Translations under genes and position numbers: made by a program
From: an uncultured Anaeromyxobacteraceae bacterium
GTDB lineage: Bacteria > Myxococcota_A > UBA9042 > DTJE01
DNA: 64,000 bases
Assembly: GCA_964522105.1 (NCBI GenBank)
Contig: CAZFVA010000001.1
Coordinates: 80,343-144,342 of the forward strand
Direction: 5' to 3'
Shown: positions 1 through 64,000 of the stretch, piece by piece
Position numbering within the stretch: position 1 is the first letter of the stretch
Layout of the letters: every line of letters starts with the position of its first letter
The notes under the pieces: model-generated
Database searches by the model: none
Seen by the model: the letters and a program-made list of their open reading frames with translations, nothing else
What the model was told of the DNA's origin: nothing

Positions 1-628
1 AGAAAAAGGCCATGAAATCGTGGTCATTGACGACCCCGACAAGATTCCTGATGACACCGATATCGGTCTGGATTTCAGTTTCCCGGGCGGCGGGCAAAAA
101 TTTGCGGCCGCCATGATTAAACGCGGTGCAGCACTTCTGACCGGTACTACAGGACTGGGCTCGACTGATGTCGTGGCGCTTTCAGAAGCGGCTTCCAGTA
201 TCCCGGTTCTTGTTACAACCAATACCAGCCTTGGCGTTTTCTGCCTTACCGAAATCTCGATGATGGCCAGGACCATCCTGGGTGATGAATATGACGTCGA
301 AATTCTGGAGATGCACCACAGGCACAAGGTGGATGCCCCTTCCGGAACAGCCATTTCGCTGGCCAACGCCCTTGGAACAACGGGACTTGATGTGAACCTG
401 AACCGTCAGGCGGCCAGAAAAGACAACGAAATCGGGGTCGCGTCCCTGCGCGGGGGCGAAGTAACCGGGACACATACGGTCTATTTTCTGGGAAAGAACG
501 ACCAGATCGAAATTACCCACAGGGCAACATCCAGACAGGTTCTGGCAGAGGGGGCAATCAGACTGGGCGTGGCTCTTGTGACGAAAGGCCCCGGGCTTTA
601 TGACGTTTCCGATCTTCTTCGTGGCTGA
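1..628 (+). CDS. dapB: 4-hydroxy-tetrahydrodipicolinate reductase (DapB), 5'-truncated by window edge
   Basis: Frame is open from position 2 to the window start (..EKGHEIVVIDD..). The C-terminal domain carries the DapB signature EILEMHHRHKVDAPSGTA. The track ORF 20..628 begins at an internal GTG. Confidence 0.9.
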   Translation, partial: EKGHEIVVIDDPDKIPDDTDIGLDFSFPGGGQKFAAAMIKRGAALLTGTTGLGSTDVVALSEAASSIPVLVTTNTSLGVFCLTEISMMARTILGDEYDVEILEMHHRHKVDAPSGTAISLANALGTTGLDVNLNRQAARKDNEIGVASLRGGEVTGTHTVYFLGKNDQIEITHRATSRQVLAEGAIRLGVALVTKGPGLYDVSDLLRG

Positions 629-1700
629 TCGTGTCCTTCCAGCTTCCCATAATCTCGAAGATGTTCATTCTGTTGACCATGTCCTGAAGAATGGCGGCAG
701 AACCATTGAATCCAAGATACGGTTTCGGATAAATCATGTGGGCTTCCCGGGCCGGAAAAGTTATTTCCAGAAAACCGGTGTCATCTGACAGGCACGCCAT
801 CGTGGCATCTGTGTTTCCGACGACCAGCATCACGTTTTCTGATTGGTCAGGGTCAGCGATTGCCGGCAGCCGCGACACATGGCCACCAAATCCGGTGATT
901 ACCTGCAGACACACATCACAACCGACTTCGCCCAGGAACTCGCGCATGGCGTCCACAAAAACGACATCCCCGAAAAGACCGATCCGCCTGTTCAGAAGGC
1001 TGTGCGGCACGACCCACTCGAATCTGGGGACAATCCTGGATATCTCGCGGCCGATAAATTCGGCAGCCGCCGGACCACGCCCGACAGACCGACCGACAAC
1101 ATGCATGAACTGAACACTTCCATCGAAGCCGAGCGGCAGGCCGACAGCGACGACACGGGCGCCGGTTCTGGCCGCAAATATGTCAGCAGCCTTCCGACCG
1201 TAAGGCATCGCCAGCAAAACACCTGACTGCCCCGCTGCGGCAAGATCTGCCGTCGAACACGGCGCCGGCCAGAAACAGGAAACCGACAGACCTGTTCCAT
1301 CCGAAATCATCCGCGTCAGCTCGTCGATGTCGGCCCGCGCATCCCACTCATTCCTGGTGACAGGAACGCCGAAAACCGCAACCGAATCTGGCGACGTCGC
1401 TGACCTGGGAATATCTATGGTTGCCGCAAGAAAACACAAGGCATCTTCAAAGCCACGAACCCAGTCGGCACCTTCAGAAGGCATCGATATTGCAAACGAA
1501 TCCGCATCAACCAGGCGCAGTCTGGCCACGAGGTCATGCGAAACTTTCAGATCATGACTGACCATCACGGCGACGGCGCTTTCGATCGCAGCATGGGTGA
1601 CGCCCCGCAGCGGAATCACAGCATCCGACACAAGATTGGCAACTACTGCCACGCCTTCAAGCCACGGACGGACAAATTCTTCACGCCTGATTTCCAGCAC
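558..1700 (-). CDS. Nitrogenase component-1-like subunit (NifD/NifE/NifK/BchN family) of a nitrogenase-like reductase
   Basis: 380-aa ORF whose start overlaps the upstream NifH-like gene by 20 nt. The C-terminal segment [21 protein letters not shown] resembles the conserved NifE/NifK C-terminal motif (..GPYHGFDGFAIFARDM..). There is no N-terminal Cys cluster, so the assignment is tentative. It overlaps dapB convergently by 70 nt. Confidence 0.5.
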
Positions 1701-2553
1701 CGAATGTCTCCTTGATGAAGTTTTCGAACTCGCGATCCACCATCGGGGTTGGAATTGGATGGCTGGAAGGACTGTCGTTCATCATAAGGTCCGCAAGATC
1801 CTTGAATATTTTCACAACATCAGATTCCGGGGCGATGGAAATTACCGGAACACCGGCAATTTCTGCCTGGCTTATCAACGGATCCCACGGAATCTTTGCG
1901 ATGATCTTGGTGCCAATCCGTTCTGCGAACAGGCGCATGCCTTCAAAATTCGTCTTCGAGCCGGTCGAATTCAGTATCAGACCACCAAGACCGATGCCGT
2001 TTGAAGCAAATCGTTTCATAGCCTTGGCGATATTGTTGGCCGCATAAAGGGCCATGATTCCATCGCTGACAACGATGTAAACCAGATCCGCCCTGCCCTG
2101 ACGCAGCGGGGCTGCAAATCCGCCACAGACAACGTCGCCCAGCACGTCAAAGATGGCGGCGTCGTAATCGCCTTCATCTATCAGTTCCAGTTCATCCAGA
2201 ACCTCGAACATTCTGGCAACGCCGCGACCGCCACAACCGACACCCGGTTCAGGGCCACCACACTCGATACAATCCAGACCGAAACGCCCCGGAAAAACGA
2301 TTTCGTCGGCGCGCTCGATCTTGCCCGACAGACGATCAATCACTGTTGAAATCTGCAAATCGCTGTCAAGTAACGTCCTGGTGGAGTCGGCCTTCGGGTC
2401 GCATCCAACATGAAGAACTTTCTTGCCACTGCTGGCCAGAACAGCACTCAGATTGGACGAAACGGTCGATTTGCCGATTCCGCCCTTGCCGTACAAAGCT
2501 ATCATTTTGGTCTTACGGGCCACGTGGTACTCCTTCGAACAAACTTTCTTCAC
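1681..2553 (-). CDS. NifH/BchL/CfbC-family ATPase (nitrogenase iron-protein-like)
   Basis: P-loop [10 protein letters not shown] and switch [10 protein letters not shown] are present. Both [4Fe-4S] ligand contexts match NifH closely: [16 protein letters not shown] and [14 protein letters not shown]. The alternative start MIALYGKGG at 2505 is also possible. Confidence 0.85.
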
Positions 2554-2652
2554 GCGTTTTCAATCAAAATCACAGAACTGCTGTAAGACCTGAATTTTGG
2601 CCTTATACTGAATCAAGGTATCTTATTTAGAAGATCCCGGGAGTATTTTATT

Positions 2653-3027
2653 ATGAAACCTTCTGCTTTTCAGATCTTTTGCGGTTATTACCTGGGTCTG
2701 GACAAAGATTTCGGCACCAGATTTTTTAACATTCACTCTCTGGCAGGTCATTACGGCATCAGCGCTGATGAACTGCACACCTTGATGGATGAATACCATA
2801 TCCTGCCTGAAGACATGGTCCACATCGATTTCAACATCGCCAAAGCGCACGGGGCAGCGCAGGAACTGGACTTCAGCGGACAGCACAACGAACTGATTTT
2901 ATTTGCAAAAAAGTCTTTCGACGAATTCACGCAGGCTCTTGGCGGTATCGACAAAACAAAGGTCTTCGAGGACCTGGACTACGACAACGTGTGGGGCGAC
3001 GAGCCTGACGGCAACCAGAAACGGTAG
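2653..3027 (+). CDS. Hypothetical protein (124 aa), no recognisable motif
   Basis: ATG-initiated ORF with balanced amino-acid composition, sitting directly after a divergent AT-richer intergenic region. It looks lower in GC than its neighbours. A competing antisense ORF 2623..2886 exists. Confidence 0.4.
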   Translation: MKPSAFQIFCGYYLGLDKDFGTRFFNIHSLAGHYGISADELHTLMDEYHILPEDMVHIDFNIAKAHGAAQELDFSGQHNELILFAKKSFDEFTQALGGIDKTKVFEDLDYDNVWGDEPDGNQKR

Positions 3028-3080
3028 TCCGGCAAATCTTGACTTCAATCAAAAATCGGCTGATTCTCGCCTTGTTGTTC

Positions 3081-3160
3081 GCGAGAGTGGTGGAACTGGC
3101 AGACACGCTGGATTTAGGTTCCAGTGCTAACGCGTAGGGGTTCGAGTCCCCTCTCTCGCA
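3081..3160 (+). tRNA. tRNA-Leu (anticodon TAG, reads CUA/CUN)
   Basis: Manually folded cloverleaf. Acceptor stem GCGAGAG pairs perfectly with CTCTCGC, followed by discriminator A. Anticodon stem is CTGGA/TCCAG with a 7-nt loop TTTAGGT (U33, anticodon TAG at 3115-3117, G37). T-arm is AGGGG-TTCGAGT-CCCCT. The long (11-nt) variable arm is typical of class II Leu tRNAs. Confidence 0.8.
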
Positions 3161-3248
3161 CTGCAGGTAAACGTGATCCTGATGAAAGTGGCGCGCGCCC
3201 GGTTCATCTGGAAGACGGGATCACTTCAATTTTGCGAGGTTTTTTGCG

Positions 3249-4829
3249 ATGAAAGTTAGATTAACACTGGCTGCCGGACTTGCTGCACTTGCATTTTCGG
3301 GAATCGTGGCGTGTTCAGGTGGAAACGGGACCGACGACCACAGCGGTATTCCTGACTTCATCATTCCAGACCGGGACATCGCCGAAGATAACGGTCAGGA
3401 CACAGGCGCCGATGTAAACCGGCCCGACGTCAACGATACGGTTGTCGGGACAGACGCCGATTCATCAGAACCGGATGCGACTGACAGCGGCGTAGACATC
3501 GGACCGGCCGACGAAGGTCAGCCTGACGAAGGCCAGCCCGACATCGGACACGATGACGGACCGCCGCCCACAAATTTCTGCAATTCGCTTAACGACTGCC
3601 AGCCTTACGAAGTATGCGACCTGTCACTTGGCCGCTGCGAAGAACGCACGTCTTACAAGACAATCGTCGGGACCGAGCAGCTTTTCGAGTTCCGCCCCCC
3701 GGAGGGCAGTGAAGGCGACTTCATCATCCTGGACGGACAGCGTTTGATGACAAGTTCCACGGGGTCAGCGGTCCGGGCCGACATCAATGGAAAACTGGTC
3801 GCAGGAACCAGTGTGCTTCACTCGACGATCGGGGCCCACCGCATCGTCGGCGTCGTTGGAAGTGACAGCGGAAAAGTCGGCGTAGTCTTCCAGAACGCCA
3901 CACCTATCTATCAGAAGTATCCGGATTCATTTGTAAATGGGGTATCAGGCGTCATCGATTGTGACAACTCGACACCCGCAAAAACGGGAACAGCGGGCGC
4001 ACTTGGTGATGTCGGACCTTATGCGGCGGGATATGTTGATTTCGTCGTTGACGACATGAGGGTCTACTATCCGGCAGAATGCGGCTCGATCAGAAGACCT
4101 GGAACCCCCGGGCAATACCCGCTTGTTGTAATCGTCGCGGAAAATCAGAACCCATCGTTCCCATTCATCAATTTTGACTACATGGGTCAGATGCTGGCCA
4201 CATGGGGATTCGTGACCGTATCGATTAAAGCCGAAATGGATGCCGAAACCTCAGCTTCCGCTGCAAAAGTACTTGTGGAGAAAATACCGGCCTGGATCAA
4301 CGCTGATCTTTCCGCCATGCACCCGGCCCTGACCGGCATCAGCACGACACCGAAACTGACGTGGGTGGCTTTCGGCACAGGCTCGACCACAATCAATGAA
4401 ATCGGCGCTAACGATGAAGGTAATGCGCTTAAGGACAAAGCGATCGCAGCCGTGGCCATTGCCCCGAGTCCGGCCTTGACCGATGATTGCAACCCTTCGT
4501 CTTTCCTGGCTTTATATGGCGCCCAGGACAAGATTGCCAACATCAATCTGGCTAATACGTCGTATGGCAACTTCAGTTCCCCGAAATGGCTGGTCAACAT
4601 CAAAGGCGGCAATCACAGCCTGTTCACGGACCATCAGATGTACTACGCCGGTGGCCTTGGATCTGTTGCTGACGGCGATCCGGTCGACATCATGCGCAAA
4701 GACCAGATGTACATGACCATCAGCATGCTGCTACCTTTCCTTCAGAGGGCTTTTGGGCTGAGCGAACCGTTCAGCGGCCAGCTTCAGACTGGAGTCGATA
4801 ACACATTGATCAAGGTTACCAAGGGCTGA
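3249..4829 (+). CDS. Secreted lipoprotein with acidic low-complexity tether; globular domain of unknown (possibly hydrolase) function
   Basis: Signal peptide plus lipobox MKVRLTLAAGLAALAFSGIVAC. About 90 aa of D/E/T/G-rich disordered sequence follows, including a GQPDEGQPD mini-repeat. Then a Cys-rich knot CNSLNDCQPYEVCDLSLGRCEER precedes a large globular C-terminal domain containing GGNHSLF. Confidence 0.7.
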   Translation: MKVRLTLAAGLAALAFSGIVACSGGNGTDDHSGIPDFIIPDRDIAEDNGQDTGADVNRPDVNDTVVGTDADSSEPDATDSGVDIGPADEGQPDEGQPDIGHDDGPPPTNFCNSLNDCQPYEVCDLSLGRCEERTSYKTIVGTEQLFEFRPPEGSEGDFIILDGQRLMTSSTGSAVRADINGKLVAGTSVLHSTIGAHRIVGVVGSDSGKVGVVFQNATPIYQKYPDSFVNGVSGVIDCDNSTPAKTGTAGALGDVGPYAAGYVDFVVDDMRVYYPAECGSIRRPGTPGQYPLVVIVAENQNPSFPFINFDYMGQMLATWGFVTVSIKAEMDAETSASAAKVLVEKIPAWINADLSAMHPALTGISTTPKLTWVAFGTGSTTINEIGANDEGNALKDKAIAAVAIAPSPALTDDCNPSSFLALYGAQDKIANINLANTSYGNFSSPKWLVNIKGGNHSLFTDHQMYYAGGLGSVADGDPVDIMRKDQMYMTISMLLPFLQRAFGLSEPFSGQLQTGVDNTLIKVTKG

Positions 4830-5029
4830 TTTCCCGCACGCCGGACACCTGTCGAATCCAGACAGCCACATTTTTCCAACACAACGTCAATGTATGAACA
4901 TCTTTATGATTTGTGGCCACCCGTCACATCTTGCGCTGGAAGCAAAATTAGACTAGTTGTGCCTGTTAAGGGCTGGCATTGTCCGGCCCGTTCCGGCGCC
5001 ACCCAAATTGTGGTGACCGTTTAGTTATA

Positions 5030-5055
5030 GCCGCCCCGTTTTCGAACGGGGCGGC
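5030..5055 (+). other. Perfect GC-rich stem-loop (11-bp stem GCCGCCCCGTT / AACGGGGCGGC, TTCG loop)
   Basis: Seen directly in the sequence. There is no downstream T-run, so it is either a factor-dependent or GC-type terminator for the upstream lipoprotein gene, or a regulatory hairpin in the leader of the next ORF. Confidence 0.5.
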
Positions 5056-5268
5056 AGCATGACCAGGGAAAAACGCTCGATGGACGACGGACCAAGAATT
5101 ATCCCCACCGACAAAGTCCTTTGCGGGGGAAAGTTTTTTCGTCTGGTCGCCGCATGCTGCCGTAACTGCACCGAACCTCAGTTCTGTCGGGAATTCTGGG
5201 ATTTTTTCCAAAAAAACGGTACTACTCCGCAGGAATACCTGCGAAAATTTGGCCTCGAGGAGGAAGGT

Positions 5269-5694
5269 ATGAAAAGAATCGTTTTCGACTGTGACCGCTG
5301 TGGCAAAAAGGACATCGGCGACCCTTTGACCATCTATTACATGGATGGTGAAAATGAAGGGATGCGCATGACGACTCCGGACTTTGCCAGCGTAGTCGAA
5401 AAAGCGGGCAAGATCCCGGTTTCCAAGGATTACCTTGGTGACATGCTTGAACTGCTGAACCGCCATGAAGGCTGGGAACACTACTGTTCTTCGTGCTTCA
5501 GAAAGGTTGTGCAGTCGGCGGTGGGCATTCTGGGACCGAATGCGAAATCTCGCAGAAAGGCCGGAGCTGACGCCACAATGTCTGCTGCAGGAAAGGCTCT
5601 TGCGGCCAAAAGCCAGCCTAAGCCTTTGACGCTCGAGCAGGAGATCCCCGCACCTTCGCCGGTCGGTCGGAAAAAGACACCGACTGCGACGTAA
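5269..5694 (+). CDS. Small zinc-ribbon-like protein with basic Ala/Lys-rich C-terminal tail
   Basis: Strong Shine-Dalgarno GAGGAGGAAGGT precedes the ATG at 5269. The protein has a CxxC...CxxC pattern (FDCDRCGKKD ... HYCSSCF) and a lysine/alanine-rich tail. The track ORF extends in-frame to 5059, and that longer form also has Cys pairs. The antisense ORF 4966..5832 is Arg-rich junk. Confidence 0.45.
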   Translation: MKRIVFDCDRCGKKDIGDPLTIYYMDGENEGMRMTTPDFASVVEKAGKIPVSKDYLGDMLELLNRHEGWEHYCSSCFRKVVQSAVGILGPNAKSRRKAGADATMSAAGKALAAKSQPKPLTLEQEIPAPSPVGRKKTPTAT

Positions 5695-5805
5695 TGGTGT
5701 CGCTGCATCGCCTTTACGCGGGGCCTGCTTTCGTATGACGGAGTCGGGCTGCTGCCTGTCTTCCCGAAGATTCCGTTTATCCAGGTATTTAGAGGTATCC
5801 ACATC

Positions 5806-7875
5806 ATGACTTGCAGAATTTCCACCAGACAATGCCTTTTCAGCGTTATGGCTGCAGGCCTGCTGCTTATGTCGACCGGCCTTACAACTGCCCGGGCCGA
5901 AGCAATTTTTCCGACTTCAAGCTACGGACAGATGCACGAAAAGCTACAGCGCCACGACCGGGCGTTTTATAGATTCCTTGCACTGCCGTTCGGATGGTCA
6001 CTTGAAGCCAACGTGATCTCGGATGGCGACAAGGCCCTGATTGTTCAATTTCTAGACCAGACAGAAAGCGAAGACGTCAAGGCAGTCACCGGGAAACACC
6101 CTTATGAAATGTTTACAAACTACGAAGAGCACGGTGACCTCGGCATGTTCGGCGGCGTTGCCATTGCTGGAACTGCCTTCAAATACATGACGCTCAAGCG
6201 CGACGGCGGCACGGCAGAACAGCTTGCCGAAGCCAGACACGACGTCGTGCGCGCAATCGAAAATCAACATATTTTCTGGGCCATCACGGGCGAACCTGGC
6301 GTTTTTGCACGCGGCATCCGCAGACTGGTCGATGAAGACCCGGAAGCCCCGCCGATACCTGACACGCCACGCGAACTGATTCCGCTGTTTGACGAGGCTG
6401 GAAAGCCCTACCCGTACGCAAAGGACAACGGCACCTGGCGCGATGACAATTCAAAGGGCGTGCTTCCCGCTGACACATGGATCTGGGTTGATTCCGCATC
6501 CAAGGACCAGCTTGTAGGACAGATTTTCGCGATGGTTCTTCTTTATGATGCGGCAGCGGGCGACCCAGATATCGACCAGTCGCTGATTGCTCAGATGCAG
6601 GCTGACGCCCGTGCCACAGCCGCGATGCTGATGACGATGCGCGACATTTCAACACTGGAAGGTCCCGCAGGTATTGGCGAATATGACCTGATCATCATGG
6701 ACGCGGACGGCCGCCCGACCTACCACCATGACATTAACCCGTACTCGCTTGAAAAGGTTTATCTGCCGACCGACGTCGGCTCTTACAACATGTTCAATCT
6801 GGCCGTGACGATGGGCGTAATGAAAGGTCTTTACCATGTGACAGGCGACGCGGACATTGAAACGTACACGTTTGGCGAACTGATGGGCAACCGCGGATAC
6901 CTCGACATGATGGACGCTCCGGTTGATGATCCGAACGTCATGGATTACATCTACGCCGACCTCAAGACCAACTATTCAAACGTAAACATGATTGCGACTG
7001 CGATCTGGCTGGCCCTTTACACTGAAAACGACCCGCTCGTTGAAGCCCCGCTTCAGAATTTCCTGGAAGATCGGTTCTGGAATCGCGAAGGAACGACCCG
7101 GACGGCCAGCATGTCCAAGATTCCGTTCTTTAACCTGGTGTGGATGGGCATTACTGACCGTGGTTTTACAAGAGACCTGGTTGATGAAACGGCCGCGCTG
7201 CTTTCAGCCTTCCCGCTTGGACCATATTTCAACAGCCGACGGATCATCAATTGCGACGAGACGGAACTGGCCGCCGGGCAGTGTCTGGCCGTGGACGACG
7301 AAACGATCATCACACTTGAAAACGGTCTGAACAGGGGAAACTGGCCGGTTTCAACGGTGGCTCTTGACCCGACAATCAGGCCCCCATCCAATTTTGACGC
7401 AAGGTCCGACCCGTTCGAAGTGAACGGCGGCGGCGGCCCGACCATGAATCCAGGCGGCGACCACATCGCGGCGTACTGGATGGGTCGTTACCTGTCAATA
7501 AATGCGGCCGGCACCTCATCAAGGTCACCGAACGCACGCACACACATGCAGGTGCCAGGCTTGACTGTAGTTGAAAACCCGCCGGAAACTGCCGAAATTA
7601 TTGATGTCGAGATTATTGAAGATGCGATTGCCACTGATCACGGGTCGATCACCGACATTCGGGCCGATTTGAACGCCACAGACCTCGCCGCCAGTGATAT
7701 TTCAACAACTGATGCGACGACAGGCACCGACGACGGCACTGAACAGAAACCTGGTTCCGGCTGCTCGGCAGCGGGGCCGTCTTCAGGCTCTGGCGCACTG
7801 GTGCTTATCATCCTTGGAATGGGCTTGATTTCATTCGTCGCTGTCCGAAAACGCCGCACTTTATCTGCTAACTGA
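5806..7875 (+). CDS. Secreted 689-aa protein of unknown function with MYXO-CTERM-like C-terminal sorting signal
   Basis: N-terminal signal peptide (..LLLMSTGLTTARAEA). The C-terminus GSGCSAAGPSSGSGALVLIILGMGLISFVAVRKRR is a Cys-containing motif followed by a hydrophobic helix and basic residues, the pattern of MYXO-CTERM-type signals. A T/D-rich linker precedes it. Confidence 0.75.
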   Translation: MTCRISTRQCLFSVMAAGLLLMSTGLTTARAEAIFPTSSYGQMHEKLQRHDRAFYRFLALPFGWSLEANVISDGDKALIVQFLDQTESEDVKAVTGKHPYEMFTNYEEHGDLGMFGGVAIAGTAFKYMTLKRDGGTAEQLAEARHDVVRAIENQHIFWAITGEPGVFARGIRRLVDEDPEAPPIPDTPRELIPLFDEAGKPYPYAKDNGTWRDDNSKGVLPADTWIWVDSASKDQLVGQIFAMVLLYDAAAGDPDIDQSLIAQMQADARATAAMLMTMRDISTLEGPAGIGEYDLIIMDADGRPTYHHDINPYSLEKVYLPTDVGSYNMFNLAVTMGVMKGLYHVTGDADIETYTFGELMGNRGYLDMMDAPVDDPNVMDYIYADLKTNYSNVNMIATAIWLALYTENDPLVEAPLQNFLEDRFWNREGTTRTASMSKIPFFNLVWMGITDRGFTRDLVDETAALLSAFPLGPYFNSRRIINCDETELAAGQCLAVDDETIITLENGLNRGNWPVSTVALDPTIRPPSNFDARSDPFEVNGGGGPTMNPGGDHIAAYWMGRYLSINAAGTSSRSPNARTHMQVPGLTVVENPPETAEIIDVEIIEDAIATDHGSITDIRADLNATDLAASDISTTDATTGTDDGTEQKPGSGCSAAGPSSGSGALVLIILGMGLISFVAVRKRRTLSAN

Positions 7876-7972
7876 CACCAAATAAGCTGAAATTCCCCGC
7901 ACACACGTTACATCTCTTGACCGGCCCCATAAATAACCACATCCTAGACATAGTTACCGGACGAATTGACCG

Positions 7973-9499
7973 ATGGGATTTGGATTTCCAGGCCTGAAAA
8001 AACTTAAAGATGCTTTCAATAAAGACCCGGGGGTACGTGCGCCAGCATCAGGCCTTGAAGGCCAGACCATTGACGGTCGATTCAAGGTAATCCGCAAAAT
8101 TGGCGTCGGCGGCATGGGTACAGTATATCTGGCGCGTCAGACCTCAATGGACCGGGATGTCGCGATCAAGGTTCTGAACCCTGACAAACTTGATGACGAC
8201 GACGCCAGAAAAAGGTTCAGGATTGAAGCCGCCGCCGTCAGCAAGCTGAAAAGCCCGCACACAATCAGCGTTTATGATTTCGGTGAAGACAATGAAGGGG
8301 AAATGTACCTGGTAATGGAGCTGCTTGAAGGCCGGCCGCTTGCAGACATAATCAAAACCGAAGGTCCACTGGACATCAATAAAGTCCTGAGAATTACCGA
8401 ACAGATACTGGATTCGCTTGGCGAGGCTCACAATGCCGGTATTTTGCACCGCGATATGAAGCCGGACAACGTGTTTGTCATGGAAACGCCGGGGACCGGC
8501 GTGTTCGTGAAAGTGCTGGATTTCGGGATCGCGAAACTTATGGGCGGCCCCGATGCAACCAGAACGTGGCCCGGGCTGGTGATCGGTACACCGGCATACA
8601 TGAGCCCTGAACAGGTAATGGGCAAGCGCCTGGATAACAGATCCGACCTGTACAGCGTCGCTGTCGTCATGTTTGAAATGCTTTCCGGCGGGCTGCCGGT
8701 GACAGGAAAAACACCGATCGAAATCGGCGTAAAGAAAGTTCGCAGCATGCCGTCAAAGCTTGCTTTCGTTAACGGCACAATCGCATATCCCGAAGGTGCA
8801 GATGCGTTTTTTGCCCGGACACTGAACCCGGATCCTGGAAAACGTCCAGCTAATGCAGCCGAGTTCAAGCAACTTATCCAGGATATGTTCGGGATTGATT
8901 TATCAGCAATCAGCGGTTCTGCTAATACCGCGATACAACTGCAACTTCCCAACATTGCGACCGCAGGCGACAGCATCACGACAACGCCGGCGAAAGTTTT
9001 CCTGACAGATTCAAACGCTATTGAAGCGGCCTTTGAGGCCGAAAGAAAGCGAACAGCGAAAAGCTCGGCGGGCGGCCCGCCGGAAGTCGATCGCAGATGG
9101 GCGATTCGCCTGCCCAAACTGTCATCGGTCAAATGCTATTACAACGGTTCCGAGTTTGATGGTACTGCGGGAAACATGAGTTCCTCGGGCGGGTTCATTC
9201 ATTCAACATGGCTGCCGGTCGTCAGTCACAGGGTAACAATTACGTTCACGTGTCCCGGCACAAAAGACTGGAATATTGGAATCCTGGCCGAGGTTGTCAG
9301 AACTTCCCAGGGTTCGGGCAATCCGGGAGACGTGCGCGGTTTTGGAGTTCGCTGGATAAAAATGAGAGCCCGTGGCGGACTGCCTTGCCTGACTAATTTT
9401 TTCACGTCGTCGCTGGGCAAAGACTTGAAGACATCCCTGCCAGAAGATACCAGCGCAAATCAATGGGAATACCTGTTTGCTGAATCCAAATTTGTTTAA
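7973..9499 (+). CDS. Eukaryotic-like Ser/Thr protein kinase fused to C-terminal PilZ (c-di-GMP-binding) domain
   Basis: Kinase subdomains are present: GVGGMGTVYLARQ, AIKVL, HRDMKPDNVFV, DFGIAK and GTPAYMSPEQ. The C-terminal ~110 aa carry the PilZ signatures RRWAIR (RxxxR) and NMSSSGGFIHS (D/N-x-S-x-x-G). Confidence 0.85.
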   Translation: MGFGFPGLKKLKDAFNKDPGVRAPASGLEGQTIDGRFKVIRKIGVGGMGTVYLARQTSMDRDVAIKVLNPDKLDDDDARKRFRIEAAAVSKLKSPHTISVYDFGEDNEGEMYLVMELLEGRPLADIIKTEGPLDINKVLRITEQILDSLGEAHNAGILHRDMKPDNVFVMETPGTGVFVKVLDFGIAKLMGGPDATRTWPGLVIGTPAYMSPEQVMGKRLDNRSDLYSVAVVMFEMLSGGLPVTGKTPIEIGVKKVRSMPSKLAFVNGTIAYPEGADAFFARTLNPDPGKRPANAAEFKQLIQDMFGIDLSAISGSANTAIQLQLPNIATAGDSITTTPAKVFLTDSNAIEAAFEAERKRTAKSSAGGPPEVDRRWAIRLPKLSSVKCYYNGSEFDGTAGNMSSSGGFIHSTWLPVVSHRVTITFTCPGTKDWNIGILAEVVRTSQGSGNPGDVRGFGVRWIKMRARGGLPCLTNFFTSSLGKDLKTSLPEDTSANQWEYLFAESKFV

Positions 9500-9520
9500 C
9501 GCCCTTCGTGAGGTGCCGTC

Positions 9521-10546
9521 ATGAACAGAAAATGTCTGGTGCTGCTGGCTGCAATGCTGTTTATCCCGACAGGCGCATTGGCCGATGTCGAAGGCAATCT
9601 GGCTGTCGAAGTCATCAAGCGGGCTGCCGGGGGAAGCGACACGCCGGCCGTCATCTTCAAAGCCATGGACACAGTTAGAAACCTGACAGTTGACGTCACA
9701 AAAACAGGCGGCGAGACGCTGACATATTCAAAAAAGGCCATGAGCAGGGGCGAATCATGGAAAGTCGCATGGCCACAGGCGCCGGGCCGCGCCTACTACC
9801 GCGTCGAATACAACTACGACGGCCTTTATGAGCCCCAGTCGATCGCGTTTTCGGCCGCCGTTGCCGAAGACTTTGATATCCAGGTGACGGCGTCGGACAT
9901 CGATCTCGATGCGGGGCATATCGGCTTCACGACGCGCGGCAAAGTCACAAAGGTGCAGGTCTGGCTGTTCGCGGTTGACGGGAAGGAAATTCTGAAGCGC
10001 GAGCTACGCATGGACCTGCCGAGCGGGCCATACAAAGGGCTTGAATACCCGGTGCCGGCGCAGGAAATCGGGCTGGTAAAAGTAGTCGCCGTTGACCCGA
10101 CCGACTTCACGAAAGAGCTGACATTCACGCCGATTTCGATGCCTGTTCCGCATGACGAAGTGAACTTCGAATTTGGAAAGGCCGACGTACGGGCGGCCGA
10201 AGAACCGAAGCTTGAAAAGGTGCTGGCCGAGACGGAAAAGGCCGTTGCCAACCTTGGAAAACAGATTCAATTCAAACTGTTTGTCGCCGGTTACACCGAC
10301 ACGGTCGGTTCGCATGAAGCAAACATCGAACTGTCCCGCAAACGCGCCGAATCGATCGCGGGATGGCTGCGTGGCCACGGCATGAAACTGCCTGTCTGTT
10401 CAAAGGGTTTTGGCGAAACGGTCCTGGCAGTGTCGACACCTGACGAAACCCAGAATGAACAGAACCGCCGCACAATCTTCGTAATCGCCGGTCAGGCCCC
10501 GTACGGTAAAGACTTCCCCGAAAACACCGGCTGGAACTGCAGGTAA
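9521..10546 (+). CDS. OmpA-family protein (periplasmic OmpA-like C-terminal domain, novel N-terminal domain)
   Basis: Signal peptide MNRKCLVLLAAMLFIPTGALA with SD GAGGTG. The C-terminal OmpA-like peptidoglycan-binding motifs are GYTDTVGSHEANIELSRKRAESIAGWL and NRRTIFVIAG. Confidence 0.8.
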   Translation: MNRKCLVLLAAMLFIPTGALADVEGNLAVEVIKRAAGGSDTPAVIFKAMDTVRNLTVDVTKTGGETLTYSKKAMSRGESWKVAWPQAPGRAYYRVEYNYDGLYEPQSIAFSAAVAEDFDIQVTASDIDLDAGHIGFTTRGKVTKVQVWLFAVDGKEILKRELRMDLPSGPYKGLEYPVPAQEIGLVKVVAVDPTDFTKELTFTPISMPVPHDEVNFEFGKADVRAAEEPKLEKVLAETEKAVANLGKQIQFKLFVAGYTDTVGSHEANIELSRKRAESIAGWLRGHGMKLPVCSKGFGETVLAVSTPDETQNEQNRRTIFVIAGQAPYGKDFPENTGWNCR

Positions 10547-10725
10547 CGCGACCGGTTGTCTGCCGTGGCGAGGAGATTTATTTACAAAGGCATCTGCGCC
10601 GCTCTCCAGCCGTTTAATGACAGCAACTGACAAACGCGCATTGACGTGCAGAATTCGGTCGTCAAAGCTTGAAATCGATTTATGAATCTGATAGAAAACT
10701 GCCGGGTAACAAATGGATACGATCA

Positions 10726-11586
10726 ATGAACGAAAAACCAGTCACCAGCATTTTTCCGTTAGCAACCGCATTAATTATCTTCGCGATTTCGGCAGGTTGC
10801 AGCAGCACACAGAACCAGCCTGACACATCGACTACCAATGACGTGTTGATAACAGCAGACCTGGTTCAGACACAGGATTTGGCAGCCTCTGACACAATAT
10901 CGGGACGCGACGAAAGTATAGGAAACGACTCCGGGGACATCGAAGATGACCTGAGCGCGACCGACACAACGCCCGTTGATACCGTAACACAGGATGAAGG
11001 TTCAACCGACGAAGGACAGACTGTCGCGGCCGGCCCTTATGGCCAGTGCGACGTGGACGGCGAATGTAACAGCGACGGATCCGGTCTGGAGTGTTTCAAG
11101 TTCCCCGACAGCAAGTTCGGCTACTGCACAAAAGGCTGCACAGAAAACAGCGACTGCCCGCAATCCCCGACATTGAATCCTGTTGGTTGCCAGAAGGACG
11201 GAGGCCAGACGACAGGCACATGCGTGTCATTATGCGGTGCCGTCGGCAACGAAAACCCGTGTCCGCCGTGGCTTGACTGCGTATCGAGCCAGTTCTGCCT
11301 GCCGCCTTCGACAACGATCGCGTCAAAGGAAGTTGGCGAAGCGTGCACAGGTCCTGCCGAATGTCTTTCCGGTGAATGTATTGAAGGTCAGGCAACCCGC
11401 GCCCACTGCGCCGGAAAGTGCGTCACGAACGACGATTGCAAGGGTCCGGAAGGCAAATGGAGCGGCACCTGCACTGCAGGCGGCGGCCTGTCCTACAACT
11501 TCTGCATTTACATGTGCGGCATGATGGCATCGGGCGCAGTCTGCCCCGGCGACCTCGAATGTGTCGGCATGTCGGTCTGTCAGTAA
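10726..11586 (+). CDS. Cys-rich secreted lipoprotein with D/T-rich acidic tether
   Basis: Lipoprotein signal MNEKPVTSIFPLATALIIFAISAGC. A long D/T/S-rich linker follows, then a domain with about 26 cysteines in repeated CxxxxDC / GxC patterns. The track ORF starts at 10669. Confidence 0.6.
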   Translation: MNEKPVTSIFPLATALIIFAISAGCSSTQNQPDTSTTNDVLITADLVQTQDLAASDTISGRDESIGNDSGDIEDDLSATDTTPVDTVTQDEGSTDEGQTVAAGPYGQCDVDGECNSDGSGLECFKFPDSKFGYCTKGCTENSDCPQSPTLNPVGCQKDGGQTTGTCVSLCGAVGNENPCPPWLDCVSSQFCLPPSTTIASKEVGEACTGPAECLSGECIEGQATRAHCAGKCVTNDDCKGPEGKWSGTCTAGGGLSYNFCIYMCGMMASGAVCPGDLECVGMSVCQ

Positions 11587-11605
11587 CCCTGCGAATTCCG
11601 CAAGA

Positions 11606-13288
11606 CTATCTCGTCAGCGACCGGTACCGGATGCGGTGGGGGGTGTCGGCTTCTTCGCCCATGCGTTCGCGGCGGTCTTTTTCGTAGTCCGAGTAGTTGC
11701 CCGGGTACCAGATGACGCTGCTGTCGCCTTCGAAGGCCAGGATGTGGGTCGCGATTCTGTCCAGGAACCAGCGGTCATGGCTGATGACCATCGCGCAACC
11801 GGCGAAGTTCAACAACGCGTCTTCAAGCGCACGCATCGTGTTGACGTCAAGGTCATTCGTCGGTTCATCCAGAAGCAGGACGTTAGCCTCGGTCTTCAGC
11901 ATCCAGGCCAGATGGACGCGGTTGCGCTCGCCGCCTGACAGTATCCCGACCTTCTTCTGCTGGTCCGGCCCGGTCAGGTTGAACCGCGCGACCCAGGCAC
12001 GCGAGTTCATTTCCACGCCGCCAATCAGAATCCTGTCCAGACCGCCGGTGATAACTTCCCAGGCCGTCTTTTCAGGGTCCAGAACGTCACGCATCTGGTC
12101 TGCACAGGAAACCTTGACGGTCGCGCCCAGAACAATTTCACCGGCGTCAGGCTTTTCCTGACCGGCAATCATCTTGAACAGCGTCGTCTTACCGGCACCG
12201 TTCGGGCCGACGATACCGACAATAGCACCAGGCGGCATCAGGAAATCCAACTTATCTATCAGAAGCCTGTCGTCGAATCCTTTGGACAGACCCTTTGCCT
12301 GGATAACGATGTCACCAAGCCGGGGACCCGGTGGAATATAGATTTCAAGGTCCCTGACCATCTTTTCAGGCTGTTTCGCCAGCAATTCTTCGTATGCCGT
12401 GACACGCGCCTTACCTTTGGCCTGACGACCACGCGGGGACATCTTGATCCATTCAAGTTCACGCGCAAGTGCCCGCTGGCGCTCACTTTCCGTCTTCGAT
12501 TCCTTGGCCAGGCGGTCCTGTTTCTGTTCCAGCCACGACGAATAGTTACCCTTCCACGGGATGCCTTCGCCACGGTCCAGTTCCAGAATCCAGCCGGCCA
12601 CGTTGTCCAGGAAGTAACGGTCATGGGTGACGGCGATTACTGTGCCACGGTAACGCTGCAGGTGCTGTTCAAGCCAGTGGACCGACTCGGCGTCCAGATG
12701 GTTCGTCGGTTCGTCCAGAAGCAGGATGTCGGGATTCTGCAGAAGCAGGCGGCACAGGGCAACGCGCCTGATTTCACCACCTGACAGAACCTTGATCGGC
12801 ATGTCCGGCGGCGGACAGCGCAGCGCTTCCATCGCCAGGTCGAGCTTGCTGTCCAGTTCCCATGCGCCCACGGCGTCCAGACGGTCCTGAACTTCGCCCT
12901 GCCGCTTCAGCAACTGGTCCATTTCTTCGTCGGACATCGGTTCGGCAAAACGCTCGTTGATAGCTTCATATTCTTCAATCAGCTTGACGATCGGGGCGGC
13001 ACCTTCGCGGACGATGTCAATTACGGTCTTATCCAGGTCGAGGTGAGGTTCCTGTTCAAGATAGCCGATCGTGAATCCCGGCGAACATGCCGTGTGGCCG
13101 ATGAATTCCGTGTCAACGCCGGCCATGATCTTCAGCAGCGTGGACTTACCGGAACCGTTGGCACCGATTACGCCAATCTTGGCCCCGTAAAAATACGAAA
13201 GGTACATGTCCTTCAGCACGGTTTTGGTCCCGTGAATCTTGCCGACACCTACCATTGAATAGATTACTTTCTGCGGATCGTCCGCCAT
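11606..13288 (-). CDS. ettA: Energy-dependent translational throttle protein EttA (ABC-F ATPase)
   Basis: 560 aa with two ABC cassettes. The N-terminus MADDPQKVIYSMVGVGKIHGTKTVLKDMYLSYFYGAKIGVIGANGSGKSTLL closely matches E. coli EttA (MAQFVYTMHRVGKVVPP..GAKIGVLGLNGAGKSTLL). Arm and linker lengths fit EttA. Confidence 0.9.
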   Translation of the reverse strand: MADDPQKVIYSMVGVGKIHGTKTVLKDMYLSYFYGAKIGVIGANGSGKSTLLKIMAGVDTEFIGHTACSPGFTIGYLEQEPHLDLDKTVIDIVREGAAPIVKLIEEYEAINERFAEPMSDEEMDQLLKRQGEVQDRLDAVGAWELDSKLDLAMEALRCPPPDMPIKVLSGGEIRRVALCRLLLQNPDILLLDEPTNHLDAESVHWLEQHLQRYRGTVIAVTHDRYFLDNVAGWILELDRGEGIPWKGNYSSWLEQKQDRLAKESKTESERQRALARELEWIKMSPRGRQAKGKARVTAYEELLAKQPEKMVRDLEIYIPPGPRLGDIVIQAKGLSKGFDDRLLIDKLDFLMPPGAIVGIVGPNGAGKTTLFKMIAGQEKPDAGEIVLGATVKVSCADQMRDVLDPEKTAWEVITGGLDRILIGGVEMNSRAWVARFNLTGPDQQKKVGILSGGERNRVHLAWMLKTEANVLLLDEPTNDLDVNTMRALEDALLNFAGCAMVISHDRWFLDRIATHILAFEGDSSVIWYPGNYSDYEKDRRERMGEEADTPHRIRYRSLTR

Positions 13289-13454
13289 ATCAGAACCTCG
13301 TTATAAAAGTGCGCAGATCCAAACGCGAAACCGCCAGATGTTAGGGCAAAAGGCAGTTCTAAACAAGGGACTTCTAACGGAAATAAGGCGTTATGAACGT
13401 TCACACCAAGACGTTTTTGTTAGATAGGGACATTCGGGGTAAAATGGGCGGGCA

Positions 13455-14111
13455 ATGCCGGGAGGTATCATGTTTTTTTCCAGCGTGAAACGTGCGCTTA
13501 TACTGGCGCCACATACTGACGACGGCGAATTCGGCTGCGGCGGGACAATTTCCAGGCTGTGCCGGTCAGGTGTCGAGGTCCATTACCTGGCATTTTCGGA
13601 CTGCCGCGACTCGCTGCCGGAAGGCTGGCCGCCTGATACGCTGTCCAACGAAGTGAAGGCCGCAACGCAGAACCTCGGGATCGCGCCGCAGAACCTGCAC
13701 ATATTCAGTTACAGGGTAAGGAACTTCACAGCCGACCGTCAGGCAATTCTGGAAGACCTGGTCAAATTCCAGCATGACTTGAACCCTGAACTGGTGCTGA
13801 TGCCGTCGCAGAACGACCTGCATCAGGACCACCAGACTGTCGCAAACGAAGGGCTGCGGGCGTTCAAGCAGACGACGATTTTAAGCTACGAAATCCCGTG
13901 GAATAACATAGAGTTCCGCAACCAGTTATTTGTGAAACTTGATGAAGAAGATGTGGTCGCGAAAGTGACCGCGCTTGGCAGATACAAGTCACAGGCCGAC
14001 CGTTACTACGCCAACGAAGAGAGCGTCCGGGCTCAGGCAAGGATGCGCGGCAACCAGATTGGCGCCAGATACGCCGAGGTCTTCGAGGTCGTCAGAGCCG
14101 TTGTAGGGTGA
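13455..14111 (+). CDS. PIG-L/LmbE-family N-acetylglucosaminyl deacetylase
   Basis: The N-terminal metal-binding motif ILAPHTDDGEFGCGGT is the PIG-L family signature (AHPDDE-like). Length is 218 aa and HQDH is found downstream. Confidence 0.75.
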   Translation: MPGGIMFFSSVKRALILAPHTDDGEFGCGGTISRLCRSGVEVHYLAFSDCRDSLPEGWPPDTLSNEVKAATQNLGIAPQNLHIFSYRVRNFTADRQAILEDLVKFQHDLNPELVLMPSQNDLHQDHQTVANEGLRAFKQTTILSYEIPWNNIEFRNQLFVKLDEEDVVAKVTALGRYKSQADRYYANEESVRAQARMRGNQIGARYAEVFEVVRAVVG

Positions 14112-14135
14112 AGTCGCCCCTGCCCGAGGTAGTTC

Positions 14136-15116
14136 ATGTCCACCAAATACACGTTTACACCCCTTGAAGCCGCGTCCTTCCTGGGACTTTCAGTTTCAGG
14201 ATGTCAGGACATTGCGGTCGACCGCGCTGAACAGACTTCAGCCGCCGGACCCGGTTGCGTAACGTGGTTCAAGACGTTTCAGTCAAAACACACCGGCGCA
14301 GTGATGGCCGTCAAAGGTGCCTTGATCGTCACCCCACTGCCGTCCTGCGTGGAAGAACACGCGCTGCTGAACCTGATCAGTGTCGGCAACGCCGTAATTT
14401 CAACCCCCGAACCGCGCCTTGCGTTTGCCCGACTGCTTGGCCACTTTTTCGGCCATCTTGAAGCCAGAATCCCGGCCGGAATTGACCCGCGTGCCTGCGT
14501 CGATCCGACCGCAGTCATTGGTGAAAATGTCACAATCGGGCCGTTCTGCTTTGTTGGCGAAGGCGCGTCAATCGGCGACAACACAATCATGCACCCGGGC
14601 GCGGTCGTCCATTCACGGTCGCTGGTCGGCCGCAACTGCATCCTGAATTCAAACTGCGTCATAGGCGGGCGCGGCTTCGGTTTCATCAAGCGCCACGACG
14701 GCGTGCTGGAACACTTCCCGCAAATTGGCATCGTAGTGCTTGAAGACGACGTGGAAGTCGGTGCCTGCACCGCGATTGACCGACCCGGGCTTGGTGAAAC
14801 AAGACTGAAGAAGGGAACAAAGGTGGACAATGTCGTCCACATAGCTCATAACGCCGTAATCGGGCCTGACGCGGCCATCATAGCCGGTGCCGAGGTCGGT
14901 GCATCTGTTATCATGGAACAGGGCTCGTGGCTTGGCCCGAACGCCTGCAGCATTGAAAACATCAGGATCGGCCGCAACGCCTTTGTCGGTATCGGCGCAA
15001 CTGTGCTGAAGGACGTTGCCGACGACCAGGTCGTCGCGGGCAACCCTGCCGAGCCGATTGAAGTGCTTAGAAGGAACAGAAAGGCCATCAAGAAGCTGGT
15101 TGAACAGGACAAGTGA
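14136..15116 (+). CDS. lpxD: LpxD-like UDP-3-O-acylglucosamine N-acyltransferase (left-handed beta-helix)
   Basis: Matches the LpxD N-terminal UDP-binding domain: ..PLEAASFLGLSVSG.., LAFARLLGHFF, GIDPRACVDPTAVIGENVTIG. Hexapeptide repeats follow, with TAIDRPGLGETRLKKGTKVDNVVHIAHNAVIG matching the LpxD core (IDRG..DT.IG.GTKIDN.V.IAHN..IG). Confidence 0.6.
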   Translation: MSTKYTFTPLEAASFLGLSVSGCQDIAVDRAEQTSAAGPGCVTWFKTFQSKHTGAVMAVKGALIVTPLPSCVEEHALLNLISVGNAVISTPEPRLAFARLLGHFFGHLEARIPAGIDPRACVDPTAVIGENVTIGPFCFVGEGASIGDNTIMHPGAVVHSRSLVGRNCILNSNCVIGGRGFGFIKRHDGVLEHFPQIGIVVLEDDVEVGACTAIDRPGLGETRLKKGTKVDNVVHIAHNAVIGPDAAIIAGAEVGASVIMEQGSWLGPNACSIENIRIGRNAFVGIGATVLKDVADDQVVAGNPAEPIEVLRRNRKAIKKLVEQDK

Positions 15117-15153
15117 TCTGACAGCCCGGGCTGGTTCGGAAGCAAGTATATTG

Positions 15154-16194
15154 ATGAATCAACATCCTGAAATCACAATCATTATCGCGGCCAGAAATGA
15201 AGAACGGCACATCGAAAAATGCCTTCTGTCGATCTACGACGCTGAACCGTTCGCCACCACATTTGAAATACTGGTTGTGGACGGGACCAGCACCGATGGC
15301 ACGAAGCAAATTGTCACGGCCTTCGCCGCCGCGCACCCTGAAGTCAGGCTGCTGGACAACCCGGACCGCATCGCCCCGAAGGCTTTCAACATCGGGGTGC
15401 GGGCTTCACGCGGCGACCTGATATTCATACTTGGCGCACATTCAAGTTACGACCGTTCCTACTTCCGACTGTGCGTTGAAACGGCGGCGCGTACCGGGGC
15501 CGCAAACGTCGGCGGGCGGCCTGTCTGGGGAACCGCAGGCGACCACTTCGAGGCCCGCATCTGCCGCGCACTCGGCCTGAGCCGATTCGCCATGGGCCAG
15601 TCGGACTACCGCCGCGAAGACGTCAAAGAAGGCCCCGCAACTACAGCCGTTTTCGGATGCTTCCCGCGCGAAACATTTGAAAAGTACGGTCTTTATGACG
15701 AGCGTCTTGTGCTGAATCAGGACTGGGAACTTAACCAGCGCATCATCCGTGGCGGCGGGACAATCTGGCTGAACCCGAATATTGTTGTGAACTACTTCGG
15801 TCGCGAAAAGATACGCGAAAACGTGTCACGGTCGCTTGATATCGGCAAGTGGAACGCCAGGATGTGGAAGATCGCGCCGTTCACGTTGACCCCGCGCCAC
15901 GCGATTCCTGCCGTTTTCGCAGCGGCCCTGATTGTTCCGGGCGTGAATCTGGCAGCGCTTGCTGCCCACCAGATTGTTGCGGCATACTTCGCCGCCGTCG
16001 AAGGGCTGCGCTTCAAAGACTTGAGGGTCGCCCTCGTGTTGCCGCCGGTCTTTCTGGCGGTCCACGCGGCGTACGGTTTTGGAACGCTGACCGGCCTGTG
16101 GGAAAACGCGACAGGATGCTGTCGGAACAAGTCCGATGCCGGCGAAGAAAACGACTATAAAATTGAGTACCTGGCCCCACGGACAAACACATGA
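15154..16194 (+). CDS. Family-2 glycosyltransferase with C-terminal membrane helices
   Basis: GT2 N-terminus MNQHPEITIIIAARNEERHIEKCLLSIYDA...ILVVDGTSTDGT. The DxD-containing core is followed by hydrophobic segments. The track ORF 15016 is trimmed to the ATG at 15154. Confidence 0.7.
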   Translation: MNQHPEITIIIAARNEERHIEKCLLSIYDAEPFATTFEILVVDGTSTDGTKQIVTAFAAAHPEVRLLDNPDRIAPKAFNIGVRASRGDLIFILGAHSSYDRSYFRLCVETAARTGAANVGGRPVWGTAGDHFEARICRALGLSRFAMGQSDYRREDVKEGPATTAVFGCFPRETFEKYGLYDERLVLNQDWELNQRIIRGGGTIWLNPNIVVNYFGREKIRENVSRSLDIGKWNARMWKIAPFTLTPRHAIPAVFAAALIVPGVNLAALAAHQIVAAYFAAVEGLRFKDLRVALVLPPVFLAVHAAYGFGTLTGLWENATGCCRNKSDAGEENDYKIEYLAPRTNT

Positions 16195-17474
16195 AAATAT
16201 CGCCCGCAGTTCCCAAATCCGAATTCAACCTTGAAGGCGTCAACTGGATGCTTCATTGCGCCGAGGGGCCGGTGCCAATCCGCGTGGCCGAAATGGCGCA
16301 CAGGCACATCGATGTTGAAACACACCCGTGGCACAAACATTTCCAGACGGAAGTGCTGGATGTCCTGACCGCCGCACGTTATCAGGCTGCTGTCGCGGTG
16401 GCCGATCCGAAAATCGCCAGCGCAACGAAGGGAAACGAAGAAGCTTCTGAAAACATTACGCTTTCACAAAGTACTTCATCGGGACTGACCGTTGTGGCGC
16501 GGGCATTCCCGTTCAAACCGGGCGACGAAGTGCTGGCGCCGCTTGGCGAATTTCCATCAAATATCTGGCCGTGGAAGGCGCTTGCCGACCGTGGTGTCAC
16601 CTTCCGCGAAGTGCCGCTGTGGCCGGGCCACAAATCGGGACGCGACGCCTTCCTGTCAACGCCGCCCCGCGCCGACTCCGCACCTGAACAGGCAATCGCC
16701 GCCGCCATCGGGCCACACACCAGAATAGTGACCGTAAGCTGGGTCAGATTTCAGGACGGCCTGAAGCTGGACCTGAATCTGCTTGGCCGCCTGTGCCGCG
16801 AACGCGACGTTGATCTGGTCGTAGACGGGATTCAGGGCGCTGGGACTCATGTGCCCGATCTTACTTACGTTTCCGCGTTTGCAACCGGCGGCCACAAAGG
16901 GCTGCTTGCCCTGCCCGGCCAGGGGTTTCTGTGGACATCGCCTGACTTCAGAAGACGGCTTTCACCGATCGGGTCGTGGCTTTCAGTTGAAAGCGGTGGC
17001 GACTTTTCGCGACCTGTCACCGACCTCAATCGTTCATGGCTTGATAACGGCCAGAGACTTGAACAGGGTGGCCCGAACGTGATTGGCTCGCTGGTGCTTG
17101 GCGAATCGCTGCGGGTCCTGAACACTGCGGGCATCGCCAATATAAGTGCGAACATCAAACTGCTTCAGTTGGCATTTCTGGATGCACTTGCAGCGCCGGG
17201 CCTGCGGAAACCGACCCAACCGGCTACAATCCTGCGCGAAGCCACAAGACTGGCAGACCTGGTCCGGGCCGACATGATCGGCCCGATTGTCAGCCTGCAC
17301 CATGACGGCAACGGTCCGGCATACCTTGACGAACTGGCCCTTATCGCGCGTGAACACAACACTTACGTTTCAACCAGGGAAGGCTATCTGCGGGTCGCGT
17401 TCCACTGCTGGCATGATGAAGACGATGCGAATCTGGCGGCCGACGTCATCGCGTCCGGGGGCCGCAACAATTGA
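16191..17474 (+). CDS. Class-V (fold-type I) PLP-dependent aminotransferase / cysteine-desulfurase-like enzyme
   Basis: The PLP-lysine context GGHKGLLALPGQGFLW resembles the SufS/NifS SGHK..GP.G.G.L motif. Size (427 aa) and overall pattern fit. Start overlaps the GT2 stop and the stop overlaps the next gene's TTG start (TTGA), suggesting one operon. Confidence 0.6.
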   Translation: MKISPAVPKSEFNLEGVNWMLHCAEGPVPIRVAEMAHRHIDVETHPWHKHFQTEVLDVLTAARYQAAVAVADPKIASATKGNEEASENITLSQSTSSGLTVVARAFPFKPGDEVLAPLGEFPSNIWPWKALADRGVTFREVPLWPGHKSGRDAFLSTPPRADSAPEQAIAAAIGPHTRIVTVSWVRFQDGLKLDLNLLGRLCRERDVDLVVDGIQGAGTHVPDLTYVSAFATGGHKGLLALPGQGFLWTSPDFRRRLSPIGSWLSVESGGDFSRPVTDLNRSWLDNGQRLEQGGPNVIGSLVLGESLRVLNTAGIANISANIKLLQLAFLDALAAPGLRKPTQPATILREATRLADLVRADMIGPIVSLHHDGNGPAYLDELALIAREHNTYVSTREGYLRVAFHCWHDEDDANLAADVIASGGRNN

Positions 17475-19297
17475 TTTCCAGAACCGGGATACCTCTTGCT
17501 GTCTGCAAAAGCCTGTGTAAGGCGTTTGGATCACAGGAACTGTTCGAAAACATTGACCTTACAATCTTTGAAGGCGACCGCCTGTGTATCATCGGGCCGA
17601 ACGGGTCCGGCAAGTCCACGCTGTTGAAGATGCTGATCGGCATTGAAAACATAGATGCCGGCACGATTTCCCTGAAAAAAGACGTACGAATCGGTTACGT
17701 CGAACAAAGCCACAAATTCGACCCTGAAAGCAGCGTCGAGCAGGTCGTACTTGATTCGCTTGGCGGCGTCATGCCGTGCGACGGCGAAAACTTCGGTGAA
17801 CGGGAAGCACTGGTCGCAGCAACGCTTGGCCGTGTTGGATTTACCGACCGCCTGCAGAAGGCCGGAACGCTGTCCGGCGGCTGGATGAAACGCCTTGCAA
17901 TTGCACGGGAAATCGTCCGAAATCCCGACCTGCTGCTGCTGGATGAACCGACGAACCACCTGGATATTGAAGGACTTATCTGGCTTGAAGACATGCTGAC
18001 ACGCGCGTCATTTTCTGTCGTCGCGGTCAGCCATGACAGACGCTTCCTTGATTCGTTTTCCAACAGAATTGTCGAGCTCAGCAGGCGTTACCCGGAAGGC
18101 AGCTTCCAGATAGACGGCAACTACTCGGACTTTCTGGATAAACAGGCCGAATTTTTTGAAAACGAAGCCAAAAGCAGGCTGTCCCTGGAAACAAGGGTCA
18201 AGCGCGAATCAGAGTGGCTGCGCCGAGGCCCGAAAGCCCGCGCAACCAAGGCACATTACCGTGTCGAAGAAGCCCACCGGCTGATAGCCGAACTGAACAC
18301 GGCGAAGTCGCGCGGACGCGTGGCTGAAACCGACTTCGAATTCAGTTCAACGGGCCGGAAAACTAAGCGCCTTCTGGTAATTCGCGGGCTGGAAAAATCG
18401 CTTGGTGGAAAGTTGCTGTTTTCCGGGCTGGATCTGGTGCTTTCGCCCGGTATGCGCATCGGGCTGGTCGGCCCCAATGGCAGCGGAAAGACAACATTCC
18501 TGCGCCTTCTGGCCGAAGACCTGCAACCTGACGATGGCGTGATACGCGCGGCCCCCGGCCTGAAGATCATCTACTTTGACCAGAAGCGCGAAAAGCTTGA
18601 CCCGGCAAAGACGTTGCGACGGACGCTGGCCCCCGATGGCGATTCCGTGTTTTACCGTGATGAACCTGTCCACATCCAGGCGTGGGCCGGCAAATTCAGG
18701 TTCAGACGTGACCAGCTTGATACACCGGTCGGGTCCCTGTCGGGCGGCGAACAGGCCCGCGTCGTAATCGCAGGTCTGATTGTCAGGCAGTGTGACGTTC
18801 TGCTGCTTGATGAACCTACAAATGACCTTGATATCCCGACGCTGGAAGTGCTTGAAGAGACTGTCGCGACGTTCCCGGGCGCGGTAATTCTGGTCACTCA
18901 CGACCGGTATATGCTGGACCGCGTGACGACCGTTACGCTTGGTCTTGACGGCAAAGGCGGCGTTTCCGCATTTGCTGATTTTGACCAGTGGCTGGCGGCG
19001 ATGAAGGAAGCGGCGCGGCCCATCCCCGAAGCGGCCGCCGCGAAAAAGGAACGCCCGAAGCAGAAGAAGAAACTGACGTACACCGAAGAAAAGGAACTGG
19101 CCACCATCGAGCAGCATATTCTGGAGGCCGAAACGAAGCTTGAAGCGGCTCAGACGCGCCTTGGCAGCCCTTTGATCGCGTCAAACCCGGCCGAGCTTCA
19201 GAAGGCATGCGACGCCGAAGCAAAGGCATCAAAGCGGGTCAGCGACCTTTATCACCGGTGGACTGAGCTGGAAGAAAAGCAGAATTCTGAAGAGTGA
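17471..19297 (+). CDS. ABC-F family ATPase (Uup-like, two ABC cassettes, no transmembrane domain)
   Basis: Two Walker A sites (GPNGSGKSTLL, GPNGSGKTTFL) and two signature motifs (LSGGWMKRL, LSGGEQARV). A C-terminal coiled-coil/basic extension is present. It appears to use a TTG start. Confidence 0.85.
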   Translation: MISRTGIPLAVCKSLCKAFGSQELFENIDLTIFEGDRLCIIGPNGSGKSTLLKMLIGIENIDAGTISLKKDVRIGYVEQSHKFDPESSVEQVVLDSLGGVMPCDGENFGEREALVAATLGRVGFTDRLQKAGTLSGGWMKRLAIAREIVRNPDLLLLDEPTNHLDIEGLIWLEDMLTRASFSVVAVSHDRRFLDSFSNRIVELSRRYPEGSFQIDGNYSDFLDKQAEFFENEAKSRLSLETRVKRESEWLRRGPKARATKAHYRVEEAHRLIAELNTAKSRGRVAETDFEFSSTGRKTKRLLVIRGLEKSLGGKLLFSGLDLVLSPGMRIGLVGPNGSGKTTFLRLLAEDLQPDDGVIRAAPGLKIIYFDQKREKLDPAKTLRRTLAPDGDSVFYRDEPVHIQAWAGKFRFRRDQLDTPVGSLSGGEQARVVIAGLIVRQCDVLLLDEPTNDLDIPTLEVLEETVATFPGAVILVTHDRYMLDRVTTVTLGLDGKGGVSAFADFDQWLAAMKEAARPIPEAAAAKKERPKQKKKLTYTEEKELATIEQHILEAETKLEAAQTRLGSPLIASNPAELQKACDAEAKASKRVSDLYHRWTELEEKQNSEE

Positions 19298-19310
19298 CCG
19301 CCGCACCAAT

Positions 19311-20402
19311 TCACTGAAGCATACCGAGCGCGGCGACCATCGCCTCGAATTCAGACGGATCAAGCTGCTGGGCACTGTCGGATCGCGCGACTGCAGGCAT
19401 CGGATGAACTTCGACCATGACGCCTGACGCCCCGGCCGCCAGTGCAGCTTTTGCAAGCGGGACGACCAGATCGCGCCGCCCTGCCGCATGACTTACATCA
19501 ACAATAACGGGCAGTCTGCACATCTGGCGCAACAGCGGCACCGCGCTGATATCAAGCGTGAACCGCGTTTCACGGGCAAACGTACGGATACCGCGTTCAC
19601 ACAGGATAATCTGCGTGTTGCCTTCGCGGGCAACGTACTCGGCGGCCATCAGGAATTCATCAAGGGTCGCCGCAAAACCACGCTTGATAAGGATCGGCCG
19701 ACCGGTCGCCCCGGCCGCCTTCAGCAATTCATAGTTGGCCATGTTGCGCGAACCGATCTGCAGAATGTCGGCACTTGCCGCAACCGCTTCAACCGACCTT
19801 GTGTCAGTCACTTCAGTAACTATTGTCAGGCCATATTCACGCTTGATTTCATCAATAATCGCGAGGGCTTCCAGCCCGAGACCCTGGAAAGAATACGGGG
19901 ATGTACGCGGTTTGAACGCCCCGCCACGCATGAATCCGACACCAAGCCGACACAGCAGCGCGGCGACTTCCCCGGCCTGCCTGACACTTTCGATCGCACA
20001 CGGACCGGCGATAATGACGGGCTTGCCGCCAATTTCACGACCACCGGCCGAAACGATGATGTCAGGCTGCCCGTGGGTGCGCGAAATCTGAAGACTGTCG
20101 GCCCCGGTTGACTCCATGCTTTCTAAAGACGCCCGAAAGATTTCCTTGAAAAGCGCGGTCACGGTGGCGTCGCTGAACGGCCCGGAATTCCTGGCTAAAA
20201 CGGCATCCAGCATTTCCTTTTCGCGGCCGGGACTGAACAAACTGATGTCGTGCTGTTCCTTGACGCTCTGTATCTGAAGAACAAGCCTGGCGCGTTCGTT
20301 CAACAGGTCAAGGATCTGCCCGTTGACATCATCTATCTGCCGCCGAAGCTCGGACAGCTCGCTGCAATCCTTGTCAGACATTGGCCCCTCCGAAACAGAC
20401 AA
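19311..20402 (-). CDS. Bifunctional chorismate mutase / 3-deoxy-7-phosphoheptulonate (DAHP) synthase, Bacillus AroA(Q)/KDO8PS-like type
   Basis: N-terminal AroQ chorismate mutase helix (LSELRRQIDDVNGQILDLLNERARLVLQI) is fused to the DAHPS I-beta core (KPVIIAGPCAIES ... AFKPRTSPYSFQGLG ... GSRNM ... ILCERGIRTF ... VDVSHAAGRRDL). Confidence 0.85.
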   Translation of the reverse strand: MSVSEGPMSDKDCSELSELRRQIDDVNGQILDLLNERARLVLQIQSVKEQHDISLFSPGREKEMLDAVLARNSGPFSDATVTALFKEIFRASLESMESTGADSLQISRTHGQPDIIVSAGGREIGGKPVIIAGPCAIESVRQAGEVAALLCRLGVGFMRGGAFKPRTSPYSFQGLGLEALAIIDEIKREYGLTIVTEVTDTRSVEAVAASADILQIGSRNMANYELLKAAGATGRPILIKRGFAATLDEFLMAAEYVAREGNTQIILCERGIRTFARETRFTLDISAVPLLRQMCRLPVIVDVSHAAGRRDLVVPLAKAALAAGASGVMVEVHPMPAVARSDSAQQLDPSEFEAMVAALGMLQ

Positions 20403-20417
20403 TCAGGACAACGGCAC

Positions 20418-20651
20418 CTACGGCAGAAGGCTCTGGCACTGCTCGTGACAACGTCTTTCGCAATCTGACCGCACGTCATGTGTGTTGAACGATCTCTCAG
20501 TTTCCGGCTGGTCCGACGGCGATGCCGGGCAGCCTTTCAGACACTCGTTAGCACGGGCACGACATTCAGGCGCCACATTAATCGGATAGCAGGCGCAGGC
20601 AAAAGCCGTCGCCACCGCACCAATCAATATACAAACCTTTGTTTTCATCAT
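20418..20651 (-). CDS. Small (77 aa) secreted cysteine-rich peptide
   Basis: Signal peptide MMKTKVCILIGAVATAFACA. The mature ~55 aa carry 10 Cys (CYPINVAPECRARANECLKGCPASP...SDCERRCHEQCQS). It is on the same strand as, and between, two minus-strand genes. A weak GGGG SD is present. Confidence 0.5.
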   Translation of the reverse strand: MMKTKVCILIGAVATAFACACYPINVAPECRARANECLKGCPASPSDQPETERSFNTHDVRSDCERRCHEQCQSLLP

Positions 20652-20697
20652 GAAACCCCGGCGTCAAAACGTTGAAAACGACCAGAAGCCACTAAAA

Positions 20698-22047
20698 CTA
20701 CTCAACAACCAGCGGATCGGTCACCGCATCCGGGTTAATGCCGAACAGCTCGTCCAGAATGTAACCACGGTAAGGGTTAGTCGGAATTGGAATATCGCCG
20801 GACGCCAACCAGAACATCCCGTCCCCGGGCTTGAAAACTATTGAATAGATTGCGCCATTTACCGCGATTGCGCCGCCCTTGTCGTTATTGTCAAAGTCGT
20901 CAGCAGCGTATTCCTCGTCCTTGATCGGGTTGTATCTGTCGCGCAGAACCGATACTGCGACCGGCACGTCAAGCTGCCCGTAAATCGTGTCTTTACCTTC
21001 AGGCGTCAGAAGCTGTTCCAGCCGCATGTACCTTGCATACGTGGACGCATCCTCTTTCTTGGTGTCTTCCCACGGGGTCATTTCAGGAACCGTGAAGTGG
21101 TTGGTAATATAGACCAGTCCGTCGTCACCAAGCTCTTCATAGTACAGGTGCGTTGCAGTCATCTCGAAGATGGCGGCGCGACCTTCCTTTCCGGAAGTAA
21201 CCATCATGTTTTCCGAGCTCATGTGGTTTGCGGTCGTGATGTACGTGATAATTTCATCCATCGTCGTAAAACTGGAAAGGATGTGATTGACCATCTGAGC
21301 ATGGGGCTGCCCTTCCCGATCAAGGTCATTAGTTGAACCATTTTCGTTAGTTGCAACTGTAATGCCTGCAGCATTGATGCCGTTATACGCTGCCACATTA
21401 CCTGGGAACCCCACTACGACGTACGGAATCTTTCCTTCAGAATGACGCACGATAACTGTCGGATATTTCAGCAGATATTCAATATTATCCCAGTCAAGGT
21501 TGCGTCCGTGAAGCAGTTCACCATCTTTAGTCGCAGGCCCGGCAACAGCAAACTGCGAGCAGGCCAGCATGCCGGAATCAACCCAGTCCAGAACGACTTC
21601 GCCATAGGCAAGGGCCATACACCGGTTCATCGTCCAGCCATCTTCACCCGCAACATCGGCCATCCCCTGACACTCATCTTTTGAAGCCGGGTAGCTGTAA
21701 GTCATGGCTTCAGCAATAAATCCAAGACCCTCAGCCAGAGGTTCAAGCAGGCCGAGCTCCGAATTTTCCAGAAAATACACACCGTCGAGCAGTTCATCCT
21801 TCATGAACGTCGCGTGCTGACGACCCATTTCGTATGGCGTTCCTTTCAAATGAAGAATGCGGACATCGCCACGCATCGTCAGTCCGGGCTCGTAATTGGT
21901 AGTCCACCCGATGTCTTCTGTCACATCGCCGGCAACGTCACCAACGGCAACGTCTTCAACTGAATCGAGCGGAGTTTCCACAGACTCGCCACAGGCATTT
22001 ATCAGAAGGGCAGCGGTCAAAGCAGCAATAATTCCCAAAACGCGCAT
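20698..22047 (-). CDS. Secreted lipoprotein, Ntn-hydrolase-like (peptidase C45 / acyltransferase-like) candidate
   Basis: Lipoprotein signal MRVLGIIAALTAALLINAC. Size (449 aa) and the internal GMLACSQFAV context are reminiscent of Ntn-hydrolase precursors. The functional call is weak. Confidence 0.55.
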   Translation of the reverse strand: MRVLGIIAALTAALLINACGESVETPLDSVEDVAVGDVAGDVTEDIGWTTNYEPGLTMRGDVRILHLKGTPYEMGRQHATFMKDELLDGVYFLENSELGLLEPLAEGLGFIAEAMTYSYPASKDECQGMADVAGEDGWTMNRCMALAYGEVVLDWVDSGMLACSQFAVAGPATKDGELLHGRNLDWDNIEYLLKYPTVIVRHSEGKIPYVVVGFPGNVAAYNGINAAGITVATNENGSTNDLDREGQPHAQMVNHILSSFTTMDEIITYITTANHMSSENMMVTSGKEGRAAIFEMTATHLYYEELGDDGLVYITNHFTVPEMTPWEDTKKEDASTYARYMRLEQLLTPEGKDTIYGQLDVPVAVSVLRDRYNPIKDEEYAADDFDNNDKGGAIAVNGAIYSIVFKPGDGMFWLASGDIPIPTNPYRGYILDELFGINPDAVTDPLVVE

Positions 22048-22148
22048 GGCGATTCCCCGCAATGATTGGACATAAATAGCGGACACCTGCCCGCCTCACA
22101 CAAGATGATAGCTGAAAAGTGAAGGCGGCGTCAGCGGACAGATGAATT

Positions 22149-25100
22149 TTACTGAACGACTTCCAACTGAACGGGGCCAAGCAGGCCGGTGGCAATAATC
22201 GTATCGGCCTTCTTCGAAAACTGCACGGCGGTCGGATCTTTCGCCATGCCAAGCCCGACCAGACGGTTACGAAGTGCAGGAACTACGGTGACTTCAATTG
22301 TATTGGTCCCGGATTCCAGCAGGCCAGTCACGTCCATTTTGAAAGGCTCGGCGATGACTTCGGTCGGATTTGAACCGTTGACCGATACCAGCGCGGCACC
22401 ATGGACGCGGCCAAGGTTCAGCCACATCTTATGCTGCATCGGGGATTCAGCGTCAGGGTCATAAGCCGGGTTCAGAGCATCCATTTCAATTGAAACAACC
22501 GCTGTGTACACGCCCTGCGATGACGAATACTTCAGCGCTTCGACATCGCGCCAGTCAACAAGATTAGCGTTAACGGCTTCGTACGTACCGCCCGAGACAT
22601 CATCGCCTGTGACCTTCAATGTCCACAACGGGATCGACTGGACAGGCGTAACCTGCCCTGCCAGCGGCACCATGCCGCCATAATCTTCGCCTTCAGGCGG
22701 TTCGTTGATGCCGCACGCAATTATCCGCGATCCATAAGCCGGAAATGCGATCGTGACGGTACCCGCATCACCCGAGCGCTCAAACTCAAGCTGCCGGGAA
22801 GCGCCGGTGGCAGGATCAAGCAACAGCGCATGCGTGCAGTCCAATCGCGTCGTAATAGTGACTTCCTGTTCCAAATCGATCGGATTGCGCAGGAACACAA
22901 GATGGCCATTGTCCGAAAGGGCGCGATGAATCATGCGGGTCGAGGAAATCTGATTAAACTGAAAAATCGGCATCAACCCGACATCAACCAGCGCAGGTTG
23001 CAGACCTGCACAGGTGAACAGGAACGGATTACCATTTTCTTGCGTTGACGGGGTCTCGATGATTGGAACCTCCGCGCCCGCAGCAGACGCCGCAATTCCT
23101 TCAAACGCAGCCTTAACCGCCGCATCGCCGTTTTCATAATCATTGAACCCGGGCTGAACGGCAGGGGCATCACCGACAACGACAACCGGCAGACCGGCAT
23201 CGGCCATGGCCTTCAGATTGGCCGCAGCGGCAGGCTGCATCCACGGGGCACGCATCACAACGACGCCACTGTAGGTCGCTCCGGCTATCGACAACTTGCC
23301 GTCCTTGACGACCGCACGCGACAACACATCGTCATTGGTCCATTCCCAGGTGTAGCCCATTATTTCCAGCGAATTCAGCATGGGCCACACGGCCCCAAGC
23401 CACCACGCCGACTGTTCAGGTTTGAACCCGCCGAACAGGCCCTGAACAATCCCGAGCATCTCATCCTGGCCGGCCGCAACTTCGTCGCCAAACGCGCCTT
23501 TGTAGAAGTCTTCATAATGTTCGCGCAGCGCCATGATCGACGCGGGCATCCCGACATACGGATAATAGACCAGCAGATCGGCCTGCGGGGCCCCCTGCCG
23601 CAGCGCATACTGAACCCGCGACACGTACTTGTTGATGGTGTACATGAACTGCCAGAAAGGGTTGGCCTCCGACACGTTTTCGGAATACGTGCCGCCTGAA
23701 AAAGGCGACGAAAACGCATGCCAGTCGGTAATGCCATAAACAGCGTCACCAGTCTTGTACGGGAAACCGTGGTAAGTGACTGAATTCACTCCGGAAGTAA
23801 ACAACTTATCAAGCCACGCCTTCATCTTTGTCGGGGTCGTCATGTAATCGCGACCTGACGAAACAAGCGACTCGGCCGAAATGACATTCTTCCCGTACTG
23901 GTGCCCGCCCGATGTGACGGCCTTGATCGCCAGTTCCGAGCCACCGGCATAAAGCTGTTCAGTTTCCGGTGTATCCGCCGCCCCGGCCGCCTTGATAACA
24001 TCAATCTTCAAGCCGTAAGGCTGGATCCTGAACTTCAAACCATTTTCACCGGCCCATGCTGTACTGGTACCGATGAAACGTTCAATAAACAGATCGGACA
24101 CCGTCTGCTGATAGTCGCGGGCAACACGTTCGTCCATTTCAGAAAACTTGAACGGACATCTGGTGGCGATACCTGCGCCATCAAAGATGTGATTATCCGC
24201 ACCGGGGGAAACGACTGCAGGCAGCAGCGGCCGCACGTCATATCCCCTTAACTCCTTGAACTTATCAAAGAAATCCGCCGTAAAGTGCCGTTCAGTCTTC
24301 AATTCAAAGCTGTCAACAAAGACGCCGCGCACAGCGGTCCCGAACAGGTCAGCCAGACCGTTCTGACTGCCCGAAAGGTAATCAACACTGGTCCTGACAA
24401 GGTCAGCGTCAAAATGGTCAACGGCGAACGCATCCCGGGGTGCAGGCAACGCATTCAGGTTCACATACTCGCCGTCGGGACATGAATAAAAGCCAATTAC
24501 GCGCCAGTCACCGGCAGGTGCCGCCCATTCAAGCTTGCCGTCAGCCGACACCTTGTCTGTCAGCATCACAACCGACGCCGGATCCAATTCAAGCTGATCT
24601 GTCAGGTCATACACGTCGGCCGCATTGCGAACGCCACCGGTCTTTTTCGCGGCCATGACCTCGACGACCTTACATTCATCAGGCAGGTAGCGGGCCATCG
24701 GTTCACCGATACTTTCAGCCAGCACCGCAACTTCATAAAACGGCTCGGGACCCGGTTTTTCGAACTTCAGATTGACCGTTGCGGGGCCGGCAACCGTTTC
24801 TTCAGACCACAGAAGGGTCTGCATCGAATCGCCGACCGCCACATGAGCACCGCCGACAGGCCATCCCGAACCAAGCGTGACGTCCAACTGAATGCCGTTC
24901 TGAACAGCAGAATTGGCCGCCTTCCTGACGTGGGCCCAATATGAATCCGAACCCCACGCCAGTCTGCGCGCCATCTCTTCATCTGATGCGTCGTTGTTCA
25001 GCGCGGCGTTGAAAGACTGAAGCTCGGCGCCGCCAAAGAATGACGACGACAGGATGGCCGTTTCGCGAAGGATTTCTTCGTCTTCAACGTCATCCCCCGG

Positions 25101-25247
25101 CCACCACCACCTGACCCAGGGGCGATATTCGGCGGACGGACTGTCCCACTCGGACCAGTTAACAGAGAGTCGGGACAAGACGGGATCGGCACAGCCGGAA
25201 CCGACTGTCAGCATCGCAACCAGAACAAAAGCCAGCCTGAATTTCAT
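22149..25247 (-). CDS. Large (~1030 aa) secreted lipoprotein, putative glycoside hydrolase-like multi-domain enzyme
   Basis: Signal/lipobox MKFRLAFVLVAMLTVGSGC. The N-terminal PWVRWWWPGDD block and the size resemble large Bacteroidetes-type glycosidases. No catalytic motif was confirmed by eye. Confidence 0.65.
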   Translation of the reverse strand: MKFRLAFVLVAMLTVGSGCADPVLSRLSVNWSEWDSPSAEYRPWVRWWWPGDDVEDEEILRETAILSSSFFGGAELQSFNAALNNDASDEEMARRLAWGSDSYWAHVRKAANSAVQNGIQLDVTLGSGWPVGGAHVAVGDSMQTLLWSEETVAGPATVNLKFEKPGPEPFYEVAVLAESIGEPMARYLPDECKVVEVMAAKKTGGVRNAADVYDLTDQLELDPASVVMLTDKVSADGKLEWAAPAGDWRVIGFYSCPDGEYVNLNALPAPRDAFAVDHFDADLVRTSVDYLSGSQNGLADLFGTAVRGVFVDSFELKTERHFTADFFDKFKELRGYDVRPLLPAVVSPGADNHIFDGAGIATRCPFKFSEMDERVARDYQQTVSDLFIERFIGTSTAWAGENGLKFRIQPYGLKIDVIKAAGAADTPETEQLYAGGSELAIKAVTSGGHQYGKNVISAESLVSSGRDYMTTPTKMKAWLDKLFTSGVNSVTYHGFPYKTGDAVYGITDWHAFSSPFSGGTYSENVSEANPFWQFMYTINKYVSRVQYALRQGAPQADLLVYYPYVGMPASIMALREHYEDFYKGAFGDEVAAGQDEMLGIVQGLFGGFKPEQSAWWLGAVWPMLNSLEIMGYTWEWTNDDVLSRAVVKDGKLSIAGATYSGVVVMRAPWMQPAAAANLKAMADAGLPVVVVGDAPAVQPGFNDYENGDAAVKAAFEGIAASAAGAEVPIIETPSTQENGNPFLFTCAGLQPALVDVGLMPIFQFNQISSTRMIHRALSDNGHLVFLRNPIDLEQEVTITTRLDCTHALLLDPATGASRQLEFERSGDAGTVTIAFPAYGSRIIACGINEPPEGEDYGGMVPLAGQVTPVQSIPLWTLKVTGDDVSGGTYEAVNANLVDWRDVEALKYSSSQGVYTAVVSIEMDALNPAYDPDAESPMQHKMWLNLGRVHGAALVSVNGSNPTEVIAEPFKMDVTGLLESGTNTIEVTVVPALRNRLVGLGMAKDPTAVQFSKKADTIIATGLLGPVQLEVVQ

Positions 25248-25474
25248 ATAATCACCACGGGATTTGATTGAGCGACTCATCAAATGACCTTTTATCAGGG
25301 TGTACCGGGTCGTAACGACGCCCACAGTATAGATGAATCTGACAGGATTTCAGCGCAGGAACTTAGTCCTGAAAAATTTGCTGAACTTGTGCCGCAAACG
25401 TTCAGATTTTGCTAAGCTTCCGGGATTGTAATTCCGACCGGCAAAAGTCGGTTGGTCAGGACTGAAAAAACAGG

Positions 25475-26923
25475 ATGAAAGACATGAAGAACCTGCGATT
25501 TGCGATGTTACCGGCAGTCCTTATGGCCTTAAGTTTCGGCACAGGCTGCAGTTCATCGAATGTACCTGCTGATACGACTGTCCATCAGGATATTGTGGCT
25601 GACACAGGGACAGATACCGTTGCCGATGCGACCGACACAAATGTCCCGGACACAACTGACACAGCTTCGCCGGATGTTGTCACACCTGATGACAGCACCA
25701 TTGCTGATGATACCGAACCGGGCGATACCGCGGTTGACGCTTCCGACACCACGGACACAACACCTGAATTTGTCTGGGCTTCCGGCTGCGAAGGCAGCGG
25801 CACCGGCGCAGCGTGGACAATGATCGAAGACCATACTTTCCTGCGCGGCCCGCTGATTCAGATGTCCGACAGAAACACTGTCACCGTCGTGTGGCGCACC
25901 GCAGTCCGAAGTGACAACGAAGGCTGCGTTGACTACGAAGTCGACAGCGAAACGCTGACGGCATGTGGCATGGCCGACAAAAACGGCCAGTATGAAATCA
26001 CGCTGAATGACCTGCCGGTGGAAACTGAAATCACATACTCGGCGCGGGTTGGCGACGTGAAAACCGGTGATCTGACGTTCAGGACAATGCCGAACACCCC
26101 GAAGCCTATGAAATTTGCTGTATTTGCCGACGCCCACAACAACTTCGAAAACCTGCAGAAGATGACGGCCGTCGCGCTTGCCGAAGGCGTTGACTTCGCG
26201 TTCGGCGTCGGCGATTTCGTTCATCAGGCTGAAACCATTCAATATGACGAGTTATTTCAGGGATTCCAGGATCTTGGAAGCCGCGTAAACATCTGGAGCG
26301 TCATCGGCAATCATGACTCGGGCAGCGAAGAATACTTCGGTTCCTTCGTCGTCCCGGCAGGCAGCCAGGACCCGTATGACATCGAGCACGGATACGCGGA
26401 AGGCTGGTGGGATCGGCGCATCGGAAACGTCTGGCTTGGCGGCGGCTGGGTCCGCGACTTTTACATCTCGGGTCCCGATTCGGACTTCGGCGAAGTCGGC
26501 TGGTTCAGGCAGCAGTTCCAGAAAAACCATTTCAAGACGGCTCAGTGGAAGCTGTTCTTCATCCATGAACCGCCGTACTGCCAGGGCTGGGGCGGATGCA
26601 ATTATGACGGCGAATCGTGCCTGCGCCCGTCGCTGGTTCCGATGGCGGCACAGAACGGCATTCAGGCCACCTTCCACGGTCACATGCACGGTTATGAATA
26701 TGGCGAATCGGAAGGCGTCAAAATATTCATACCGGGCGGTCTGGGCGGCGAACTGGACTACTTCTGCGAAAACAGCACGCCCCCGCAGCCATGGGCATAC
26801 AATTACGTCCATAACTTCGCCATCGTAGAGACGAATTGCGACAAGATGATCGTCCGCTTCATGGGCCTTGACGGTGTTGAACTTGACCGCGTTGAAGTAC
26901 CGTATGTCGCCCCGACCGAATAG
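25475..26923 (+). CDS. Secreted metallophosphoesterase (calcineurin-like) lipoprotein, paralog 1
   Basis: Lipoprotein signal ..LSFGTGC and a D/T-rich tether. The metallophosphoesterase motifs appear in order: FAVFADAHNN (DxH), GVGDFVHQ (GDxx), VIGNHDSG (GNHD/E), FHGHMHGYEYG (GHxH). Confidence 0.8.
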   Translation: MKDMKNLRFAMLPAVLMALSFGTGCSSSNVPADTTVHQDIVADTGTDTVADATDTNVPDTTDTASPDVVTPDDSTIADDTEPGDTAVDASDTTDTTPEFVWASGCEGSGTGAAWTMIEDHTFLRGPLIQMSDRNTVTVVWRTAVRSDNEGCVDYEVDSETLTACGMADKNGQYEITLNDLPVETEITYSARVGDVKTGDLTFRTMPNTPKPMKFAVFADAHNNFENLQKMTAVALAEGVDFAFGVGDFVHQAETIQYDELFQGFQDLGSRVNIWSVIGNHDSGSEEYFGSFVVPAGSQDPYDIEHGYAEGWWDRRIGNVWLGGGWVRDFYISGPDSDFGEVGWFRQQFQKNHFKTAQWKLFFIHEPPYCQGWGGCNYDGESCLRPSLVPMAAQNGIQATFHGHMHGYEYGESEGVKIFIPGGLGGELDYFCENSTPPQPWAYNYVHNFAIVETNCDKMIVRFMGLDGVELDRVEVPYVAPTE

Positions 26924-26942
26924 CCCGCTTAGAGGTAACACA

Positions 26943-28322
26943 ATGAAAGACCTGCTGAATTTGCGACCGGTCGTGTTGATGGTGTTATTGGTATCAGTTT
27001 CCATGGTTTCAGGCTGTGCTTCGTCAGTGACTCCGACAGACACAGGCCGGGATATCATTGCCGACACTGCCGTTGCCGACACTGCCGTTGCAGATACCGC
27101 CGTTGCCGACACTGCCGTTGCAGATACTGCCATTGCCGATACTGCCATTACCGATACAACCCATGAATTTCAATGGGCTTCCGGCTGTGAAGGAACCGGC
27201 ACCGGCGCGACGTGGACATTAATCGAAGACCACACGTTCCTGCGCGGCCCCATGATACAGATGTCTGACTGGAACACGGCTACCATCCTGTGGCGAACCG
27301 CCGTCAAGTCCGACGAAGAAGGCTGCGTGGATTACGAAGTCGGCGCAGAAACCTTTACGAAGTGCGGGACTTCAGACAAACGTGGTCAGTATGAAATAAC
27401 GCTGGATGACCTGCCGGCCGCGACGGAAATCACCTATTCGGCCAGAGTTGGCGACATCAAGACGACCGATCTGACCTTTCGGACAATGCCTGACCGCCCG
27501 GCCCCGATGAAATTCGCTGTGTTTGCGGATGCGCACTGCAACATTGAAAATCTGAAGAAAATGACCGCGGTGGCACTGGCCGAAGGAGTCGATTTTGCGT
27601 TCGGCATTGGCGATTTCATCAATACCCCGGAAGACGTCCAGTTCGACCAGGTGTTTGAAGGACTCCAGGACCTTGGAAGCCGCGTAAATATCTGGGCCGT
27701 GCTTGGTAATCATGACACCGGCGGCATGTATTTCTACAACGCTTTTGCACTGCCGAAGGGCAACACGATCGAACCCGACTACAGCAATGGCTATGGCGAG
27801 GCCTGGTGGGACAAGCGGATCGGCAACGTCTGGCTTGGCGGCGGGTGGGTCATTCCATTCCTTTTCGGGGAGCCTGAAGGGGTTGAAAGCGAACAGAGCT
27901 GGTTCAGGCAACGCTTCCAGGAAGATCACTTCAAAACGGCTCAGTGGAAACTGTTTTTCATACACGAACCGCCTTACTGTCAGGGCTGGGGCGGATGCAA
28001 CTATGACGGCGAAGAGTGCCTGCGCGAATCCCTGATGCCGATGGCAGCCGAAAACGGTATCCAGGCCACCTTCCACGGGCACATGCACGGCATAGAGTAC
28101 GGCGAAACGAACGGCGTCAAGGTGTTCATCCCGGGTGGAGTCGGCGGAGATCTGGACTACTTCTGCGAAAACAGCTCACCACCGCAGCCATGGGCATACA
28201 ACTACGTCCACAACGTCGCAATCGTCGAAACGAACTGCGACAAGATGGTCGTCCGCTTTCTGGGCCTCGATGGCGTTGAACTTGACCGCGTCGAAGTCCC
28301 ATGGGTCGAACCGACGCAATAA
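26943..28322 (+). CDS. Secreted metallophosphoesterase (calcineurin-like) lipoprotein, paralog 2 with tandem-repeat tether
   Basis: It has the same motif set as paralog 1: FAVFADAHCN, GIGDFINT, VLGNHDTG, FHGHMHGIEYG. After the tether the two proteins are largely collinear and appear roughly two-thirds identical by eye. The signal is MKDLLNLRPVVLMVLLVSVSMVSGC. The tether is a perfect (ADTAV)n repeat. The track ORF starts at 26868 and the likelier start is the ATG at 26943. Confidence 0.8.
   Translation: MKDLLNLRPVVLMVLLVSVSMVSGCASSVTPTDTGRDIIADTAVADTAVADTAVADTAVADTAIADTAITDTTHEFQWASGCEGTGTGATWTLIEDHTFLRGPMIQMSDWNTATILWRTAVKSDEEGCVDYEVGAETFTKCGTSDKRGQYEITLDDLPAATEITYSARVGDIKTTDLTFRTMPDRPAPMKFAVFADAHCNIENLKKMTAVALAEGVDFAFGIGDFINTPEDVQFDQVFEGLQDLGSRVNIWAVLGNHDTGGMYFYNAFALPKGNTIEPDYSNGYGEAWWDKRIGNVWLGGGWVIPFLFGEPEGVESEQSWFRQRFQEDHFKTAQWKLFFIHEPPYCQGWGGCNYDGEECLRESLMPMAAENGIQATFHGHMHGIEYGETNGVKVFIPGGVGGDLDYFCENSSPPQPWAYNYVHNVAIVETNCDKMVVRFLGLDGVELDRVEVPWVEPTQ
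27058..27156 (+). repeat. In-frame tandem repeat, 15-bp unit (gccgacactgccgtt and variants), about 6.5 copies, encoding (ADTAV/ADTAI)n
   Basis: Seen directly in the sequence: ccgacactgccgttg x2, cagataccgccgttg, ccgacactgccgttg, cagatactgccattg, ccgatactgccatta. It sits in the lipoprotein tether of paralog 2. The opposite strand yields the artefactual ORF MAVSATAVSAT.... Confidence 0.9.
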
Positions 28323-28400
28323 TCGCCATCCAGAATCACAACCATGTGTCCACGTTCACCGCACAGACAGGGCGCATGCCGCCTGATGCTGTGCTACACT

Positions 28401-29270
28401 ATGCGCGGCATTTGCCGAGGTAACTTCTTGAACAGCACATTTACCCAGGCGCTCAAAATCGCGATGTTCGATCTTGGCACCGCAATAAGAACCAAAAAGG
28501 CTTTCGTAGCAATCATTCTTTACGCCGGACTGGCCCTGCTGGTTGCCGCAGTAGTCGTATTTCTGCAGGACAAACTGCTTGCCGACCCGACGGCTTCAAA
28601 CGCCCTGGCGCAACTGAACGGCCTGAAAGACAACCTGCAGGATCCGATGGTCGCCAAACTTGGTATGAACGCGGAACAGGCCAAATATCTGCTGGGAATC
28701 CCGGTTGTTGTCATGGTCTTTTTCTGGATGACTCAGTCATTTCTACCACTTCTGATTACCGTCATCAGTTCTGACATCTTAAACAGCGAAATCAAAACAG
28801 GTTCGGCCAGATTCACGCTGCTGCGAAGCTCCAGGACTTCACTGGTTCTTGGCAAGGTGATTTCCCACGGACTGCTGTTTTTGACCGCAACAATCCTGTC
28901 GTACATAACGTTTCTGGTATATGTAACGGTCAAAATGCCCACCTTCGACCTGCTGGCTTCGGCGCCGATATTGCTGAAGTTCCTTGGCAGTACAATCGTT
29001 TTCGGCTTCTGTTATCTGGGGCTTGTTGCCGCCGTGTCGGCCACAATCGATTCAACGGCGCTGGCGACGCTGGCCACAATCATCATCCTGATGGTCTTAA
29101 GCGGAGTGGCACAGTCAGATTACTTCGCCGTGCTGTCCCCGGCCCACTACAGGTATGACCTGTGGTCACCGAACGCGCTTGAGGTATTAAAAGGTCTCGC
29201 AGCCTACCTCGGCTTTGGAACGGCATTCTTCGCCTTCGCCTGGTTTCGCTTCGCCGGGAGGGACTTATGA
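28401..29270 (+). CDS. ABC-2 family transporter permease
   Basis: Six predicted hydrophobic helices with ABC-2-like topology. The stop overlaps the ATG of the downstream ABC ATPase (ATGA). The exact start is uncertain (track ORF 28344, alternatives 28386 and 28401). Confidence 0.6.
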   Translation: MRGICRGNFLNSTFTQALKIAMFDLGTAIRTKKAFVAIILYAGLALLVAAVVVFLQDKLLADPTASNALAQLNGLKDNLQDPMVAKLGMNAEQAKYLLGIPVVVMVFFWMTQSFLPLLITVISSDILNSEIKTGSARFTLLRSSRTSLVLGKVISHGLLFLTATILSYITFLVYVTVKMPTFDLLASAPILLKFLGSTIVFGFCYLGLVAAVSATIDSTALATLATIIILMVLSGVAQSDYFAVLSPAHYRYDLWSPNALEVLKGLAAYLGFGTAFFAFAWFRFAGRDL

Positions 29271-30196
29271 GCAGCCAATACGCAATTGAAACGACCGGCC
29301 TGACCAAGATTTTCGGTACCCTGACGGCGGTAGACAAGCTTTCACTGAAGGTGCCGACAGGATCAATATTTGGACTGCTGGGCCCGAATGGCGCAGGTAA
29401 AACAACAACATTTTCAATGATCTGCGGCTTTGTAAAGCCTTCCGCCGGTGAAGCATCTGTGCTTGGCTTCCCGCTGAAGCAGTTCCCGCATGCATCAGGA
29501 AAGCTGGCCGCGCTGCCACAAGACGCCCGTTTCCACCCCGAGCGCACAGTCATAGACTGCATGGTTTATCTTGGAACGCTGGCCGGCCTGACCGACATGG
29601 AAGCCCGCGCTCAGGCAAAGCAACTGCTTATAGATGTTGATCTTTTAGACGCCATGAACATGAAGGGCGGTCACCTTTCCCACGGTATGGCCAAAAGGTT
29701 CGGCATCGCGCAGGCGTTCCTGGGCCACCCGAAACTGGTGCTTCTTGACGAGCCGACGGCAGGCCTTGACCCCAAAAATGCACACACCGTACGTCAGATG
29801 ATCAGAGTACTTTCCGGTTCTGCGACCGTAGTCGTTTCCAGCCACAATCTGGCTGAAGTCCAGGACCTGTGCACTTATGCCGGGATTATCAACGCCGGCA
29901 AACTGGTATCGTCAGGGTCGATGGACGAACTGACCGCCAGAAACCAGCAGGTCGTCGTCACAGTGACGAAGGCGGACGCAGCCCTGATCAGCAAAATCGA
30001 AGCTATGAACCGGGTCATCGGAGTCGTGGTCGCCGGTTCAGGAAACGACCTGAAGATCATGTTCAAGGCGAACGCCGACGAATCAATTGATCAGGCAGTT
30101 TCACAGATAATCGCGGGCATCATAGCGGCAGGCGGGGCAGTCGGCGGCGTCAGACGCGGCCAGGATCTTGAAGAACGCTACCTTGAAGTGACCTGA
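29267..30196 (+). CDS. ABC transporter ATP-binding protein (ABC-2 / exporter type)
   Basis: Walker A GLLGPNGAGKTTTFSMI, signature LSHGMAKRFGIAQAF, Walker B LVLLDEPTAGLD. It is translationally coupled to the upstream permease. Confidence 0.85.
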   Translation: MSSQYAIETTGLTKIFGTLTAVDKLSLKVPTGSIFGLLGPNGAGKTTTFSMICGFVKPSAGEASVLGFPLKQFPHASGKLAALPQDARFHPERTVIDCMVYLGTLAGLTDMEARAQAKQLLIDVDLLDAMNMKGGHLSHGMAKRFGIAQAFLGHPKLVLLDEPTAGLDPKNAHTVRQMIRVLSGSATVVVSSHNLAEVQDLCTYAGIINAGKLVSSGSMDELTARNQQVVVTVTKADAALISKIEAMNRVIGVVVAGSGNDLKIMFKANADESIDQAVSQIIAGIIAAGGAVGGVRRGQDLEERYLEVT

Positions 30197-30356
30197 CAAT
30201 ATCAAGGGCACGCCCCGGGGCGCTGGAACAATCACATCGCTTCCCACAAACACAAAACCGCCATAAACACATCTACCCGATACGCAAATGCAGTGTTATC
30301 ATTTCGAAGTTCTTCCGTGTCGCCCCCAGCACCCTGACAGAATCCCGGAGGCTACG

Positions 30357-32705
30357 ATGCGTTCATCATTGCGAACTCTGTCGGTCTGTAAAGTAATTAT
30401 TCTGGCAGTAACTGCCGGTTTCGCCATCGGCGGCTGCAGTAACTGGCAGCAGGCCGAAGATACCGGATTCGACGCTGAAGATTCCGCTGACACAATGAAT
30501 GAACTGGTAATTCCTTCGGATGATGGCCGCGATTCTACCGGCGAAGAAATCGATTCGACTGACCTGTTTGACGACACCATACAATTGGACACCGATGACA
30601 GCGCGGACGCCGACGACGATGTTGAAGCACGCGACACGTTGGACACCACCAGCAATCCTGACATTCCAGATACTTACGACACTGCCGACGTCGATTCCGA
30701 CCACGGTCTTCCTGACTGTCCGGGCGCCCCGGGCTGCGAGTGCACCACCGGGGATGACTGTGAAAATGGCCTGTGCGTGCCGACAAACGACAAATCATTC
30801 TGCGGTCAATTGTGCTGGCTCGATTCAGGGTGTCCCGAGGGCTGGATCTGCGAAGAGATCAACCTCGGCGACAAGACGCTGCGGGCCTGTATCTACAAGT
30901 TCCCGACGCTTTGCCAGCCGTGCCGTGAGGATTCGGAATGCCTGCCGCAATATGGGGCCAGGGACCGCCGTTTTGTCTGCGTCGATACAGGCGCAAACGG
31001 CAAATTCTGCGGGACGGGATGCGCTGCGGAACCGGATTGCCCCGAAGGATACAAGTGCGCGGATGCCCCGACGAACGCCGGCCATTTTCTGCAATGCCAG
31101 CCCGATAACGGCGAATGTGCATGTACTGAAAAATTCATCGAAGGCGGTTACGAAACAGACTGCTTCCGCACAAACGACATCGGGACATGCCCCGGAACCA
31201 GAACGTGCGACATGGAATGCTCGGCAAAATCTGCCGAAGCCGAGATATGCAACCTGCAGGACGACGACTGCGACGGCGCGACCGATGGCGAGAACACTTC
31301 AGATTGCCAGACATTCTTCTATGATTTTGACAACGACGAATACGGAACCGACGACTCGAAGTGCCTGTGCGAAACGACGGGCGAATATCGGGCAACTGTT
31401 GAAGGCGACTGCAATGACAACGACCCGGAAGTGAAGCCGGGAAACTTTGAAATCTGCAACGACGGCAAAGACGACAACTGCGACGGACTGACTGACGTGG
31501 AAAACTCGCAGGAATGTAAGAATTATTTCCTGGACGTTGACGGCGACGGATACGGCCTTTCGGAATACAAGTGCCTTTGCGCTGCATCAGGAAACTACAG
31601 AGCCACCCGCGCTTGTTTCGACAGTGGCTCGTGTGACTGCCTGGATACCGACCTGGAAGTTAACCCCGGACGCATTGAAATCTGTAACAGCGGCAAAGAC
31701 GACAACTGCGATGCTCTGGCAGACGGTGAAAACTCACAAGGTTGCACAAAGTTCTACCGCGACGCAGATAACGACGGATATGGGACCGGCGAGTACAAGT
31801 GTCTGTGCGCGGCAGTCGGCCAGTACAAGATTACGTCTGCCTGCGTCGTTGGCGTCTCGTGCGACTGCAACGACTTCGACCCCGACATGAACCCGGGATT
31901 GCAGGAAGTCTGTGGCAACGGCAAGGACGACAACTGTGACGGGTCCCAGGACACCGAAAACGCGACTTACTGCATCGACTATTTCCTGGATGCTGACGAC
32001 GACGGATTCGGCGTAACAGGAATGAAAAGATGCCTGTGCTACGAGGAAGGATTGTATCGAGTCCTGGGCGGAGGCGACTGCAACGATAACAACGCGGCCA
32101 TGAATCCCAATAACCCTGAAATCTGCAACAATTCTATCGATGACGATTGCGACGGGTATGCCGACAACACGTCGGGACAACCGAACCAGAAGTGCAACGT
32201 GTGCGGCGACGGCCTGATAGACAACGGGGAGGTCTGCGACCACGGAAACTCGAATCCCGGACTGGCGTGCGCTTCTGACTGCAAATCTATCCCGTGCTCC
32301 AACGAAGCTGATGCGTCCATAACTCAGATAAACGGCAGGAACTGCTACTGGCGATCGACGTTGGTCGTGGGGCGATCGGATGCAGCCTCAAGATGCGAAT
32401 CCCGACTTGGATACCTTGTCCGAATGGAAACATCAAACGAGCGGGACTGGGTCTTTGGAAACATGATCTTTCCACCGGGAAGCGGAAGCAAAGTGTGGGT
32501 CGGCGCTCAGAAGTGCGGCGGCAACTGGTGCTGGGATAACGGCCAGATCGTTGGTTCTGAATGGGATTGGAGCCCCGGAGAGCCCAGCGGAAACGGGGAC
32601 TGCGCACAATCATCTGGCAACGGCGCACGCTACGACGACGTCGGCTGCAACAGCGCCAACCGCGACTACGTGTGCGAAAGACCGACCGTCGGAACCTCGC
32701 GCTGA
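30357..32705 (+). CDS. Giant Cys-rich secreted lipoprotein with ~5 MopE-like putative metal-binding repeats and a C-terminal C-type-lectin-like domain
   Basis: Lipoprotein signal MRSSLRTLSVCKVIILAVTAGFAIGGC, then an acidic D/T/S tether. About five ~65-aa repeats follow, of the form C(N/D)D(N/F)DP..PG..E(I/V)CN(D/S)GKDDNCDG..D.EN...C..Y(F/Y).D.D(G/N)DGYG....KCLC. This matches the CNGxDDDCDG 'putative metal-binding motif' abundant in Myxococcota. The C-terminus has ..CYWRSTLVVGRSDAASRCESRLGYLVRMETSNERDWV..W.. ARYDDVGCNSANRDYVCE, the pattern of a C-type lectin fold. Confidence 0.8.
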   Translation: MRSSLRTLSVCKVIILAVTAGFAIGGCSNWQQAEDTGFDAEDSADTMNELVIPSDDGRDSTGEEIDSTDLFDDTIQLDTDDSADADDDVEARDTLDTTSNPDIPDTYDTADVDSDHGLPDCPGAPGCECTTGDDCENGLCVPTNDKSFCGQLCWLDSGCPEGWICEEINLGDKTLRACIYKFPTLCQPCREDSECLPQYGARDRRFVCVDTGANGKFCGTGCAAEPDCPEGYKCADAPTNAGHFLQCQPDNGECACTEKFIEGGYETDCFRTNDIGTCPGTRTCDMECSAKSAEAEICNLQDDDCDGATDGENTSDCQTFFYDFDNDEYGTDDSKCLCETTGEYRATVEGDCNDNDPEVKPGNFEICNDGKDDNCDGLTDVENSQECKNYFLDVDGDGYGLSEYKCLCAASGNYRATRACFDSGSCDCLDTDLEVNPGRIEICNSGKDDNCDALADGENSQGCTKFYRDADNDGYGTGEYKCLCAAVGQYKITSACVVGVSCDCNDFDPDMNPGLQEVCGNGKDDNCDGSQDTENATYCIDYFLDADDDGFGVTGMKRCLCYEEGLYRVLGGGDCNDNNAAMNPNNPEICNNSIDDDCDGYADNTSGQPNQKCNVCGDGLIDNGEVCDHGNSNPGLACASDCKSIPCSNEADASITQINGRNCYWRSTLVVGRSDAASRCESRLGYLVRMETSNERDWVFGNMIFPPGSGSKVWVGAQKCGGNWCWDNGQIVGSEWDWSPGEPSGNGDCAQSSGNGARYDDVGCNSANRDYVCERPTVGTSR

Positions 32706-32769
32706 CCAGTCACAAAATCATAATCATCATATGAAGGAAACAGGAAGCATTACCAGCCATGGCGGCTCT

Positions 32770-34560
32770 TCAAACAAACCGACGTCTAGTGACCAGAATG
32801 GCGAAAAGAATCGTACAGAGGATGACTTCGGCCACAGGCAGCGAGCGGCCCGTAGAATTCGCCTGACAGCCGCTTGACGACTTGCCGGCACATTCTGCCG
32901 ATGCGGAACATTTGTCGTTCGATGTTTTCGCATTACCGTCATCGCACAATTGACCTTCTTCCAACATGCCATCTTCCGGACATGTCAATCCTGTTCCATT
33001 GCAGTATTCCGGTTTGTCGCATGGAAAAGCAGGCTCCCGGCATACATGGCTGCTGGGAAAAATGTTGTCGTTCGGGCAATTTATCGATGTTCCGGTGCAG
33101 TATTCCGGGGCGTCACACAAATCGGTCGCAGGACGGCACTCAGCGGTTTTTGATCTTATAAGATCGATCGGGCATCCCGTATCTGAGCCTGTACAAAATT
33201 CCGCAACATCACAGACCCCGACGGCGGAACGACATTCAAAGGTGGAACTGCGCACTGCATCTGACGGACATACCGGTGATGAGCCCGAACAATATTCGGC
33301 CTCATCGCAGGCCCCGACAGACTTTCGACATTCATACGAAGTCGCTTGAAACGCGTCGGGCGGACAACTGTCACTTGAGCCTGAGCAGAATTCAACAATG
33401 TCACACTTCCCGCCCGAACCGCGACACGGTTCAACGTCAGTCAGATAATAGTATCCGTCACAACAATCACCAGACACGCAGTCGGCATCAGCCTGAATAG
33501 CCTGCAGCCAGTCATACACATTGCCGGACAATCTGGTTACGCGAGACGCGGGGTAACACCCACCGCCATATCCTGAAACTACACCAACAACGTAGTTCAC
33601 CTTATCCTGATTCACCCAGACACCCGACCCGCTTTGACCGGAACAGACGTCGATCGTGCTGCAGATGAGATTCGCAGTGATACTCGCGGAACTACCCGAA
33701 GTAGTTATCATTTTGTTGGCATCCCAGTCGAATGGATATCCGGCAGTTGTGTGATCGAGCGATGTCAGTTCAGTTGAATCGAGTGCCGAATAACCAACCG
33801 TACCGGTCGTCTTTCCTATCGGTACGGCCAGAGCCAGAAGACCAATGTCATAATCCCAGTTATGGTTGACAGTCCAACCCTCCGGGGAAAAATACCACCT
33901 GGCATAAGTCTCGCCATAAGGCTTCAACATGTAATTTAATCCGGGAGTAACGACGATTAAATCAGGCCAGCGCTCCAAATCGGCGTCGAAAACGCAATGG
34001 CCGGCCGTAAGAACAAGACTTTCTGCAATAAGAATTCCAGTGCAGACATACCAGTCAGAACCGTACCGCATCGAAAGGCTGACAACAGCCGAAAAAGGAA
34101 ACACCTGCGTATCTTTGACCCTGACCCGCTCATCATCACTACCGACTATGTTGCAGGTACCGTCGCTTCTTTTTTGAAGGACCCTGTCAACATTGAGATC
34201 TTCTACGGTCGGCACTGTTGATTGCCGAAGATCAAACTTCTTCGATGCCGGTGCCCACGGATTCCTGGAAAAACCAGGATCATCAGGACGTAAAGCCGGT
34301 TTCCCAGATGGAAACGGCATTGGTTTGATATCCCACGGCGGTTTTTCCATCCAGTCGGGCAATTCATAAACCACGGTCGCCGCTTCGGGATCAGGCAGTT
34401 TTCCTTCAACTAACCTGCGTTCCGTACTTGCTTCCGGCAAAGCGGATGAACCTTGTGACAACACCGAATGCTGCATGGCCATCGAGCCGTCTTCAAAACA
34501 CACAATCATCAGGATGGACGCCGTGACAGTCGCCGCTGTCAGGCGGCAAAGCTTCTTCAT
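32770..34560 (-). CDS. Secreted trypsin-like (S1) serine protease with five tandem ADAM-disintegrin-like Cys-rich repeats and a MYXO-CTERM-like tail
   Basis: Signal MKKLCRLTAATVTASILMIVC. S1 catalytic contexts are LTAGHCV (His), DYDIGLLAL (Asp) and DVCSGQSGSGVWV (Ser). Five 32-aa repeats such as CRPATDLCDAPEYCTGTSINCPNDNIFPSSHV and CREPAFPCDKPEYCNGTGLTCPEDGMLEEGQL follow. They match the ADAM disintegrin C-terminal consensus CRx5CDxPEYC(N/T)GxSxxCPxD. Next is a CDDGN..C Myxo-type Cys repeat. The C-terminus SGCQANSTGRSLPVAEVILCTILFAILVTRRRFV is a Cys motif, then a TM helix, then RRR. Confidence 0.8.
   Translation of the reverse strand: MKKLCRLTAATVTASILMIVCFEDGSMAMQHSVLSQGSSALPEASTERRLVEGKLPDPEAATVVYELPDWMEKPPWDIKPMPFPSGKPALRPDDPGFSRNPWAPASKKFDLRQSTVPTVEDLNVDRVLQKRSDGTCNIVGSDDERVRVKDTQVFPFSAVVSLSMRYGSDWYVCTGILIAESLVLTAGHCVFDADLERWPDLIVVTPGLNYMLKPYGETYARWYFSPEGWTVNHNWDYDIGLLALAVPIGKTTGTVGYSALDSTELTSLDHTTAGYPFDWDANKMITTSGSSASITANLICSTIDVCSGQSGSGVWVNQDKVNYVVGVVSGYGGGCYPASRVTRLSGNVYDWLQAIQADADCVSGDCCDGYYYLTDVEPCRGSGGKCDIVEFCSGSSDSCPPDAFQATSYECRKSVGACDEAEYCSGSSPVCPSDAVRSSTFECRSAVGVCDVAEFCTGSDTGCPIDLIRSKTAECRPATDLCDAPEYCTGTSINCPNDNIFPSSHVCREPAFPCDKPEYCNGTGLTCPEDGMLEEGQLCDDGNAKTSNDKCSASAECAGKSSSGCQANSTGRSLPVAEVILCTILFAILVTRRRFV
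32947..33426 (-). repeat. Five tandem ~96-bp coding repeats (disintegrin-like modules)
   Basis: The protein-level 32-aa periodicity maps to this interval. Repetitive opposite-strand ORFs (..PVQYSG.. patterns at 32966..33349) reflect the nucleotide-level repetition. Confidence 0.7.
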
Positions 34561-34635
34561 GTCAAAATCCTTTTTCAGAGTGCCCTGGCAAAGGACAATC
34601 ATCTGGTAGTGTAAGTGCCGGTAACCTGGCACCAA

Positions 34636-35565
34636 TTACACAATCCCGGTAAACAACGTCCTGTCAACGACTACGCCGCCCTTGATTCCAACGACACGCG
34701 ATGCAACCTGACAAGCGCGCGACAGCGCGGCAGTGGCGTCAAATGACCCGGCGGCGGCAGACCTGACGACCGAATCCAGATATGCGGCGGCAAAGGCGTC
34801 ACCGGCACCTGTCGGGTCAACTACGCCACCGGCGGGCAGCAAAGGCGCATCGGCCCGCACAATCTGACCACCGATCGACCCGCAGGCACCCCGGGCGCCA
34901 TCTGTGACAATCACGTCAACAGCCACCCTGCCCGGCAGATACGAAAGCGCCGCGTCAACGCTGCCACAAAGGTATTCAGCCTCGTCGCGGTTCATGAAGA
35001 GCACGTCCAGCAGACACCGCGTTTCGTCCTTCAGACGGTCCAGACCTGGCGGATCCCATCCGGCACACGTACTGATCCGGCTGCCACCGGCGCGCGCCGC
35101 CACAATCTGTCGTTCCAGTAAAAAGTACTCATGAATTCCGCCCACATGAATCCAGCCGATGTGCGGAAAATCGGGACACGCTTTAAACGGCTGCCAGTCA
35201 CATGAACTGACAAAAGCCCGATCTACTTCGTTTGACCACACAAGCGTCACAAAAGGCTGCCCGCCCGCGCCCCACGGCATCCCGACCAGGCCGGTCATGG
35301 CGTTACAGGCCGTCACCGCCTGATCCACAATCCATGACGTTGCCGGATACATGAACCCGGTCCGGCTGCCAAGTGCCGCAGCCACAGTCGCAGAATTCAA
35401 GGCCCCGCCAAGACCAAGGCCAATCGATTCAACAAACAGCTCGGCCCCCGGGACCGGCGTCACGCCGACCGGCACGAAAGCCTCGAAAAATGCCGGTCCG
35501 ACAACCAGAATATCCAGATCAGCACCAGTTCCGACGCAATCCATAAACACACCAACCAGATTCAC
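34636..35565 (-). CDS. PfkB-family carbohydrate/nucleoside kinase (ribokinase-like)
   Basis: The C-terminal ATP-binding signature DPTGAGDAFAAAYL is the PfkB 'GAGD' motif. Size is 309 aa and the N-terminus has a Gly-rich ILVVGP context. Confidence 0.75.
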   Translation of the reverse strand: MNLVGVFMDCVGTGADLDILVVGPAFFEAFVPVGVTPVPGAELFVESIGLGLGGALNSATVAAALGSRTGFMYPATSWIVDQAVTACNAMTGLVGMPWGAGGQPFVTLVWSNEVDRAFVSSCDWQPFKACPDFPHIGWIHVGGIHEYFLLERQIVAARAGGSRISTCAGWDPPGLDRLKDETRCLLDVLFMNRDEAEYLCGSVDAALSYLPGRVAVDVIVTDGARGACGSIGGQIVRADAPLLPAGGVVDPTGAGDAFAAAYLDSVVRSAAAGSFDATAALSRACQVASRVVGIKGGVVVDRTLFTGIV

Positions 35566-35752
35566 GCCTATGTTGATTCACAATTCAAAGACAGGCAAGA
35601 CGCATGAATCGAAAGCGCAACGAACACACTGACACGAAAAATTTGCACAAATGACACTTTTTGATTGTCACTTTGCATTTTCAGGCCTACTATCCATCCT
35701 GATGGCCGCATCAATTTGTCTTGATGCAAATTCTTTACTGACGGAGCCACAA

Positions 35753-37096
35753 ATGACATCTTCAATGAACAGACTGGGAAAAGAAGACCTTCTTGAACTT
35801 TGCAAGGCAGAAAAGATTCGTTTCCTGCGCCTTCAGTTCACTGACATTGACGGTTGCAACAAGAACGTTGAAGTTCCGGAACGCCAGTTTGAAAGGGCTT
35901 TTGACGGCAAGATCATGTTTGACGGGTCATCGATTGCCGGATTCGTCCGCATTGAAGAATCCGACATGCTGCTGAAGCCAGACCTGGAAACATTCCTTAT
36001 ATTTCCCTGGGAAGACCACCGTGGCCGCGTTGCCCGCGTCATCTGCGACGTCGCCAACCCCGATGGCACCCCGTTCCCGGGATGTCCAAGGTCAGCCCTG
36101 AAACGCGTCAAAAATGAAATTCTGGACATGGGTTACAACCCGATGCTCGGCCCTGAAGCCGAGTTCTACCTTTTCCAGCGCAACCCTGACGGCACACCGA
36201 CTACGATTACGCATGATCGCGGGTCATACTTTGATCTGGCACCAATTGACCAGGGCGAAGACTGCCGCAGATCAATCGTCAACGCGCTTGAACAGATGGG
36301 CTTTGAAGTAGAAGCGGCGCATCACGAGTGCGGTGCCGGCCAGCACGAAATCGACTTCAAATATGATGAAGCCGTTTCAACTGCCGACAAAATCGCCACC
36401 TTCAAGTTTGTTGTCCGCAAAATAGCCATCGACTACAACCTTCACGCCACGTTCATGCCTAAGCCGATCCAGGGAATCGCCGGGTCAGGCATGCACACGC
36501 ACATCTCGCTGTTTGAACATGGCAAGAACATCTTTGATGACCCGAAGGGGGCGGACGGCCTTTCGCAGATGGCTCTGTGGTTCATTGGCGGCCTGCTGGA
36601 ACACGCAAGGGGCATGTGCGCCATCACGAACCCGACAATCAATTCCTACAAGCGACTGGTGCCTGAATTCGAGGCTCCGACAAACATAGTGTGGTCGCTG
36701 CGCAACAGGTCGCCCCTGCTTCGCATCCCCGACCAGCGCGGCAACGGTGCCCGCGTCGAAGTCCGTAATCCCGATCCTTCATGCAATCCTTATCTGGCGT
36801 TTACAGCGATGCTTTCGGCAGGCATCGACGGTATCAAGAACAAGCGCGACCCGGGACCGGCCGTTAACAAGAACATCTTCGCCATGTCACAGCGCGAAAA
36901 GCGCCGCCTGAAGATCGACGAACTGCCGGCTGACCTTGGCGAAGCCATCGAATGTCTGCAAAAGGACAACGTAATCAGGGAAGCGATTGGAAACCACCTG
37001 TTTGAAAGCCTGATAGAAGCCAAATCACGCGAATGGGCAGAATTCAGGGCGTGCGTTCATCAGTGGGAACTGGACCGTTATCTGGCAAGGCATTAG
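35753..37096 (+). CDS. glnA: Glutamine synthetase, type I
   Basis: 447 aa from the ATG at 35753. GS-I signatures are present: FDGSSIAGF, DVANPDGTPFPG, KPIQGIAGSGMHTHISLF, NPYLAFTAMLSAGIDG, and the adenylylation-region motif NIFAMSQREK. Confidence 0.9.
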   Translation: MTSSMNRLGKEDLLELCKAEKIRFLRLQFTDIDGCNKNVEVPERQFERAFDGKIMFDGSSIAGFVRIEESDMLLKPDLETFLIFPWEDHRGRVARVICDVANPDGTPFPGCPRSALKRVKNEILDMGYNPMLGPEAEFYLFQRNPDGTPTTITHDRGSYFDLAPIDQGEDCRRSIVNALEQMGFEVEAAHHECGAGQHEIDFKYDEAVSTADKIATFKFVVRKIAIDYNLHATFMPKPIQGIAGSGMHTHISLFEHGKNIFDDPKGADGLSQMALWFIGGLLEHARGMCAITNPTINSYKRLVPEFEAPTNIVWSLRNRSPLLRIPDQRGNGARVEVRNPDPSCNPYLAFTAMLSAGIDGIKNKRDPGPAVNKNIFAMSQREKRRLKIDELPADLGEAIECLQKDNVIREAIGNHLFESLIEAKSREWAEFRACVHQWELDRYLARH

Positions 37097-37266
37097 CACC
37101 ATCCAGACCCCGGGCAGGCACCTGGCAAGCCGCCGACGACGCACCGCACGAACCGCAATTATTCAACCGCGGCATAATATTTTCCAAATAACGCAAACTT
37201 AGGCTTCAAACTGTCAACGTCATGACTTAACATCAGAACAAGAGGACTGCACATACCGAGGACGCG

Positions 37267-37956
37267 ATGATTGAGCCGGACTCACCAGCAGGTACTCTTG
37301 CGACCGCCATCAAAGTGTTCGTCATCGACGACCACGAAATATTCAGACAAGGATTACAGCAACTTATATCAAGCCAGACAGACATGGTCTTTTCAGGCGG
37401 TGCCGCGACAGCCGTCGAAGCAATCACCAAAATCAAGATCGCGATACCGGACATAATTATTCTGGACCTTTCACTGAAAGGCCATTCCGGCATCGAGACG
37501 TTAAAAGACATTCGCGCATACACGTCAGAACCGGAATTCCTTATTCTGACTGTCCATGATGAAGTCCTGTTTGCCGAACGCGCTCTGCGCGCCGGGGCAA
37601 GGGGATTCATCATGAAAGAAGAAGGGGCCGCGCGTGTTCTTGCCGGAATACGCGAGGTTGCCGCCGGGCGCTTCTTTTTCAGTGCCACAGTGGCGCAAAA
37701 GCTGATGTCAGGCCTTATCGGCAGGGGCAACGGCGACAACCGCCTGCCTATGGACCGCCTGACAGACCGCGAACTGGAAGTTTTTGAACTGATCGGGCGC
37801 GGCATGTCAACCAGACAGGTTGCAGCGGAACTGAATGTCAGCTTCAAAACCATCGAAGCGCACCGGGAAAACATCAAAAAGAAGCTTGGCATCACAGACG
37901 CTCAGGAACTGATGCGACTGGCTGTGCTGTGGGTCCAGGAACTGAACGTAAGCTAG
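37267..37956 (+). CDS. Orphan NarL/FixJ-family response regulator (REC + LuxR-type HTH)
   Basis: Receiver domain VFVIDDHEIFRQGL ... IIILDLSLKG ... ILTVHDE. The C-terminal LuxR HTH is LTDRELEVFELIGRGMSTRQVAAELNVSFKTIEAHRENIKKKLG. No histidine kinase is adjacent. Confidence 0.85.
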   Translation: MIEPDSPAGTLATAIKVFVIDDHEIFRQGLQQLISSQTDMVFSGGAATAVEAITKIKIAIPDIIILDLSLKGHSGIETLKDIRAYTSEPEFLILTVHDEVLFAERALRAGARGFIMKEEGAARVLAGIREVAAGRFFFSATVAQKLMSGLIGRGNGDNRLPMDRLTDRELEVFELIGRGMSTRQVAAELNVSFKTIEAHRENIKKKLGITDAQELMRLAVLWVQELNVS

Positions 37957-38083
37957 GAATCCCCCCTAGTAAATCCGGGGCATGCAACCTACCTGCAATT
38001 CAGACAAATATCCAATATCGCCAGGTACTTTAAGACGGCATTCTTATCCATGACGAAACACCAAAACATTTAAGGGGGCCGTC

Positions 38084-38302
38084 ATGAAGTGCAGTTGTCA
38101 GAAGGTCGAAAATATGAGTCTTTTCGATGCCTTTGAATGCCGCAGCCGTCGAATCACCGTGTCCCTGGACAAGTGCCTGAGCGACTATGTTGACGCCGAT
38201 GTTTTTAACCGGCGCAGAAGAGCCTGCTTCCGCTGTCCCGATGGACGCAAAAACCGCGAGTCCTTCGCCGGAAAGTACAATTCGGAACAACTGCTTTCTT
38301 AA
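38084..38302 (+). CDS. Small (72 aa) cytoplasmic Cys-rich protein, hypothetical
   Basis: Strong SD AAGGGGGCC sits 6 nt before the ATG. The protein has seven Cys (MKCSCQKV...FECRSRR...DKCLSDY...ACFRCPDG) and no signal peptide. It lies in the convergent gap between the response regulator and the lipoprotein gene, and competes with antisense ORF 38030..38419. Confidence 0.4.
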   Translation: MKCSCQKVENMSLFDAFECRSRRITVSLDKCLSDYVDADVFNRRRRACFRCPDGRKNRESFAGKYNSEQLLS

Positions 38303-38315
38303 CCTGCTGAAGCAC

Positions 38316-39590
38316 TTAAAATCTTGTGTCGCAGACACGCGTAACGATAGTGGTGAAGCATCCTGCATCAACAAAACTGGAACCGTTTGCATACTGTATC
38401 TTCGCCACTTCCCATCCACGAATCAGAAGCTGGTCCCAGACTTTGATTTCACGTATCAAACCTTCGATTTCACTGTCAAAAGGAACTACGTGGATGTTGG
38501 CTGCCAGGTCATCGGGCCCCCACTGCCTGCTGCATTCAATCATGGCGCGGTGGCCGTTCTGCGAGACCGAGCAATCGGTAGAAGCAATGACACCGGAAGC
38601 CACAAAAACATCAGATATCAAGGGGTCTTCGCCTTCGTAATAGCGCCTGGCGCGTACGACCCCGTCGAAGTCGGTCGGCACATCCTTTTCCAGTTCAATC
38701 GTCCATTCCGGAGTAATCAACAGCGGGGCCGGATCCTGCCCGAAAGTGCCTGAACAAGGTGGATACCGGTACACAGGACGAGCGGCGATTTCTGTCGTAG
38801 CCTTCAAATAGTCTTCACCTGACGAATAGTACACTTCAAGGGTATCGTTGAAGTCAATCTGGTCATCAGGACTGAGTCCAAGACCGATTTTTACGTATTC
38901 TAAAGACCCGATCTGGAAAGGGGCCTCTGGTTCAACAGACTTCAGCGTCAGACCATTAATCTTGTTTTTCAGACGGACAGCGGTTACCTCGTGAGATATA
39001 TCTGAATAGTTCACACAGGTTACAGATTGGCTGGCTGTTTCATCAACGCGCGCACCGGGAAAAGTAACAATCCTGGGGCTGCACAAAATATCCTGATCAC
39101 ACTGACCACGAACGACCAGCGGAATCTGCAACGAATACGGCTCGCAGTCCAGCTCCACGTCCAGCAGGGCGTATGAGGAGCAATCGCAACCGTTAAGATC
39201 TGCCGACCTGGGGCGGAAAGACACCGGGATCTCAAACGTCTGGCCGGCTTCAATATTGGCGGCTGAATCATCAGTACCAAGCTTGAAAGTCCCGCAGGTT
39301 GAATCAATCACAGTCAGCACAAAGTGATCAATCCGACCGCGTGCACCACCGATATTTGTAAATTCAATGGTGAAATCCAGCGGTTTGGTGCGATCTTGCG
39401 GCACACCGAAGTCAACCCTGTCGACCGAAGGCTCTATGCTGGCGACCCCGGTCGGCCCGCCCCCGGAATCGCAACCGGTTGCGGAAACAAGCACCGTACT
39501 GACCAGCAGAACCATCCAGCAGGCACCTGACAATTTTGTCGAAACGGATCCTTTCACAGCCACCCCGCATAAGTACAACTGCCACGACAA
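38316..39590 (-). CDS. Secreted lipoprotein of unknown function (beta-rich, 424 aa)
   Basis: Lipoprotein signal ..WMVLLVSTVLVSATGC. The remainder is long and beta-strand-like with several Cys pairs. No catalytic motif was recognised. It is immediately upstream of pilT on the same strand. Confidence 0.65.
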   Translation of the reverse strand: MSWQLYLCGVAVKGSVSTKLSGACWMVLLVSTVLVSATGCDSGGGPTGVASIEPSVDRVDFGVPQDRTKPLDFTIEFTNIGGARGRIDHFVLTVIDSTCGTFKLGTDDSAANIEAGQTFEIPVSFRPRSADLNGCDCSSYALLDVELDCEPYSLQIPLVVRGQCDQDILCSPRIVTFPGARVDETASQSVTCVNYSDISHEVTAVRLKNKINGLTLKSVEPEAPFQIGSLEYVKIGLGLSPDDQIDFNDTLEVYYSSGEDYLKATTEIAARPVYRYPPCSGTFGQDPAPLLITPEWTIELEKDVPTDFDGVVRARRYYEGEDPLISDVFVASGVIASTDCSVSQNGHRAMIECSRQWGPDDLAANIHVVPFDSEIEGLIREIKVWDQLLIRGWEVAKIQYANGSSFVDAGCFTTIVTRVCDTRF

Positions 39591-39602
39591 TCATATTCAA
39601 TT

Positions 39603-40691
39603 TCAGACAGACACGCCGAATTCAGATGACATCAAACGCCTGAAGGCCTCTTTATCAAGAGCTTTTTCAAAGGCGGCTACCGGCTCGACCAGACCTGTCC
39701 TGACAAGGTTCAGAATACATTCGTCCATCCCGATCATACCCTGTGCGCCACCGGTCCTGATCTGGTTATCAATCAAATGAGCCTTGTTTTCCCTGATCAT
39801 GTTCGGCAGGCCCATCGTCCAGAACAGCAGTTCATAAGCCGGAACACGCCCGCCCGTCTTCCTTGGCAGAAGTTGCTGGGCCAGAATGCCGCGCAGCACC
39901 CCGCCGAACATGCTGCGTACTGCGTCCTGTTCATGAACGGGAAACACGTTAATCAGGCGATCCATGGTCCTGGACGCGCTGTTCGTGTGCATCGTTGAAA
40001 GGACCAGAATCCCGGTCTCGGCAGCCTGCAAAGCCATTGAAATGGTTTCAAGATCGCGCATTTCGCCGACCAGAATGATGTCAGGATCTTCACGCACGGC
40101 AACACGAAGCGCGTCGGCAAAAGACACCGCCGAATGACCGATTTCGCGCTGACTGATGCGACACTTTTTGTTTTCATAAACAAATTCGACAGGGTCTTCA
40201 ATCGTCAGGATGTGCAGCCTGCGCGTGTCGTTCAAGTGCTTAATCAGAGCGGCCAGCGTAGTCGACTTGCCGGACCCGGTCGGCCCTGTGACCAGCACAA
40301 GCCCGCTCGGATATTCAACCAGCTTCTTCAGGCGCTCGGGCATGCCGAGATCGGCCAGCGTCACTGTGGCATTCGGAATATGTCGAAAGACCGCAGCCGG
40401 ACCGTTTTCCTGCCTGAAAAGATTGACGCGGAAGCGCCCTACCCCTTCGCACTGGTAAGCCATGTCAAGGTCACCAGTTTCTTCCCAGTGCTTCCACTTC
40501 TCAGTCGGCACTATCGGCTTCATGCCAGCCATGAAGTCATCGGTAGATAAAGGCCTGATCCGAAGGGGCGAAAGGTCGCCTGATATCCTGTAAGTCGGCG
40601 GATTTCCAACAACATAATGCAAGTCGGATGCGCCCATTTCAAGGCCAAGCTCAAGCAGGGACGAAACGTCAGAAAGTACTGGATGAGCCAT
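39603..40691 (-). CDS. pilT: Type IV pilus retraction (twitching motility) ATPase PilT
   Basis: The ORF is near-collinear with canonical PilT: ASDLHYVVGNPPTYRISGD, GVGRFRVNLFRQENGPAAVFRHIP, GLVLVTGPTGSGKSTTLAALI, ILTIEDPVEFVYENKKCRISQREIG, REDPDIILVGEMRDLETISMALQAAETGILVLSTMHT, and the C-terminal AHLIDNQIRTGGAQGM. Confidence 0.9.
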   Translation of the reverse strand: MAHPVLSDVSSLLELGLEMGASDLHYVVGNPPTYRISGDLSPLRIRPLSTDDFMAGMKPIVPTEKWKHWEETGDLDMAYQCEGVGRFRVNLFRQENGPAAVFRHIPNATVTLADLGMPERLKKLVEYPSGLVLVTGPTGSGKSTTLAALIKHLNDTRRLHILTIEDPVEFVYENKKCRISQREIGHSAVSFADALRVAVREDPDIILVGEMRDLETISMALQAAETGILVLSTMHTNSASRTMDRLINVFPVHEQDAVRSMFGGVLRGILAQQLLPRKTGGRVPAYELLFWTMGLPNMIRENKAHLIDNQIRTGGAQGMIGMDECILNLVRTGLVEPVAAFEKALDKEAFRRLMSSEFGVSV

Positions 40692-42553
40692 TACGTCTTC
40701 TCCCTTTCTGTCCATGCGCGGAAGGCGTCCTTGTCGATAGCGCGCGATATTGCATCTTCAACACGGATTTTTCCGGACTCCAGAAGCTTGATAAGGGCAT
40801 TGTCCATCGTCTGCATTCCGTCCACCCGGCCAAGCTGCACAGACGCCTTGATCTGATTGACCTTGTTTTCCCTGATCAATGTTGAAATGGCCGAATTGAC
40901 GACCATCAACTCAACGGCAGCAATGCGGCCCTTGCCGTCGGCCCGTGGAACCAGCGTCTGCGCCAGAATCATGCGCAGCGAATCGGCCATGGAAATGCGA
41001 ATCTGGGGCTGCTCCTGCCCGGGGAATGATTCAATCAGGCGCATGATTGCACCGACGGCGTCAGGCGTGTGCATCGTTGCAATAACGAGATGGCCTGTTT
41101 CCGATGCCTCCAGGACGCGACGCATCGTTTCAGTGTCGCGCATCTCGCCTATTACAATGACATCAGGGTCTTCACGCAGACCGGAACGCAAACCGGCGGC
41201 AAAAGACTGTGTATGTTTACCGACTTCGCGCTGATTGACGATGCCCATCGCGCTTGGAAAGACGTACTCAACCGGGTCTTCAAGCGTCAAAACGTGCCGG
41301 GGAGTGCGCTCGGATATCTCGCGGACAAAAGCGGCCATCGTCGAACTTTTGCCAGATCCGGACCTGCCGGTCACAAGCACCAGGCCCTGCTGCAGGTGGA
41401 TAATGTCTTTGACTCTTCCTGGAAGTCCAAGGGAATCAAGACGGGGGCTTTTAGAAGCAATCAACCGGATGACCGACGCCATTCCGCGCCTTTCGCAGAA
41501 CACATTCACACGGTGCCGACCAACGCCTTCAACCACGTGCGAGAAGTCAGCATCCTGCATATGTTCGTAGCGGCTGGCCAGGTGCAGCGGCATTATTTCG
41601 CGAATCGCTGCTTCAGCCGCTTCCGGCGACAGTGGCAACCCGACATCGACCAGAGCCCCGTGAATCCTGAATGCAACTGGAAGACCCGGAATAATATGTA
41701 CGTCCGAGGCACCTTCAAGTCTGGCCCGGGTCAAAAGTTCATCAAGAAAGCCACGGGTCTTTACCGCACCTGCTGCCTGCGCGTTCAGTGCCGTTTCATC
41801 GACAGGTTTACCAATAAGCTGCCCGACGCTGACCATCGACGCGACAGCCGCATTTCTGACGTCGGCATCCGGGTCAGAACCAGCAATCCGCTCAAGATAC
41901 GGCATGACCTTCTGATTTTTCATCAGGCCAAGGGCCGCGACAGCCTCTTTTCTGATGACTGAATCACTGTCCTGAATAAACCGCCCGGTTGCGCCGATGG
42001 CGGCCTGGTCCCCGGACTGTCTGATAAGTGAAATGGCATCCCATCGTAAATCTTCCAGGGCCAGAGCTTCGACCAGAATCTCAATCGCTTTCGGGCCGCC
42101 GGTCATGAAAGCAGCATCAAGGGCCAGGACCGCAAGAAGGCGGTCTTTTGAATTCAAGCAGAACCTCAAAGCCGGAAGAACATCCTTGTGAAGGATAGTC
42201 CTGGCACAGCTCATCAACAGCCGCCCATCTACACCTTCAGCTTTTGCAAGTTCAATAATGACTACCGGAGCCAGATCGTTCGCCAGTCGGCGAAGCATCC
42301 TGTCCAGCCTTTCGCGTGAAGAAACGAGCAGGTTACGGCGAATCCGCAGCGCAGCCAGCAGGGGCGATTCCCCGGGCAACGCCGGGGATTGAATCAGGAC
42401 CTTGGCGGCCTTGTTACGCTCACGATCGTCAGGACTGAACAGTGCCCGTACAAGGTCTTCTGCATCTTTGAAGCCGCCAATGCCAGCAGCAGATTTGCCG
42501 TCACCCGGTCCGTCAGCTTTGCCAGGCATAATCCCCCTTTCAGACCTGAACAC
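40691..42553 (-). CDS. PilT-family ATPase paralog with ~270-aa N-terminal HEAT/ARM-like repeat extension
   Basis: The C-terminal 350 aa form a PilT core: GVGRHRVNVF, GLVLVTGRSGSGKSSTMAAFV, LTLEDPVEYVF, REDPDVIVIGEMRDTETMRRVLEASETGHLVIATMHT. The N-terminal half shows repeated helical-pair units (..DSDSVIRKEAVAALGLM.., ..DPDADVRNAAVASMVS..), typical of HEAT repeats. Its stop overlaps the pilT start (TAATG). Confidence 0.8.
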   Translation of the reverse strand: MFRSERGIMPGKADGPGDGKSAAGIGGFKDAEDLVRALFSPDDRERNKAAKVLIQSPALPGESPLLAALRIRRNLLVSSRERLDRMLRRLANDLAPVVIIELAKAEGVDGRLLMSCARTILHKDVLPALRFCLNSKDRLLAVLALDAAFMTGGPKAIEILVEALALEDLRWDAISLIRQSGDQAAIGATGRFIQDSDSVIRKEAVAALGLMKNQKVMPYLERIAGSDPDADVRNAAVASMVSVGQLIGKPVDETALNAQAAGAVKTRGFLDELLTRARLEGASDVHIIPGLPVAFRIHGALVDVGLPLSPEAAEAAIREIMPLHLASRYEHMQDADFSHVVEGVGRHRVNVFCERRGMASVIRLIASKSPRLDSLGLPGRVKDIIHLQQGLVLVTGRSGSGKSSTMAAFVREISERTPRHVLTLEDPVEYVFPSAMGIVNQREVGKHTQSFAAGLRSGLREDPDVIVIGEMRDTETMRRVLEASETGHLVIATMHTPDAVGAIMRLIESFPGQEQPQIRISMADSLRMILAQTLVPRADGKGRIAAVELMVVNSAISTLIRENKVNQIKASVQLGRVDGMQTMDNALIKLLESGKIRVEDAISRAIDKDAFRAWTEREKT

Positions 42554-42636
42554 ACCGAATCACGATGCGTCCGAATCCACATCAGCCATTCCCCCCGGAC
42601 CGACCGACATGTCTGGATTATAAGATCAAAATGACA

Positions 42637-45258
42637 TTACTTGCAGGAAACACGGCCCCGGAGTTTCAAAATGTCGAACCACAGGACACAGACAATGCCT
42701 GCCGTCATGCAACAGACGGCGTCAAACATGTGTGGTCTGGCAAAATGAAACAGATTCTGCGTGAATGGAACGCAAAGGATGACGGGAAGCAACACAGCCG
42801 TACCCAGGAAAACCCATTTCAGGGCCTTGTTCGGAACACGCAGCATCGACCACAAAGTCCTGGTCCACGACCTGTTGACCATGATAATTGTCAGAAAAGA
42901 AACGACCAGAGTCGCGAACGTCAGCGCCCGGGCCGCGTCAACGCTGTGATCCCTGCGGGAAAGCACAAACACGGTCAGACACACCGCAAGCACACTGAGG
43001 CCCTGAAAAAGGGCAAGCCTCATGGTACGCCACGAAAACAGATGCTCATCAGGACTTCTTGGCAGACGCTTCATTACATCGGACTCCGGATCTTCAGCTT
43101 CGAAAATCAGGGAGCATGACGGATCAATTATCAATTCCAGAAATACGATATGGATCGGCATCAGCAACAGCGGCCATCCGCCGAAGAAGACCGGAATCAT
43201 CGACAGCCCGATGATCGGGATGTGGACAGCAACTATGAACATGACCGCCTTTTTGATGTTGTCAAACACCCGGCGGCCAAGGCGAACGGCATCAACTATC
43301 GACGAAAAATCATCGTTCAGAAGCACCAGCGAAGCCGACTCACGGGCAACGTCTGTACCACGTCCGCCCATAGCAATCCCAATATGCGCAGCCTTCAAGG
43401 CCGGAGCATCATTGACGCCATCCCCGGTCATGGCGACAACTTCACCGTTCGCCTTCAGCGCTGTAACTATCCGCAGCTTCTGTTCTGGAACGACGCGGGC
43501 AAAAACCCTGATATGGCCTATCTTTCCGGCCAGTTCACTGTCACTCATCATATCAAGTTCAGGGCCGGTAATGACGTCGTCGCCATCTGCAATACCGGCC
43601 TGACGCGCAATGCTGAGCGCCGTGGCAGGGTAATCACCAGTGATCATTATGACTTTGATACCTGCGGCCCGACATTCAGCAACTGCGGCAGGTACGGTGT
43701 CCCGCAACGGATCTTCAAAACCAAGCAAGCCGGCGTATTTCAATTCAAGATCATGATGTTTTTCGGGTAGTTCCACGATTCCGGAAACCACCCGCGCCAC
43801 CGCCAGAACCCGCAGGCCCTGTGACGCAAGCACACGGACCTCGGCCGACACCTTCTGACGATCCGTTTCCGACAGATGACACAGGTCGGCAATGGCCTCG
43901 GGGGCACCTTTAGACGCAACAACAATCTGATTATCTTCAGTCTGCCACGCTTGACTGACCGCAAGCATTTCAGGTGACAGCGGATATTCCTTTACCAGTG
44001 ACCAACCGGGATGCAGATGTTCGGTACCGGCAAGAAAGCGGACGCCGATTTCATGCAGGGCGCGCTCCATCGGGTCAAACGGGTCTTTCTTACTGGCAAG
44101 AATCGCGTTTTCAAGAAGACCATGCATATCTTCGGGAAGTGCCGTCAGGGATGGATTTATCTGAAGCGCCTGATCCGCAATTGCCAGTTGCCGGACCGAC
44201 ATCTGATTCAACGTTAAAGTACCTGTCTTATCAACGCACAATACCGTAGCTGCGCCAAGCGTCTCGACCGCAGGCATGCGCCTGGTCAACACGTTGCTGC
44301 GCGAAATTCGCCACGCTCCAAGCGCCAGAAACACAGTCAGAACTACCGGGAATTCTTCTGGAATCGTGGCCATCGCCATCGCTATACCGGCCAGCAGCCC
44401 TTCTTTCCACGCCTGCGCGTCCCCACCGCGTGTCAACCCGTAAACAACCACGACAACTGCACACGCCGAAAGCCCTATTATCGCGAACAATTTGACCAGA
44501 CGGCCGGTTTCACGCTGCAGAAGCGTCGGTTCTTCCTTAACGGTCGAAAGAGCCTTTCCAATTTTGCCCAGTTCAGACGCGTTGCCGGTCGCATAGACTT
44601 CGGCAATACCCTGCCCGGCCGTAATAAGCGTCCCTGAAAATACGGACGGCAGATCGTCACCACCAGGATTGTCGCCCGACTTACCGGGCACAATCGGCGC
44701 GTCGGAAGGAAGCTTTCTGACCGGGACCGACTCACCCGTAAGAAGTGACTCGTCCGCGCAAAGATTGATACCACGGCGCAAGATCGCGTCGGCCGGGACC
44801 CGATCACCTTCTGAAAGAACAATAAAATCGCCGGGTACGACTTCCCGACCTGCAATACGCCGATGCACCCCGTCACGGATAACAAGTGCGCGCGGGCTTG
44901 AAAGGTCACGAAGGGCGTCAAGCGCATGTTCGGTTCGCCGTTCCTGAACGATCGTTATGCCCATGACAACAAAGACAAAGCCAAGCAGCATCAGTGCATC
45001 AACCGGCTCGCCCATGAAAAGATAAAGAAGGCCCGCTGCAACAAGCATCAGAAACATCGGCTCTTTGAAGACTTCAAAGACGATTGCCAGCAGTCCATGG
45101 TTTTTCTGCGCAGGAAGTTCGTTATATCCGTCACGCTCAAGTCGCGCCCTGGCTTCGGCTTCAGAAATACCGCCAATGTTATCCAGATCCATCACAGAAA
45201 GGCGGCTACCACCTGACTCCACCGATGACCTGTTTGATCCTGATGCTGCACCGTTCAT
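42637..45258 (-). CDS. P2-type cation-transporting ATPase (Ca2+/Mg2+ pump family)
   Basis: 873 aa. P-type motifs include the phosphorylation site CVDKTGTLT, the hinge region MTGDGVNDAPALKAAHIGIAMG, and a TGES-equivalent LTGESVP. The layout is 10-TM. The N-terminus ..DGYNELP.. is typical of type IIA/B pumps. Confidence 0.9.
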   Translation of the reverse strand: MNGAASGSNRSSVESGGSRLSVMDLDNIGGISEAEARARLERDGYNELPAQKNHGLLAIVFEVFKEPMFLMLVAAGLLYLFMGEPVDALMLLGFVFVVMGITIVQERRTEHALDALRDLSSPRALVIRDGVHRRIAGREVVPGDFIVLSEGDRVPADAILRRGINLCADESLLTGESVPVRKLPSDAPIVPGKSGDNPGGDDLPSVFSGTLITAGQGIAEVYATGNASELGKIGKALSTVKEEPTLLQRETGRLVKLFAIIGLSACAVVVVVYGLTRGGDAQAWKEGLLAGIAMAMATIPEEFPVVLTVFLALGAWRISRSNVLTRRMPAVETLGAATVLCVDKTGTLTLNQMSVRQLAIADQALQINPSLTALPEDMHGLLENAILASKKDPFDPMERALHEIGVRFLAGTEHLHPGWSLVKEYPLSPEMLAVSQAWQTEDNQIVVASKGAPEAIADLCHLSETDRQKVSAEVRVLASQGLRVLAVARVVSGIVELPEKHHDLELKYAGLLGFEDPLRDTVPAAVAECRAAGIKVIMITGDYPATALSIARQAGIADGDDVITGPELDMMSDSELAGKIGHIRVFARVVPEQKLRIVTALKANGEVVAMTGDGVNDAPALKAAHIGIAMGGRGTDVARESASLVLLNDDFSSIVDAVRLGRRVFDNIKKAVMFIVAVHIPIIGLSMIPVFFGGWPLLLMPIHIVFLELIIDPSCSLIFEAEDPESDVMKRLPRSPDEHLFSWRTMRLALFQGLSVLAVCLTVFVLSRRDHSVDAARALTFATLVVSFLTIIMVNRSWTRTLWSMLRVPNKALKWVFLGTAVLLPVILCVPFTQNLFHFARPHMFDAVCCMTAGIVCVLWFDILKLRGRVSCK

Positions 45259-45352
45259 AAGTATCTCCTGCGAACCTTTCGGACAGATTGACTTCGACCA
45301 ATATTCTGAGCAATTATTCAGGTCTGGTCTACTCGCATTATCGGAAGGCTAT

Positions 45353-46009
45353 ATGGCACCAGCAAAAAACAGACTTGAGCCAAGAAAACCGCCAGTTCAG
45401 GGACGTTCACGAGACACGGTGGAGCTGATTCTGTCGGCGGCTGCTCAGATTTTTGAATTACACGGCTACGCCGCCGGAACTACGAACAGAATCGCCGAAC
45501 GTGCCGGCGTTTCGATAGGGACGCTTTACCAGTACTACCCAAGTAAAGAAGCTATAGCGGTCGCGCTGGTCGAAAGGCACATTGATGAAACATCACGGCG
45601 ACTTGACGAGTGGGTGGCTCACATGATTGCCGAACGGCATGACCTTCGCGCAGCGCTGCACGACTATGTAAACGCCATGCTGGACATGCACTTCGGGCGA
45701 CCGCGACTTCAACACATACTGCTGGAAGAAACGCCGTTGCCCGACAGGGTACATCTGGCGCTGGTGGAATCGGAACGCCTTGCTGCATCGACCGTTGGAC
45801 GTTTTCTTCGCATGTTTTCGCAGGTCCACCACGGCGACCCCGAGCGGGCCGCCTTCATCATGGTGCAGACTGTTGAAAGTCTGACGCACAGATTTGCGGC
45901 CCATCCCGACGAACAACAGATAATCGGACGGATCGAATTTGTGGCAGAACTTGTTAATATGCTTGACTATTATCTGACGGCAGAAGACGCCGGCCCGAAG
46001 ACCGATTGA
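45353..46009 (+). CDS. TetR-family transcriptional regulator
   Basis: N-terminal TetR HTH is RSRDTVELILSAAAQIFELHGYAAGTTNRIAERAGVSIGTLYQYYPSKEAI. It is divergent from the P-type ATPase gene. The track ORF 45065 is trimmed to the ATG at 45353 because upstream sequence overlaps the ATPase on the opposite strand. Confidence 0.8.
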   Translation: MAPAKNRLEPRKPPVQGRSRDTVELILSAAAQIFELHGYAAGTTNRIAERAGVSIGTLYQYYPSKEAIAVALVERHIDETSRRLDEWVAHMIAERHDLRAALHDYVNAMLDMHFGRPRLQHILLEETPLPDRVHLALVESERLAASTVGRFLRMFSQVHHGDPERAAFIMVQTVESLTHRFAAHPDEQQIIGRIEFVAELVNMLDYYLTAEDAGPKTD

Positions 46010-46013
46010 AGGA

Positions 46014-46955
46014 CTATTCAGCGGGCTTTTCGCCGGAAGATTTTTCAGGAATCAGCATCGACAACGCTATTGATCCGCCGACCAGCAACGCAATCATTCC
46101 AAGGGAAACGACGACCGGCACCTTGAACAGGTCAACTATCAGCATCTTGACGCCTACGAACGCCAGAACAAGGCCGAGACCGTACTTCAACAGCCTGAAT
46201 TTATCCATGATTCCGGCCAGCAGGAAATAGAGCGCCCGCAGACCGAGGATTGCGAAAATGTTGGACGTGAAAACAATGAAAGGGTCGGTGGTAATTGCGA
46301 AAACCGCCGGAATCGAATCAACTGCGAACAACACGTCAGTGCCTTCAATAACGACCAGAACAAGCATCAACGGAGTTGCATACCAGCGCCCGTTTTCACG
46401 GACCAGGAATTTAGCCCCGCGATAGTCTGGAACTGTCGGCACAAACCGCTTGAAAATGCGAAGCGCGAAATTCTTTTCAGGGTGAACTTCGCCACCCCGG
46501 TTCAGCAACAGTTTGATACCGGTAAAAACCAGGAAGGCCCCGAAAATATACATGACCCAGGCGAACTTATGAATCAGCGCAACGCCGGCAACTATGAACA
46601 ACGCGCGCATTATCAGGGCGCCAAGTATGCCGTAAAACAGGACCCGGTGTTGAAATTGCTTCGGAACCCCGAAGTACGCAAAAAGCACCAGAAATACAAA
46701 CAGGTTGTCCATCGACAACGCTTTTTCCATCAGATACCCGGTCAGAAACTCAAGCGCATGCGTCGTGCCGAACCAGTGATAAACCCCGATGTTGAATATC
46801 AGCGAGAGTGCAATCCAGACAAGCGTCCAGAGAAGCGATTCACGAATGCTGACCGTGTGCGCCTTTCTTTGAAAGACGCCTAAATCAAGCCACAGCATGG
46901 CCACAACAAAAACCAGAAATCCAATCCAGAGAGCCGGAGTTCCGATACTTTCCAT
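46014..46955 (-). CDS. terC: TerC/Alx-family integral membrane protein
   Basis: 313 aa with a typical TerC N-terminus (..LWIGFLVFVVAMLWLDLGVFQRKAHTVSIRESLLWTLVWIALSL..). About 7-8 hydrophobic helices and repeated DNLFVF / DSIPAVFAIT blocks are present. Confidence 0.8.
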   Translation of the reverse strand: MESIGTPALWIGFLVFVVAMLWLDLGVFQRKAHTVSIRESLLWTLVWIALSLIFNIGVYHWFGTTHALEFLTGYLMEKALSMDNLFVFLVLFAYFGVPKQFQHRVLFYGILGALIMRALFIVAGVALIHKFAWVMYIFGAFLVFTGIKLLLNRGGEVHPEKNFALRIFKRFVPTVPDYRGAKFLVRENGRWYATPLMLVLVVIEGTDVLFAVDSIPAVFAITTDPFIVFTSNIFAILGLRALYFLLAGIMDKFRLLKYGLGLVLAFVGVKMLIVDLFKVPVVVSLGMIALLVGGSIALSMLIPEKSSGEKPAE

Positions 46956-47190
46956 ACTTTTCCCATACTCCAGTCAGATTAACCGGGACAACATCAAGCG
47001 GCATTCTAACTTGAAAGCCCGGTTTCAGGAAAGAACCGGGGCCGTGAAAGAATATTCCCGCCCGCCACAGCGGCCTCTGACGACTTGTCTCCATTGACAC
47101 ATATCTAATTCGGACTTAAATTACCTTAGATTGAAAGACGGCAGGTCTAAAGGCCGTCAGAACTGAAAGTGAACCTTCCTTTTTGACTAT

Positions 47191-48150
47191 ATGGCGGTGG
47201 TTACCATGGCATGGGATTATTCAGACAAGGTCTTGAAGTTGTTTCGCGACGCGATGGCTTCAAAGGCCGGCACACATATGGGTCGCATTCAGGACCCGGA
47301 CGGCACGGGGACTCACGGTTCGCTGTCATGCGGCGACGCACTTGAATTTTCGTTCAAGGTCGAAAAAGACGAAACCGACCCCAGAAATGACAAGATCGTT
47401 GAAGCCAGATACCAGACGTTCGGCTGTACTTCAGCCATCGCAGCTTCCGAGGCCCTTTGCGTACTGATTGAAGAAAAGAATCTGACCCCGATTCAGGCGC
47501 TTAAGATCACGAACGCCGACATCGTGGAATATCTTGACGGACTGCCGGCGCAGAAGCTGCACTGTTCTGTCATGGGTGCGGAAGCACTTGCCACCGCAGT
47601 TGCTGACTGGGCGCGGAAGCGTGGCGTCCCGGCGTCCGAGCTTGGCTTTGATCTCGGTCAGTTGAAAGAAGACGAAGGCCGTATAGTCTGCCGCTGCTTC
47701 AACCTGACCGAGCCTTTCATCCGCAGGAAAGTCAAGGAACTGAACCTGAAGACAATTACGGAGATTACGAACGCGATCAAGGCTGGCGGCGCGTGTACGG
47801 CGTGCCACCATGAACCGGGCGGACTTCAGGACATTCTGGATGATATCTGGGGCAAAAAGGAAAACGCGCCTGTCGAAAAGCCTTTACCCACAGAAACGCC
47901 TGTTTTTATGAGCAGAACGCCGTTCCAGCTTGCTCGCGAAATTGACCGGGTCGTTGAAAACGATGTGCGGCCCAGGCTGAAGTCACAGGGCGGCGACATA
48001 GAAATAGTCGAAATCCGTGACAAAAAGATATTCTGCCGGTTGCTTGGCGGGTGTCAGGGCTGCAGCGGGGCGCCGCAGACGCTTCGACTGGTCGTAGAAG
48101 ATGCACTTCGGGCCAAGGTTGATGCCGAACTTGAAGTCGTCTCGATCTGA
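47191..48150 (+). CDS. nifU: Three-domain NifU-type Fe-S cluster scaffold protein
   Basis: N-terminal IscU-like domain with three Cys (SLSCGDALEF, FGCTSAIAASEA, KLHCSVMGAEAL). Central BFD-like [2Fe-2S] domain (CRCFN ... ACTACHH). C-terminal NifU domain with CQGCSGA. Confidence 0.85.
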   Translation: MAVVTMAWDYSDKVLKLFRDAMASKAGTHMGRIQDPDGTGTHGSLSCGDALEFSFKVEKDETDPRNDKIVEARYQTFGCTSAIAASEALCVLIEEKNLTPIQALKITNADIVEYLDGLPAQKLHCSVMGAEALATAVADWARKRGVPASELGFDLGQLKEDEGRIVCRCFNLTEPFIRRKVKELNLKTITEITNAIKAGGACTACHHEPGGLQDILDDIWGKKENAPVEKPLPTETPVFMSRTPFQLAREIDRVVENDVRPRLKSQGGDIEIVEIRDKKIFCRLLGGCQGCSGAPQTLRLVVEDALRAKVDAELEVVSI

Positions 48151-48167
48151 CGGCGGGGGTTAACGCG

Positions 48168-49394
48168 ATGAGCGAAAAAGTCATATATCTGGACAACAAC
48201 GCGACTACCCCGATTGCGCCCGAGGTTCTGGAGGCGATGCTTCCGTTCCTGCGCGATCAATATTTCAACCCGAGCTCGACGTACCCGCAGGCAAAGATTC
48301 CGGCCGAGGCGATTGAATCTGCGCGTGAAAGCGTGGCAAGACTTGTCGGCGCGGGAAGCAAGTCGGAAATCATCTTTAACGGCGGCGCAACCGAAGGTAA
48401 CAACTCGGCTTTGTGGGGTGCGTTGCGGGCCAATCCTGACCGCAGACATATCGTTACGACAGCCGTCGAACATCCGGCCGTGCTTGAAGTCGTGCGCGAA
48501 ATGGAACGCCAGGGTTACCGCGTCACGTTCCTGCCAGTTAACAGTGATGGCAAGCTTGATGCCGCCGACCTTGTCAGGTCAATTCAGGACGACACAGCGG
48601 TCGTTTCAATCATGCACGCCAACAATGAAACCGGCGTAATTTTCCCGATTGCTGAACTTGCCGCGCTTGCGAAGAAAGTAAACAGTCAGATCGTATTTCA
48701 CACAGACGCGACCCAGACGGTCGGCAAGATGCGCATCGATGTACAGCACGACCTGAAGGACATTGACATACTGACGATGTCCGGCCACAAGGTCTATGCG
48801 GCCAAAGGCGTCGGGGCCATGTTTGTAAGGCGCGGCGCACGGTGGCGCCCATGGCAGCTTGGCGGACATCAGGAACGCGGGCGCAGGGCTGGAACTGAAA
48901 ACGTGGCGTCGATCGTCGGACTTGGCGCGGCCGCCAGGATGCTGATGCACCATGACGACAGTGCGAAGCTTCAGAAGATGCGCGACAAGCTGGAAACGGC
49001 CATCCGTGGACAGATTCCGAACCTGTTTATCAACGGTGCAAAGGCCCCCAGGCTTCCAAATACAACGAATTTCGCCTTTGAATATGTGGAAGGCGAATCG
49101 ATGCTGCTGGCCCTTAACGACTATGGAATCTGCGTTTCGTCCGGTTCGGCCTGCACCAGCGGCTCGCTTGACCCGTCGCACGTCCTGAAGGCGATGAACG
49201 TGCCGTTTTCGGCGGCCCACGGAAGTCTGCGTATCAGCACTTCAAGATTTACTGCCGAATCTGACATGGACGCGCTGATTGAGGCGCTGCCAATTGTGAT
49301 TGGACAGCTCCGCACGATTTCACCTTACTGGGATTCGGTAACGAACGCACCACGCACAGACGTCGACATGTTCGTTCAGGAAAAGTACCGATAG
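48168..49394 (+). CDS. nifS: NifS/IscS-type cysteine desulfurase (class V aminotransferase)
   Basis: N-terminal IYLDNNATTPIAPEVLEAM, the PLP-lysine region SGHKVYAAKGVGAMFVRRG, and the active-site loop SSGSACTSGS. It lies 18 nt downstream of nifU. Confidence 0.85.
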   Translation: MSEKVIYLDNNATTPIAPEVLEAMLPFLRDQYFNPSSTYPQAKIPAEAIESARESVARLVGAGSKSEIIFNGGATEGNNSALWGALRANPDRRHIVTTAVEHPAVLEVVREMERQGYRVTFLPVNSDGKLDAADLVRSIQDDTAVVSIMHANNETGVIFPIAELAALAKKVNSQIVFHTDATQTVGKMRIDVQHDLKDIDILTMSGHKVYAAKGVGAMFVRRGARWRPWQLGGHQERGRRAGTENVASIVGLGAAARMLMHHDDSAKLQKMRDKLETAIRGQIPNLFINGAKAPRLPNTTNFAFEYVEGESMLLALNDYGICVSSGSACTSGSLDPSHVLKAMNVPFSAAHGSLRISTSRFTAESDMDALIEALPIVIGQLRTISPYWDSVTNAPRTDVDMFVQEKYR

Positions 49395-49520
49395 GCCCAG
49401 GACCAGTACCGGCTGCGAAAACTGTGTCCTTTTCTTGAATTTTTCACCGTTTAATCAGGATAATGTCGGTGGCACGAATTTCGGTTACCGGCCAATACAG
49501 GTTAAACAAGGGGAATGGTT

Positions 49521-50285
49521 ATGAATAAATACAGAATGGCATTGCTGGTCGTTTCACTTATGGGACTTTCAGCTTGCGGCGACGTGGTCATCAATGAAGG
49601 CCAGATGGGCAATCTGTATTACGCGCTGCACACCGACTACATGGTCGATGAAATGTCACTTGAAAATGTGTGGCTTATCGCCGGTGTTCAACATCGCATC
49701 ACGGCCGGCCTGACCTCAAAGGGCGCGTCCAACATAAACAGCCCGTGGACAATCGAACACAGAATGTTCCCGGAAGCCAACACAACTATCGAAACGACTG
49801 AAGCTTCATCGGACTCGGCGATGGTCGGCGATGCACTCGTGACGGTCGATGTGCCGGGGGAATACACGCTGCAGTCATGGAAAGGCCGCGAACTTGTTGA
49901 CTATACGCTGCTGAATTTTGCCACACCTGATCGTCTGGACATCATCAGCTACGTCAAGCAGCCGGAAGAAGACATCTTTGTGAAACAGACGACGCAGACT
50001 ATGCAGGTCGGCATTTACGGACAGGCGACGTTTATCGCGAAGCCTGTGGATGCAGATGACCGCGAGCTGGTCGGCGATATCAGCATCCAGGTTACTTCAG
50101 ACCCGGAATGGGCGGCCGTTCAGGTATACAATCTTGACGGCGTCTATGAAAACGGGATTTATGCCCGGGCGATGCCGCTGAATCTGGTGTTCGTGGAATA
50201 TGGAAACATCAAGATAACATTGACCGAGCCCCTTACCGGACTTGTATCAGAACTTAACTTCGAAGTACCTTACCCGCCGGACTGA
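49521..50285 (+). CDS. Secreted lipoprotein of unknown function
   Basis: SD AAGGGG sits before the ATG. Signal/lipobox MNKYRMALLVVSLMGLSACG. No recognisable motif. Confidence 0.6.
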   Translation: MNKYRMALLVVSLMGLSACGDVVINEGQMGNLYYALHTDYMVDEMSLENVWLIAGVQHRITAGLTSKGASNINSPWTIEHRMFPEANTTIETTEASSDSAMVGDALVTVDVPGEYTLQSWKGRELVDYTLLNFATPDRLDIISYVKQPEEDIFVKQTTQTMQVGIYGQATFIAKPVDADDRELVGDISIQVTSDPEWAAVQVYNLDGVYENGIYARAMPLNLVFVEYGNIKITLTEPLTGLVSELNFEVPYPPD

Positions 50286-50317
50286 TCGCCAGGATCACTT
50301 CAATAAAGGAACCGGAC

Positions 50318-51568
50318 ATGAGTAATCAAGCCACAAGAATTTTCGACCTTCACACACACCCCAGCCTGAAAATTTACTATCTTCCCTGGCTGACCAGGAC
50401 TTTTCATACGGCTCCGTACTATTCAGGCAATCATTTCAATCCATTTGAATTCCGAACTCACTATGACAACCTGGACAAAAGCCCGATCAAAGTGTTGTTT
50501 AACGCCCACTATGTCATCGAACAGCGGTTCCTGAAAAACGGATTTTCCAACGTTGCCAAAAGTGCTTTCTGGGCCATGTTTCCAGCATATTACGCGCTGC
50601 TGCGGTTTGCAGATCCGTGGAAGACCCTGCTGAAGATGATCAAAACGCTGAATGTTTCGGCCCAACAGACCAATCGGATGGTCAGCAAAGATTCCGGCCA
50701 CAAGATGCGTATATGTACAAGCTGGCAGCAGATTGAAGCGCTGGCAGACAACGAAATCGGGCTTGTTCACGCCATCGAAGGGTCCCACGCAATCGGGTCC
50801 GGTCTGGAAAAGCTGCCGCGCGAACAACTGATGGCCGAGACCAGAAAACGGCTGCAGATATTGAAGAAACTTGGTGTTGCGTGCATAGGCCCGTCGCACT
50901 TTGATGACAATCCATATTCACCACAGGCTGAAGCTACTGAAATTATAGGCAAAATGGTTGATGGGAAACTGATGTCCGTGCGGGACACCAGCATAGTCCA
51001 GATGCGTCGGGCTGAATGGGAATGGGATGACAAAGACCACGCCGCCGATGATTTTTACAATGAACTGTTCAGACAGGGATTCGTCGTCGATCTGTCGCAC
51101 TCGCAGGATACTGCCAGATTTAAAGTCTATGATATTGCAGAAAAATGGCAGCGCCCCCTGATCGTGTCGCACGCCGGGCTGAAGCACTTTTTCAACCATG
51201 AATACAACATTTCTGACGAAGAGCTGCGACGGATTCACAGGCTTGGCGGTGTCGTCGGCCTGATTCTGTCCAAAAGATGGCTGGTAGACCCGGAAACCAG
51301 GTACTACAGCGGTAATGACGGCCTTAAAGATCTGATGAACTGCATGCTGCACATGCGGGATGTGACCGGGGACATCAGCGTAATTGCCATCGGAACCGAT
51401 TTTGACGGCATGACCCACCCGTTTTCAGACTGCTTCAAGCCAAGTCAACTGGACAGGGTTGCACACGCGATGAAGGCACACTTTACCGCCGATGAAGTCG
51501 ACCAGATACTGTTCAGGAATGCCATGAGAGTCGTCAAGGCTGCATGGATAACTGATGAATCCAATTAG
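50318..51568 (+). CDS. Peptidase M19 (renal/membrane dipeptidase)-like amidohydrolase
   Basis: Blocks collinear with M19 dipeptidases: HAIEGSHAIGSGLEKL.. (IEGGHSI..), VVDLSHSQDTARF ... PLIVSHAGLKHF ... DEELRRIHRLGGVVGLIL (VDLSH.S ... PVIFSHS ... DD.L..L...GGV.GV), and IAIGTDFDG (IGGDFDG). The N-terminal metal motif is DLHTH rather than DGHND. SD AAGGA is present. Confidence 0.6.
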   Translation: MSNQATRIFDLHTHPSLKIYYLPWLTRTFHTAPYYSGNHFNPFEFRTHYDNLDKSPIKVLFNAHYVIEQRFLKNGFSNVAKSAFWAMFPAYYALLRFADPWKTLLKMIKTLNVSAQQTNRMVSKDSGHKMRICTSWQQIEALADNEIGLVHAIEGSHAIGSGLEKLPREQLMAETRKRLQILKKLGVACIGPSHFDDNPYSPQAEATEIIGKMVDGKLMSVRDTSIVQMRRAEWEWDDKDHAADDFYNELFRQGFVVDLSHSQDTARFKVYDIAEKWQRPLIVSHAGLKHFFNHEYNISDEELRRIHRLGGVVGLILSKRWLVDPETRYYSGNDGLKDLMNCMLHMRDVTGDISVIAIGTDFDGMTHPFSDCFKPSQLDRVAHAMKAHFTADEVDQILFRNAMRVVKAAWITDESN

Positions 51569-51739
51569 ATATTAGATAACTGACCGGGCCACGGTTGTTT
51601 GAAAGTTTTCATTGATCTGCCGACAGACGACATGGGCGGCCGTCGCCGGCACAGGGGGTCAGGAACTTCGGAAACCGTGGCACAAAACGCAGCAACCGTT
51701 CAACGCATCAGGTCAACACGAACTGGTCAGCACCGCGAA

Positions 51740-53020
51740 TCAGCGACCGTCAATCTTCGACGATCCACCGTTATAACCGCTTGTTCTGAAAGAATTTTCA
51801 GGCGTACACTTTGAATACGACTGACTTTCAAATTCACTGCCGCCGACAGAACTGAAGATCATGCTGCCATTGTCGTTGGTGTTCATTTCATTCGGATTGG
51901 CCCTGGCGCCAAAGCCGAGATTTTCCATGACACTGCCAAAACGACGCGTGCGTACGTTGAACTGACTGACCGGGGCCGAATCTGCAAACGGCATCGGACG
52001 TGAACCTGACATGAAGTCTTCGTCCTGGCTGACTATTGGCAGGGGCTCGCGGATCGATTCAATGTCGTCCATTCCGGACGCAATAATCGTGACTTTAACT
52101 TTCTCGCCAAGGCGGTCATCTTCGGCGAGGCCGAAGCTGATGTTGCCATTTTCATCAAGGCATTCGCGGACGCGTTCCATGATGATTCCGGCTTCTTCAA
52201 GGGTGCCGCTCGGACCCTGAATGATGTTGATCAGGATGCTTCTGGCACCTTCGACCGGGGTGTCTTCCATAAGCGGGTTGCACAGGGCCATGTGGACCGC
52301 GTTTTCAGCCCTGTTGGAGCCTTCGCCGATACCTGTGCCGATGACGCACTGACCGCAGTTCTCCAGAACCGACTTCACGTCTTCAAAGTCGCGGTTGATA
52401 TAACCGGGACGGGTAACCAGCTCGACGACTCCGGCGACCGCGTCGCACAGAATCTGGTCAAAACGCTGGAAGGCGTTACGGGAAGGGACGCCCTTTGACA
52501 TCTTCAGCATCTTGTCATTCGGGATCGTAACAAACGCATCGACATGGGATTTCAGTTCTTCAAGGCCCGCCCATGCACGGTCGTTTTTGACACGGCCATC
52601 CCACGAAAATGGCATCGTCGCGACAGCAACGGTCAGAATGCCCATTGAACGCGCGATTTCGCCGATGACTGGCGTTGCGCCGGTACCTGTTCCACCGCCC
52701 AGACCGGTCGGAAGAACGACCATGTGCGCGCCACGCAGAATCTCTTCAATGGCCTTACGTTCCTGCATCGCAGCGTCACGGCCCTTGACGGGGTCGCCGC
52801 CGGTTCCATGGCCCTGTGTCGGTCCTGACAGCGCAAGCCTGATGTCTGCGCGTGACTGGCTCAGATGCTGAGCGTCAGTGTTCACCGCGATGTACTGCAC
52901 GCCGGTGATTTCATTTTCAATCATCGTATTGACGGCATTAACGCCGCCGCTGCCTACGCCAACGACCTTGATGACTGCTCCGATTGCGTTTTCGACGCTG
53001 TCCACGATTTCAAAACCCAT
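51740..53020 (-). CDS. ftsZ: Cell division GTPase FtsZ
   Basis: MGFEIVDSVENAIGAVIKVVGVGSGGVNAVNTMI, the tubulin signature GGGTGTGATPVIGEIAR, and NTDAQHL. It has a long variable C-terminal linker. The track ORF is trimmed to the ATG at 53020. Confidence 0.95.
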   Translation of the reverse strand: MGFEIVDSVENAIGAVIKVVGVGSGGVNAVNTMIENEITGVQYIAVNTDAQHLSQSRADIRLALSGPTQGHGTGGDPVKGRDAAMQERKAIEEILRGAHMVVLPTGLGGGTGTGATPVIGEIARSMGILTVAVATMPFSWDGRVKNDRAWAGLEELKSHVDAFVTIPNDKMLKMSKGVPSRNAFQRFDQILCDAVAGVVELVTRPGYINRDFEDVKSVLENCGQCVIGTGIGEGSNRAENAVHMALCNPLMEDTPVEGARSILINIIQGPSGTLEEAGIIMERVRECLDENGNISFGLAEDDRLGEKVKVTIIASGMDDIESIREPLPIVSQDEDFMSGSRPMPFADSAPVSQFNVRTRRFGSVMENLGFGARANPNEMNTNDNGSMIFSSVGGSEFESQSYSKCTPENSFRTSGYNGGSSKIDGR

Positions 53021-53086
53021 CTCGTACCCCCTGTTGATGCCGGTAACACATTTCAAAAGTCCCCGAAGGGACTGCCCATAACGTAA

Positions 53087-54337
53087 CTAGAACAAATAGT
53101 TCACGACCCTTTTTAATAGACCGCTCAGCCCGCTGCCTGGCTGGGCCCCTGCCGACCTGGGACACATCGGCGACGCACCTTCGTCCTGAATTGTCATTGC
53201 CCCGTACAGTGCTGTTCCCCACGCGGCGGAAAGGCCGGGATTGCTGTCCATTATTGACTTCAAGCCCTTGATATTGCAGGGGTTGCCGATACGGACCGGG
53301 ATTCCAAGGATTTCATCTGCAATCTCGGTGATGCCGGACAGACGGGCCGACCCGCCAGAGATAACCATGCCGGCCGCCAGCTTCTGCAGGTCAACGGTCC
53401 GGCTCAGCTTTTCACCGATATGTGTAAACATCTCGACGACTGTCGGCTGAATGATGTCTTCAACCAGTGTTCTGCGGCTGATTTCACAGGCGCCCCGACC
53501 ACCGACCGTGACTACCTTCAGGTTTTCAGAAGCGTCGTATGTGCTCTGCCATGCTGATCCGAACCGAATCTTGGTGTCTTCGGCACACGCCACCGGGGTC
53601 CGCAGGCTGCGACTGATGGCTGTCGTAATCAGGTCGCCGCCGACATCGATTACGCCGGTCCATTCGGGACGACCGTCAATCCAGATCTGAACGTCAGTTG
53701 TGCCGCCGCCCATGTCGAGCATGACGACTCCCATTTCCTTTTCTTCATCTTCCAGAACCGCAAGAGCTGTGGCCAGCGGGGCCGCCACAAAATCACGGAC
53801 GCGCAGCGATGCGCCTTCAACGCAGCGGCGAATGTTGTCAACGGCGGCTTTCGAAGCAATGATCATGTGAACGTCGGCTTCAAGCTGAATGCCTGACATT
53901 CCGATCGGATCCCTGATTCCTTCGTGCTTATCCAGAATGTACTGTCTTGGTACGACACTGACGATCATGCAATCGTCGGGAATCCTTACGGCCATCGCGT
54001 TCTGAAGGACGCTGGCGACATCGCCGCGCGTTACTTCAGTGCACTTCTGGTGGTAATACGAGCCGCGATTGTTCATACTGTAAATGTGCGTACCACTTAC
54101 GCACACCAGCACGTCACCAAGCTCGCATCCAGACATCTGTTCGGCGTCAGCCTTGGCACGCGCAATCGCCTTGACGGTTTCATTGATTGAAACCACACGT
54201 CCGGCGTCAAGGCCCTCGCAGGGGGCTGTTCCGACGCCCAGAACGGTCACTCCCTCGGAAGTGACCTCAGCGATGACAATCACAATCTCGGAGCTTCCAA
54301 GATCCAATGCTCCAAGAATTTCGCGTTTACCCTTCAT
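53087..54337 (-). CDS. ftsA: Cell division protein FtsA (actin-like ATPase)
   Basis: N-terminus ILGALDLGSSEIVIVIAE. Actin-fold phosphate-binding motifs are VVMLDMGGGTTDVQIW and VISGGSARLSGI. It is immediately upstream of ftsZ. Confidence 0.9.
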   Translation of the reverse strand: MKGKREILGALDLGSSEIVIVIAEVTSEGVTVLGVGTAPCEGLDAGRVVSINETVKAIARAKADAEQMSGCELGDVLVCVSGTHIYSMNNRGSYYHQKCTEVTRGDVASVLQNAMAVRIPDDCMIVSVVPRQYILDKHEGIRDPIGMSGIQLEADVHMIIASKAAVDNIRRCVEGASLRVRDFVAAPLATALAVLEDEEKEMGVVMLDMGGGTTDVQIWIDGRPEWTGVIDVGGDLITTAISRSLRTPVACAEDTKIRFGSAWQSTYDASENLKVVTVGGRGACEISRRTLVEDIIQPTVVEMFTHIGEKLSRTVDLQKLAAGMVISGGSARLSGITEIADEILGIPVRIGNPCNIKGLKSIMDSNPGLSAAWGTALYGAMTIQDEGASPMCPRSAGAQPGSGLSGLLKRVVNYLF

Positions 54338-54360
54338 ATCGGCCTCCCGAAAAGTGCCTG

Positions 54361-55314
54361 TTAAAACGAATCCATGCGGGTAAGTGGCCGCATCTCTTCG
54401 TCATTTTCACTACCTTTATGACACCGCAACGTAACTGAACCGGGACTGGACTCGTTATCCAGAAACATTTCCTCGATCTCAAGACCACGATCGGCAGCTA
54501 TCTCGACTGCTTTGGCCATGCGACTGACTTTGTCCTCGAAGGGGGCAAAACCGAACACGACCGTCGGTCTGGCCGGCATCTTCAGCGCAAATCCCATGGC
54601 CGGCTGCCACGACACTGTCACGCCGCCTGCAACCCATTCAGGCTGCGAAGCTTCCATTGATGCAACCAGCCTGATGGCGCTTAAAACCACGCCTTCGACA
54701 GATTCAATTCTCTGTGAATTCAGAAGCTTTTCGTGTTCAATCCTTGCCTTCACCTGCCACACGGTTTCTTCTGCGGCGACCGGTACAACGATCGGTTCCA
54801 GCTTTTCTTCCAGGCCCTCAAGCAGAGGCAGTCCGGCCGCCCAGTCAGGCTCGACGCCGGGAATCTGACGGCCCTGCGCGTTGAACGATGTAAGACCCTT
54901 GCGATCAGATACCAGGATTACAGGACGCGCTTCGCGGACCCTGATTGTGAGCGTGTCCGGCAGAACCTTTTCCACGGCGACCCATTCGATCCGCGCATCC
55001 TCTAAACATGTTCTTTCAACACTGCCGGTAAGCAGTGAAAATATCTCGGTTTTTCCGGGCTGAAGGCCGCATGCACTTTCAATCTCGGAAGGATCAAGTC
55101 TGTCAGTTCCACACACTTCAACCGTCTTAAGGACAAAATGATCTGTTGAGCCGAGCACATTAACAGCCTCAAAAATCCCGTATCCGACGACACCGATGGC
55201 GGAACATATCAGGATGGCGGGGCCGGTCTTTTTCAGACCTTTAAGGACGGAAGAACACACACCCCTGCATCTCTGGGAAAAGGTGAGAATTCTGCGATTT
55301 CCTGCCATCGTCAT
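54361..55314 (-). CDS. ftsQ: Cell division protein FtsQ/DivIB (POTRA domain)
   Basis: Single N-terminal TM (PAILICSAIGVVGYGIF), followed by a POTRA-like block HFVLKTVEVCGTDRLDPSEIE. Its position between murB and ftsA is diagnostic of the dcw cluster. Confidence 0.65.
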   Translation of the reverse strand: MTMAGNRRILTFSQRCRGVCSSVLKGLKKTGPAILICSAIGVVGYGIFEAVNVLGSTDHFVLKTVEVCGTDRLDPSEIESACGLQPGKTEIFSLLTGSVERTCLEDARIEWVAVEKVLPDTLTIRVREARPVILVSDRKGLTSFNAQGRQIPGVEPDWAAGLPLLEGLEEKLEPIVVPVAAEETVWQVKARIEHEKLLNSQRIESVEGVVLSAIRLVASMEASQPEWVAGGVTVSWQPAMGFALKMPARPTVVFGFAPFEDKVSRMAKAVEIAADRGLEIEEMFLDNESSPGSVTLRCHKGSENDEEMRPLTRMDSF

Positions 55315-55322
55315 ACCCCTGT

Positions 55323-56276
55323 CTAAGGCAATTCCTTGATCCAGCGATCTGCACCGCGACCAACGATCTTTACTTCCCGTGTCAACTGGACGCCCTTCGA
55401 AACTGCGACCGTGTTTCTTACCTGCATGGCCAGATTCAGAAGGTCATCAGCCGTAGCGCCGCCACCGTTCATCAGGAAATTTGCATGCTTTTGCGAAACG
55501 ACCGCGCCACCAACCTGTGTACCTTTAAGTCCGCATTCTTCAATCAACTGACCGGCAAAAAGCCCGGCTTCCGGATCGGGGTTTCTGAAGAACGAGCCGG
55601 CTGTTCCCGACGCCGGGGGATGATTGTTCCGACGCAGTTCAGACAGACAACGGGCAATTTCTTCGCAGTCCTGCGAACGGCCCGGATTCAGGGTGAACGT
55701 CGCCGAAGTCAGGACCTCATCATCATTCAGGGAAGAAGTCCGGTACCCCAGATTCAGTTCTGACGCCTTAACGACGCGGCGACCACGTTTCGAAATGGTC
55801 TCGACTTCCACCAGCGAGCAGTCCACGTATCCGTACCTGGTCCCGGCATTCATGGCCACCGCGCCGCCGATCGTTCCCGGAATTCCGGTCAAGTATTCAA
55901 GTCCAGAAAATCCAGCGCGACAGACGGCGGCAAGCAGAACAGCAATGTTCAGGCCGGCGCCCGCCGTAACGATTGGCTGACCGTCAGGGGCGAAATTGAT
56001 TCCGCTCAATCCGGATCCCGGGACCACGACAGCGCCGTCGATTCCTTCGTCCATTACAAGCAGATTTGAACCGGCACCAGATACGATCCAGGGGCAGTTG
56101 GCCGCAGCCAGTTCACAAAGCACCGCCTCGATTGCCGATGCAGATTCGCATGTGACATAAAGGTCCGCCGGGCCGCCGATCTGAAGCGTCGTGTGACGGC
56201 TCATCGGTTCCATTTCGCGGACTTCGACGCCGTCGATTCCACGAAGTGCCACAGCGATTTGACCCGATGCCTTCAT
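55323..56276 (-). CDS. murB: UDP-N-acetylenolpyruvoylglucosamine reductase MurB
   Basis: FAD-binding domain motifs TLQIGGPADLYV and GAGSNLLVMDEGIDGAVVV. C-terminal substrate domain has RNPDPEAGLFAGQLIEECGLKGTQVGGAVVSQKHANFL. Confidence 0.85.
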   Translation of the reverse strand: MKASGQIAVALRGIDGVEVREMEPMSRHTTLQIGGPADLYVTCESASAIEAVLCELAAANCPWIVSGAGSNLLVMDEGIDGAVVVPGSGLSGINFAPDGQPIVTAGAGLNIAVLLAAVCRAGFSGLEYLTGIPGTIGGAVAMNAGTRYGYVDCSLVEVETISKRGRRVVKASELNLGYRTSSLNDDEVLTSATFTLNPGRSQDCEEIARCLSELRRNNHPPASGTAGSFFRNPDPEAGLFAGQLIEECGLKGTQVGGAVVSQKHANFLMNGGGATADDLLNLAMQVRNTVAVSKGVQLTREVKIVGRGADRWIKELP

Positions 56277-57382
56277 CGTTTCACCAATCCCGCAATCCCT
56301 TCTGCTATCTGCGCAGCGGCGTCCCTGCGTCCCGCTGAAACGGCGGCCGCAGACATCAAATTCAAACTGTCCGGGCTGCCAAGAATCGATGCCACCGTGG
56401 CAGCCACAGCTTCCACATCAAAATTTTCTTCCCGGGTCATGATTGCGGCGCCGGCCGTTGCCAGGTCCATTGCGTTATGGGCCTGATGATCGTCAGCCGC
56501 CGCGGCGAAAGGTACGAACAGCGCCGGAAGTCCAACGACTGCGACCTCGGAAACGGTACCGGCACCCGACCTGCAGATAATGAAATCAGCCCAGGCGTAT
56601 GCCTCGGCCATGTTCTGAATGTATTCACTTACGACAGCTTCAACGCCAAGCTCGCGATAGCGCGCTGCCACCGAACCTGCATTACCAAGTCCACACTGAT
56701 GACGCACTTCCAGCGATGCCGAACCGGGCTGCAGCTTTGACAGCAAAGCCGCCGCAACTTCCGGGACCGTTTGATTCAGGAACCGTGAACCCTGGGAACC
56801 ACCGATTACCAGAATCCTGTGACCGGGGGCTGTCCACGCCGATTTTTTAACTTCAAGTATTGATGGCCTGACCGGAGTCCCCGTCATGATTGCGTCCTTG
56901 CGTCCGAGCCTGGCTGCTGCACCCGCAAACGACACAAAAACCTTTCGCGCCCGGCGGGCAAGAATCCGATTCGTTATCCCGGGAATTGAGTTGGCCTCAA
57001 AAACCGTTGTCGGGATTCCCATCAGCGACGCCGCCATCACAAAAGGACCGGAAGTAAAGCCACCAAAACCAGCGACAACATCCGGCTGCAGTTCATGCAC
57101 CAGACGGCCTGCCCTGAGAAGCGAACCGGGGATTGAAAGCGCGCCCTTTACACGTCCGACAAGCCCCATCGTCTTGATTCTGCCGACCTTCAGGGAACGG
57201 ACCGGAATGCCCGCGTTGACCAGTATCTGCTTCTCGACCGCCTCACCGCTTGTGACAAGGACCACGTCAAATCCCATCTGACGAAGGACAGCCCCTGTTT
57301 CCACGGCAGGAAGAAGATGCCCGCCGGTCTGGGCGCCGGCAAGGGCGACTTTGACTGGCTTTGCTGGACAACCGGTCTTCAT
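56273..57382 (-). CDS. murG: Undecaprenyldiphospho-muramoylpentapeptide beta-N-acetylglucosaminyltransferase MurG
   Basis: N-terminal GT-B motif ALAGAQTGGHLLPAVETGAVL, then VVAGFGGFTSGPFVMAA and the C-terminal AGAGTVSEVAVVGLPALFVPF...HQAHNA. Confidence 0.9.
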   Translation of the reverse strand: MKTGCPAKPVKVALAGAQTGGHLLPAVETGAVLRQMGFDVVLVTSGEAVEKQILVNAGIPVRSLKVGRIKTMGLVGRVKGALSIPGSLLRAGRLVHELQPDVVAGFGGFTSGPFVMAASLMGIPTTVFEANSIPGITNRILARRARKVFVSFAGAAARLGRKDAIMTGTPVRPSILEVKKSAWTAPGHRILVIGGSQGSRFLNQTVPEVAAALLSKLQPGSASLEVRHQCGLGNAGSVAARYRELGVEAVVSEYIQNMAEAYAWADFIICRSGAGTVSEVAVVGLPALFVPFAAAADDHQAHNAMDLATAGAAIMTREENFDVEAVAATVASILGSPDSLNLMSAAAVSAGRRDAAAQIAEGIAGLVKR

Positions 57383-58623
57383 CAGGCATTTCCTCCTGTC
57401 TCGGACCCGGACTGTTCAGTTTTTTCAAAGGACTTCAGGAATTCCTCGGCCACCACTTTTTCACCAGTTGCATCTATATGAATACGTTGAAGAATTCCCA
57501 CGCACGCAATCGACACGATCATCGCCGTACCACCGTAACTCATGAACGGGCAGACAAGGCCCTTGGTCGGCATCAGCCCGACATTTACACAAAGGTGCAG
57601 TACTGCGGGCATGACAAGAAGGATTGTGATCGAAAAAGCCAGATTTCTTCTGAATATGTCTTCACTGCGTCTGGCAATCATGTAACCACGGACGGCGATA
57701 ACGGCGTACAGCACACATATGCAAATAATGCCTACAAATCCAAGCTCTTCTGCGCCGACAGCGAAAATGAAATCGGTGTTCGATTCAGGCAGGTTTTTCA
57801 AAATATGGAACGAGCCGTGGCCAATTCCTTTACCGAACAGGCCGCCGGCACCGATCGTCGTGACTGCCTGGTCCAGATGGAAGCCGATACCCCTTCTTGT
57901 TTCATCCGGGAACAGCCATCCGACAATACGGAACACTTTGACGCGGTCGATGAAGAAAATCACCACGCCGGCAACAGTGAACGTACCGAAAAACATCAGT
58001 GCATTCTTCGCGTTAAGTCCGGTGACAAACAGCATCACAAGCATGATTGTGCCGATGATAACTGCCGTTCCGACGTCGGGCAGAATGGCGATGGGACCCG
58101 CAACAGCGCCGCAGAGGAATAGAAGAAATCCAAGAGCTCTCTTCCAGTCATTGAGGTCTGTTGCGTTCTTGTGCAGGAACATCGCCAGATAGATTGCCCA
58201 GCACGCCTTAATGACTTCGGTCGGCTGGAAAGACATGCCCAGCAGTTCCAGCCAGCGTTTCGAACCGCCTTTGTCGGACGCGAAGCCGGGGATGAACTTC
58301 ATGGCAAGAATCAGTGGAATTCCAATCAGAATCGTGACTGTCGCCAGCTTCGAGAGCATCTCGGGGCTGATGTAACGTACGAACATGAATGCAATCGCGC
58401 CAAGTCCGATCGACACCAGGTGATGACGCAGGAACGAAGTTCTTTCAGCGTCGCTGATATCAAGACCGGGGTTGATTGTCGTCGAGAACACCAGCAACGA
58501 ACCTATCGAGGCCAGGGCAAGGACCGCCACCAGAAGGGCCATATCATAGCGACCCACCATCATCGTCACTTCACGCGCCGACGTAGTTCTGGTTTTTGTC
58601 CGTTCCACTTTTCCACCTTCCAT
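57382..58623 (-). CDS. ftsW: Peptidoglycan glycosyltransferase FtsW (SEDS family)
   Basis: 10-TM SEDS protein. Conserved blocks are GGSKRWLELLGMSFQPTE, LPDVGTAVII, and EPHTDFIFAV-like TDFIFAVGAEELGFVG. It sits between mraY and murG. Confidence 0.85.
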   Translation of the reverse strand: MEGGKVERTKTRTTSAREVTMMVGRYDMALLVAVLALASIGSLLVFSTTINPGLDISDAERTSFLRHHLVSIGLGAIAFMFVRYISPEMLSKLATVTILIGIPLILAMKFIPGFASDKGGSKRWLELLGMSFQPTEVIKACWAIYLAMFLHKNATDLNDWKRALGFLLFLCGAVAGPIAILPDVGTAVIIGTIMLVMLFVTGLNAKNALMFFGTFTVAGVVIFFIDRVKVFRIVGWLFPDETRRGIGFHLDQAVTTIGAGGLFGKGIGHGSFHILKNLPESNTDFIFAVGAEELGFVGIICICVLYAVIAVRGYMIARRSEDIFRRNLAFSITILLVMPAVLHLCVNVGLMPTKGLVCPFMSYGGTAMIVSIACVGILQRIHIDATGEKVVAEEFLKSFEKTEQSGSETGGNA

Positions 58624-58668
58624 CCGACCCGGGGTCGGACGTTCTTGCGCAAAGCGCGGTGACCCTGT

Positions 58669-59778
58669 CTATCTGACCTTGATCGAGCCAAGCGCAACCA
58701 GCGCCAGCAGCAGGCTGACTATCCAGAAACGCACAACAATCTTGGGTTCTGCCCACCCCATCTTCTCGAACGAGTGATGGACCGGACTCATTGGAAAAAT
58801 TCGTTTACCGGTAAGTTTGAACGACGTCGTCTGAAGGATGACGCTCAGCGCTTCGAACAGGAAGACACCGAAAATCACGATTGAAATCAGTTCATTCTTG
58901 GTAAGCAGGGCAACGGTGCCAAGCATCGAGCCAAGGCCGAGTGCCCCGGTGTCGCCCATGAATATTTCAGCAGGATAAGTATTATAGTAAAGGAATCCGA
59001 TAGTTGCGCCCATGATGGCCGCGCACAGAATCGACAGTTCAGTTGCCCCGACGACCTTCGGAATCAACAGATATCTGGACACATCGAACGAGCCAAGTTT
59101 TGCGCCTGTCAGGTACGCCATGATAAGCAGCGCGGCCGATGCGGTCAGTATCGGACCGGCAGCCAGGCCATCAAGCCCGTCAGTCAGGTTGGTTGCGTTG
59201 GCAGTTCCGACCACCAGCATTCCTGCCAGCGCCAGATAGATAACCATCGGCAGTTCGATCCAGTACTTTTCCGCGCTCAGGAACGGAATGTACAGTTTCA
59301 GATCGTAGCCGGTGTCGGCCGTCATATAGGTCAGGAACCAGCCCATCGTGCCCAGTACGACTACAAACTCGACAGCAAGGCGAACCTTGCCCGACAGCCC
59401 GGCTGAATGCCTTTTCAGAAGCTTGCTGATGTCATCAAGGAATCCAACAAGTGAAAACGCGAAGCCGACCGCCATCGTGATGATGACCAACGGGTTCGTC
59501 AGACGACACCACAGCAACCCGGAAACAAGGATCGAAATCATTATCAGAACGCCGCCCATTGTTGGCGTGCCGGCCTTTGACATATGGGACTTGGGGCCGT
59601 CTTCACGAATGACCTGACCGACCTTGTTTTTCTGCAGCAGCTTTATGAAAGCCGGGTACAGCAGAATGCAAATCAACAGCGAAGTTATGAACGCGGCCAT
59701 GGCGCGGAACGAGACGTACCTGACCAGATTCAACGAGCTGAAGTAGTGACGAAGGTATTCGGCCAGATAAAATATCAT
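58669..59778 (-). CDS. mraY: Phospho-N-acetylmuramoyl-pentapeptide transferase MraY
   Basis: KAGTPTMGGVLIMISIL, NATNLTDGLDGLAAGP, and the C-terminal PMSPVHHSFEKMGWAEPKIVVRFWI. Confidence 0.9.
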   Translation of the reverse strand: MIFYLAEYLRHYFSSLNLVRYVSFRAMAAFITSLLICILLYPAFIKLLQKNKVGQVIREDGPKSHMSKAGTPTMGGVLIMISILVSGLLWCRLTNPLVIITMAVGFAFSLVGFLDDISKLLKRHSAGLSGKVRLAVEFVVVLGTMGWFLTYMTADTGYDLKLYIPFLSAEKYWIELPMVIYLALAGMLVVGTANATNLTDGLDGLAAGPILTASAALLIMAYLTGAKLGSFDVSRYLLIPKVVGATELSILCAAIMGATIGFLYYNTYPAEIFMGDTGALGLGSMLGTVALLTKNELISIVIFGVFLFEALSVILQTTSFKLTGKRIFPMSPVHHSFEKMGWAEPKIVVRFWIVSLLLALVALGSIKVR

Positions 59779-61227
59779 CTAATTATTCGCCTCCGCTTCC
59801 CCGGTACCAAATCTGGCCCTGATCGCTTCAACGACCAGTTCCAGCCCGACTCCACGCGAACCCTTCACCAGTACAACATCACGGGATCTAAGCATTTCCC
59901 GCGCCAGCGAAGCAGCAGCGATCGCGTCAGGAGCTTCGTAAACATCATAGTTTGACATTCCGGCTTCAACGGCTGCCGATGCCATGACGGTTGAATTCCT
60001 TCCCACAGCGATCAGACAATTAACTTCATGCAGGGCCACCGAGATTCCGGCGTCACGGTGAACCGATTCGGTGGCTGTTCCCATCTCGAGCATGTCGCCC
60101 AGGATGGCTACGCGTCTGCGCTGTGCCGAGACCGCCTTCAACGTGTCCAGAGCCACCTCGACCGACCTGGGCGAAGCGTTGTAGCAGTCGTCGATGACGC
60201 GCACAGTTCCGATGTCAGCAAGGGCCAGGCGGTGGCGGCCTGGTTCGACAGAAGAGATTGCGGCACACGCCATGGCCGGGTCGACACCGACGGCCATTGC
60301 CGCTGCGACGGCGCACGCGGCGTTAAGCGCGTTATGGATGCCGGCCAGTTTCAGCGCCACATGATGTTCGCGACCCTTGATTTCAAACGTGGCAACCGTA
60401 TGACCTTCATGATCAATTGAAGCGTCTGCAAGCCTGACATCTGCATTCGCGGACCGGCCAAACCAGACAACCGACGCCGATGTTTTTCCGACCATCGCAG
60501 CGACAAGCGGGTCATCCGCGTTAAGGACCGCCACACCGTCACTGCGAAGCGCCTGAACCAGTTCGGCCTTTGCCGCAGCCACATTCTGAATTGTTCCAAG
60601 ACCTTCAAGATGCACCGGCGCAACCGTCGTCACGACACCGACATCGGGACGCGCAATCGTGCACAATTCAGCGATTTCACCGGCCGCATTCATCCCCATC
60701 TCGACGACCAGAACTTCGTGGGACGGCCGAAGTCCAAGACACGTCAGGGCCAGGCCCAGGCGATTGTTGAAATTACCGGCAGTTGAATGAGTTGCAAGCG
60801 TTGACGACACAGCCGCGCTAATCAAATCCTTGGTTGTTGTCTTGCCAACGGAGCCGGTGATCGCGCAGACGCGCGGCGCCAGGATGGCCACCCAGGAACG
60901 GGCCGCGTTGATCAAGGCCTCTGTCGTATCTTTGACCGCGACTACAAAGCACTTGCCACCGGTTACGCACTTTTCCACTGACGGGTGCGACAGGGACGAT
61001 TCGGCAACCACGATCCCGGCAGCGCCGGCCTCGATTGCTGCTTCCACAAAGTCATGACCGTCAAAGCGCGGGCCGATAATGGCAAAAAAGACCTGGCCGG
61101 TCGTTATTGTTCTGGAATTTATAGAGGCGCCCGAACCGACATACAGGCCGGCCCCGGAAATCAGGCGTCCACCGGTGAACTCAGCCAGACTTTCGCCCGA
61201 CAGTTCGTATTTTGACGTTCTGGTCAT
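59779..61227 (-). CDS. murF: UDP-N-acetylmuramoyl-tripeptide--D-alanyl-D-alanine ligase MurF
   Basis: Mur ligase P-loop ITGSVGKTTTKDL, central domain ..VVEMGMNAAGEI.., and C-terminal ..ILGDMLEMG.. VILVKGSRGVGLE. Confidence 0.85.
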   Translation of the reverse strand: MTRTSKYELSGESLAEFTGGRLISGAGLYVGSGASINSRTITTGQVFFAIIGPRFDGHDFVEAAIEAGAAGIVVAESSLSHPSVEKCVTGGKCFVVAVKDTTEALINAARSWVAILAPRVCAITGSVGKTTTKDLISAAVSSTLATHSTAGNFNNRLGLALTCLGLRPSHEVLVVEMGMNAAGEIAELCTIARPDVGVVTTVAPVHLEGLGTIQNVAAAKAELVQALRSDGVAVLNADDPLVAAMVGKTSASVVWFGRSANADVRLADASIDHEGHTVATFEIKGREHHVALKLAGIHNALNAACAVAAAMAVGVDPAMACAAISSVEPGRHRLALADIGTVRVIDDCYNASPRSVEVALDTLKAVSAQRRRVAILGDMLEMGTATESVHRDAGISVALHEVNCLIAVGRNSTVMASAAVEAGMSNYDVYEAPDAIAAASLAREMLRSRDVVLVKGSRGVGLELVVEAIRARFGTGEAEANN

Positions 61228-62741
61228 TTTCCCAGAACCTCCTGCGCAACCTCGACGTCGCTGAAATGGATCGTCTGGTTTTTCAGAATCTGGTAATCCT
61301 CGTGGCCCTTCCCTGCGATCACAATCACATCATCCGGTCCGGCCGACGTGATAGCCTTTTCGATTGCCAGACGCCTGTCCGGTTCGACCGACCAGACTGC
61401 CCGACACGTACCATCAGCCTCGGACTCACGGATTCCGCCGACAATTTCATCAATAATGGCAAGGGGTTCTTCACTTCTGGGATTGTCGGACGTGATCCAC
61501 GCAACATCGGCAGACATCACGGCGGCGCGTCCCATCAAAGGTCTCTTGCCCCTGTCACGGTCGCCACCGGCACCACAAATTACACAAAGCCGACCATTAC
61601 CGACGAGCGGCCGCAAAATTCCGAGGATGGCTTCGATCGCTTTCGGGGTATGCGCGTAGTCCACGAAGACGCGGCGACTGTTTTGCGACGCAACGCGTTC
61701 AAGACGGCCCGGGATAACGCGAAGGCTGCAGACTCCTGCCAGGAAAGCGTCCAGGGGCAGCCCGAGCAATCCGGCGGCGCCTGTTGCGGCCATTATGTTC
61801 GCCACGTTGTGACGACCTGCCAGATGTGAATCAACGTGTTTTGTTCCCCACGGGGTTACAAATTCAAATGACGTACCGTCAAGTGAATATTTGACTGCGG
61901 TCAGCCGGATTTCACTGACAGGGTTATCACACAAGGTCCAGCCGATGACTTTCAACGGGGATCTGCGCCTGATCTCTGCTGAAACCGGGTCATCGTCGTT
62001 TACTACAACGCCGGCAGCGTTCGGATTGCGCGGAATAACCTCGACGAAAAAGCGCATCTTGGCTTCTTTGTATGCTTGCGGCGTGCCGTGATAATCAAGG
62101 TGGTCCCTGGTCAGGTTCGTGAATATTCCGCAGTCAAACAGGCACGGCTCAACGCGGCGCTGGTCAATCGCGTGCGACGACACTTCCATCGCCACCGCGT
62201 CAACGCCCGCTGCCTTCATTTCGCCGAAGTATTTCTGCAGGGTTACCGGGTCCGGAGTCGTAAGATTCGATTTGTGTTCGATGCCGGCATAGCGGTAAGT
62301 CACGGTGCCAAGAAGGCCGGGAGTCAGTCCGCATCCCTTGTACCCGGCTTCCATGACCATCGCGGTCGAAGTCTTGCCATCGGTTCCCGTGATGCCGGTC
62401 AGCTTCATCGTGGCAGTCGGATTTCCTTCGACTGCGGCCGCCAGTACAGCTATTGCCAGCCTTGAATCCCGGACAGTTACGATGACCGGCCAGTCACTTC
62501 CGCCAGCGCGCGTCGGTGCCACTTCACAGACGATGACAGCCGCACCGGCGTCAATGGCAGCCTGAATATACAGATGGCCGTTAACAGTGTTTCCGGAGAT
62601 TGCAACAAAGACCGAACCGGGACGGACCTGCCTTGAATCGCCGGTGACTGCGTCAAAGCTGACGTGGTCAACCGCATCAATACCTGCGCAATCGACAGCG
62701 CCGATTGCATCAAGCAGTTTTTGATTCAGTTCAGTCTTCAT
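61224..62741 (-). CDS. murE: UDP-N-acetylmuramoyl-L-alanyl-D-glutamate--2,6-diaminopimelate ligase MurE
   Basis: P-loop ITGTDGKTSTAMV, FTNLTRDHLDYHG, and the DAP-recognition-region DNPRSEEP plus the C-terminal VIVIAGKGHEDYQIL. The track ORF is trimmed to the ATG at 62741. The upstream 62 codons are Arg/Ser-rich and overlap ftsI. Confidence 0.85.
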   Translation of the reverse strand: MKTELNQKLLDAIGAVDCAGIDAVDHVSFDAVTGDSRQVRPGSVFVAISGNTVNGHLYIQAAIDAGAAVIVCEVAPTRAGGSDWPVIVTVRDSRLAIAVLAAAVEGNPTATMKLTGITGTDGKTSTAMVMEAGYKGCGLTPGLLGTVTYRYAGIEHKSNLTTPDPVTLQKYFGEMKAAGVDAVAMEVSSHAIDQRRVEPCLFDCGIFTNLTRDHLDYHGTPQAYKEAKMRFFVEVIPRNPNAAGVVVNDDDPVSAEIRRRSPLKVIGWTLCDNPVSEIRLTAVKYSLDGTSFEFVTPWGTKHVDSHLAGRHNVANIMAATGAAGLLGLPLDAFLAGVCSLRVIPGRLERVASQNSRRVFVDYAHTPKAIEAILGILRPLVGNGRLCVICGAGGDRDRGKRPLMGRAAVMSADVAWITSDNPRSEEPLAIIDEIVGGIRESEADGTCRAVWSVEPDRRLAIEKAITSAGPDDVIVIAGKGHEDYQILKNQTIHFSDVEVAQEVLGK

Positions 62742-64000
62742 AAGGCACCCCGTCCTCCGACTCGACTGGCGGCTCTTCTGTCTGGGCCACGAACGGGACC
62801 GATACTTCGGGCTTTTTGACGATCGGCATGTCCGGCTGAACACCAAGAACAGGCAGGGCCCGTTCAATAACGTCGCGGAAAACAAGACCGGCCGTGACAC
62901 CACCAAACTTGTGAACTTTCGGCTCAATGATTGTTACGGCCACGACCACACGCGGCTTATCTGCCGGCGCATACCCGATGAACGAGCAGTTATAACGGCC
63001 GTCGCCTTTGGCGGTGCCCCAGACTCTGGCCGTACCGGTTTTACCACCAGCCGAAAATCCGCGTGGCCTGGCAGCCTTGCCGGTGCCATCGTCTTCCATG
63101 ACGACCGCGCGCGTCGCCAGCCTGACGCTGGTTGCCGTCTCTGATGAAATTACCCTGGTGGACTTTGACGAGACGATCGGCTCGACGCGGCCGTTGGCAT
63201 AGTGAATCTCGCGGCCGATCCGCGGTTCAAGCCTGATGCCATCATTGACGACCGTCGCAAAAGCTGTCGCAAGATTGATCTGCGTCGTCGTGAATCCATA
63301 GCCATAGGCAGCCGTCTGGGCGTCGACATAGCTCCAGTTTTTCCGAAGAACGCCCCTGGCTTCGCCCGGCAGATCAATACCTGATCCAACGCCGACTCCG
63401 AACCTTGCATACACGTCAGCGATCGCACCGGGACCGACCCTGCGGGCCATATCTGCCATTGCGCAGTTTGACGAGTACTTGACGGCCTCGGTCATCGTGA
63501 CGCGGCCGACCTTCTTAATGTCAGAAACCGGTCTGCCGCCAATCATGCAATGACCGAAGCCACCATCAACGACTGTCTGCGGGCCTACCGAACCAGATTC
63601 ATAACCTGCCGAAACGCCAAGAACCTTGGCAATTGAACCAGGCTCAAACGGATACGAAACGACCTTGTTGCGGCAGGGGTTCGAGCCATCATCAACGGCG
63701 CCCTTTTTGCCACAGACCATGTTGTAGTCGTTCGGGTTCAAAGACGGGAAACTGGACATCGCCAGAACTTTGAATGTTGCGGGATCAAGCATGACGGCCA
63801 TGCCGCCAGTCGCGTTTTCGTCCTTGATTACGCCGGACAGCGCGGAGTCCAGAATGAACTGCAACCTTGCGTCAATATTCAGATAAAGGTCCGCACCATC
63901 GATGTCCCAGCCTTCCCCGGTGCCGCCCTCGTAATAACCGTTGTTACGACGATCCTTTGATATGGCAAATTTTCTGGATTTGGGCGACAGGTCCTTGTCA
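62731..64000 (-). CDS. ftsI: Peptidoglycan D,D-transpeptidase FtsI (PBP3), 5'-truncated by window edge
   Basis: Transpeptidase-domain motifs: SIAKV (SxxK-like context), SSNCAMAD (SxN), KTGTARV (KTG), GYAPADKPRVVVAVTI. I translated by hand upstream of 63864 and the frame stays open to position 64000 (..GYYEGGTGEGWDIDGADLYLNIDARLQFILDS..). The stop overlaps the murE start. Confidence 0.8.
   Translation of the reverse strand, partial: DKDLSPKSRKFAISKDRRNNGYYEGGTGEGWDIDGADLYLNIDARLQFILDSALSGVIKDENATGGMAVMLDPATFKVLAMSSFPSLNPNDYNMVCGKKGAVDDGSNPCRNKVVSYPFEPGSIAKVLGVSAGYESGSVGPQTVVDGGFGHCMIGGRPVSDIKKVGRVTMTEAVKYSSNCAMADMARRVGPGAIADVYARFGVGVGSGIDLPGEARGVLRKNWSYVDAQTAAYGYGFTTTQINLATAFATVVNDGIRLEPRIGREIHYANGRVEPIVSSKSTRVISSETATSVRLATRAVVMEDDGTGKAARPRGFSAGGKTGTARVWGTAKGDGRYNCSFIGYAPADKPRVVVAVTIIEPKVHKFGGVTAGLVFRDVIERALPVLGVQPDMPIVKKPEVSVPFVAQTEEPPVESEDGVPYED

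Follow-up and report, generated by a model that had tools for sequence, protein, structure and literature searches.

A two-gene nitrogenase-like pair of group VI type with a shortened component-1 partner that lacks the canonical cysteine ligands

Results

An overlapping pair of nitrogenase-like genes lies between dapB and a tRNA gene

The window (the whole 64-kb stretch of DNA that was analysed, part of a 221,888-bp contig of an uncultured myxobacterium) carries a gene for a NifH-like reductase that overlaps the gene for a short component-1 homologue (Table 1). An earlier note on this DNA had placed the two between dapB and a tRNA, in a Myxococcota-like chromosome, and had claimed a 20-nt overlap. 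The coordinates confirm both the flanks and the overlap, and the chromosomal context was borne out. The overlap, indicating one operon with a translationally coupled two-gene pair, measures 14 nt in orthologues and is present also in loci L010, L012 and L034. The NifH-like gene always overlaps the short partner, even in loci that contain an alpha/beta pair as well. At the other end of the partner gene, a convergent overlap with dapB of 62-108 nt recurs in the loci of the window's clade and in L010, L033 and L035, with differing outer neighbours. The pair sits in housekeeping synteny made up of tRNA-Leu, a 124-aa gene, dapB and metK, and of these the 124-aa gene and the convergently overlapping dapB travel with the pair. 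The context in the window's clade is of the housekeeping kind only and offers no clue to the substrate.

Table 1 Features at the nitrogenase-like locus and elsewhere in the window
Feature	Coordinates	Strand	Remarks
NifH-like (NflH-type) ATP-dependent [4Fe-4S] reductase gene	1681..2523	-	280 aa, GTG start best supported
Short beta-type component-1 homologue	558..1700	-	380 aa, Oxidored_nitro fold
Gene overlap, NifH-like stop region / partner GTG start	1681..1700	-	20 nt
124-aa orphan gene, candidate associated component	2653..3027	+	between pair and tRNA
Divergent intergenic region, NifH-like gene / 124-aa gene	2524..2652	.	
dapB / partner convergent 3'-end overlap	558..628	.	71 nt
dapB	20..628	+	cut by window edge
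tRNA-Leu	3081..3161	+	
Three-domain NifU + NifS	47191..49394		

The 124-aa gene is conserved beside the pair and transcribed divergently from it. Its product resembles an HTH domain and is possibly a small HTH-like regulator. NCBIfam and Pfam gave no match for this gene, for a 526-aa neighbour, or for the 473/499-aa genes found next to alpha subunits. The divergent intergenic region presumably carries the promoters of both genes. No inverted repeat or operator was found in it, nor any block conserved between it and the corresponding region of other loci; a stretch of about 55 nt that other clade members have conserved is missing from it, and promoter and terminator scans stayed at chance level. 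Rfam, at the gathering threshold, returned only tRNAs and no riboswitch from the window and five related loci.

The remainder of the window was searched in two ways. Pfam scans took in 44 of its 48 ORFs that reach 100 aa or more, and phmmer, run with five Oxidored_nitro queries, swept the full set of 291 six-frame ORFs no shorter than 80 aa. Both returned the partner as the only component-1 gene in the 64 kb, and neither revealed nifB/E/N, bch/chl, cfb, radical-SAM or tetrapyrrole genes there, in agreement with the earlier statement that nif, bch and cfb accessory genes are missing from the window. Radical-SAM and B12 genes were found neither in the window nor in the clade loci L001-L009; radical-SAM or B12-binding genes are present around the related three-gene system L032 and in L013, and sister two-gene loci have NikD/E-like ABC ATPases and TonB components nearby. 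The nifU-nifS pair reported at 47-49 kb is indeed present. Its suggested role as a supplier of clusters did not hold up, as it lies in housekeeping surroundings 45 kb away, with no specific link to the module.

The NifH-like protein retains all ATPase and cluster motifs

Pfam Fer4_NifH matches the 290-aa ORF 1681..2553(-) at 8.6e-85. The assignment to the NifH family, as a complete ATPase/[4Fe-4S] protein, was thus upheld, and all the sequence statements made about it hold. The start at 2553, which is that of a mechanical ORF, is not favoured. From the alignment of orthologues and the Shine-Dalgarno sequence, the start is most likely GTG 2523: this codon lines up with the ATG of the orthologues and has AAGGAG 6 nt upstream. 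The public gene call begins at ATG 2505.

The P-loop Lys, the switch I/II Asp, Cys97, Arg100 and Cys132 are kept in all 119 relatives, and the features that define group VI NflH proteins (Cys97/Cys132, Walker A/B motifs, switch I/II) are all present and invariant. Both [4Fe-4S] cysteines and Arg100 are strict in 32 of 32 sequences drawn from the window's clade (10) and from a tier of 60-66% identity (22); all the NifH-like proteins found next to a short partner belong to this set.

The protein is 41-46% identical to annotated NifH, yet it scores below the NCBIfam cut-offs of the nifH equivalog TIGR01287 (288.1 bits versus 394.35), the CfbC model NF033200 (280.4 versus 402), and the BchL (200.9 versus 345) and BchX (169.7 versus 331) equivalogs. 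MarH (9FMG_D) aligns with it at 222-230 bits. Public sources label such genes 'nitrogenase iron protein NifH'. Because of this annotation, they can inflate nifH-based counts of diazotrophs.

The partner is a shortened beta-type subunit without canonical cluster ligands

The HMM search proposed in the earlier note confirmed an Oxidored_nitro/NifDK-type fold for the 380-aa ORF: Pfam Oxidored_nitro matches it at 4.1e-23, though over profile positions 111-398 of 399 only. An AF2 model, also suggested there, had a pLDDT of 80.5 and a pTM of 0.81, and its top Foldseek matches were AnfK, NifN, VnfK, BchB and NifK (1e-14 to 1e-12, TM about 0.68), with 12-18% identity in the structural alignments. The NifK and BchB profiles gave only 20-28 bits. 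Of the label 'NifD/E/K-like' the Oxidored_nitro membership therefore stands, but not the likeness to NifD/E, since profiles and Foldseek both make the partner beta-type (NifK/NifN/BchB-like).

The usual N-terminal Cys cluster is absent from the partner, as had been noticed. Position A has no Cys, position B is Ala37, and position C falls within a segment that is missing, about 60 residues of domain I being deleted. On the alignment, the sole conserved cluster-ligand Cys of the partner's family is thus replaced by Ala. The two losses go together. Spacing and ligand vary in step in the 150 best of the 813 family members: the spacing is about 90 aa where B is Cys and 25-41 aa where it is not, the sole exception being P0272, a probable fragment. 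Domain-I deletion and Cys loss are therefore tightly coupled among these 150 best relatives.

We considered the possibility that the pair works as CfbCD does, a likeness pointed out in the earlier note. A partner homodimer would then hold a bridging Fe-S cluster through the non-canonical cysteines C89, C261 and C264 and reduce a tetrapyrrole ring. The two-gene arrangement and a partner of about 380 aa fit this possibility. C89, C261-x-x-C264 and C303 are conserved within the window's own clade, the first two motifs in 9 of 9 sequences, and could form a non-canonical metal site. In addition, group VI systems have been proposed to act on tetrapyrroles or to make a tetrapyrrole-type cofactor (10.1101/765248; PMC13474568). 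Yet only 9 of the 19 members of the short clade have C89 and C264, which are therefore not the functional core of the family. The alignment further shows a counterpart of C261 in the 'ELGC' of NifK, a residue that is not known to be a ligand. The equivalent of NifD Cys88 is Ala and that of Cys154 lies in the deleted segment, the CfbC score is far under its cut-off, the CfbD model TIGR03282 is absent from the partner's matches at E <= 0.1, and cfb and tetrapyrrole genes are absent from the window. The analogy with CfbCD and group IV thus fails on these counts, and we regard a CfbCD-like homodimer as very improbable.

The partner belongs to the beta-type family of group VI systems

Outside its own clade, the nearest relatives of the partner are 425-437-aa beta-like subunits of three-gene NifH-alpha-beta loci from Elusimicrobia, Polyangiales and Byssovorax, with E-values of 2e-24 to 5e-36 as against only about 1e-4 to 1e-7 for NifK and BchB. 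Compared with the partner family, P0010 (Elusimicrobiales) gave 2.2e-24, and L028 (Elusimicrobia) and subunits of the L012_429 type gave up to 4.6e-36; a profile search recovered 292 relatives at E <= 1e-30. The partner is therefore a member of the beta-type subunit family of group VI nitrogenase-like systems, not of group IV. Taxonomy and architecture suggest that L014 and L028 correspond to the published 'group VI'. Such systems have been described in Elusimicrobia, where two-gene versions are reported in about one-third of the genomes that carry them, and have no characterised member (10.1101/765248; PMC13474568).

The pair is not the orphan that it had been called, since syntenic orthologues are present in more than 10 Myxococcota MAG contigs. 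Neither is it unexpected in Myxococcota, as had been stated: 14 Myxococcales genomes with NifH homologues of group VI were on record from Meheust et al. (2020; 10.1101/765248).

In a neighbour-joining tree, the short forms made up a core clade with a bootstrap of 51/100, and the window's own partner clade was recovered in 60 of 60 replicates. Strict monophyly of all short forms was rejected (0/60). The short sequences P0156, P0221, P0240, P0256, P0277 and P0272 fall outside the core clade and may be independent deletions or fragments. A neighbour-joining tree of NifH-like proteins, rooted on BchL and built with references that do not include CfbC, Nfa or Isr, set all NFL-type sequences, two Elusimicrobia NflH among them, apart from NifH and MarH in 33 of 50 replicates; NifH-based support for grouping the pair with the Elusimicrobia sequences is therefore moderate. 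The raw distance to NifH (0.87) was about equal to the distance to the Myxococcota three-gene NflH proteins (0.88-0.90).

The three-gene loci retain Cys at positions B and C of the alpha-like subunit and at position B of the beta-like one. We also considered a split enzyme, in which the short partner would be the beta subunit of a normal group VI heterotetramer and an alpha subunit encoded elsewhere in the genome would hold the cluster, electrons passing from the NifH-like protein to the alpha cluster and on to the substrate. In loci L012 and L034 the short partner does stand beside an alpha/beta pair, with one NifH-like gene in each locus, and the stretch examined is only part of its contig. 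However, wherever alpha is present it is accompanied by a beta of full length (429/437 aa) that retains the B cysteine, so that the short form appears as an extra paralogue rather than the beta subunit, and one that has lost beta's only ligand together with an interface segment. Furthermore, alpha and beta are adjacent in all seven of the three-gene or mixed loci examined, and a scan of species-representative genomes, built from an 11-sequence alignment with patterns that would miss L012-type beta subunits, indicated no second component-1 locus in five two-gene genomes. A split enzyme is accordingly improbable in our estimation.

Both genes are under purifying selection

Comparisons of the window with its nearest orthologues showed saturation of dS, and dN/dS was therefore estimated from the closer pair L001/L004. 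The NifH-like gene gave 0.054 and the partner 0.188, compared with 0.187 for dapB; both nitrogenase-like genes are therefore under purifying selection. The loss of a ligand and of a domain segment relative to the full-length family might have marked the pair as a decaying remnant of a former three-gene system, devoid of current function. This reading is effectively refuted by the dN/dS values, and also by intact frames, by an overlap that is conserved between lineages even where partner identity has fallen to 33-56%, and by about 40 invariant positions in the partner. That the partner lacks relay-cluster residues, yet both genes are selected, points to a minimal variant of a little-known enzyme family that is neither an ordinary nitrogenase nor a CfbCD.

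Discussion

A possible reductase without a relay cluster

The locus encodes a NifH-like protein whose motifs mark it as a fully competent homodimeric ATPase carrying a bridging [4Fe-4S] cluster. Translated together with it is a trimmed version of the group VI beta-type subunit. This derivative has lost both its single conserved ligand Cys and the domain-I segment that normally bears the third ligand position. We propose, with a probability of roughly 45%, that the two genes form a self-contained module of group VI NFL type in which the NifH-like protein transfers electrons directly to a ligand of its partner. We infer that the partner forms a dimer, onto which the NifH-like dimer would dock, and that ATP binding and hydrolysis would drive low-potential electrons from the [4Fe-4S] cluster straight to the ligand held by the partner, no relay cluster taking part in the electron path. 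The domain-I deletion would open a site on the dimer axis, the usual seat of the P-cluster or NB-cluster. The leading guess for the substrate is a metal chelate or a tetrapyrrole-like cofactor, because of the B12/radical-SAM context of the three-gene relatives and the NikD/E-like ABC ATPases and TonB components of the sister two-gene loci. The divergent 124-aa gene may regulate the operon.

We also considered that the pair might not be a reductase at all. The two proteins together might instead be an ATP-dependent chaperone, maturase, carrier or sensor, comparable to the way in which NifH works on NifEN/NifDK when cofactors mature, with the partner serving as a scaffold for a cofactor or ligand and perhaps signalling through the 124-aa protein. 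This would suit a cluster-less partner with NifN among its top structural matches and an HTH-like conserved small protein adjoining. The coexistence of the short partner with a full alpha/beta pair in L012 and L034, much as NifEN coexists with NifDK, makes an accessory role possible. Yet the strict retention of the [4Fe-4S] cysteines and Arg100 in the 32 NifH-like sequences argues that a redox function has been kept, and most of the clade has no nearby alpha/beta enzyme that would need maturation. We therefore hold a non-reductase role to be unlikely.

Every characterised member of the family relies on a component-1 cluster, whether relay or catalytic (PMC13474568), and a cluster-free partner is therefore without precedent. 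If direct transfer does occur, the pair could be the first system of the nitrogenase superfamily with a metallocluster-free component-1 partner, the [4Fe-4S] cluster of the NifH-like protein being the terminal reductant. It would be a minimal 'Fe protein plus substrate cradle' reductase: where other systems have the relay cluster, a vacant pocket would take up the substrate, which may be a metal chelate or a tetrapyrrole. The pair would have evolved from the three-subunit group VI system by way of a stage that is extant in L012 and L034. This wider proposal is tentative, and we consider it doubtful as a whole.

In the characterised members of the superfamily (nitrogenase, DPOR/COR, CfbCD, MAR and ISR), electrons are all relayed from the Fe protein to a component-1 cluster. 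With purifying selection, an intact Fe-protein homologue and a partner without canonical ligands, the clade tests whether the relay cluster is obligatory and bears on how small a functional unit of the superfamily can be. Three-gene, mixed and two-gene architectures are all extant; perhaps successive stages, they lend themselves to direct comparison. The pair also offers a compact two-gene target for heterologous expression from a group that has no characterised member (PMC13474568).

Comparison with known systems

Nitrogenases (Nif/Vnf/Anf) were rejected as a match, given a TIGR01287 score below cut-off, a single component-1 gene, the missing Cys at A, B and C, and no nifB/E/N in the window.

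The partner shares its beta-type fold with BchB of DPOR (Foldseek 3aer_B, 1.4e-12) and with NifN (9ian_C, 1e-14). Beta-type subunits of this kind give at most one ligand to the inter-subunit [4Fe-4S] cluster. In BchB this ligand is Asp36, aligned as 'QGD'; the ancestral 429-type subunit likewise has one, a Cys. In the window's pair, by contrast, even the single beta ligand is gone. BchB and NifN are, moreover, always paired with an alpha-type subunit (BchN, NifE) that gives three Cys, whereas no alpha-type gene is found here. DPOR/COR (group V) was rejected, BchL and BchX scoring far under their cut-offs and the window having no second subunit or bch genes.

MarHDK and IsrHDK (groups IV-C and IV-F), which cleave C-S bonds, have a NifH-like ATPase at a similar distance, and Isr has been reported in Myxococcota (PMC11423573). 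Both, however, comprise a D and a K subunit whose ligands are of the P-cluster type, and both come with a radical-SAM maturase (MarB/IsrB/NifB-like). The single partner without canonical Cys and the absence of a radical-SAM gene from the window led us to reject MAR/ISR.

CfbCD (group IV-B) resembles the pair in combining a NifH-like reductase with a single component-1 homologue of about 360-380 aa and no K-type second subunit. In the CfbD homodimer, the ligands of the bridging [4Fe-4S] cluster are Cys39 and Cys94, the counterparts of NifD Cys88 and Cys154 (PMC13474568), and both of these ligand positions are lost here. The partner is, furthermore, beta-type by fold and profile, and the host is a bacterium without cfbABE, not a methanogen or ANME archaeon. 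CfbCD was rejected as well, with no profile match at the curated cut-offs and the Cys pair of the bridging cluster lost; only the two-gene architecture matches.

The closest correspondence is with the group VI NFL systems. Common to both are a NifH-like protein with Cys97/Cys132 and all nucleotide motifs, a component-1 homologue that is very divergent from NifD/K and lacks the FeMo-co ligands, the absence of NifB/E/N genes, and an occurrence in Elusimicrobia and Myxococcales; the component-1 homologue here belongs to the same sequence family as the Elusimicrobia subunits. The present locus differs in that its partner is about 60 aa shorter in domain I and has zero canonical Cys ligands, that alpha-type, radical-SAM and B12 genes are missing from it, and that the pair is embedded in housekeeping synteny. 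Group VI systems are thus already known, including their occurrence in Myxococcales, noted in 2020. What appears to be new is a sub-type, characterised by the domain-I deletion, the replacement of Cys by Ala, and 64 kb of surrounding DNA free of alpha-type, radical-SAM and tetrapyrrole genes.

The NifH-like gene and its genomic context

Both ORFs of the pair lie where the earlier note had placed them, overlapping by 20 nt, and the Pfam search assigns each to the family expected of it. Because the ATG of orthologous loci aligns with a GTG at window position 2523 in the upstream-region alignment, and AAGGAG stands 6 nt upstream of this GTG, the sequence makes 1681..2523 (280 aa) the most likely NifH-like coding region. 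The 90% cluster of the protein includes a 280-aa member.

Features of the window and of related loci (L-numbers; L001-L009 are the window's own clade)
Feature	Position	Strand	Remarks
dapB	20..628	+	converges on partner, 71-nt overlap (558..628)
Partner ORF, 380 aa	558..1700	-	Oxidored_nitro 4.1e-23, profile positions 111-398 of 399 only
NifH-like ORF	1681..2553	-	Fer4_NifH 8.6e-85
124-aa orphan gene	2653..3027	+	homologues adjoin NifH-like gene
tRNA-Leu	3081..3161	+	
526-aa protein	3249..4829	+	probable signal/lipoprotein N-terminus; weak alpha/beta-hydrolase match only
211-aa Cys-rich protein	5059..5694	+	no Pfam match
689-aa protein	5806..7875	+	no Pfam match
Two tandem paralogues, ~480 aa each	25475..28322	+	calcineurin-like phosphoesterases
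NifU, then NifS-type cysteine desulfurase	47191..49394	+	NifU of three domains (NifU_N, BFD-like, NifU C-terminal)
Two ABC ATPases	L010:5261-6881, L033:5738-7335		between 124-aa and NifH-like genes; top matches NikD/NikE, CntD/F, below cut-off
Mixed loci	L012:8824-11894, L034:5144-8181		single NifH-like gene common to short partner and alpha/beta pair

The window is ordinary core chromosome, with genes for OmpA, a Ser/Thr kinase, ABC-F proteins, glycosyltransferases, DAHP synthase/chorismate mutase, glnA, pilus ATPases, a P-type ATPase, TerC and an ftsQAZ-mur cluster. Behind the tandem phosphoesterase genes come an ABC-2 permease/ATPase pair and a gene whose 805-aa product bears Cu-binding repeats of the MopE type. 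Within the 64 kb, no genes of the radical-SAM, nifB/E/N or tetrapyrrole kinds were found, as had been noticed earlier for nifB/N-type and tetrapyrrole genes. NifU and NifS had been proposed to supply clusters to the pair; we found no tie between these two genes and the pair, and NifU-NifS, which sit amid housekeeping genes, probably represent the general Fe-S assembly system.

We considered the possibility that the pair is a decaying relic. Between the two closest orthologues, L001 and L004 (dS about 0.7), dN/dS was 0.054 for the NifH-like gene and 0.188 for the partner, compared with 0.187 for dapB, 0.076 for the 124-aa gene and 0.026 for metK. This refutes decay: both genes are held by selection.

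An intact reductase

The reductase of the locus is intact. No variation occurs in 119/119 homologues at the P-loop lysines, at the switch I/II aspartates, or at Cys97, Arg100 and Cys132. The Fe-protein hallmarks read from the sequence in the earlier note are present in the translated ORF. The homologues fall into three tiers: one at 77-82% identity that is the window's own clade, one at 60-66% and one at about 50%, the last containing many sequences, several of them labelled Myxococcales or Myxococcota. The protein scores below all curated equivalog cut-offs (nifH 288/394 bits, CfbC 280/402, BchL 201/345, BchX 170/331) and shares 41-46% identity with annotated NifH and 37.5% with BchL; among solved structures, NifH (231-232 bits) and MarH (PDB 9FMG chain D, 222-230 bits) match it about equally.

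All trees were built by neighbour joining (NJ). In that of the NifH-like proteins, rooted on BchL with 50 bootstraps and comprising no CfbC, Nfa or Isr references, the window's clade was recovered in 50/50 replicates, its grouping with the 60-66% tier in 31/50, and the split of all nitrogenase-like (NFL) sequences, two Elusimicrobia NflH among them, from both NifH and MarH in 33/50. With this moderate support, the tree is compatible with NFL group VI.

Two NFL reductases, P0012 and P0024, and many homologues of the 50% tier carry the label 'nitrogenase iron protein NifH' at JGI and NCBI, and score about 100 bits under the NifH equivalog cut-off. Such labels are a source of false diazotroph calls.

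A partner without the canonical cluster site

The only component-1 protein of the locus is a beta-type derivative that lacks the canonical cluster ligands. In NCBIfam it best matches the beta-type subunits BchB, BchZ and NifK, with scores of only 20-28 bits. The AlphaFold2 model, built on an 11-sequence alignment, is confident (pLDDT 80.5, pTM 0.81), and its top PDB matches are AnfK, NifN, VnfK, BchB and NifK (E 1e-14 to 1e-12, TM about 0.68). With chain identities verified, alpha-type chains come further down the list, so that of the NifE/NifK-like fold initially suggested, only the NifK side stood. Among 5.8 billion proteins, a word-indexed search returned only nine close relatives (48-56% identity), followed by a 425-aa Elusimicrobiales protein. 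A profile search run exhaustively over 1.84 billion cluster representatives gave 813 relatives, of which 292 reach E <= 1e-30; most are 420-460 aa long. The window's clade collapses into a single representative at 608 bits, and the match after it has 324 bits.

The ligand positions come from an alignment that links the partner family, by way of the full-length beta-like subunits, with annotated NifD and NifK (pNGR234a, C. butyricum) and with BchN and BchB of a Sulfitobacter plasmid. Position A reads 'RGC' in NifD and 'KAC' in NifK; B lies in 'HG..GC' in both, and is Cys in BchN and Asp in BchB; C lies in 'TTCMAEVIGDD' or 'SECPIGLIGDD'. In alpha-like subunits both B and C are still Cys; in full-length beta-like subunits only B is ('DGPDC'). 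At A the window's partner has nothing and at B it has Ala37, and the entire beta-alpha-beta segment bearing C is deleted; the N-terminal Cys cluster is missing, as the earlier note had stated. The deletion is visible in the spacing between the invariant motifs H49-D50 and D79-W80, 31 residues in the partner vs about 91 in full-length subunits. Among the best 150 of the 813 family members, deletion and Cys loss are closely linked: nearly all members with a spacing of about 90 residues have Cys at B, and those with 25-41 residues have one of A, D, E, P and Q there, the exception being P0272 (301 aa), probably a fragment. Nineteen short sequences, the window's clade among them, group together as one clade in the NJ tree (bootstrap 51/100, using only columns common to both forms); a few other short sequences are placed elsewhere.

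The short form keeps almost all family-wide invariants (H49, D50, W80, G83, R116, E118, D120, W144, P166, P189, G191, E312, P316, H321 and G330), and D124, R222, C261 and R344 are additionally conserved in the short clade. We infer that the pair works without a relay cluster, in which case the [4Fe-4S] cluster of the NifH-like protein would directly reduce a ligand bound on the partner. Alternatively, C89, C261 and C264 might carry a non-canonical cluster: C89 and C264 are conserved in the window's clade (as is C303, in 7/9 sequences), and the GC261-D-V-C264 motif occurs in 9/9. However, neither this motif nor the other cysteines particular to the window's clade are conserved in the short clade as a whole. 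A chaperone or sensor role for the pair is a further rival to direct reduction.

Neighbouring genes and gene arrangements

The 124-aa family counts only 10 members among 5.8 billion proteins. Clear homologues (1e-37 to 1e-48) stand beside the NifH-like gene at each of the dapB-linked two-gene loci examined, divergently in the window's clade and co-directionally in L010, L033 and L035. They share an invariant N-terminal FQIFCGYYLGLD motif, one invariant Cys (C10) and four invariant His (H28, H33, H57, H66). The model predicts an all-alpha domain, whose similarities to known folds are only weak and almost exclusively to HTH domains. In L010 and L033, TonB-ExbBD genes or a TonB-dependent receptor lie just upstream, and no permease gene adjoins the two ABC ATPases; this context, absent from the window's locus, hints weakly at an imported metal chelate. 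In L035, a homologue of the 526-aa protein (1e-65), with weak Chlorophyllase/PAF-AH annotations, is encoded upstream of the 124-aa gene, and the 211-aa and 689-aa genes are syntenic across the clade, with equivalents in L018 and L001-L007.

In all dapB-linked loci (L001-L009, L010, L033, L035) the 3' ends of partner and dapB overlap convergently by 62-108 nt, which may reflect frozen synteny or antisense coupling. Because this overlap recurs despite differing genes beyond dapB (metK, PEGA/PIN and others), and the tRNA gene recurs too, part of this association is synteny inherited within one Myxococcota lineage and cannot be used as functional linkage.

Three arrangements were observed. In the three-gene type (Polyangiales, Byssovorax, other Myxococcales, Elusimicrobia), the NifH-like gene is followed by genes for alpha-like (about 580-600 aa) and beta-like (about 425-437 aa) subunits; one Elusimicrobiales locus fuses the NifH-like protein to alpha. 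In the two-gene type (the window's clade, L010, L024, L033, L035), it overlaps a short partner of 339-411 aa. In the mixed type, the NifH-like and short-partner pair converges on an alpha/beta pair, and a gene of 473-499 aa with no assigned function follows alpha; these loci may be an evolutionary intermediate between the other two systems. L032 (Polyangiales Bin_29, JBDIVX010000007.1 23303-44127) has a NifH-like gene (46% identity) amid at least four B12-binding radical-SAM genes, about 25 kb from an alpha/beta pair on the same contig. For the window's locus, a rival to a pair acting alone is an alpha subunit encoded elsewhere; phmmer with five different component-1 queries against all six-frame ORFs detected no second Oxidored_nitro gene in the window.

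Comparison with known systems

The likeness to CfbCD drawn in the earlier note fails on the defining ligands, which are lost, and on both profile models (CfbC 280/402).

Group VI paralogues, known from Elusimicrobia, are divergent D/K-like proteins from which some P-cluster cysteines are missing; they come without NifB, are associated with radical SAM genes, and have NifH homologues in 14 Myxococcales genomes (10.1101/765248). According to a 2026 review, the group has no characterised member, and about one third of Elusimicrobia genomes encode only NflH and one large subunit (PMC13474568). The radical-SAM surroundings of L032 fit this published context, and the three-gene, two-gene and mixed arrangements agree with the published description. 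The locus is a group-VI-type NFL module.

Follow-up and report, generated by a model that had tools for sequence, protein, structure and literature searches.

Bacteria have two major signalling systems in c-di-GMP and in phosphorylation by Hanks-type Ser/Thr kinases, and both are expanded in myxobacteria; Myxococcus xanthus, for example, encodes 24 PilZ proteins. Histidine kinases are established targets of direct control by c-di-GMP. As for Ser/Thr kinases, none was shown to be under direct c-di-GMP control in the literature searched.

The closest described system, and the one kinase-PilZ protein that has been studied, is Pkn1 (MXAN_1467) of M. xanthus, a kinase described in 1991, which is developmentally induced and whose deletion reduces sporulation; the c-di-GMP motifs are missing from its PilZ domain, and the prediction is that this domain does not bind the ligand (PMC8316039, PMC8844925, bioRxiv 10.1101/814665). 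[quoted passage not shown] Since the fusion is recognised in Pkn1, the kinase-PilZ architecture is known and not new. An earlier note on this DNA had called such fusions rare and mostly uncharacterised; this has to be narrowed, given that Pkn1 already has a known deletion phenotype, but it holds for the motif-intact form, which is unstudied. The protein described here is a real, motif-intact variant of the known fusion.

We analysed a stretch of 64,000 nucleotides (the window), in which the fusion gene and its downstream neighbour are organised as follows.

7973..9499, + strand: whole gene of the Ser/Thr kinase-PilZ fusion, stop codon included (ORF list; Pfam Pkinase and PilZ)
8081..8872, + strand: Hanks-type protein kinase domain, aa 37-300 (PF00069, E 2.1e-46, 158.9 bits)
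8102..8128, + strand: glycine-rich ATP loop GVGGMGTVY, aa 44-52 (direct reading)
8159-8176, + strand: VAIK with K66 (direct reading)
8447..8470, + strand: catalytic loop HRDMKPDN of an RD-type kinase, aa 159-166 (direct reading)
8519..8614, + strand: activation segment, from DFG (aa 183-185) to SPE (aa 211-213) (direct reading)
8915..9088, + strand: disordered, weakly conserved linker, aa 315-372 (model confidence and alignment)
9089..9379, + strand: PilZ beta-barrel, aa 373-469
9089..9109, + strand: first c-di-GMP motif, D-RRxxxR (DRRWAIR), aa 373-379 (direct reading)
9173..9190, + strand: second c-di-GMP motif, [D/N]hSxxG (NMSSSG), aa 401-406 (direct reading)
9380..9481, + strand: C-terminal extension made of a helix (aa 470-481), a loop and an extra beta-strand (aa 494-503) (both models)
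9464-9478, + strand: invariant WEYLF, aa 498-502, in the extra strand (alignment)
9521..10546, + strand: OmpA-like exported protein, 341 aa (PF00691, E 2.8e-10, aa 216-316)

The span of 9090-9499 given in the earlier note takes in the PilZ domain and its tail only; the gene itself starts at 7973, and the PilZ part, which had been put at the last ~110 residues, comprises ~135 residues once the tail is included. The product is 508 aa long. No transmembrane segment was found in it, the maximal Kyte-Doolittle 19-residue mean being 1.43 at a site inside the kinase fold, and the protein is predicted to be soluble and cytoplasmic. An identical protein is present in public collections, where it is annotated just as 'serine/threonine protein kinase'.

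The protein belongs to a small family of uncultured Myxococcota, with 16 clusters recovered by an exhaustive search of 1.84 billion representatives. Conservation was counted in a full alignment of 16 sequences and in a wider set of 17 relatives, which share 29-57% identity with the query in the PilZ region. Scanning contigs with generic kinase-motif patterns returned 80 loci, all of them ordinary kinases and, as checked by tblastn, none with the C-terminal domain, while a word-indexed search with the C-terminal profile returned 8 short PilZ proteins only and missed known family members, so that it is uninformative on distribution.

The kinase match spans profile positions 1-256 of 263 in PF00069, for which the cut-off is 31.7 bits. 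In the alignment of 16 sequences, the residues of the ATP loop and of VAIK (G46, G47, G49, V51, K66), of the catalytic loop (H159, R160, D161, K163, N166) and of the activation segment (D183, F184, G185, T206, S211, P212, E213) are invariant, as are E85, D225 and R291. The activation segment contains ATRTWPG (aa 195-201) and GTPAYMSPEQ (aa 205-214), and residue 198 is Thr in 14 sequences, Ser in one and Ala in one. The AF2 pLDDT of the domain lies at ~67-94 per 10-residue block, except in the activation loop (aa 184-204), where it falls below 50; low model confidence is usual for unphosphorylated activation loops. From these intact residues, the kinase is predicted to be catalytically competent. 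The PknB-type kinase model of NCBIfam (NF033483) aligned over aa 30-306 only, to profile positions 2-269 of 563, and its 289 bits fall short of the family cut-off of 450. The protein falls outside the PknB/Stk1 PASTA kinases (NF033483), the kinase domain alone being aligned and no transmembrane segment being present.

The C-terminal region was compared with the motif definitions RxxxR and [D/N]hSxxG (bioRxiv 10.1101/814665). All 16 sequences have D373, R374, R375 and R379, and the three arginines are also unchanged in 17/17 of the wider set. In the second motif, every one of the 16 sequences has N or D at residue 401 and keeps S403 and G406, and D/N/E-x-S-x-x-G is present in all 17 members of the wider set. 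At h, most members have M, L, I or V and two have S; two relatives outside the wider 17-member set have N in place of the motif's S. The NMSSSGG string occupies aa 401-407 (nt 9173-9193), and 21 residues separate RxxxR from NxSxxG. The Pfam PilZ model (PF07238, gathering cut-off 22.5 bits) gave 29.0 bits with the whole protein and 31.8-32.0 bits with the C-terminal ~145 aa alone, and it matched the C-terminal regions of 17/17 family members tested. It should be noted that the PilZ score exceeds its threshold by a modest margin only. TIGR02266, a Myxococcus paralogous PilZ-related domain family, scored 19.4-22.3 bits against a cut-off of 68.7; the region is related to this family without being a member of it.

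The C-terminal region was modelled with a pLDDT of 84 as a six-stranded beta-barrel followed by a C-terminal alpha-helix, as in canonical PilZ domains. The best 34 Foldseek matches of this model were PilZ domains, the majority in structures that contain c-di-GMP, at E-values of ~0.01. Searching PDB sequences with the C-terminal profile recovered no solved PilZ domain and gave chance-level matches only (mitoribosomal uS14m, BACH1), and the relation to solved PilZ domains is therefore visible through the Pfam model and the fold alone. The bare regular expression R...R.{15,35}[DN].S..G, which gave four matches among the 51,043 residues of open stretches in six frames, was set aside as evidence for PilZ, being weak on its own: three of the four matches lie in other frames outside the gene. 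Overall, what the earlier note had read from the letters is borne out: the HRDMKPDN, DFG and SPEQ strings of a canonical kinase core are present with their catalytic residues invariant, RRWAIR and NMSSSGGFIHS are found at the spacing it had called correct, and the HMMER comparison it had proposed places both domains over threshold (Pkinase, E 2e-46; PF07238, 29.0 against 22.5 bits). Chance motifs with no PilZ match, which it had named as the refuting outcome, were not what we found, since the motifs are conserved and sit in a PilZ-type beta-barrel.

The gene of the OmpA-like protein begins 22 nt downstream of the kinase-PilZ gene. Its product has a signal peptide, an N-terminal part of ~190 aa matching no family and a C-terminal OmpA peptidoglycan-binding domain; the OmpA-type lipoprotein models of NCBIfam cover this last domain only. 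Full-length orthologues with 44-56% identity lie 20-86 nt downstream of the kinase gene (loci L001/L002, L005, L092, L093, L094 and L095), and the pairing was found in 7/10 family lineages, including some whose PilZ regions are just 32-37% identical to the query, and is missing in 3/10. The OmpA-like gene is thus a conserved co-directional partner of the kinase gene, and this operon-like pairing points to a cell-envelope or surface-related output. The mature protein is not a direct substrate of the kinase because it is exported. Two upstream genes were also considered as core parts of the module: one of 689 aa, conserved among the closest relatives only (the window, L001 and L005), and one of 211 aa, which has a further orthologue in L092, several kb upstream of the kinase. 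Both were rejected, as it is the OmpA-like gene that persists beside the kinase gene in distant lineages. A promoter and terminator scan of positions 4800-11800 gave counts equal to the shuffle background, adding no evidence on transcription units to that of the short intergenic gaps. Given that no GGDEF, EAL or HD-GYP genes were seen among the window ORFs scanned, the use of c-di-GMP by the source organism is assumed from relatives; GGDEF genes lie near homologues in L003 and L006.

We lean towards the reading that a Hanks-type kinase is flexibly tethered to a ligand-competent PilZ domain, and that c-di-GMP binding would alter the kinase output. Direct gating by c-di-GMP, which the earlier note had raised, is on this reading an inference from the motifs. 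The five c-di-GMP contact residues R374, R375, R379, S403 and G406 are strictly conserved despite a domain identity of 29-57%, suggesting that selection maintains the ligand site. The ligand would bind at the RRxxxR/[D/N]hSxxG site, and the doubled Arg suggests an intercalated c-di-GMP dimer if the structures of PP4397 and VCA0042-L135R are taken as a guide. The tether would be the flexible linker of ~60 residues, which has pLDDT values below 50 (aa 315-381), is gappy and variable in the alignment and ranges from 60 to ~330 aa among relatives; in the wider relatives it forms a Pro-rich stretch that reaches ~300 aa. The length, disorder and size variation of this linker make a rigid allosteric coupling less likely than self-association or relocalisation driven by the ligand. 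In the former case, self-association of the PilZ domain could bring two RD-type kinase domains together, allowing trans-autophosphorylation of the activation loop at the conserved Thr198; in the latter, the kinase could be carried to its partner or substrate by way of the C-terminal helix and tail. The dimerisation or relocalisation step is proposed by analogy only.

An unlikely reading, which nonetheless deserves to be weighed, is that the PilZ domain serves as a ligand-independent interaction or adaptor module that targets the kinase to a partner, c-di-GMP being uninvolved. PilZ domains are known to bind partners through their C-terminal helix (bioRxiv 10.1101/814665), and here this helix and the WE[YFW]xF strand are a family-specific addition: W498, E499 and F502 are invariant in 16/16 sequences, and WE[YFW]xF occurs in 16/17 of the wider set and is missing in L096 and L097, where the kinase-PilZ proteins are distant. 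Together, strand and helix look like an interaction surface. The same role was proposed for the degenerate PilZ domain of Pkn1, which is functional in development though its PilZ domain has no binding motifs, and it resembles that of a Xanthomonas PilZ protein that binds FimX and PilB; PlpA, too, bears the motifs and was reported as non-binding (PMC8316039). However, an adaptor leaves the invariance of R374, R375, R379, S403 and G406, and of D/N/E at 401, without a reason at 29-57% identity, and the motifs have decayed in PilZ domains known as non-binders (bioRxiv 10.1101/814665). Partner binding and ligand binding are, moreover, compatible, as MapZ needs bound c-di-GMP in order to bind CheR1 (PDB 5XLY).

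Control might also run in the opposite direction, the kinase phosphorylating the linker or PilZ domain of the same protein, or a PilZ protein next to it, and thereby tuning c-di-GMP binding, which would make the protein a phosphorylation-controlled c-di-GMP sink or effector. The linker here (aa 315-372) is Ser/Thr-rich, with segments such as SAISGSANTAIQ and TAGDSITTTPAK, and its end directly abuts the RRxxxR 'switch' loop; the computed results do not separate input from output. We nevertheless judge such a reversal very improbable: the linker sequence is unconserved, the linkers of relatives are rich in Pro rather than Ser/Thr and share no conserved acceptor, and no sensor domain other than PilZ was recognised in the protein with Pfam and NCBIfam profiles as an input to the kinase. 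That the PilZ-like motifs arose by chance in an unrelated C-terminal region, or that the kinase is a dead pseudokinase scaffold, is barely conceivable, since, even though the bare motif pattern matches three other sites in the six-frame translation of the window and solved PilZ chains give zero sequence match, the PilZ HMM exceeds its curated cut-off in 17/17 members, solved PilZ structures are the best match of the modelled fold, and the pseudokinase reading is contradicted by the canonical catalytic residues, all present and invariant.

A bolder proposal, which we regard as possible but less than probable, is that this is the first PilZ-mediated direct control of a eukaryotic-type Ser/Thr kinase by c-di-GMP, within a conserved two-gene module with the OmpA-like protein through which Ser/Thr phosphorylation would register the second-messenger level and govern a cell-envelope or surface behaviour, and that it also represents the ligand-responsive form from which the motif-less PilZ domain of Pkn1 may derive. 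A soluble protein that keeps both motifs, has a kinase that looks active and comes with a conserved neighbour lends itself to tests of a link between c-di-GMP and Ser/Thr phosphorylation, and it offers a comparison for understanding Pkn1 with its degenerate PilZ domain. Should binding fail, it would be a case like PlpA, with motifs and no binding, which matters for the reading of PilZ annotations.

How does this protein compare with known systems? Like Pkn1, for which a membrane anchor is not described, it comes from the phylum Myxococcota and combines an N-terminal Hanks kinase, a linker and a C-terminal PilZ domain with a predicted C-terminal helix. The difference lies in the motifs, which are missing in Pkn1, as compared by its published description, and intact and family-invariant here.

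With the canonical PilZ receptors (PlzD/VCA0042, PA0012, MapZ, YcgR, MotI, PlzA and the PilZ domains of BcsA and Alg44), which are the best structural matches of the model, it shares the six-stranded beta-barrel with a C-terminal helix and the places of the two motifs, a flexible N-terminal loop carrying RxxxR and strand 2 ending in [D/N]hSxxG. Its PilZ domain is joined to the protein that it presumably regulates, which is also the arrangement in BcsA and Alg44. However, the fused output here is a Hanks-type protein kinase, the domain junctions are tight in BcsA and YcgR whereas a long disordered tether is found here, and the conserved C-terminal strand is an addition to the canonical fold. 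No demonstration of PilZ-dependent regulation of a Hanks-type kinase was found in the literature searched.

Histidine kinases regulated by c-di-GMP include CckA and ShkA of Caulobacter, SgmT of M. xanthus (cited in PMC8316039) and RavS of Xanthomonas. They are alike in concept, as a kinase that binds c-di-GMP directly turns its level into a change in protein phosphorylation, but they act through a His-Asp phosphorelay and not on Ser/Thr, and the binding modules are the catalytic ATP-binding domain, a pseudo-receiver, a GGDEF I-site or a PAS domain and not PilZ.

Finally, the PknB/Stk1-type kinases form the nearest kinase-domain group, as indicated by the alignment to NF033483, and are likewise RD kinases that have a Thr in the activation loop and carry their sensor domain C-terminal to the kinase. 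Sensor-driven dimerisation is the established model of activation for PknB and PknD. Unlike these kinases, the protein described here has neither a transmembrane helix nor PASTA repeats, and the sensor, extracellular in the PknB/Stk1 type, is here predicted to be cytoplasmic and putatively nucleotide-binding.

The pairing of a eukaryotic-like Ser/Thr kinase with a PilZ domain, observed in the earlier note, is confirmed. All the motif strings reported there were recovered by direct reading within a single 508-residue open reading frame. The interval 9090-9499, to which the fusion had been assigned, is the 3' quarter of this frame and the kinase strings lie upstream of it, so that it holds the PilZ part only. 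Overlapping minus-strand ORFs (e.g., 9203..9463, 86 aa) have no support and were treated as spurious.

7973..9499, + strand: kinase-PilZ ORF, 508 aa
aa 44-52: GVGGMGTVY; the VAIK lysine is K66
aa 159-166: HRDMKPDN
aa 183-185: DFG
aa 205-214: GTPAYMSPEQ
aa 373-379, nt 9089-9109, + strand: DRRWAIR
aa 401-407, nt 9173-9193, + strand: NMSSSGG

The kinase domain matches PF00069 (Pkinase) over aa 37-300 (E = 2.1e-46). The top NCBIfam model is that of the PknB/Stk1 PASTA kinases, to which the kinase domain alone aligns (score of 289 against a cut-off of 450). The catalytic residues are all there, and none varies in the alignment of 16 full-length relatives (G46/G47/G49, K66, E85, H159-R160-D161, K163, N166, D183-F184-G185, T206, S211-P212-E213, D225 and R291), which bears out the description of the core as canonical and, together with the Pkinase match, speaks against a pseudokinase. 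It is an RD kinase. The TRT motif (aa 196-198) in its activation loop is reminiscent of the TxT sites at which PknB autophosphorylates; of the 16 sequences, 14 have Thr and one has Ser at position 198. Given that the protein has no hydrophobic segment able to span the membrane, and that aa 315-381 are modelled with a pLDDT <50 and are poorly conserved, it can be described as a soluble kinase joined to a PilZ domain by a flexible tether, and the 508 residues contain no further sensor domain. Moreover, aa 1-16 (window 7973-8020, +) contain a conserved motif, M-x-F-x-x-[PK]-x-[LF]-x-[KR], for which a short helix (aa 8-15) preceding the kinase domain is predicted; it may serve in docking or in membrane association.

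A regular expression for the PilZ double motif matched four times in the 51,043 residues of six-frame open stretches of the window, three of these matches being outside the kinase-PilZ gene in other frames; such a match, taken alone, is weak evidence. The Pfam model PF07238, whose curated cut-off is 22.5, gave the whole protein 29.0 bits and its C-terminal region in isolation 31.8-32.0 bits; a significant match, the absence of which the earlier note had named as counter-evidence, is therefore present. Modelled with AlphaFold2 from a 17-sequence alignment, the last 143 residues gave a confident structure (mean pLDDT 84.3, pTM 0.76) of six strands followed by a helix. Each of its best 34 Foldseek matches in the PDB is a PilZ domain, among them those of BcsA, Alg44, PA0012, MotI, VCA0042/PlzD, PlzA, MapZ, MrkH and YcgR, the majority of them solved with c-di-GMP bound. 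A profile search of the domain against PDB sequences found nothing, yet the Pfam model and the fold both recognise it: this is a divergent PilZ domain, recognisable only by these two means. The C-terminal regions of all 17 family members match PF07238 individually; together with the modelled PilZ fold, this speaks against a chance occurrence of the motifs. The ligand-contact residues, an independent line of evidence, are invariant too: R374, R375, R379, S403 and G406 are unchanged in the 17 aligned regions, while position 401 is D, N or E. In addition, 16 of the 17 carry WE[YFW]xF near the C-terminus, modelled as an extra beta-strand following the usual PilZ helix.

The full-length relatives, whose named sources are Myxococcota, come from metagenomes and MAGs and show 45-56% identity, with one more at 95%. 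Remoter relatives have long Pro-rich linkers (total length up to 753 aa), with kinase domains about 45-48% and PilZ regions about 29-37% identical to those of the window protein. When 1.84 billion cluster representatives were searched exhaustively with a profile, 2,140 PilZ-type matches were obtained at E <= 0.001. Only 16 of them reached E <= 1e-30, all belonging to the kinase-PilZ family or its fragments; the next tier consists mainly of tandem-PilZ proteins of 270-300 aa. Pfam recognised further kinase-PilZ fusions among the representatives (P0131, P0132, P0138, P0155, P0201 and P0260), and in P0137 the kinase domain alone was detected at the Pfam threshold. The specific family is thus rare, and the kinase-PilZ fusion itself recurs. 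It should be noted that the motif Ser is replaced by Asn in P0137 (locus L093, 6001-7731, EVNIRG) and P0201 (locus L097, 5001-6698, DVNEAG), although both keep RRxxxR. Some erosion of the ligand site therefore occurs, and these residues may reflect partial decay towards a state like that of Myxococcus xanthus Pkn1. The window FtsZ is just 62% identical to its nearest named relative, from a Myxococcota MAG, indicating that the host is a deep-branching uncultured member of this phylum.

The gene 22 nt downstream of the kinase gene encodes a 341-aa OmpA-like protein with a signal peptide, an N-terminal part without family and a C-terminal OmpA peptidoglycan-binding domain. Six other lineages (L001/L002, L005, L092, L093, L094 and L095) have a full-length orthologue (44-56% identity) 20-86 nt beyond their kinase-PilZ gene, among them some whose PilZ regions are just 32-37% identical to that of the window protein. 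The pair is absent in three family lineages (L003/L004, L006 and L091) and beside two remoter, tail-less kinase-PilZ proteins (L096 and L097). Where the pair is present, a convergent EttA gene usually comes after it, and the upstream genes are conserved mainly among the closest relatives. Because the OmpA-like gene persists in remote lineages, we regard the pair as a conserved two-gene module, and the other genes as lineage synteny. A promoter and terminator scan of 4800-11800 remained at background level.

Three neighbouring genes encode proteins without family. The first (5806-7875, +) is a 689-aa exported protein without Pfam or NCBIfam family; in L001 and L005 alone, an orthologue (60-63% identity) precedes the kinase gene. 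Its C-terminus, …GSGCSAAGPSSGSG, continues with a hydrophobic helix and then RKRR, which we take to resemble a MYXO-CTERM-type sorting tail; no HMM match was obtained. The second (5059-5694, +) is a 211-aa Cys-rich cytoplasmic protein, 72-76% identical in L001 and L005, compared with 49-63% for adjacent genes; the distant locus L092 also has it, at 49% identity, several genes' length (a few kb) ahead of the kinase gene. The third (10669-11586, +), a 305-aa Cys-rich putative lipoprotein, is encoded between the OmpA-like and EttA genes, a place where L001, L005, L092, L093 and L095 lack it.

The window is otherwise ordinary chromosome (dcw cluster, glnA, nifU/nifS, EttA gene). At 558-2553 (-), a NifH-like ATPase, closest to the nifH (288 bits) and F430 CfbC (280 bits) models, both below cut-off, stands beside a nitrogenase-component-1-like protein; the two, which also occur together in L001, are a putative nitrogenase-like reductase pair in a Myxococcota-type genome. 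Two adjoining genes (39603-42553, -) encode T2SSE-family (PilB/PilT-like) secretion ATPases, the larger (619 aa) with N-terminal HEAT repeats, and two tandem paralogous calcineurin-like phosphoesterase genes (25475-28322, +; 482 and 484 aa) overlap by ~55 nt in their ORFs as listed. Two unusual secreted proteins whose domains resemble those of eukaryotes are encoded at 30288-34635: one of 805 aa (+), in which MopE-type metal-binding motifs are repeated, and one of 620 aa (-), which combines trypsin and disintegrin domains. The window ORFs that were scanned include no GGDEF or EAL gene. Related genomes do have c-di-GMP metabolism, as shown by an FHA-GGDEF gene and a separate PilZ gene (L003/L004, 1-1316, -) ~7 kb upstream of the family member P0014, and a HAMP-GGDEF gene ~7 kb upstream of P0015 (L006).

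The analysis establishes that the kinase is intact and that the PilZ fold keeps an intact, strongly conserved binding site; it also establishes a flexible tether, a conserved extra C-terminal element and a conserved exported neighbour. [quoted passage not shown] The doubled arginine (RRxxxR) suggests the intercalated-dimer binding mode of PP4397 and VCA0042-L135R (PDB 3KYF and 3KYG), both of which are among the structural matches. Binding could then induce PilZ self-association, or recruitment to a partner or site through the PilZ helix and tail, and either would favour trans-autophosphorylation of the activation loop or access to substrate. With a long, disordered tether whose length varies, we favour these routes over a rigid YcgR/BcsA-type hinge. 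Partner binding through the C-terminal helix is documented for PilZ domains, e.g., in MapZ-CheR1 (bioRxiv 10.1101/814665). Because the OmpA-like neighbour is exported, it probably functions alongside the kinase rather than as its substrate, a hint that the output may concern the envelope. In the main alternative, the PilZ domain serves as a ligand-independent adaptor; that invariance falls exactly on the ligand-contact residues argues against it. The direction might also be reversed, with the kinase tuning the PilZ domain, but the linker has no conserved acceptor site. On balance, we lean slightly towards a protein that binds c-di-GMP and thereby changes its kinase output, and hold the particular dimerisation or relocalisation mechanism with less confidence. 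As regards domains and motifs, the analysis supports the earlier interpretation; a c-di-GMP-controlled kinase is a well-founded hypothesis.

An identical protein is already public on a contig of 221,888 bp, annotated only as 'serine/threonine protein kinase'. We found no report of a PilZ-dependent or other c-di-GMP-regulated Hanks kinase in the open-access full-text literature, and the protein offers a clean, compact object for testing a putative link between c-di-GMP and Ser/Thr phosphorylation. The closest known protein is the kinase-PilZ fusion Pkn1 of M. xanthus (MXAN_1467), which is induced during development under MrpC control and whose PilZ domain, without the conserved motifs, is 'predicted not to bind c-di-GMP' (PMC8316039; PMC8844925); it appears in Galperin and Chou's list of PilZ fusions for which a C-terminal helix is predicted (bioRxiv 10.1101/814665). 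Given this precedent, the architecture is already known and will not surprise a specialist, and the view of such fusions as rare and mostly uncharacterised holds only for the biochemistry of their members. The window protein is a motif-intact variant of this architecture in an uncultured lineage: compared with Pkn1 as described in the literature, it has an intact, conserved ligand site, and it differs further from what is known in its invariant WE[YFW]xF strand and its OmpA-like partner gene.

Follow-up and report, generated by a model that had tools for sequence, protein, structure and literature searches.

The replacement of an acetyl group on an aminosugar by another acyl group has been described in several systems. 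In rhizobial nodulation factor synthesis, NodC, NodB and NodA constitute a GT2-family glycosyltransferase, a de-N-acetylase and an N-acyltransferase that exchange acetyl for fatty acyl on a glucosamine residue; NodB belongs to family CE4, and NodA has a fold of its own. A GlcNAc deacetylase and a fatty N-acyltransferase are likewise paired in the teicoplanin/A40926 systems. In the Raetz pathway, a GlcNAc derivative is de-N-acetylated by LpxC, and the amine is then acylated by the trimeric left-handed beta-helix enzyme LpxD. Within Escherichia coli LpxD, N44, Y47 and H276 contact the UDP-pyrophosphate, D232 and Q236 bind the acyl beta-hydroxyl, and R314 binds the phosphopantetheine phosphate (PMC6286764). 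Tunicamycin synthesis involves the glycosyltransferase TunD, the LmbE/PIG-L-family deacetylase TunE that frees a HexNAc amine, and the N-acyltransferase TunC that adds a fatty acyl group carried by the ACP TunK (PMC7143919). For surface polysaccharides, the glucosyltransferase ExoA of Sinorhizobium meliloti builds the succinoglycan repeat unit by adding glucose to lipid-carrier-linked galactose (PMC1403797).

The stretch of 64,000 nucleotides analyzed here, referred to as the window, contains three consecutive genes that together follow the enzyme logic of the Nod trio (Table 1). We propose, at a probability of roughly 0.6, that this accessory cassette re-tailors an N-acetylhexosamine for a surface glycan, whereby the acetyl group would be removed, a different acyl group attached, and the sugar transferred into the glycan; the substrate assignments of all three enzymes are predicted from homology and context. 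By analogy, the cassette can be regarded as a variant of the reacylation logic already known from LpxC/LpxD, NodB/NodA and TunE/TunC, but its components differ from those of each described system. The PIG-L-family deacetylase is unrelated to LpxC, and none of the three proteins is more than distantly related to its Nod counterpart: the NodC model matches the cassette GT2 at only 17.9 bits (E 0.0012), and NodC is a processive chitin-oligomer synthase, whereas the cassette GT2 is ExoA-like. TunC and the teicoplanin acyltransferase do not have the LpxD fold, the glycosyltransferases of these systems are GT1 or GT4 rather than GT2, and their genes lie in actinomycete secondary-metabolite clusters, in contrast to the surface-polysaccharide clusters of diderm bacteria in which the cassette module is found.

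Table 1. Positions of the cassette and of adjoining features in the window.
Feature	Position	Strand	Characteristics
Promoter-like site TTGTTA, 17 nt, TAAAAT	13417..13445	+	consensus scan; upstream of cassette
Accessory cassette PIG-L + LpxD-like + GT2	13470-16194	+	three genes
PIG-L/LmbE-family zinc de-N-acetylase	13470..14111	+	213 aa; PF02585; predicted HexNAc de-N-acetylation
LpxD-fold N-acyltransferase	14136..15116	+	326 aa; predicted N-acylation of freed sugar amine
ExoA-like inverting GT2	15154..16194	+	346 aa; PF00535, PF13641; two C-terminal hydrophobic helices
Class-V-fold PLP enzyme	16191..17474	+	427 aa; PF00266; backbone gene outside cassette
ABC-F (Uup-like) ATPase	17471..19297	+	backbone partner of the PLP gene, outside cassette

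A preliminary description of the window had named four reading frames—PIG-L, LpxD-like, GT2 and a PLP enzyme—and these are real and carry the assigned domains, as evidenced by profile matches to PF02585, TIGR01853, PF00535 and PF00266. The longest PIG-L frame (13455-14111) begins at an alternative upstream ATG at 13455, and the true start is probably the ATG at 13470, which is preceded by a GGGAGG ribosome-binding site and agrees with the JGI gene calls. PF02585 is matched at 66 bits (cut-off 28), the metal/catalytic motifs HTDD and HQDH do not vary among seven orthologues, and no hydrophobic segment is predicted in the protein. Its best NCBIfam matches, BshB1 (59 bits, cut-off 182) and BshB2 (36 bits, cut-off 195), both remain below the cut-off.

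The second protein is a true structural homologue of LpxD with intact catalytic His and Asp, and it has the three-domain architecture of an N-terminal alpha/beta domain, a left-handed beta-helix and a short basic C-terminal helix. The complete LpxD N-domain and beta-helix were thus correctly recognized at the outset, despite the fact that the Pfam model of the N-domain (PF04613) was not detected in the protein: TIGR01853 positions 4-321 align with residues 14-324, hhalign relates the N-domain of the family to that of canonical LpxD (probability 98.6 %, E 7e-16), and when the AlphaFold2 model (pLDDT 96.5) was compared with the PDB by Foldseek, the top 25 matches were all full-length LpxD structures (340-348 columns) with query-normalized TM-scores of 0.65-0.81, mostly 0.73-0.81. 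The catalytic residues H238, D231 and N239 are retained, D231 and H235 correspond to E. coli D232 and Q236, and conservation extends to R312, the equivalent of E. coli R314, and to the basic helix 308-325. The nearest non-canonical relatives are short LpxD-like proteins (~295-305 aa, e.g. P0119; about 33-42 % identity), for which our literature search found no characterization. They fall on the cassette family's side of the split from canonical LpxD and share with it W in place of F41 and H in place of Q236, but they lack the C-terminal helix, keep an NP.K-like N-domain motif and, at the one locus examined (P0119), have no PIG-L partner. The P0119 gene lies in a Wzx/EpsG capsule-type cluster directly behind genes for a thiolase and a 3-hydroxyacyl-CoA dehydrogenase, neighbours that would supply 3-hydroxybutyryl-CoA and imply a CoA-borne 3-hydroxybutyryl donor; by analogy, this speaks for the re-acylation proposed for the cassette.

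The LpxD-like family of the cassette is small and rare, with about 22 proteins among 5.8 billion clusters. A PIG-L gene directly upstream of the LpxD-like gene, as had been pointed out for the window, recurs at loci L006, L008/9, L010, L013 and L032, the two genes being separated by 2 nt or overlapping by 4 bp; at these loci the identity of the upstream PIG-L is 63-66 % (L006, L008/9, L013) or 49-50 % (L010, L032). Besides the window, the pair is thus present in at least five independent contexts, whose genomes have 67-73 % GC versus about 55 % in the window, and the adjacency is not due to chance. As the gene pair and its translational coupling are conserved across unrelated genomes, a functional coupling of the two proteins is supported, and together with the true LpxD homology this favours an N-acylated aminosugar glycoconjugate distinct from lipid A, which the preliminary description had mentioned in parentheses. 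At three of these loci (L008/9, L010, L032), a GT2 orthologue follows directly downstream. At L031 a divergent PIG-L gene lies directly downstream of the LpxD-like gene, at L007 another one is found about 5 kb away, and four family members (L005, L011, L012, L029) have none; furthermore, a 59 %-identical GT2 occurs elsewhere with neither PIG-L nor LpxD-like gene, and the triad genes are therefore modular and not obligately linked. Every readable family locus outside the window lineage is a polysaccharide cluster, a count from which the short contigs L030 and L032 and the unannotated L031 were left out. These clusters include genes for Wzy_C, Wzx, Bac_transf or WecA-type initiating transferases, DegT aminotransferases, GT4s, a UDP-sugar dehydrogenase, an AsnB-like amidotransferase and sulfotransferases, with Wzy/Wzx at several loci.

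The GT2 fits this setting. Its longest frame begins with TTG at 15016, the ATG at 15154 being the likely start, PF00535 is matched at 75 bits, and hydrophobic segments span residues 249-277 and 292-310. Judged by its sequence, the enzyme would move a sugar to, or build an acceptor on, a membrane-bound, lipid-carrier-linked glycan. Its relatives carry the name succinoglycan protein ExoA, and it is similar to ExoA in size, but it is only about 30-40 % identical to the ExoA-like proteins retrieved, and its subfamily has the motif I-L-G-A-H where the wider group has R-L-D-A-H; as the Asp of the DxH motif is thereby lost, the donor chemistry is uncertain. The Foldseek neighbours of its AlphaFold2 model (pLDDT 94.4) are the glycan- or polymer-modifying GT2s WrtF, PcManGT, RmlT, TarS and TarP.

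Our model, in which the sequence of reactions, the nature of the sugar, the acyl donor with its chain length and the end product are inferred, would place every step on the cytoplasmic side of the membrane. PIG-L would first strip the N-acetyl group from a HexNAc, either as a UDP-sugar or on a lipid-linked glycan. The LpxD-like trimer would then use His238/Asp231 to load a different acyl group onto the freed amine, most likely an (R)-3-hydroxyacyl group on a phosphopantetheine carrier such as ACP, and the GT2 would finally install the acylated sugar on an undecaprenyl-pyrophosphate-linked oligosaccharide or supply the HexNAc acceptor there. To our knowledge, the PIG-L substrates known so far are GlcNAc glycosides and not UDP-GlcNAc, and as the N-domain of the LpxD-like protein has lost the pyrophosphate contacts, neither order of steps is secure. 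Neither Wzx nor Wzy nor an initiating transferase is encoded in the annotated parts of the window (about 8-37 kb, 38-41 kb and 52-64 kb), so that the modified glycan, if real, must be encoded elsewhere.

This isolated position would also suit an unlikely alternative in which the product is a stand-alone N-acyl-aminosugar glycolipid, independent of lipid A and of Wzy-type polysaccharide: the GT2 would attach HexNAc to a lipid of the membrane, and after its deacetylation by PIG-L, a long 3-hydroxy fatty acid carried by ACP would be added by the LpxD-like enzyme. The predicted membrane anchorage of the GT2 agrees with such a route, tunicamycin synthesis follows a similar logic (PMC7143919), and the basic C-terminal helix with R312 fits an ACP-borne, possibly long, acyl donor, the helix being absent from the CoA-associated short group. 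However, the length of the acyl chain is an assumption of this reading, the family outside the window lineage is found in polysaccharide clusters, and the GT2 is ExoA-like with structural neighbours that act on glycans or polymers.

The Arn, Lgm and Flm/NaxD systems combine a GT2 that has C-terminal transmembrane helices with a sugar deacetylase of the YdjC or ArnD type. The cassette resembles them in having such a GT2 beside a deacetylase, and all three of its proteins are predicted to be cytoplasmic or to face the inner leaflet, which would permit an ArnC/LgmA/FlmF2-type route: undecaprenyl-phosphate-HexNAc would be made by the GT2, deacetylated (as by LgmC or NaxD), N-acylated, flipped, and passed on to lipid A or a different acceptor in the periplasm. 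We consider this improbable, as no ArnC-type model is among the 18 NCBIfam families matched, no polyprenyl-phosphate glycosyltransferase, GtrB, DPMS and ArnC included, is among the top 50 Foldseek matches of the GT2, no ArnT/GT-C transferase or flippase adjoins any triad, and the deacetylase is of the PIG-L type.

It had further been proposed that PIG-L replaces or supplements LpxC, with the LpxD-like enzyme acylating UDP-3-O-acyl-GlcN in a non-canonical lipid A route. The full LpxD architecture with its catalytic residues, the preserved Asp and Arg for binding of the acyl beta-hydroxyl and phosphopantetheine, and a score of 272 bits with the LpxD-named subfamily model NF002060 (cut-off 207) would be in line with this, but as the capsule-cluster protein P0119 passes NF002060 as well, that match does not discriminate. 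With the equivalog model TIGR01853, the protein reaches 190.8 bits, below the cut-off of 242.5 and far from the 350-358 bits of canonical LpxDs. The family forms a monophyletic group in 100/100 bootstraps, with canonical LpxD as a clade apart in 98/100, and in this comparison with true LpxD, which had been suggested as a check, the protein essentially groups with non-lipid-A acyltransferases. The E. coli positions N44, K46, Y47 and H276 are not conserved, although the UDP-pyrophosphate ligands N44, Y47 and H276 occur in 23-26 of 26 canonical sequences; furthermore, the oxyanion Gly257 is an Ala and the C-terminal helix is shorter. Canonical loci (L015, L017-L020) have an lpxD-fabZ-lpxA setting, whereas the LpxD-like gene has neither fabZ nor lpxA as neighbour and its relatives are located in polysaccharide clusters, some of which are of the Wzy/Wzx/Bac_transf type. 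Syntenic sister genomes lack the cassette altogether, which one would not expect if it carried out an essential step of lipid A synthesis. On all these grounds, we regard this route as very unlikely.

Equally hard to sustain is the membership of the class-V PLP enzyme in a four-gene pathway, in which it would supply or modify the acyl or amino substituent, such as one derived from cysteine or another amino acid as in mycothiol- or bacillithiol-like compounds, since the supporting points (the GT2 stop overlapping the PLP start, and BshB1/BshB2 as best, albeit sub-threshold, PIG-L matches) are outweighed by the retention of the PLP/ABC-F pair in L026 and L027, where the triad is missing, the absence of the PLP family from all other LpxD-like family loci, and its frequency in Holophagae in unrelated contexts. 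Overlapping stop and start codons had been described throughout, but they are confined to GT2/PLP (ATGA) and PLP/ABC-F (TTGA), with gaps of 24 nt between PIG-L and the LpxD-like gene and 37 nt between the latter and GT2; as the overlap runs on into a translation factor, it is here no sign of a shared pathway. The PLP enzyme (PF00266, 83 bits) scores far below every cysteine desulfurase cut-off, and its family is widespread in Myxococcota and Holophagae. The two Myxococcota relatives L026 and L027 have at least eight syntenic genes in common with the window and the order EttA / PLP / ABC-F / DAHP synthase without PIG-L, LpxD-like gene and GT2, their PLP orthologues (59-63 % identical) lying between the EttA-divergent promoter and the ABC-F gene. 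The PLP enzyme therefore belongs to the host backbone, and in the model of a re-tailored surface glycan it and ABC-F are probably passengers that are functionally unrelated to the triad. The cassette may have been inserted in the window lineage or lost in the two relatives; its GC and GC3 resemble the host, and no flanking repeats were found. The triad lies downstream of the probable ancestral promoter of the PLP gene and ahead of its start codon, and is thus probably transcribed with the PLP/ABC-F operon. In a short intergenic alignment with both relatives, GGGTAAAATGGGCGGGCAATG-CCGGGAGG pairs with GGGTTACAATCCGGCGCGAAGCGCCCCGGGG, which is suggestive of the promoter-like site before PIG-L being the counterpart of the PLP promoter region in the cassette-less relatives.

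The locus consists of five genes that run in one direction and encode a PIG-L deacetylase, an LpxD-like hexapeptide protein, a GT2 glycosyltransferase, a class-V PLP enzyme and an ABC-F ATPase, and the domains first assigned to the flagged four, that is, all but the ABC-F ATPase, were borne out by Pfam and NCBIfam. Translation of the PIG-L gene probably starts at position 13470, because this start comes with a GGGAGG ribosome-binding site and a 213 aa product that matches independent gene calls. The preliminary description had overlapping stop and start codons running through to the ABC-F gene, which holds for the GT2/PLP and PLP/ABC-F junctions (4 bp each) but not for the first two, where gaps of 24 nt (PIG-L to LpxD-like) and 37 nt (LpxD-like to GT2) were found.

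Positions of the features in the window that are discussed in the text
Feature	Position	Strand	Basis
ettA	11606-13288	-	
Stretch conserved upstream of ettA	13325-13367	-	
PIG-L	13455/13470-14111	+	Pfam + NCBIfam
LpxD-like hexapeptide protein	14136-15116	+	Pfam + NCBIfam
GT2	longest ORF from 15016, likely ATG 15154, end 16194	+	Pfam + NCBIfam
Class-V PLP enzyme	16191-17474	+	Pfam + NCBIfam
ABC-F ATPase	17471-19297	+	Pfam + NCBIfam
Tandem phosphoesterase genes and ABC-2 pair	25475-28322		
MopE-type repeat protein	30288-32705		
Protease/Disintegrin-domain protein	32770-34635	-	
dcw cluster	51740-63864	-	

The Pfam model of the LpxD N-terminal domain gave no match on the LpxD-like protein; with hhalign, the N-domain of its family, a rare LpxD-like clade, matched the N-domains of canonical LpxD, the lipid A enzyme, with a probability of 98.6 %. 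The AlphaFold (AF2) model has a pLDDT of 96.5, and its best 25 PDB neighbours in Foldseek are all LpxD structures, aligned end-to-end over 340-348 columns with TMq values of 0.65-0.81. The LpxD N-domain and beta-helix attributed to this protein early on are thus confirmed by all three analyses, and the three-domain LpxD architecture is present, with an N-terminal uridine-binding-type alpha/beta domain, a left-handed beta-helix and a C-terminal helix. This helix, with about 18 residues, is shorter than that of LpxD; in the family it is short and strongly basic, and it is absent altogether from a CoA-associated group of short LpxD-like proteins. In LpxD, His239 is the catalytic base, Asp232 binds the acyl beta-hydroxyl and Arg314 the phosphopantetheine phosphate, while UDP is recognized by F41/Y47, which stack on the uracil, and by N44, Y47 and H276, which engage the pyrophosphate (PMC6286764). 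H238, D231 and N239 of the window protein, the equivalents of E. coli His239, Asp232 and Asn240, are invariant or nearly so across the family, and according to the residue mapping Arg314 of E. coli LpxD is also kept. Phe41 is conservatively changed to an invariant Trp, whereas the pyrophosphate/uracil ligands Asn44, Tyr47 and His276 are lost in the family: the N44, K46 and Y47 positions are variable and H276 is replaced by G or N, as opposed to 26 canonical LpxDs that have N44 in 24, K46 in 23, Y47 in 23 and H276 in 26 cases. In the LpxD-like protein of the window, the oxyanion Gly257 is changed to Ala and Gln236 to His. Because of this mapping of kept and lost residues, the acceptor site looks remodelled, with the catalytic and acyl-carrier side looking LpxD-like.

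TIGR01853, the lipid A equivalog model, scores the window protein at 190.8 bits, below its cut-off of 242.5, and separates family members (150-200) from canonical LpxDs (350-358). Both the window protein (272 versus a cut-off of 207) and P0119, a short LpxD-like protein from a capsule cluster, pass NF002060, a looser subfamily model. In a distance-based NJ tree of the 117 best homologues, the canonical LpxDs, including E. coli LpxD, form one clade of 326-372 aa proteins with PF04613 matches, and the window family lies on the opposite side of the tree together with numerous shorter LpxD-like proteins. Of 100 bootstraps run on 64 sequences, all (100/100) recovered the family as monophyletic, and 98/100 separated the canonical clade; the E. 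coli LpxD reference sequence agrees with the 3eh0 PDB alignment. At the canonical lpxD loci L015 and L017-L020, a second LpxA-like hexapeptide gene follows about 0.4-1.8 kb downstream. The association with fabZ, lpxA and lpxB that is typical of lpxD, if not universal, was not found at the window locus, where the neighbours are PIG-L and GT2 genes. The label 'UDP-3-O-acylglucosamine N-acyltransferase' that the window gene and its relatives carry is probably wrong. The described LpxD paralogues, Francisella LpxD1/2 and those of Leptospira, are lipid A enzymes.

The family comprises about 22 clusters at ≥43 % identity, after which the scores drop from 286 to 194 bits. An exhaustive search of 1.84 billion representatives gave only ~3-5 clusters (50 % identity) at family-level scores; below these, LpxD-like proteins of ~300-330 aa form a continuum. 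When genome contigs were scanned with the family alignment, only two close relatives were obtained, one in a Binatia MAG and one in a high-GC MAG labelled Rickettsiales, and a metagenome scan added only four more family loci. The conserved unit is PIG-L plus LpxD-like, often with GT2. A PIG-L gene lies immediately upstream of the LpxD-like gene in the family loci L006, L008/9, L010, L013 and L032, and its product is 63-66 % (L006, L008, L013) or 49-50 % (L010, L032) identical to that of the window; in L008/9 and L010, the loci with gene calls, the junction is a 2-nt gap or a 4-bp overlap. A divergent PIG-L gene is found directly downstream in L031 and another ~5 kb off in L007, and a GT2 orthologue directly follows the LpxD-like gene in L008/9, L010 and L032. 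The genomes of the linked loci have a GC content of 67-73 %, compared with about 55 % in the window. Since a 59 %-identical GT2 is encoded in a Wzy/DegT cluster without the PIG-L and LpxD-like genes, the parts of this triad are modular.

Outside the window lineage, all family loci with readable flanks are polysaccharide biosynthesis clusters; L030 and L032, which are short contigs, and L031, which has no annotation, are uninformative here. The gene set of L005, L007, L008/9, L010, L011 and L029 includes Wzy_C, a Wzx-type flippase and Bac_transf or WecA-type initiating transferases, further DegT aminotransferases, GT4s and a UDP-sugar dehydrogenase, and also AsnB-like amidotransferases and sulfo- and methyltransferases; L012, which comes from a Binatia MAG, encodes Bac_transf and Wzy_C together with a sulfotransferase. 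L006 and L013 combine the PIG-L and LpxD-like genes with two GT4s, two YdjC genes (sugar deacetylase-like) and a CapK-like gene (adenylate-forming enzyme), and these regions (L006:113-7362, L013:9300-16558) represent a variant of the module, from genomes with a very high GC content; the label 'uncultured Rickettsiales' of L013 is doubtful because of its GC content of 73 %. In L005, L029 and L011, which have no PIG-L gene, an epimerase/dehydratase and a DegT aminotransferase adjoin or lie near the LpxD-like gene, and their presence where PIG-L is missing suggests that the amine for acylation can come from transamination as an alternative to deacetylation. We found no description of PIG-L with an LpxD-fold acyltransferase in polysaccharide clusters in the searchable literature, nor did searches on LpxD-like or paralogue proteins, 3-hydroxybutanoyl N-acyltransferases, or LmbE in O-antigen clusters turn up the module.

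The PIG-L protein matches PF02585 with 66 bits (gathering cut-off 28.2) over profile positions 1-128 of 129. The metal/catalytic motifs of PIG-L/LmbE zinc de-N-acetylases, known from MshB and BshB, are (A/P)H(P/T)DD and HxDH, and the PHTDDGE (HTDD) and HQDH motifs of the window protein are invariant in 7 orthologues. Among solved structures, it is closest to TT1542, diacetylchitobiose deacetylases and BshB-type enzymes; its scores on the models of the bacillithiol deacetylases BshB1 and BshB2, 59.2 and 36.5, are far below the cut-offs of 182.5 and 195.25, respectively. The GT2 protein has a GT-A domain (PF00535/PF13641) and a C-terminal membrane anchor, and its AF2 model (pLDDT 94.4) contains long C-terminal helices at 220-320. 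Two C-terminal hydrophobic segments are present in the GT2 and none in the PIG-L, LpxD-like and PLP proteins, which places the chemistry in the cytoplasm. Relatives of the GT2 carry the name ExoA in their source records, and ExoA is a glucosyltransferase that acts on the lipid-carrier-linked succinoglycan repeat unit (PMC1403797). According to Foldseek, the GT2 model resembles WrtF, PcManGT, RmlT, TarS and TarP, and no polyprenyl-phosphate GT is among the best 50 matches. A NodC-like processive synthase was dismissed, as the NodC model gives 17.9 bits and the relatives are ExoA-like, and an ArnC-like polyprenyl-phosphate GT found no NCBIfam or Foldseek support. In GT2 enzymes, D-x-H is a nucleotide/metal motif; the subfamily of the window protein and its relatives P0251-P0258 has I-L-G-A-H in place of the R-L-D-A-H of the wider ExoA-like family. 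The His is invariant, and Asp is changed to Gly and Arg to Ile in 9/9 close relatives, as against more distant ExoA-like proteins with D in 41/43 and R in 40/43. One of the close relatives, P0255, shares this Asp/Arg loss, and its gene is not linked to a PIG-L or LpxD-like gene.

The class-V PLP enzyme had been proposed as the fourth member of an aminosugar-lipid pathway, and this part of the proposal had to be abandoned, since two syntenic contigs, L026 and L027 (the L027 protein is labelled Myxococcota by NCBI), keep the PLP and ABC-F genes and lack the PIG-L, LpxD-like and GT2 genes. Their PLP orthologues are 59-63 % identical to that of the window, and the shared gene order comprises a PilZ-domain Ser/Thr kinase, an OmpA-like protein and EttA (opposite strand), followed by PLP, ABC-F, a DAHP synthase/chorismate mutase (opposite strand), an AAT-family protein and GH106; the ABC-F gene that follows PLP in the window and the two Myxococcota relatives is Uup-like. 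Members of the PLP family occur widely among Myxococcota and Holophagae, where their gene contexts are unrelated, and no further locus with a gene of the LpxD-like family contains one. PLP orthologues labelled Myxococcota also suggest the taxonomic placement of the window. The PLP enzyme passes PF00266, has an invariant GGHK lysine motif and is marked by very distinctive invariant motifs (HCAEGP, GEFPSNxWPW, SWVRFQDGL, VVDGIQxAGT, GGHKGLL); a cysteine desulfurase of the SufS/CsdA/IscS type was rejected, the best match being TIGR01979 at 52.5 against a cut-off of 475.

In L027, the divergent intergenic region leads straight into the PLP gene, and in L026, the slot between EttA and PLP is filled by an unrelated DUF1016/YhcG (PDDEXK nuclease-like) gene (L026:6694-7845), which is why this slot seems to have gained genes repeatedly. 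As the promoter-like stretch just 5' of PLP in both contigs aligns to the stretch just 5' of the window PIG-L gene, the triad is situated between the ancestral promoter and the PLP start codon; a sigma-70-like site is predicted just upstream of PIG-L. The triad may have been gained in the window lineage or lost in the relatives. A mobile element was rejected as unsupported, because the triad is not flanked by notable repeats, either direct or inverted, and its GC and GC3 are like those of host genes. The intergenic region upstream of the triad has no Rfam match. The stretch upstream of ettA that is conserved with L026 and L027 reads AAACCGCCAGATGTTAGG...AACAAGG on the plus strand, and TTGTTT, 17 nt, TAACAT on the ettA strand; also without an Rfam match, it is most simply explained as a conserved ettA promoter.

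The remaining three proteins suggest a scheme in which PIG-L would free the amine of a HexNAc, the LpxD-like trimer would attach a new acyl group to it, most probably a 3-hydroxyacyl group delivered by a phosphopantetheine carrier, and the ExoA-like GT2 would put the sugar into, or supply the HexNAc on, a lipid-carrier-linked glycan. We infer the order of the steps, and likewise which sugar is used, how long the acyl chain is and which glycan results. The deacetylate-then-acylate logic is shared with LpxC/LpxD, with NodB/NodA (acting with NodC), and with TunE/TunC (with TunD; PMC7143919). The annotated parts of the window contain no polysaccharide cluster near the triad, and what is found there is the dcw cluster and assorted housekeeping and secreted proteins; the genes for the target glycan lie elsewhere, unless the product of the triad is a stand-alone N-acyl-aminosugar glycolipid. 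The more specific reading that the LpxD-fold enzyme, PIG-L and the membrane GT2 make an N-fatty-acylated hexosamine with a long (R)-3-hydroxyacyl group from ACP, for a lipid-A-independent aminosugar glycolipid or a lipidated surface polysaccharide, appears unlikely to us, with a chance of roughly one in five. Acyltransferases with the LpxD fold are regarded as lipid A enzymes and receive this annotation automatically, and here a distinct, uncharacterised branch has probably been recruited to surface-glycan tailoring, with a PIG-L deacetylase taking the place of LpxC as its partner. If the proposed chemistry is true, it would constitute a route for bringing non-acetyl N-acyl groups onto residues of the GlcN or GalN type, in which acetylation of the amine precedes formation of the nucleotide sugar, and a portable three-gene 'acyl-swap' module for glyco-engineering; should PIG-L act on a UDP-sugar, this would be a new substrate class for its family. 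An 'LpxD' annotation of such genes in MAGs should not be taken as a sign that lipid A is made.

LpxD-like proteins of ~298 aa that lack the C-terminal helix form a large group, which is likewise automatically annotated as LpxD. Its member P0119 is encoded in a capsule-type cluster with Wzx, EpsG and a pyruvyl-transferase (L061:4427-7897, and L062), directly downstream of genes for a 3-hydroxyacyl-CoA dehydrogenase and a thiolase, and this locus looks like a self-contained 3-hydroxybutyryl-CoA supply for aminosugar N-acylation. Elsewhere in the window, an ABC-2 permease/ATPase pair comes after a tandem of two paralogous genes for calcineurin-like phosphoesterases of 482 and 484 aa. A trypsin-like protease domain occurs in a predicted secreted protein together with two matches to the Disintegrin domain, familiar chiefly from the ADAMs of animals and from snake venoms, and the adjoining gene encodes a protein with MopE-type Cu-binding repeats. 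The classical dcw cell-division/peptidoglycan cluster comprises a PBP transpeptidase gene, murE, murF, mraY, ftsW, murG, murB, ftsQ, ftsA and ftsZ, and neither murD nor murC was seen among the window ORFs scanned; because of this cluster, the window can be assigned to the core chromosome of a peptidoglycan-bearing bacterium.
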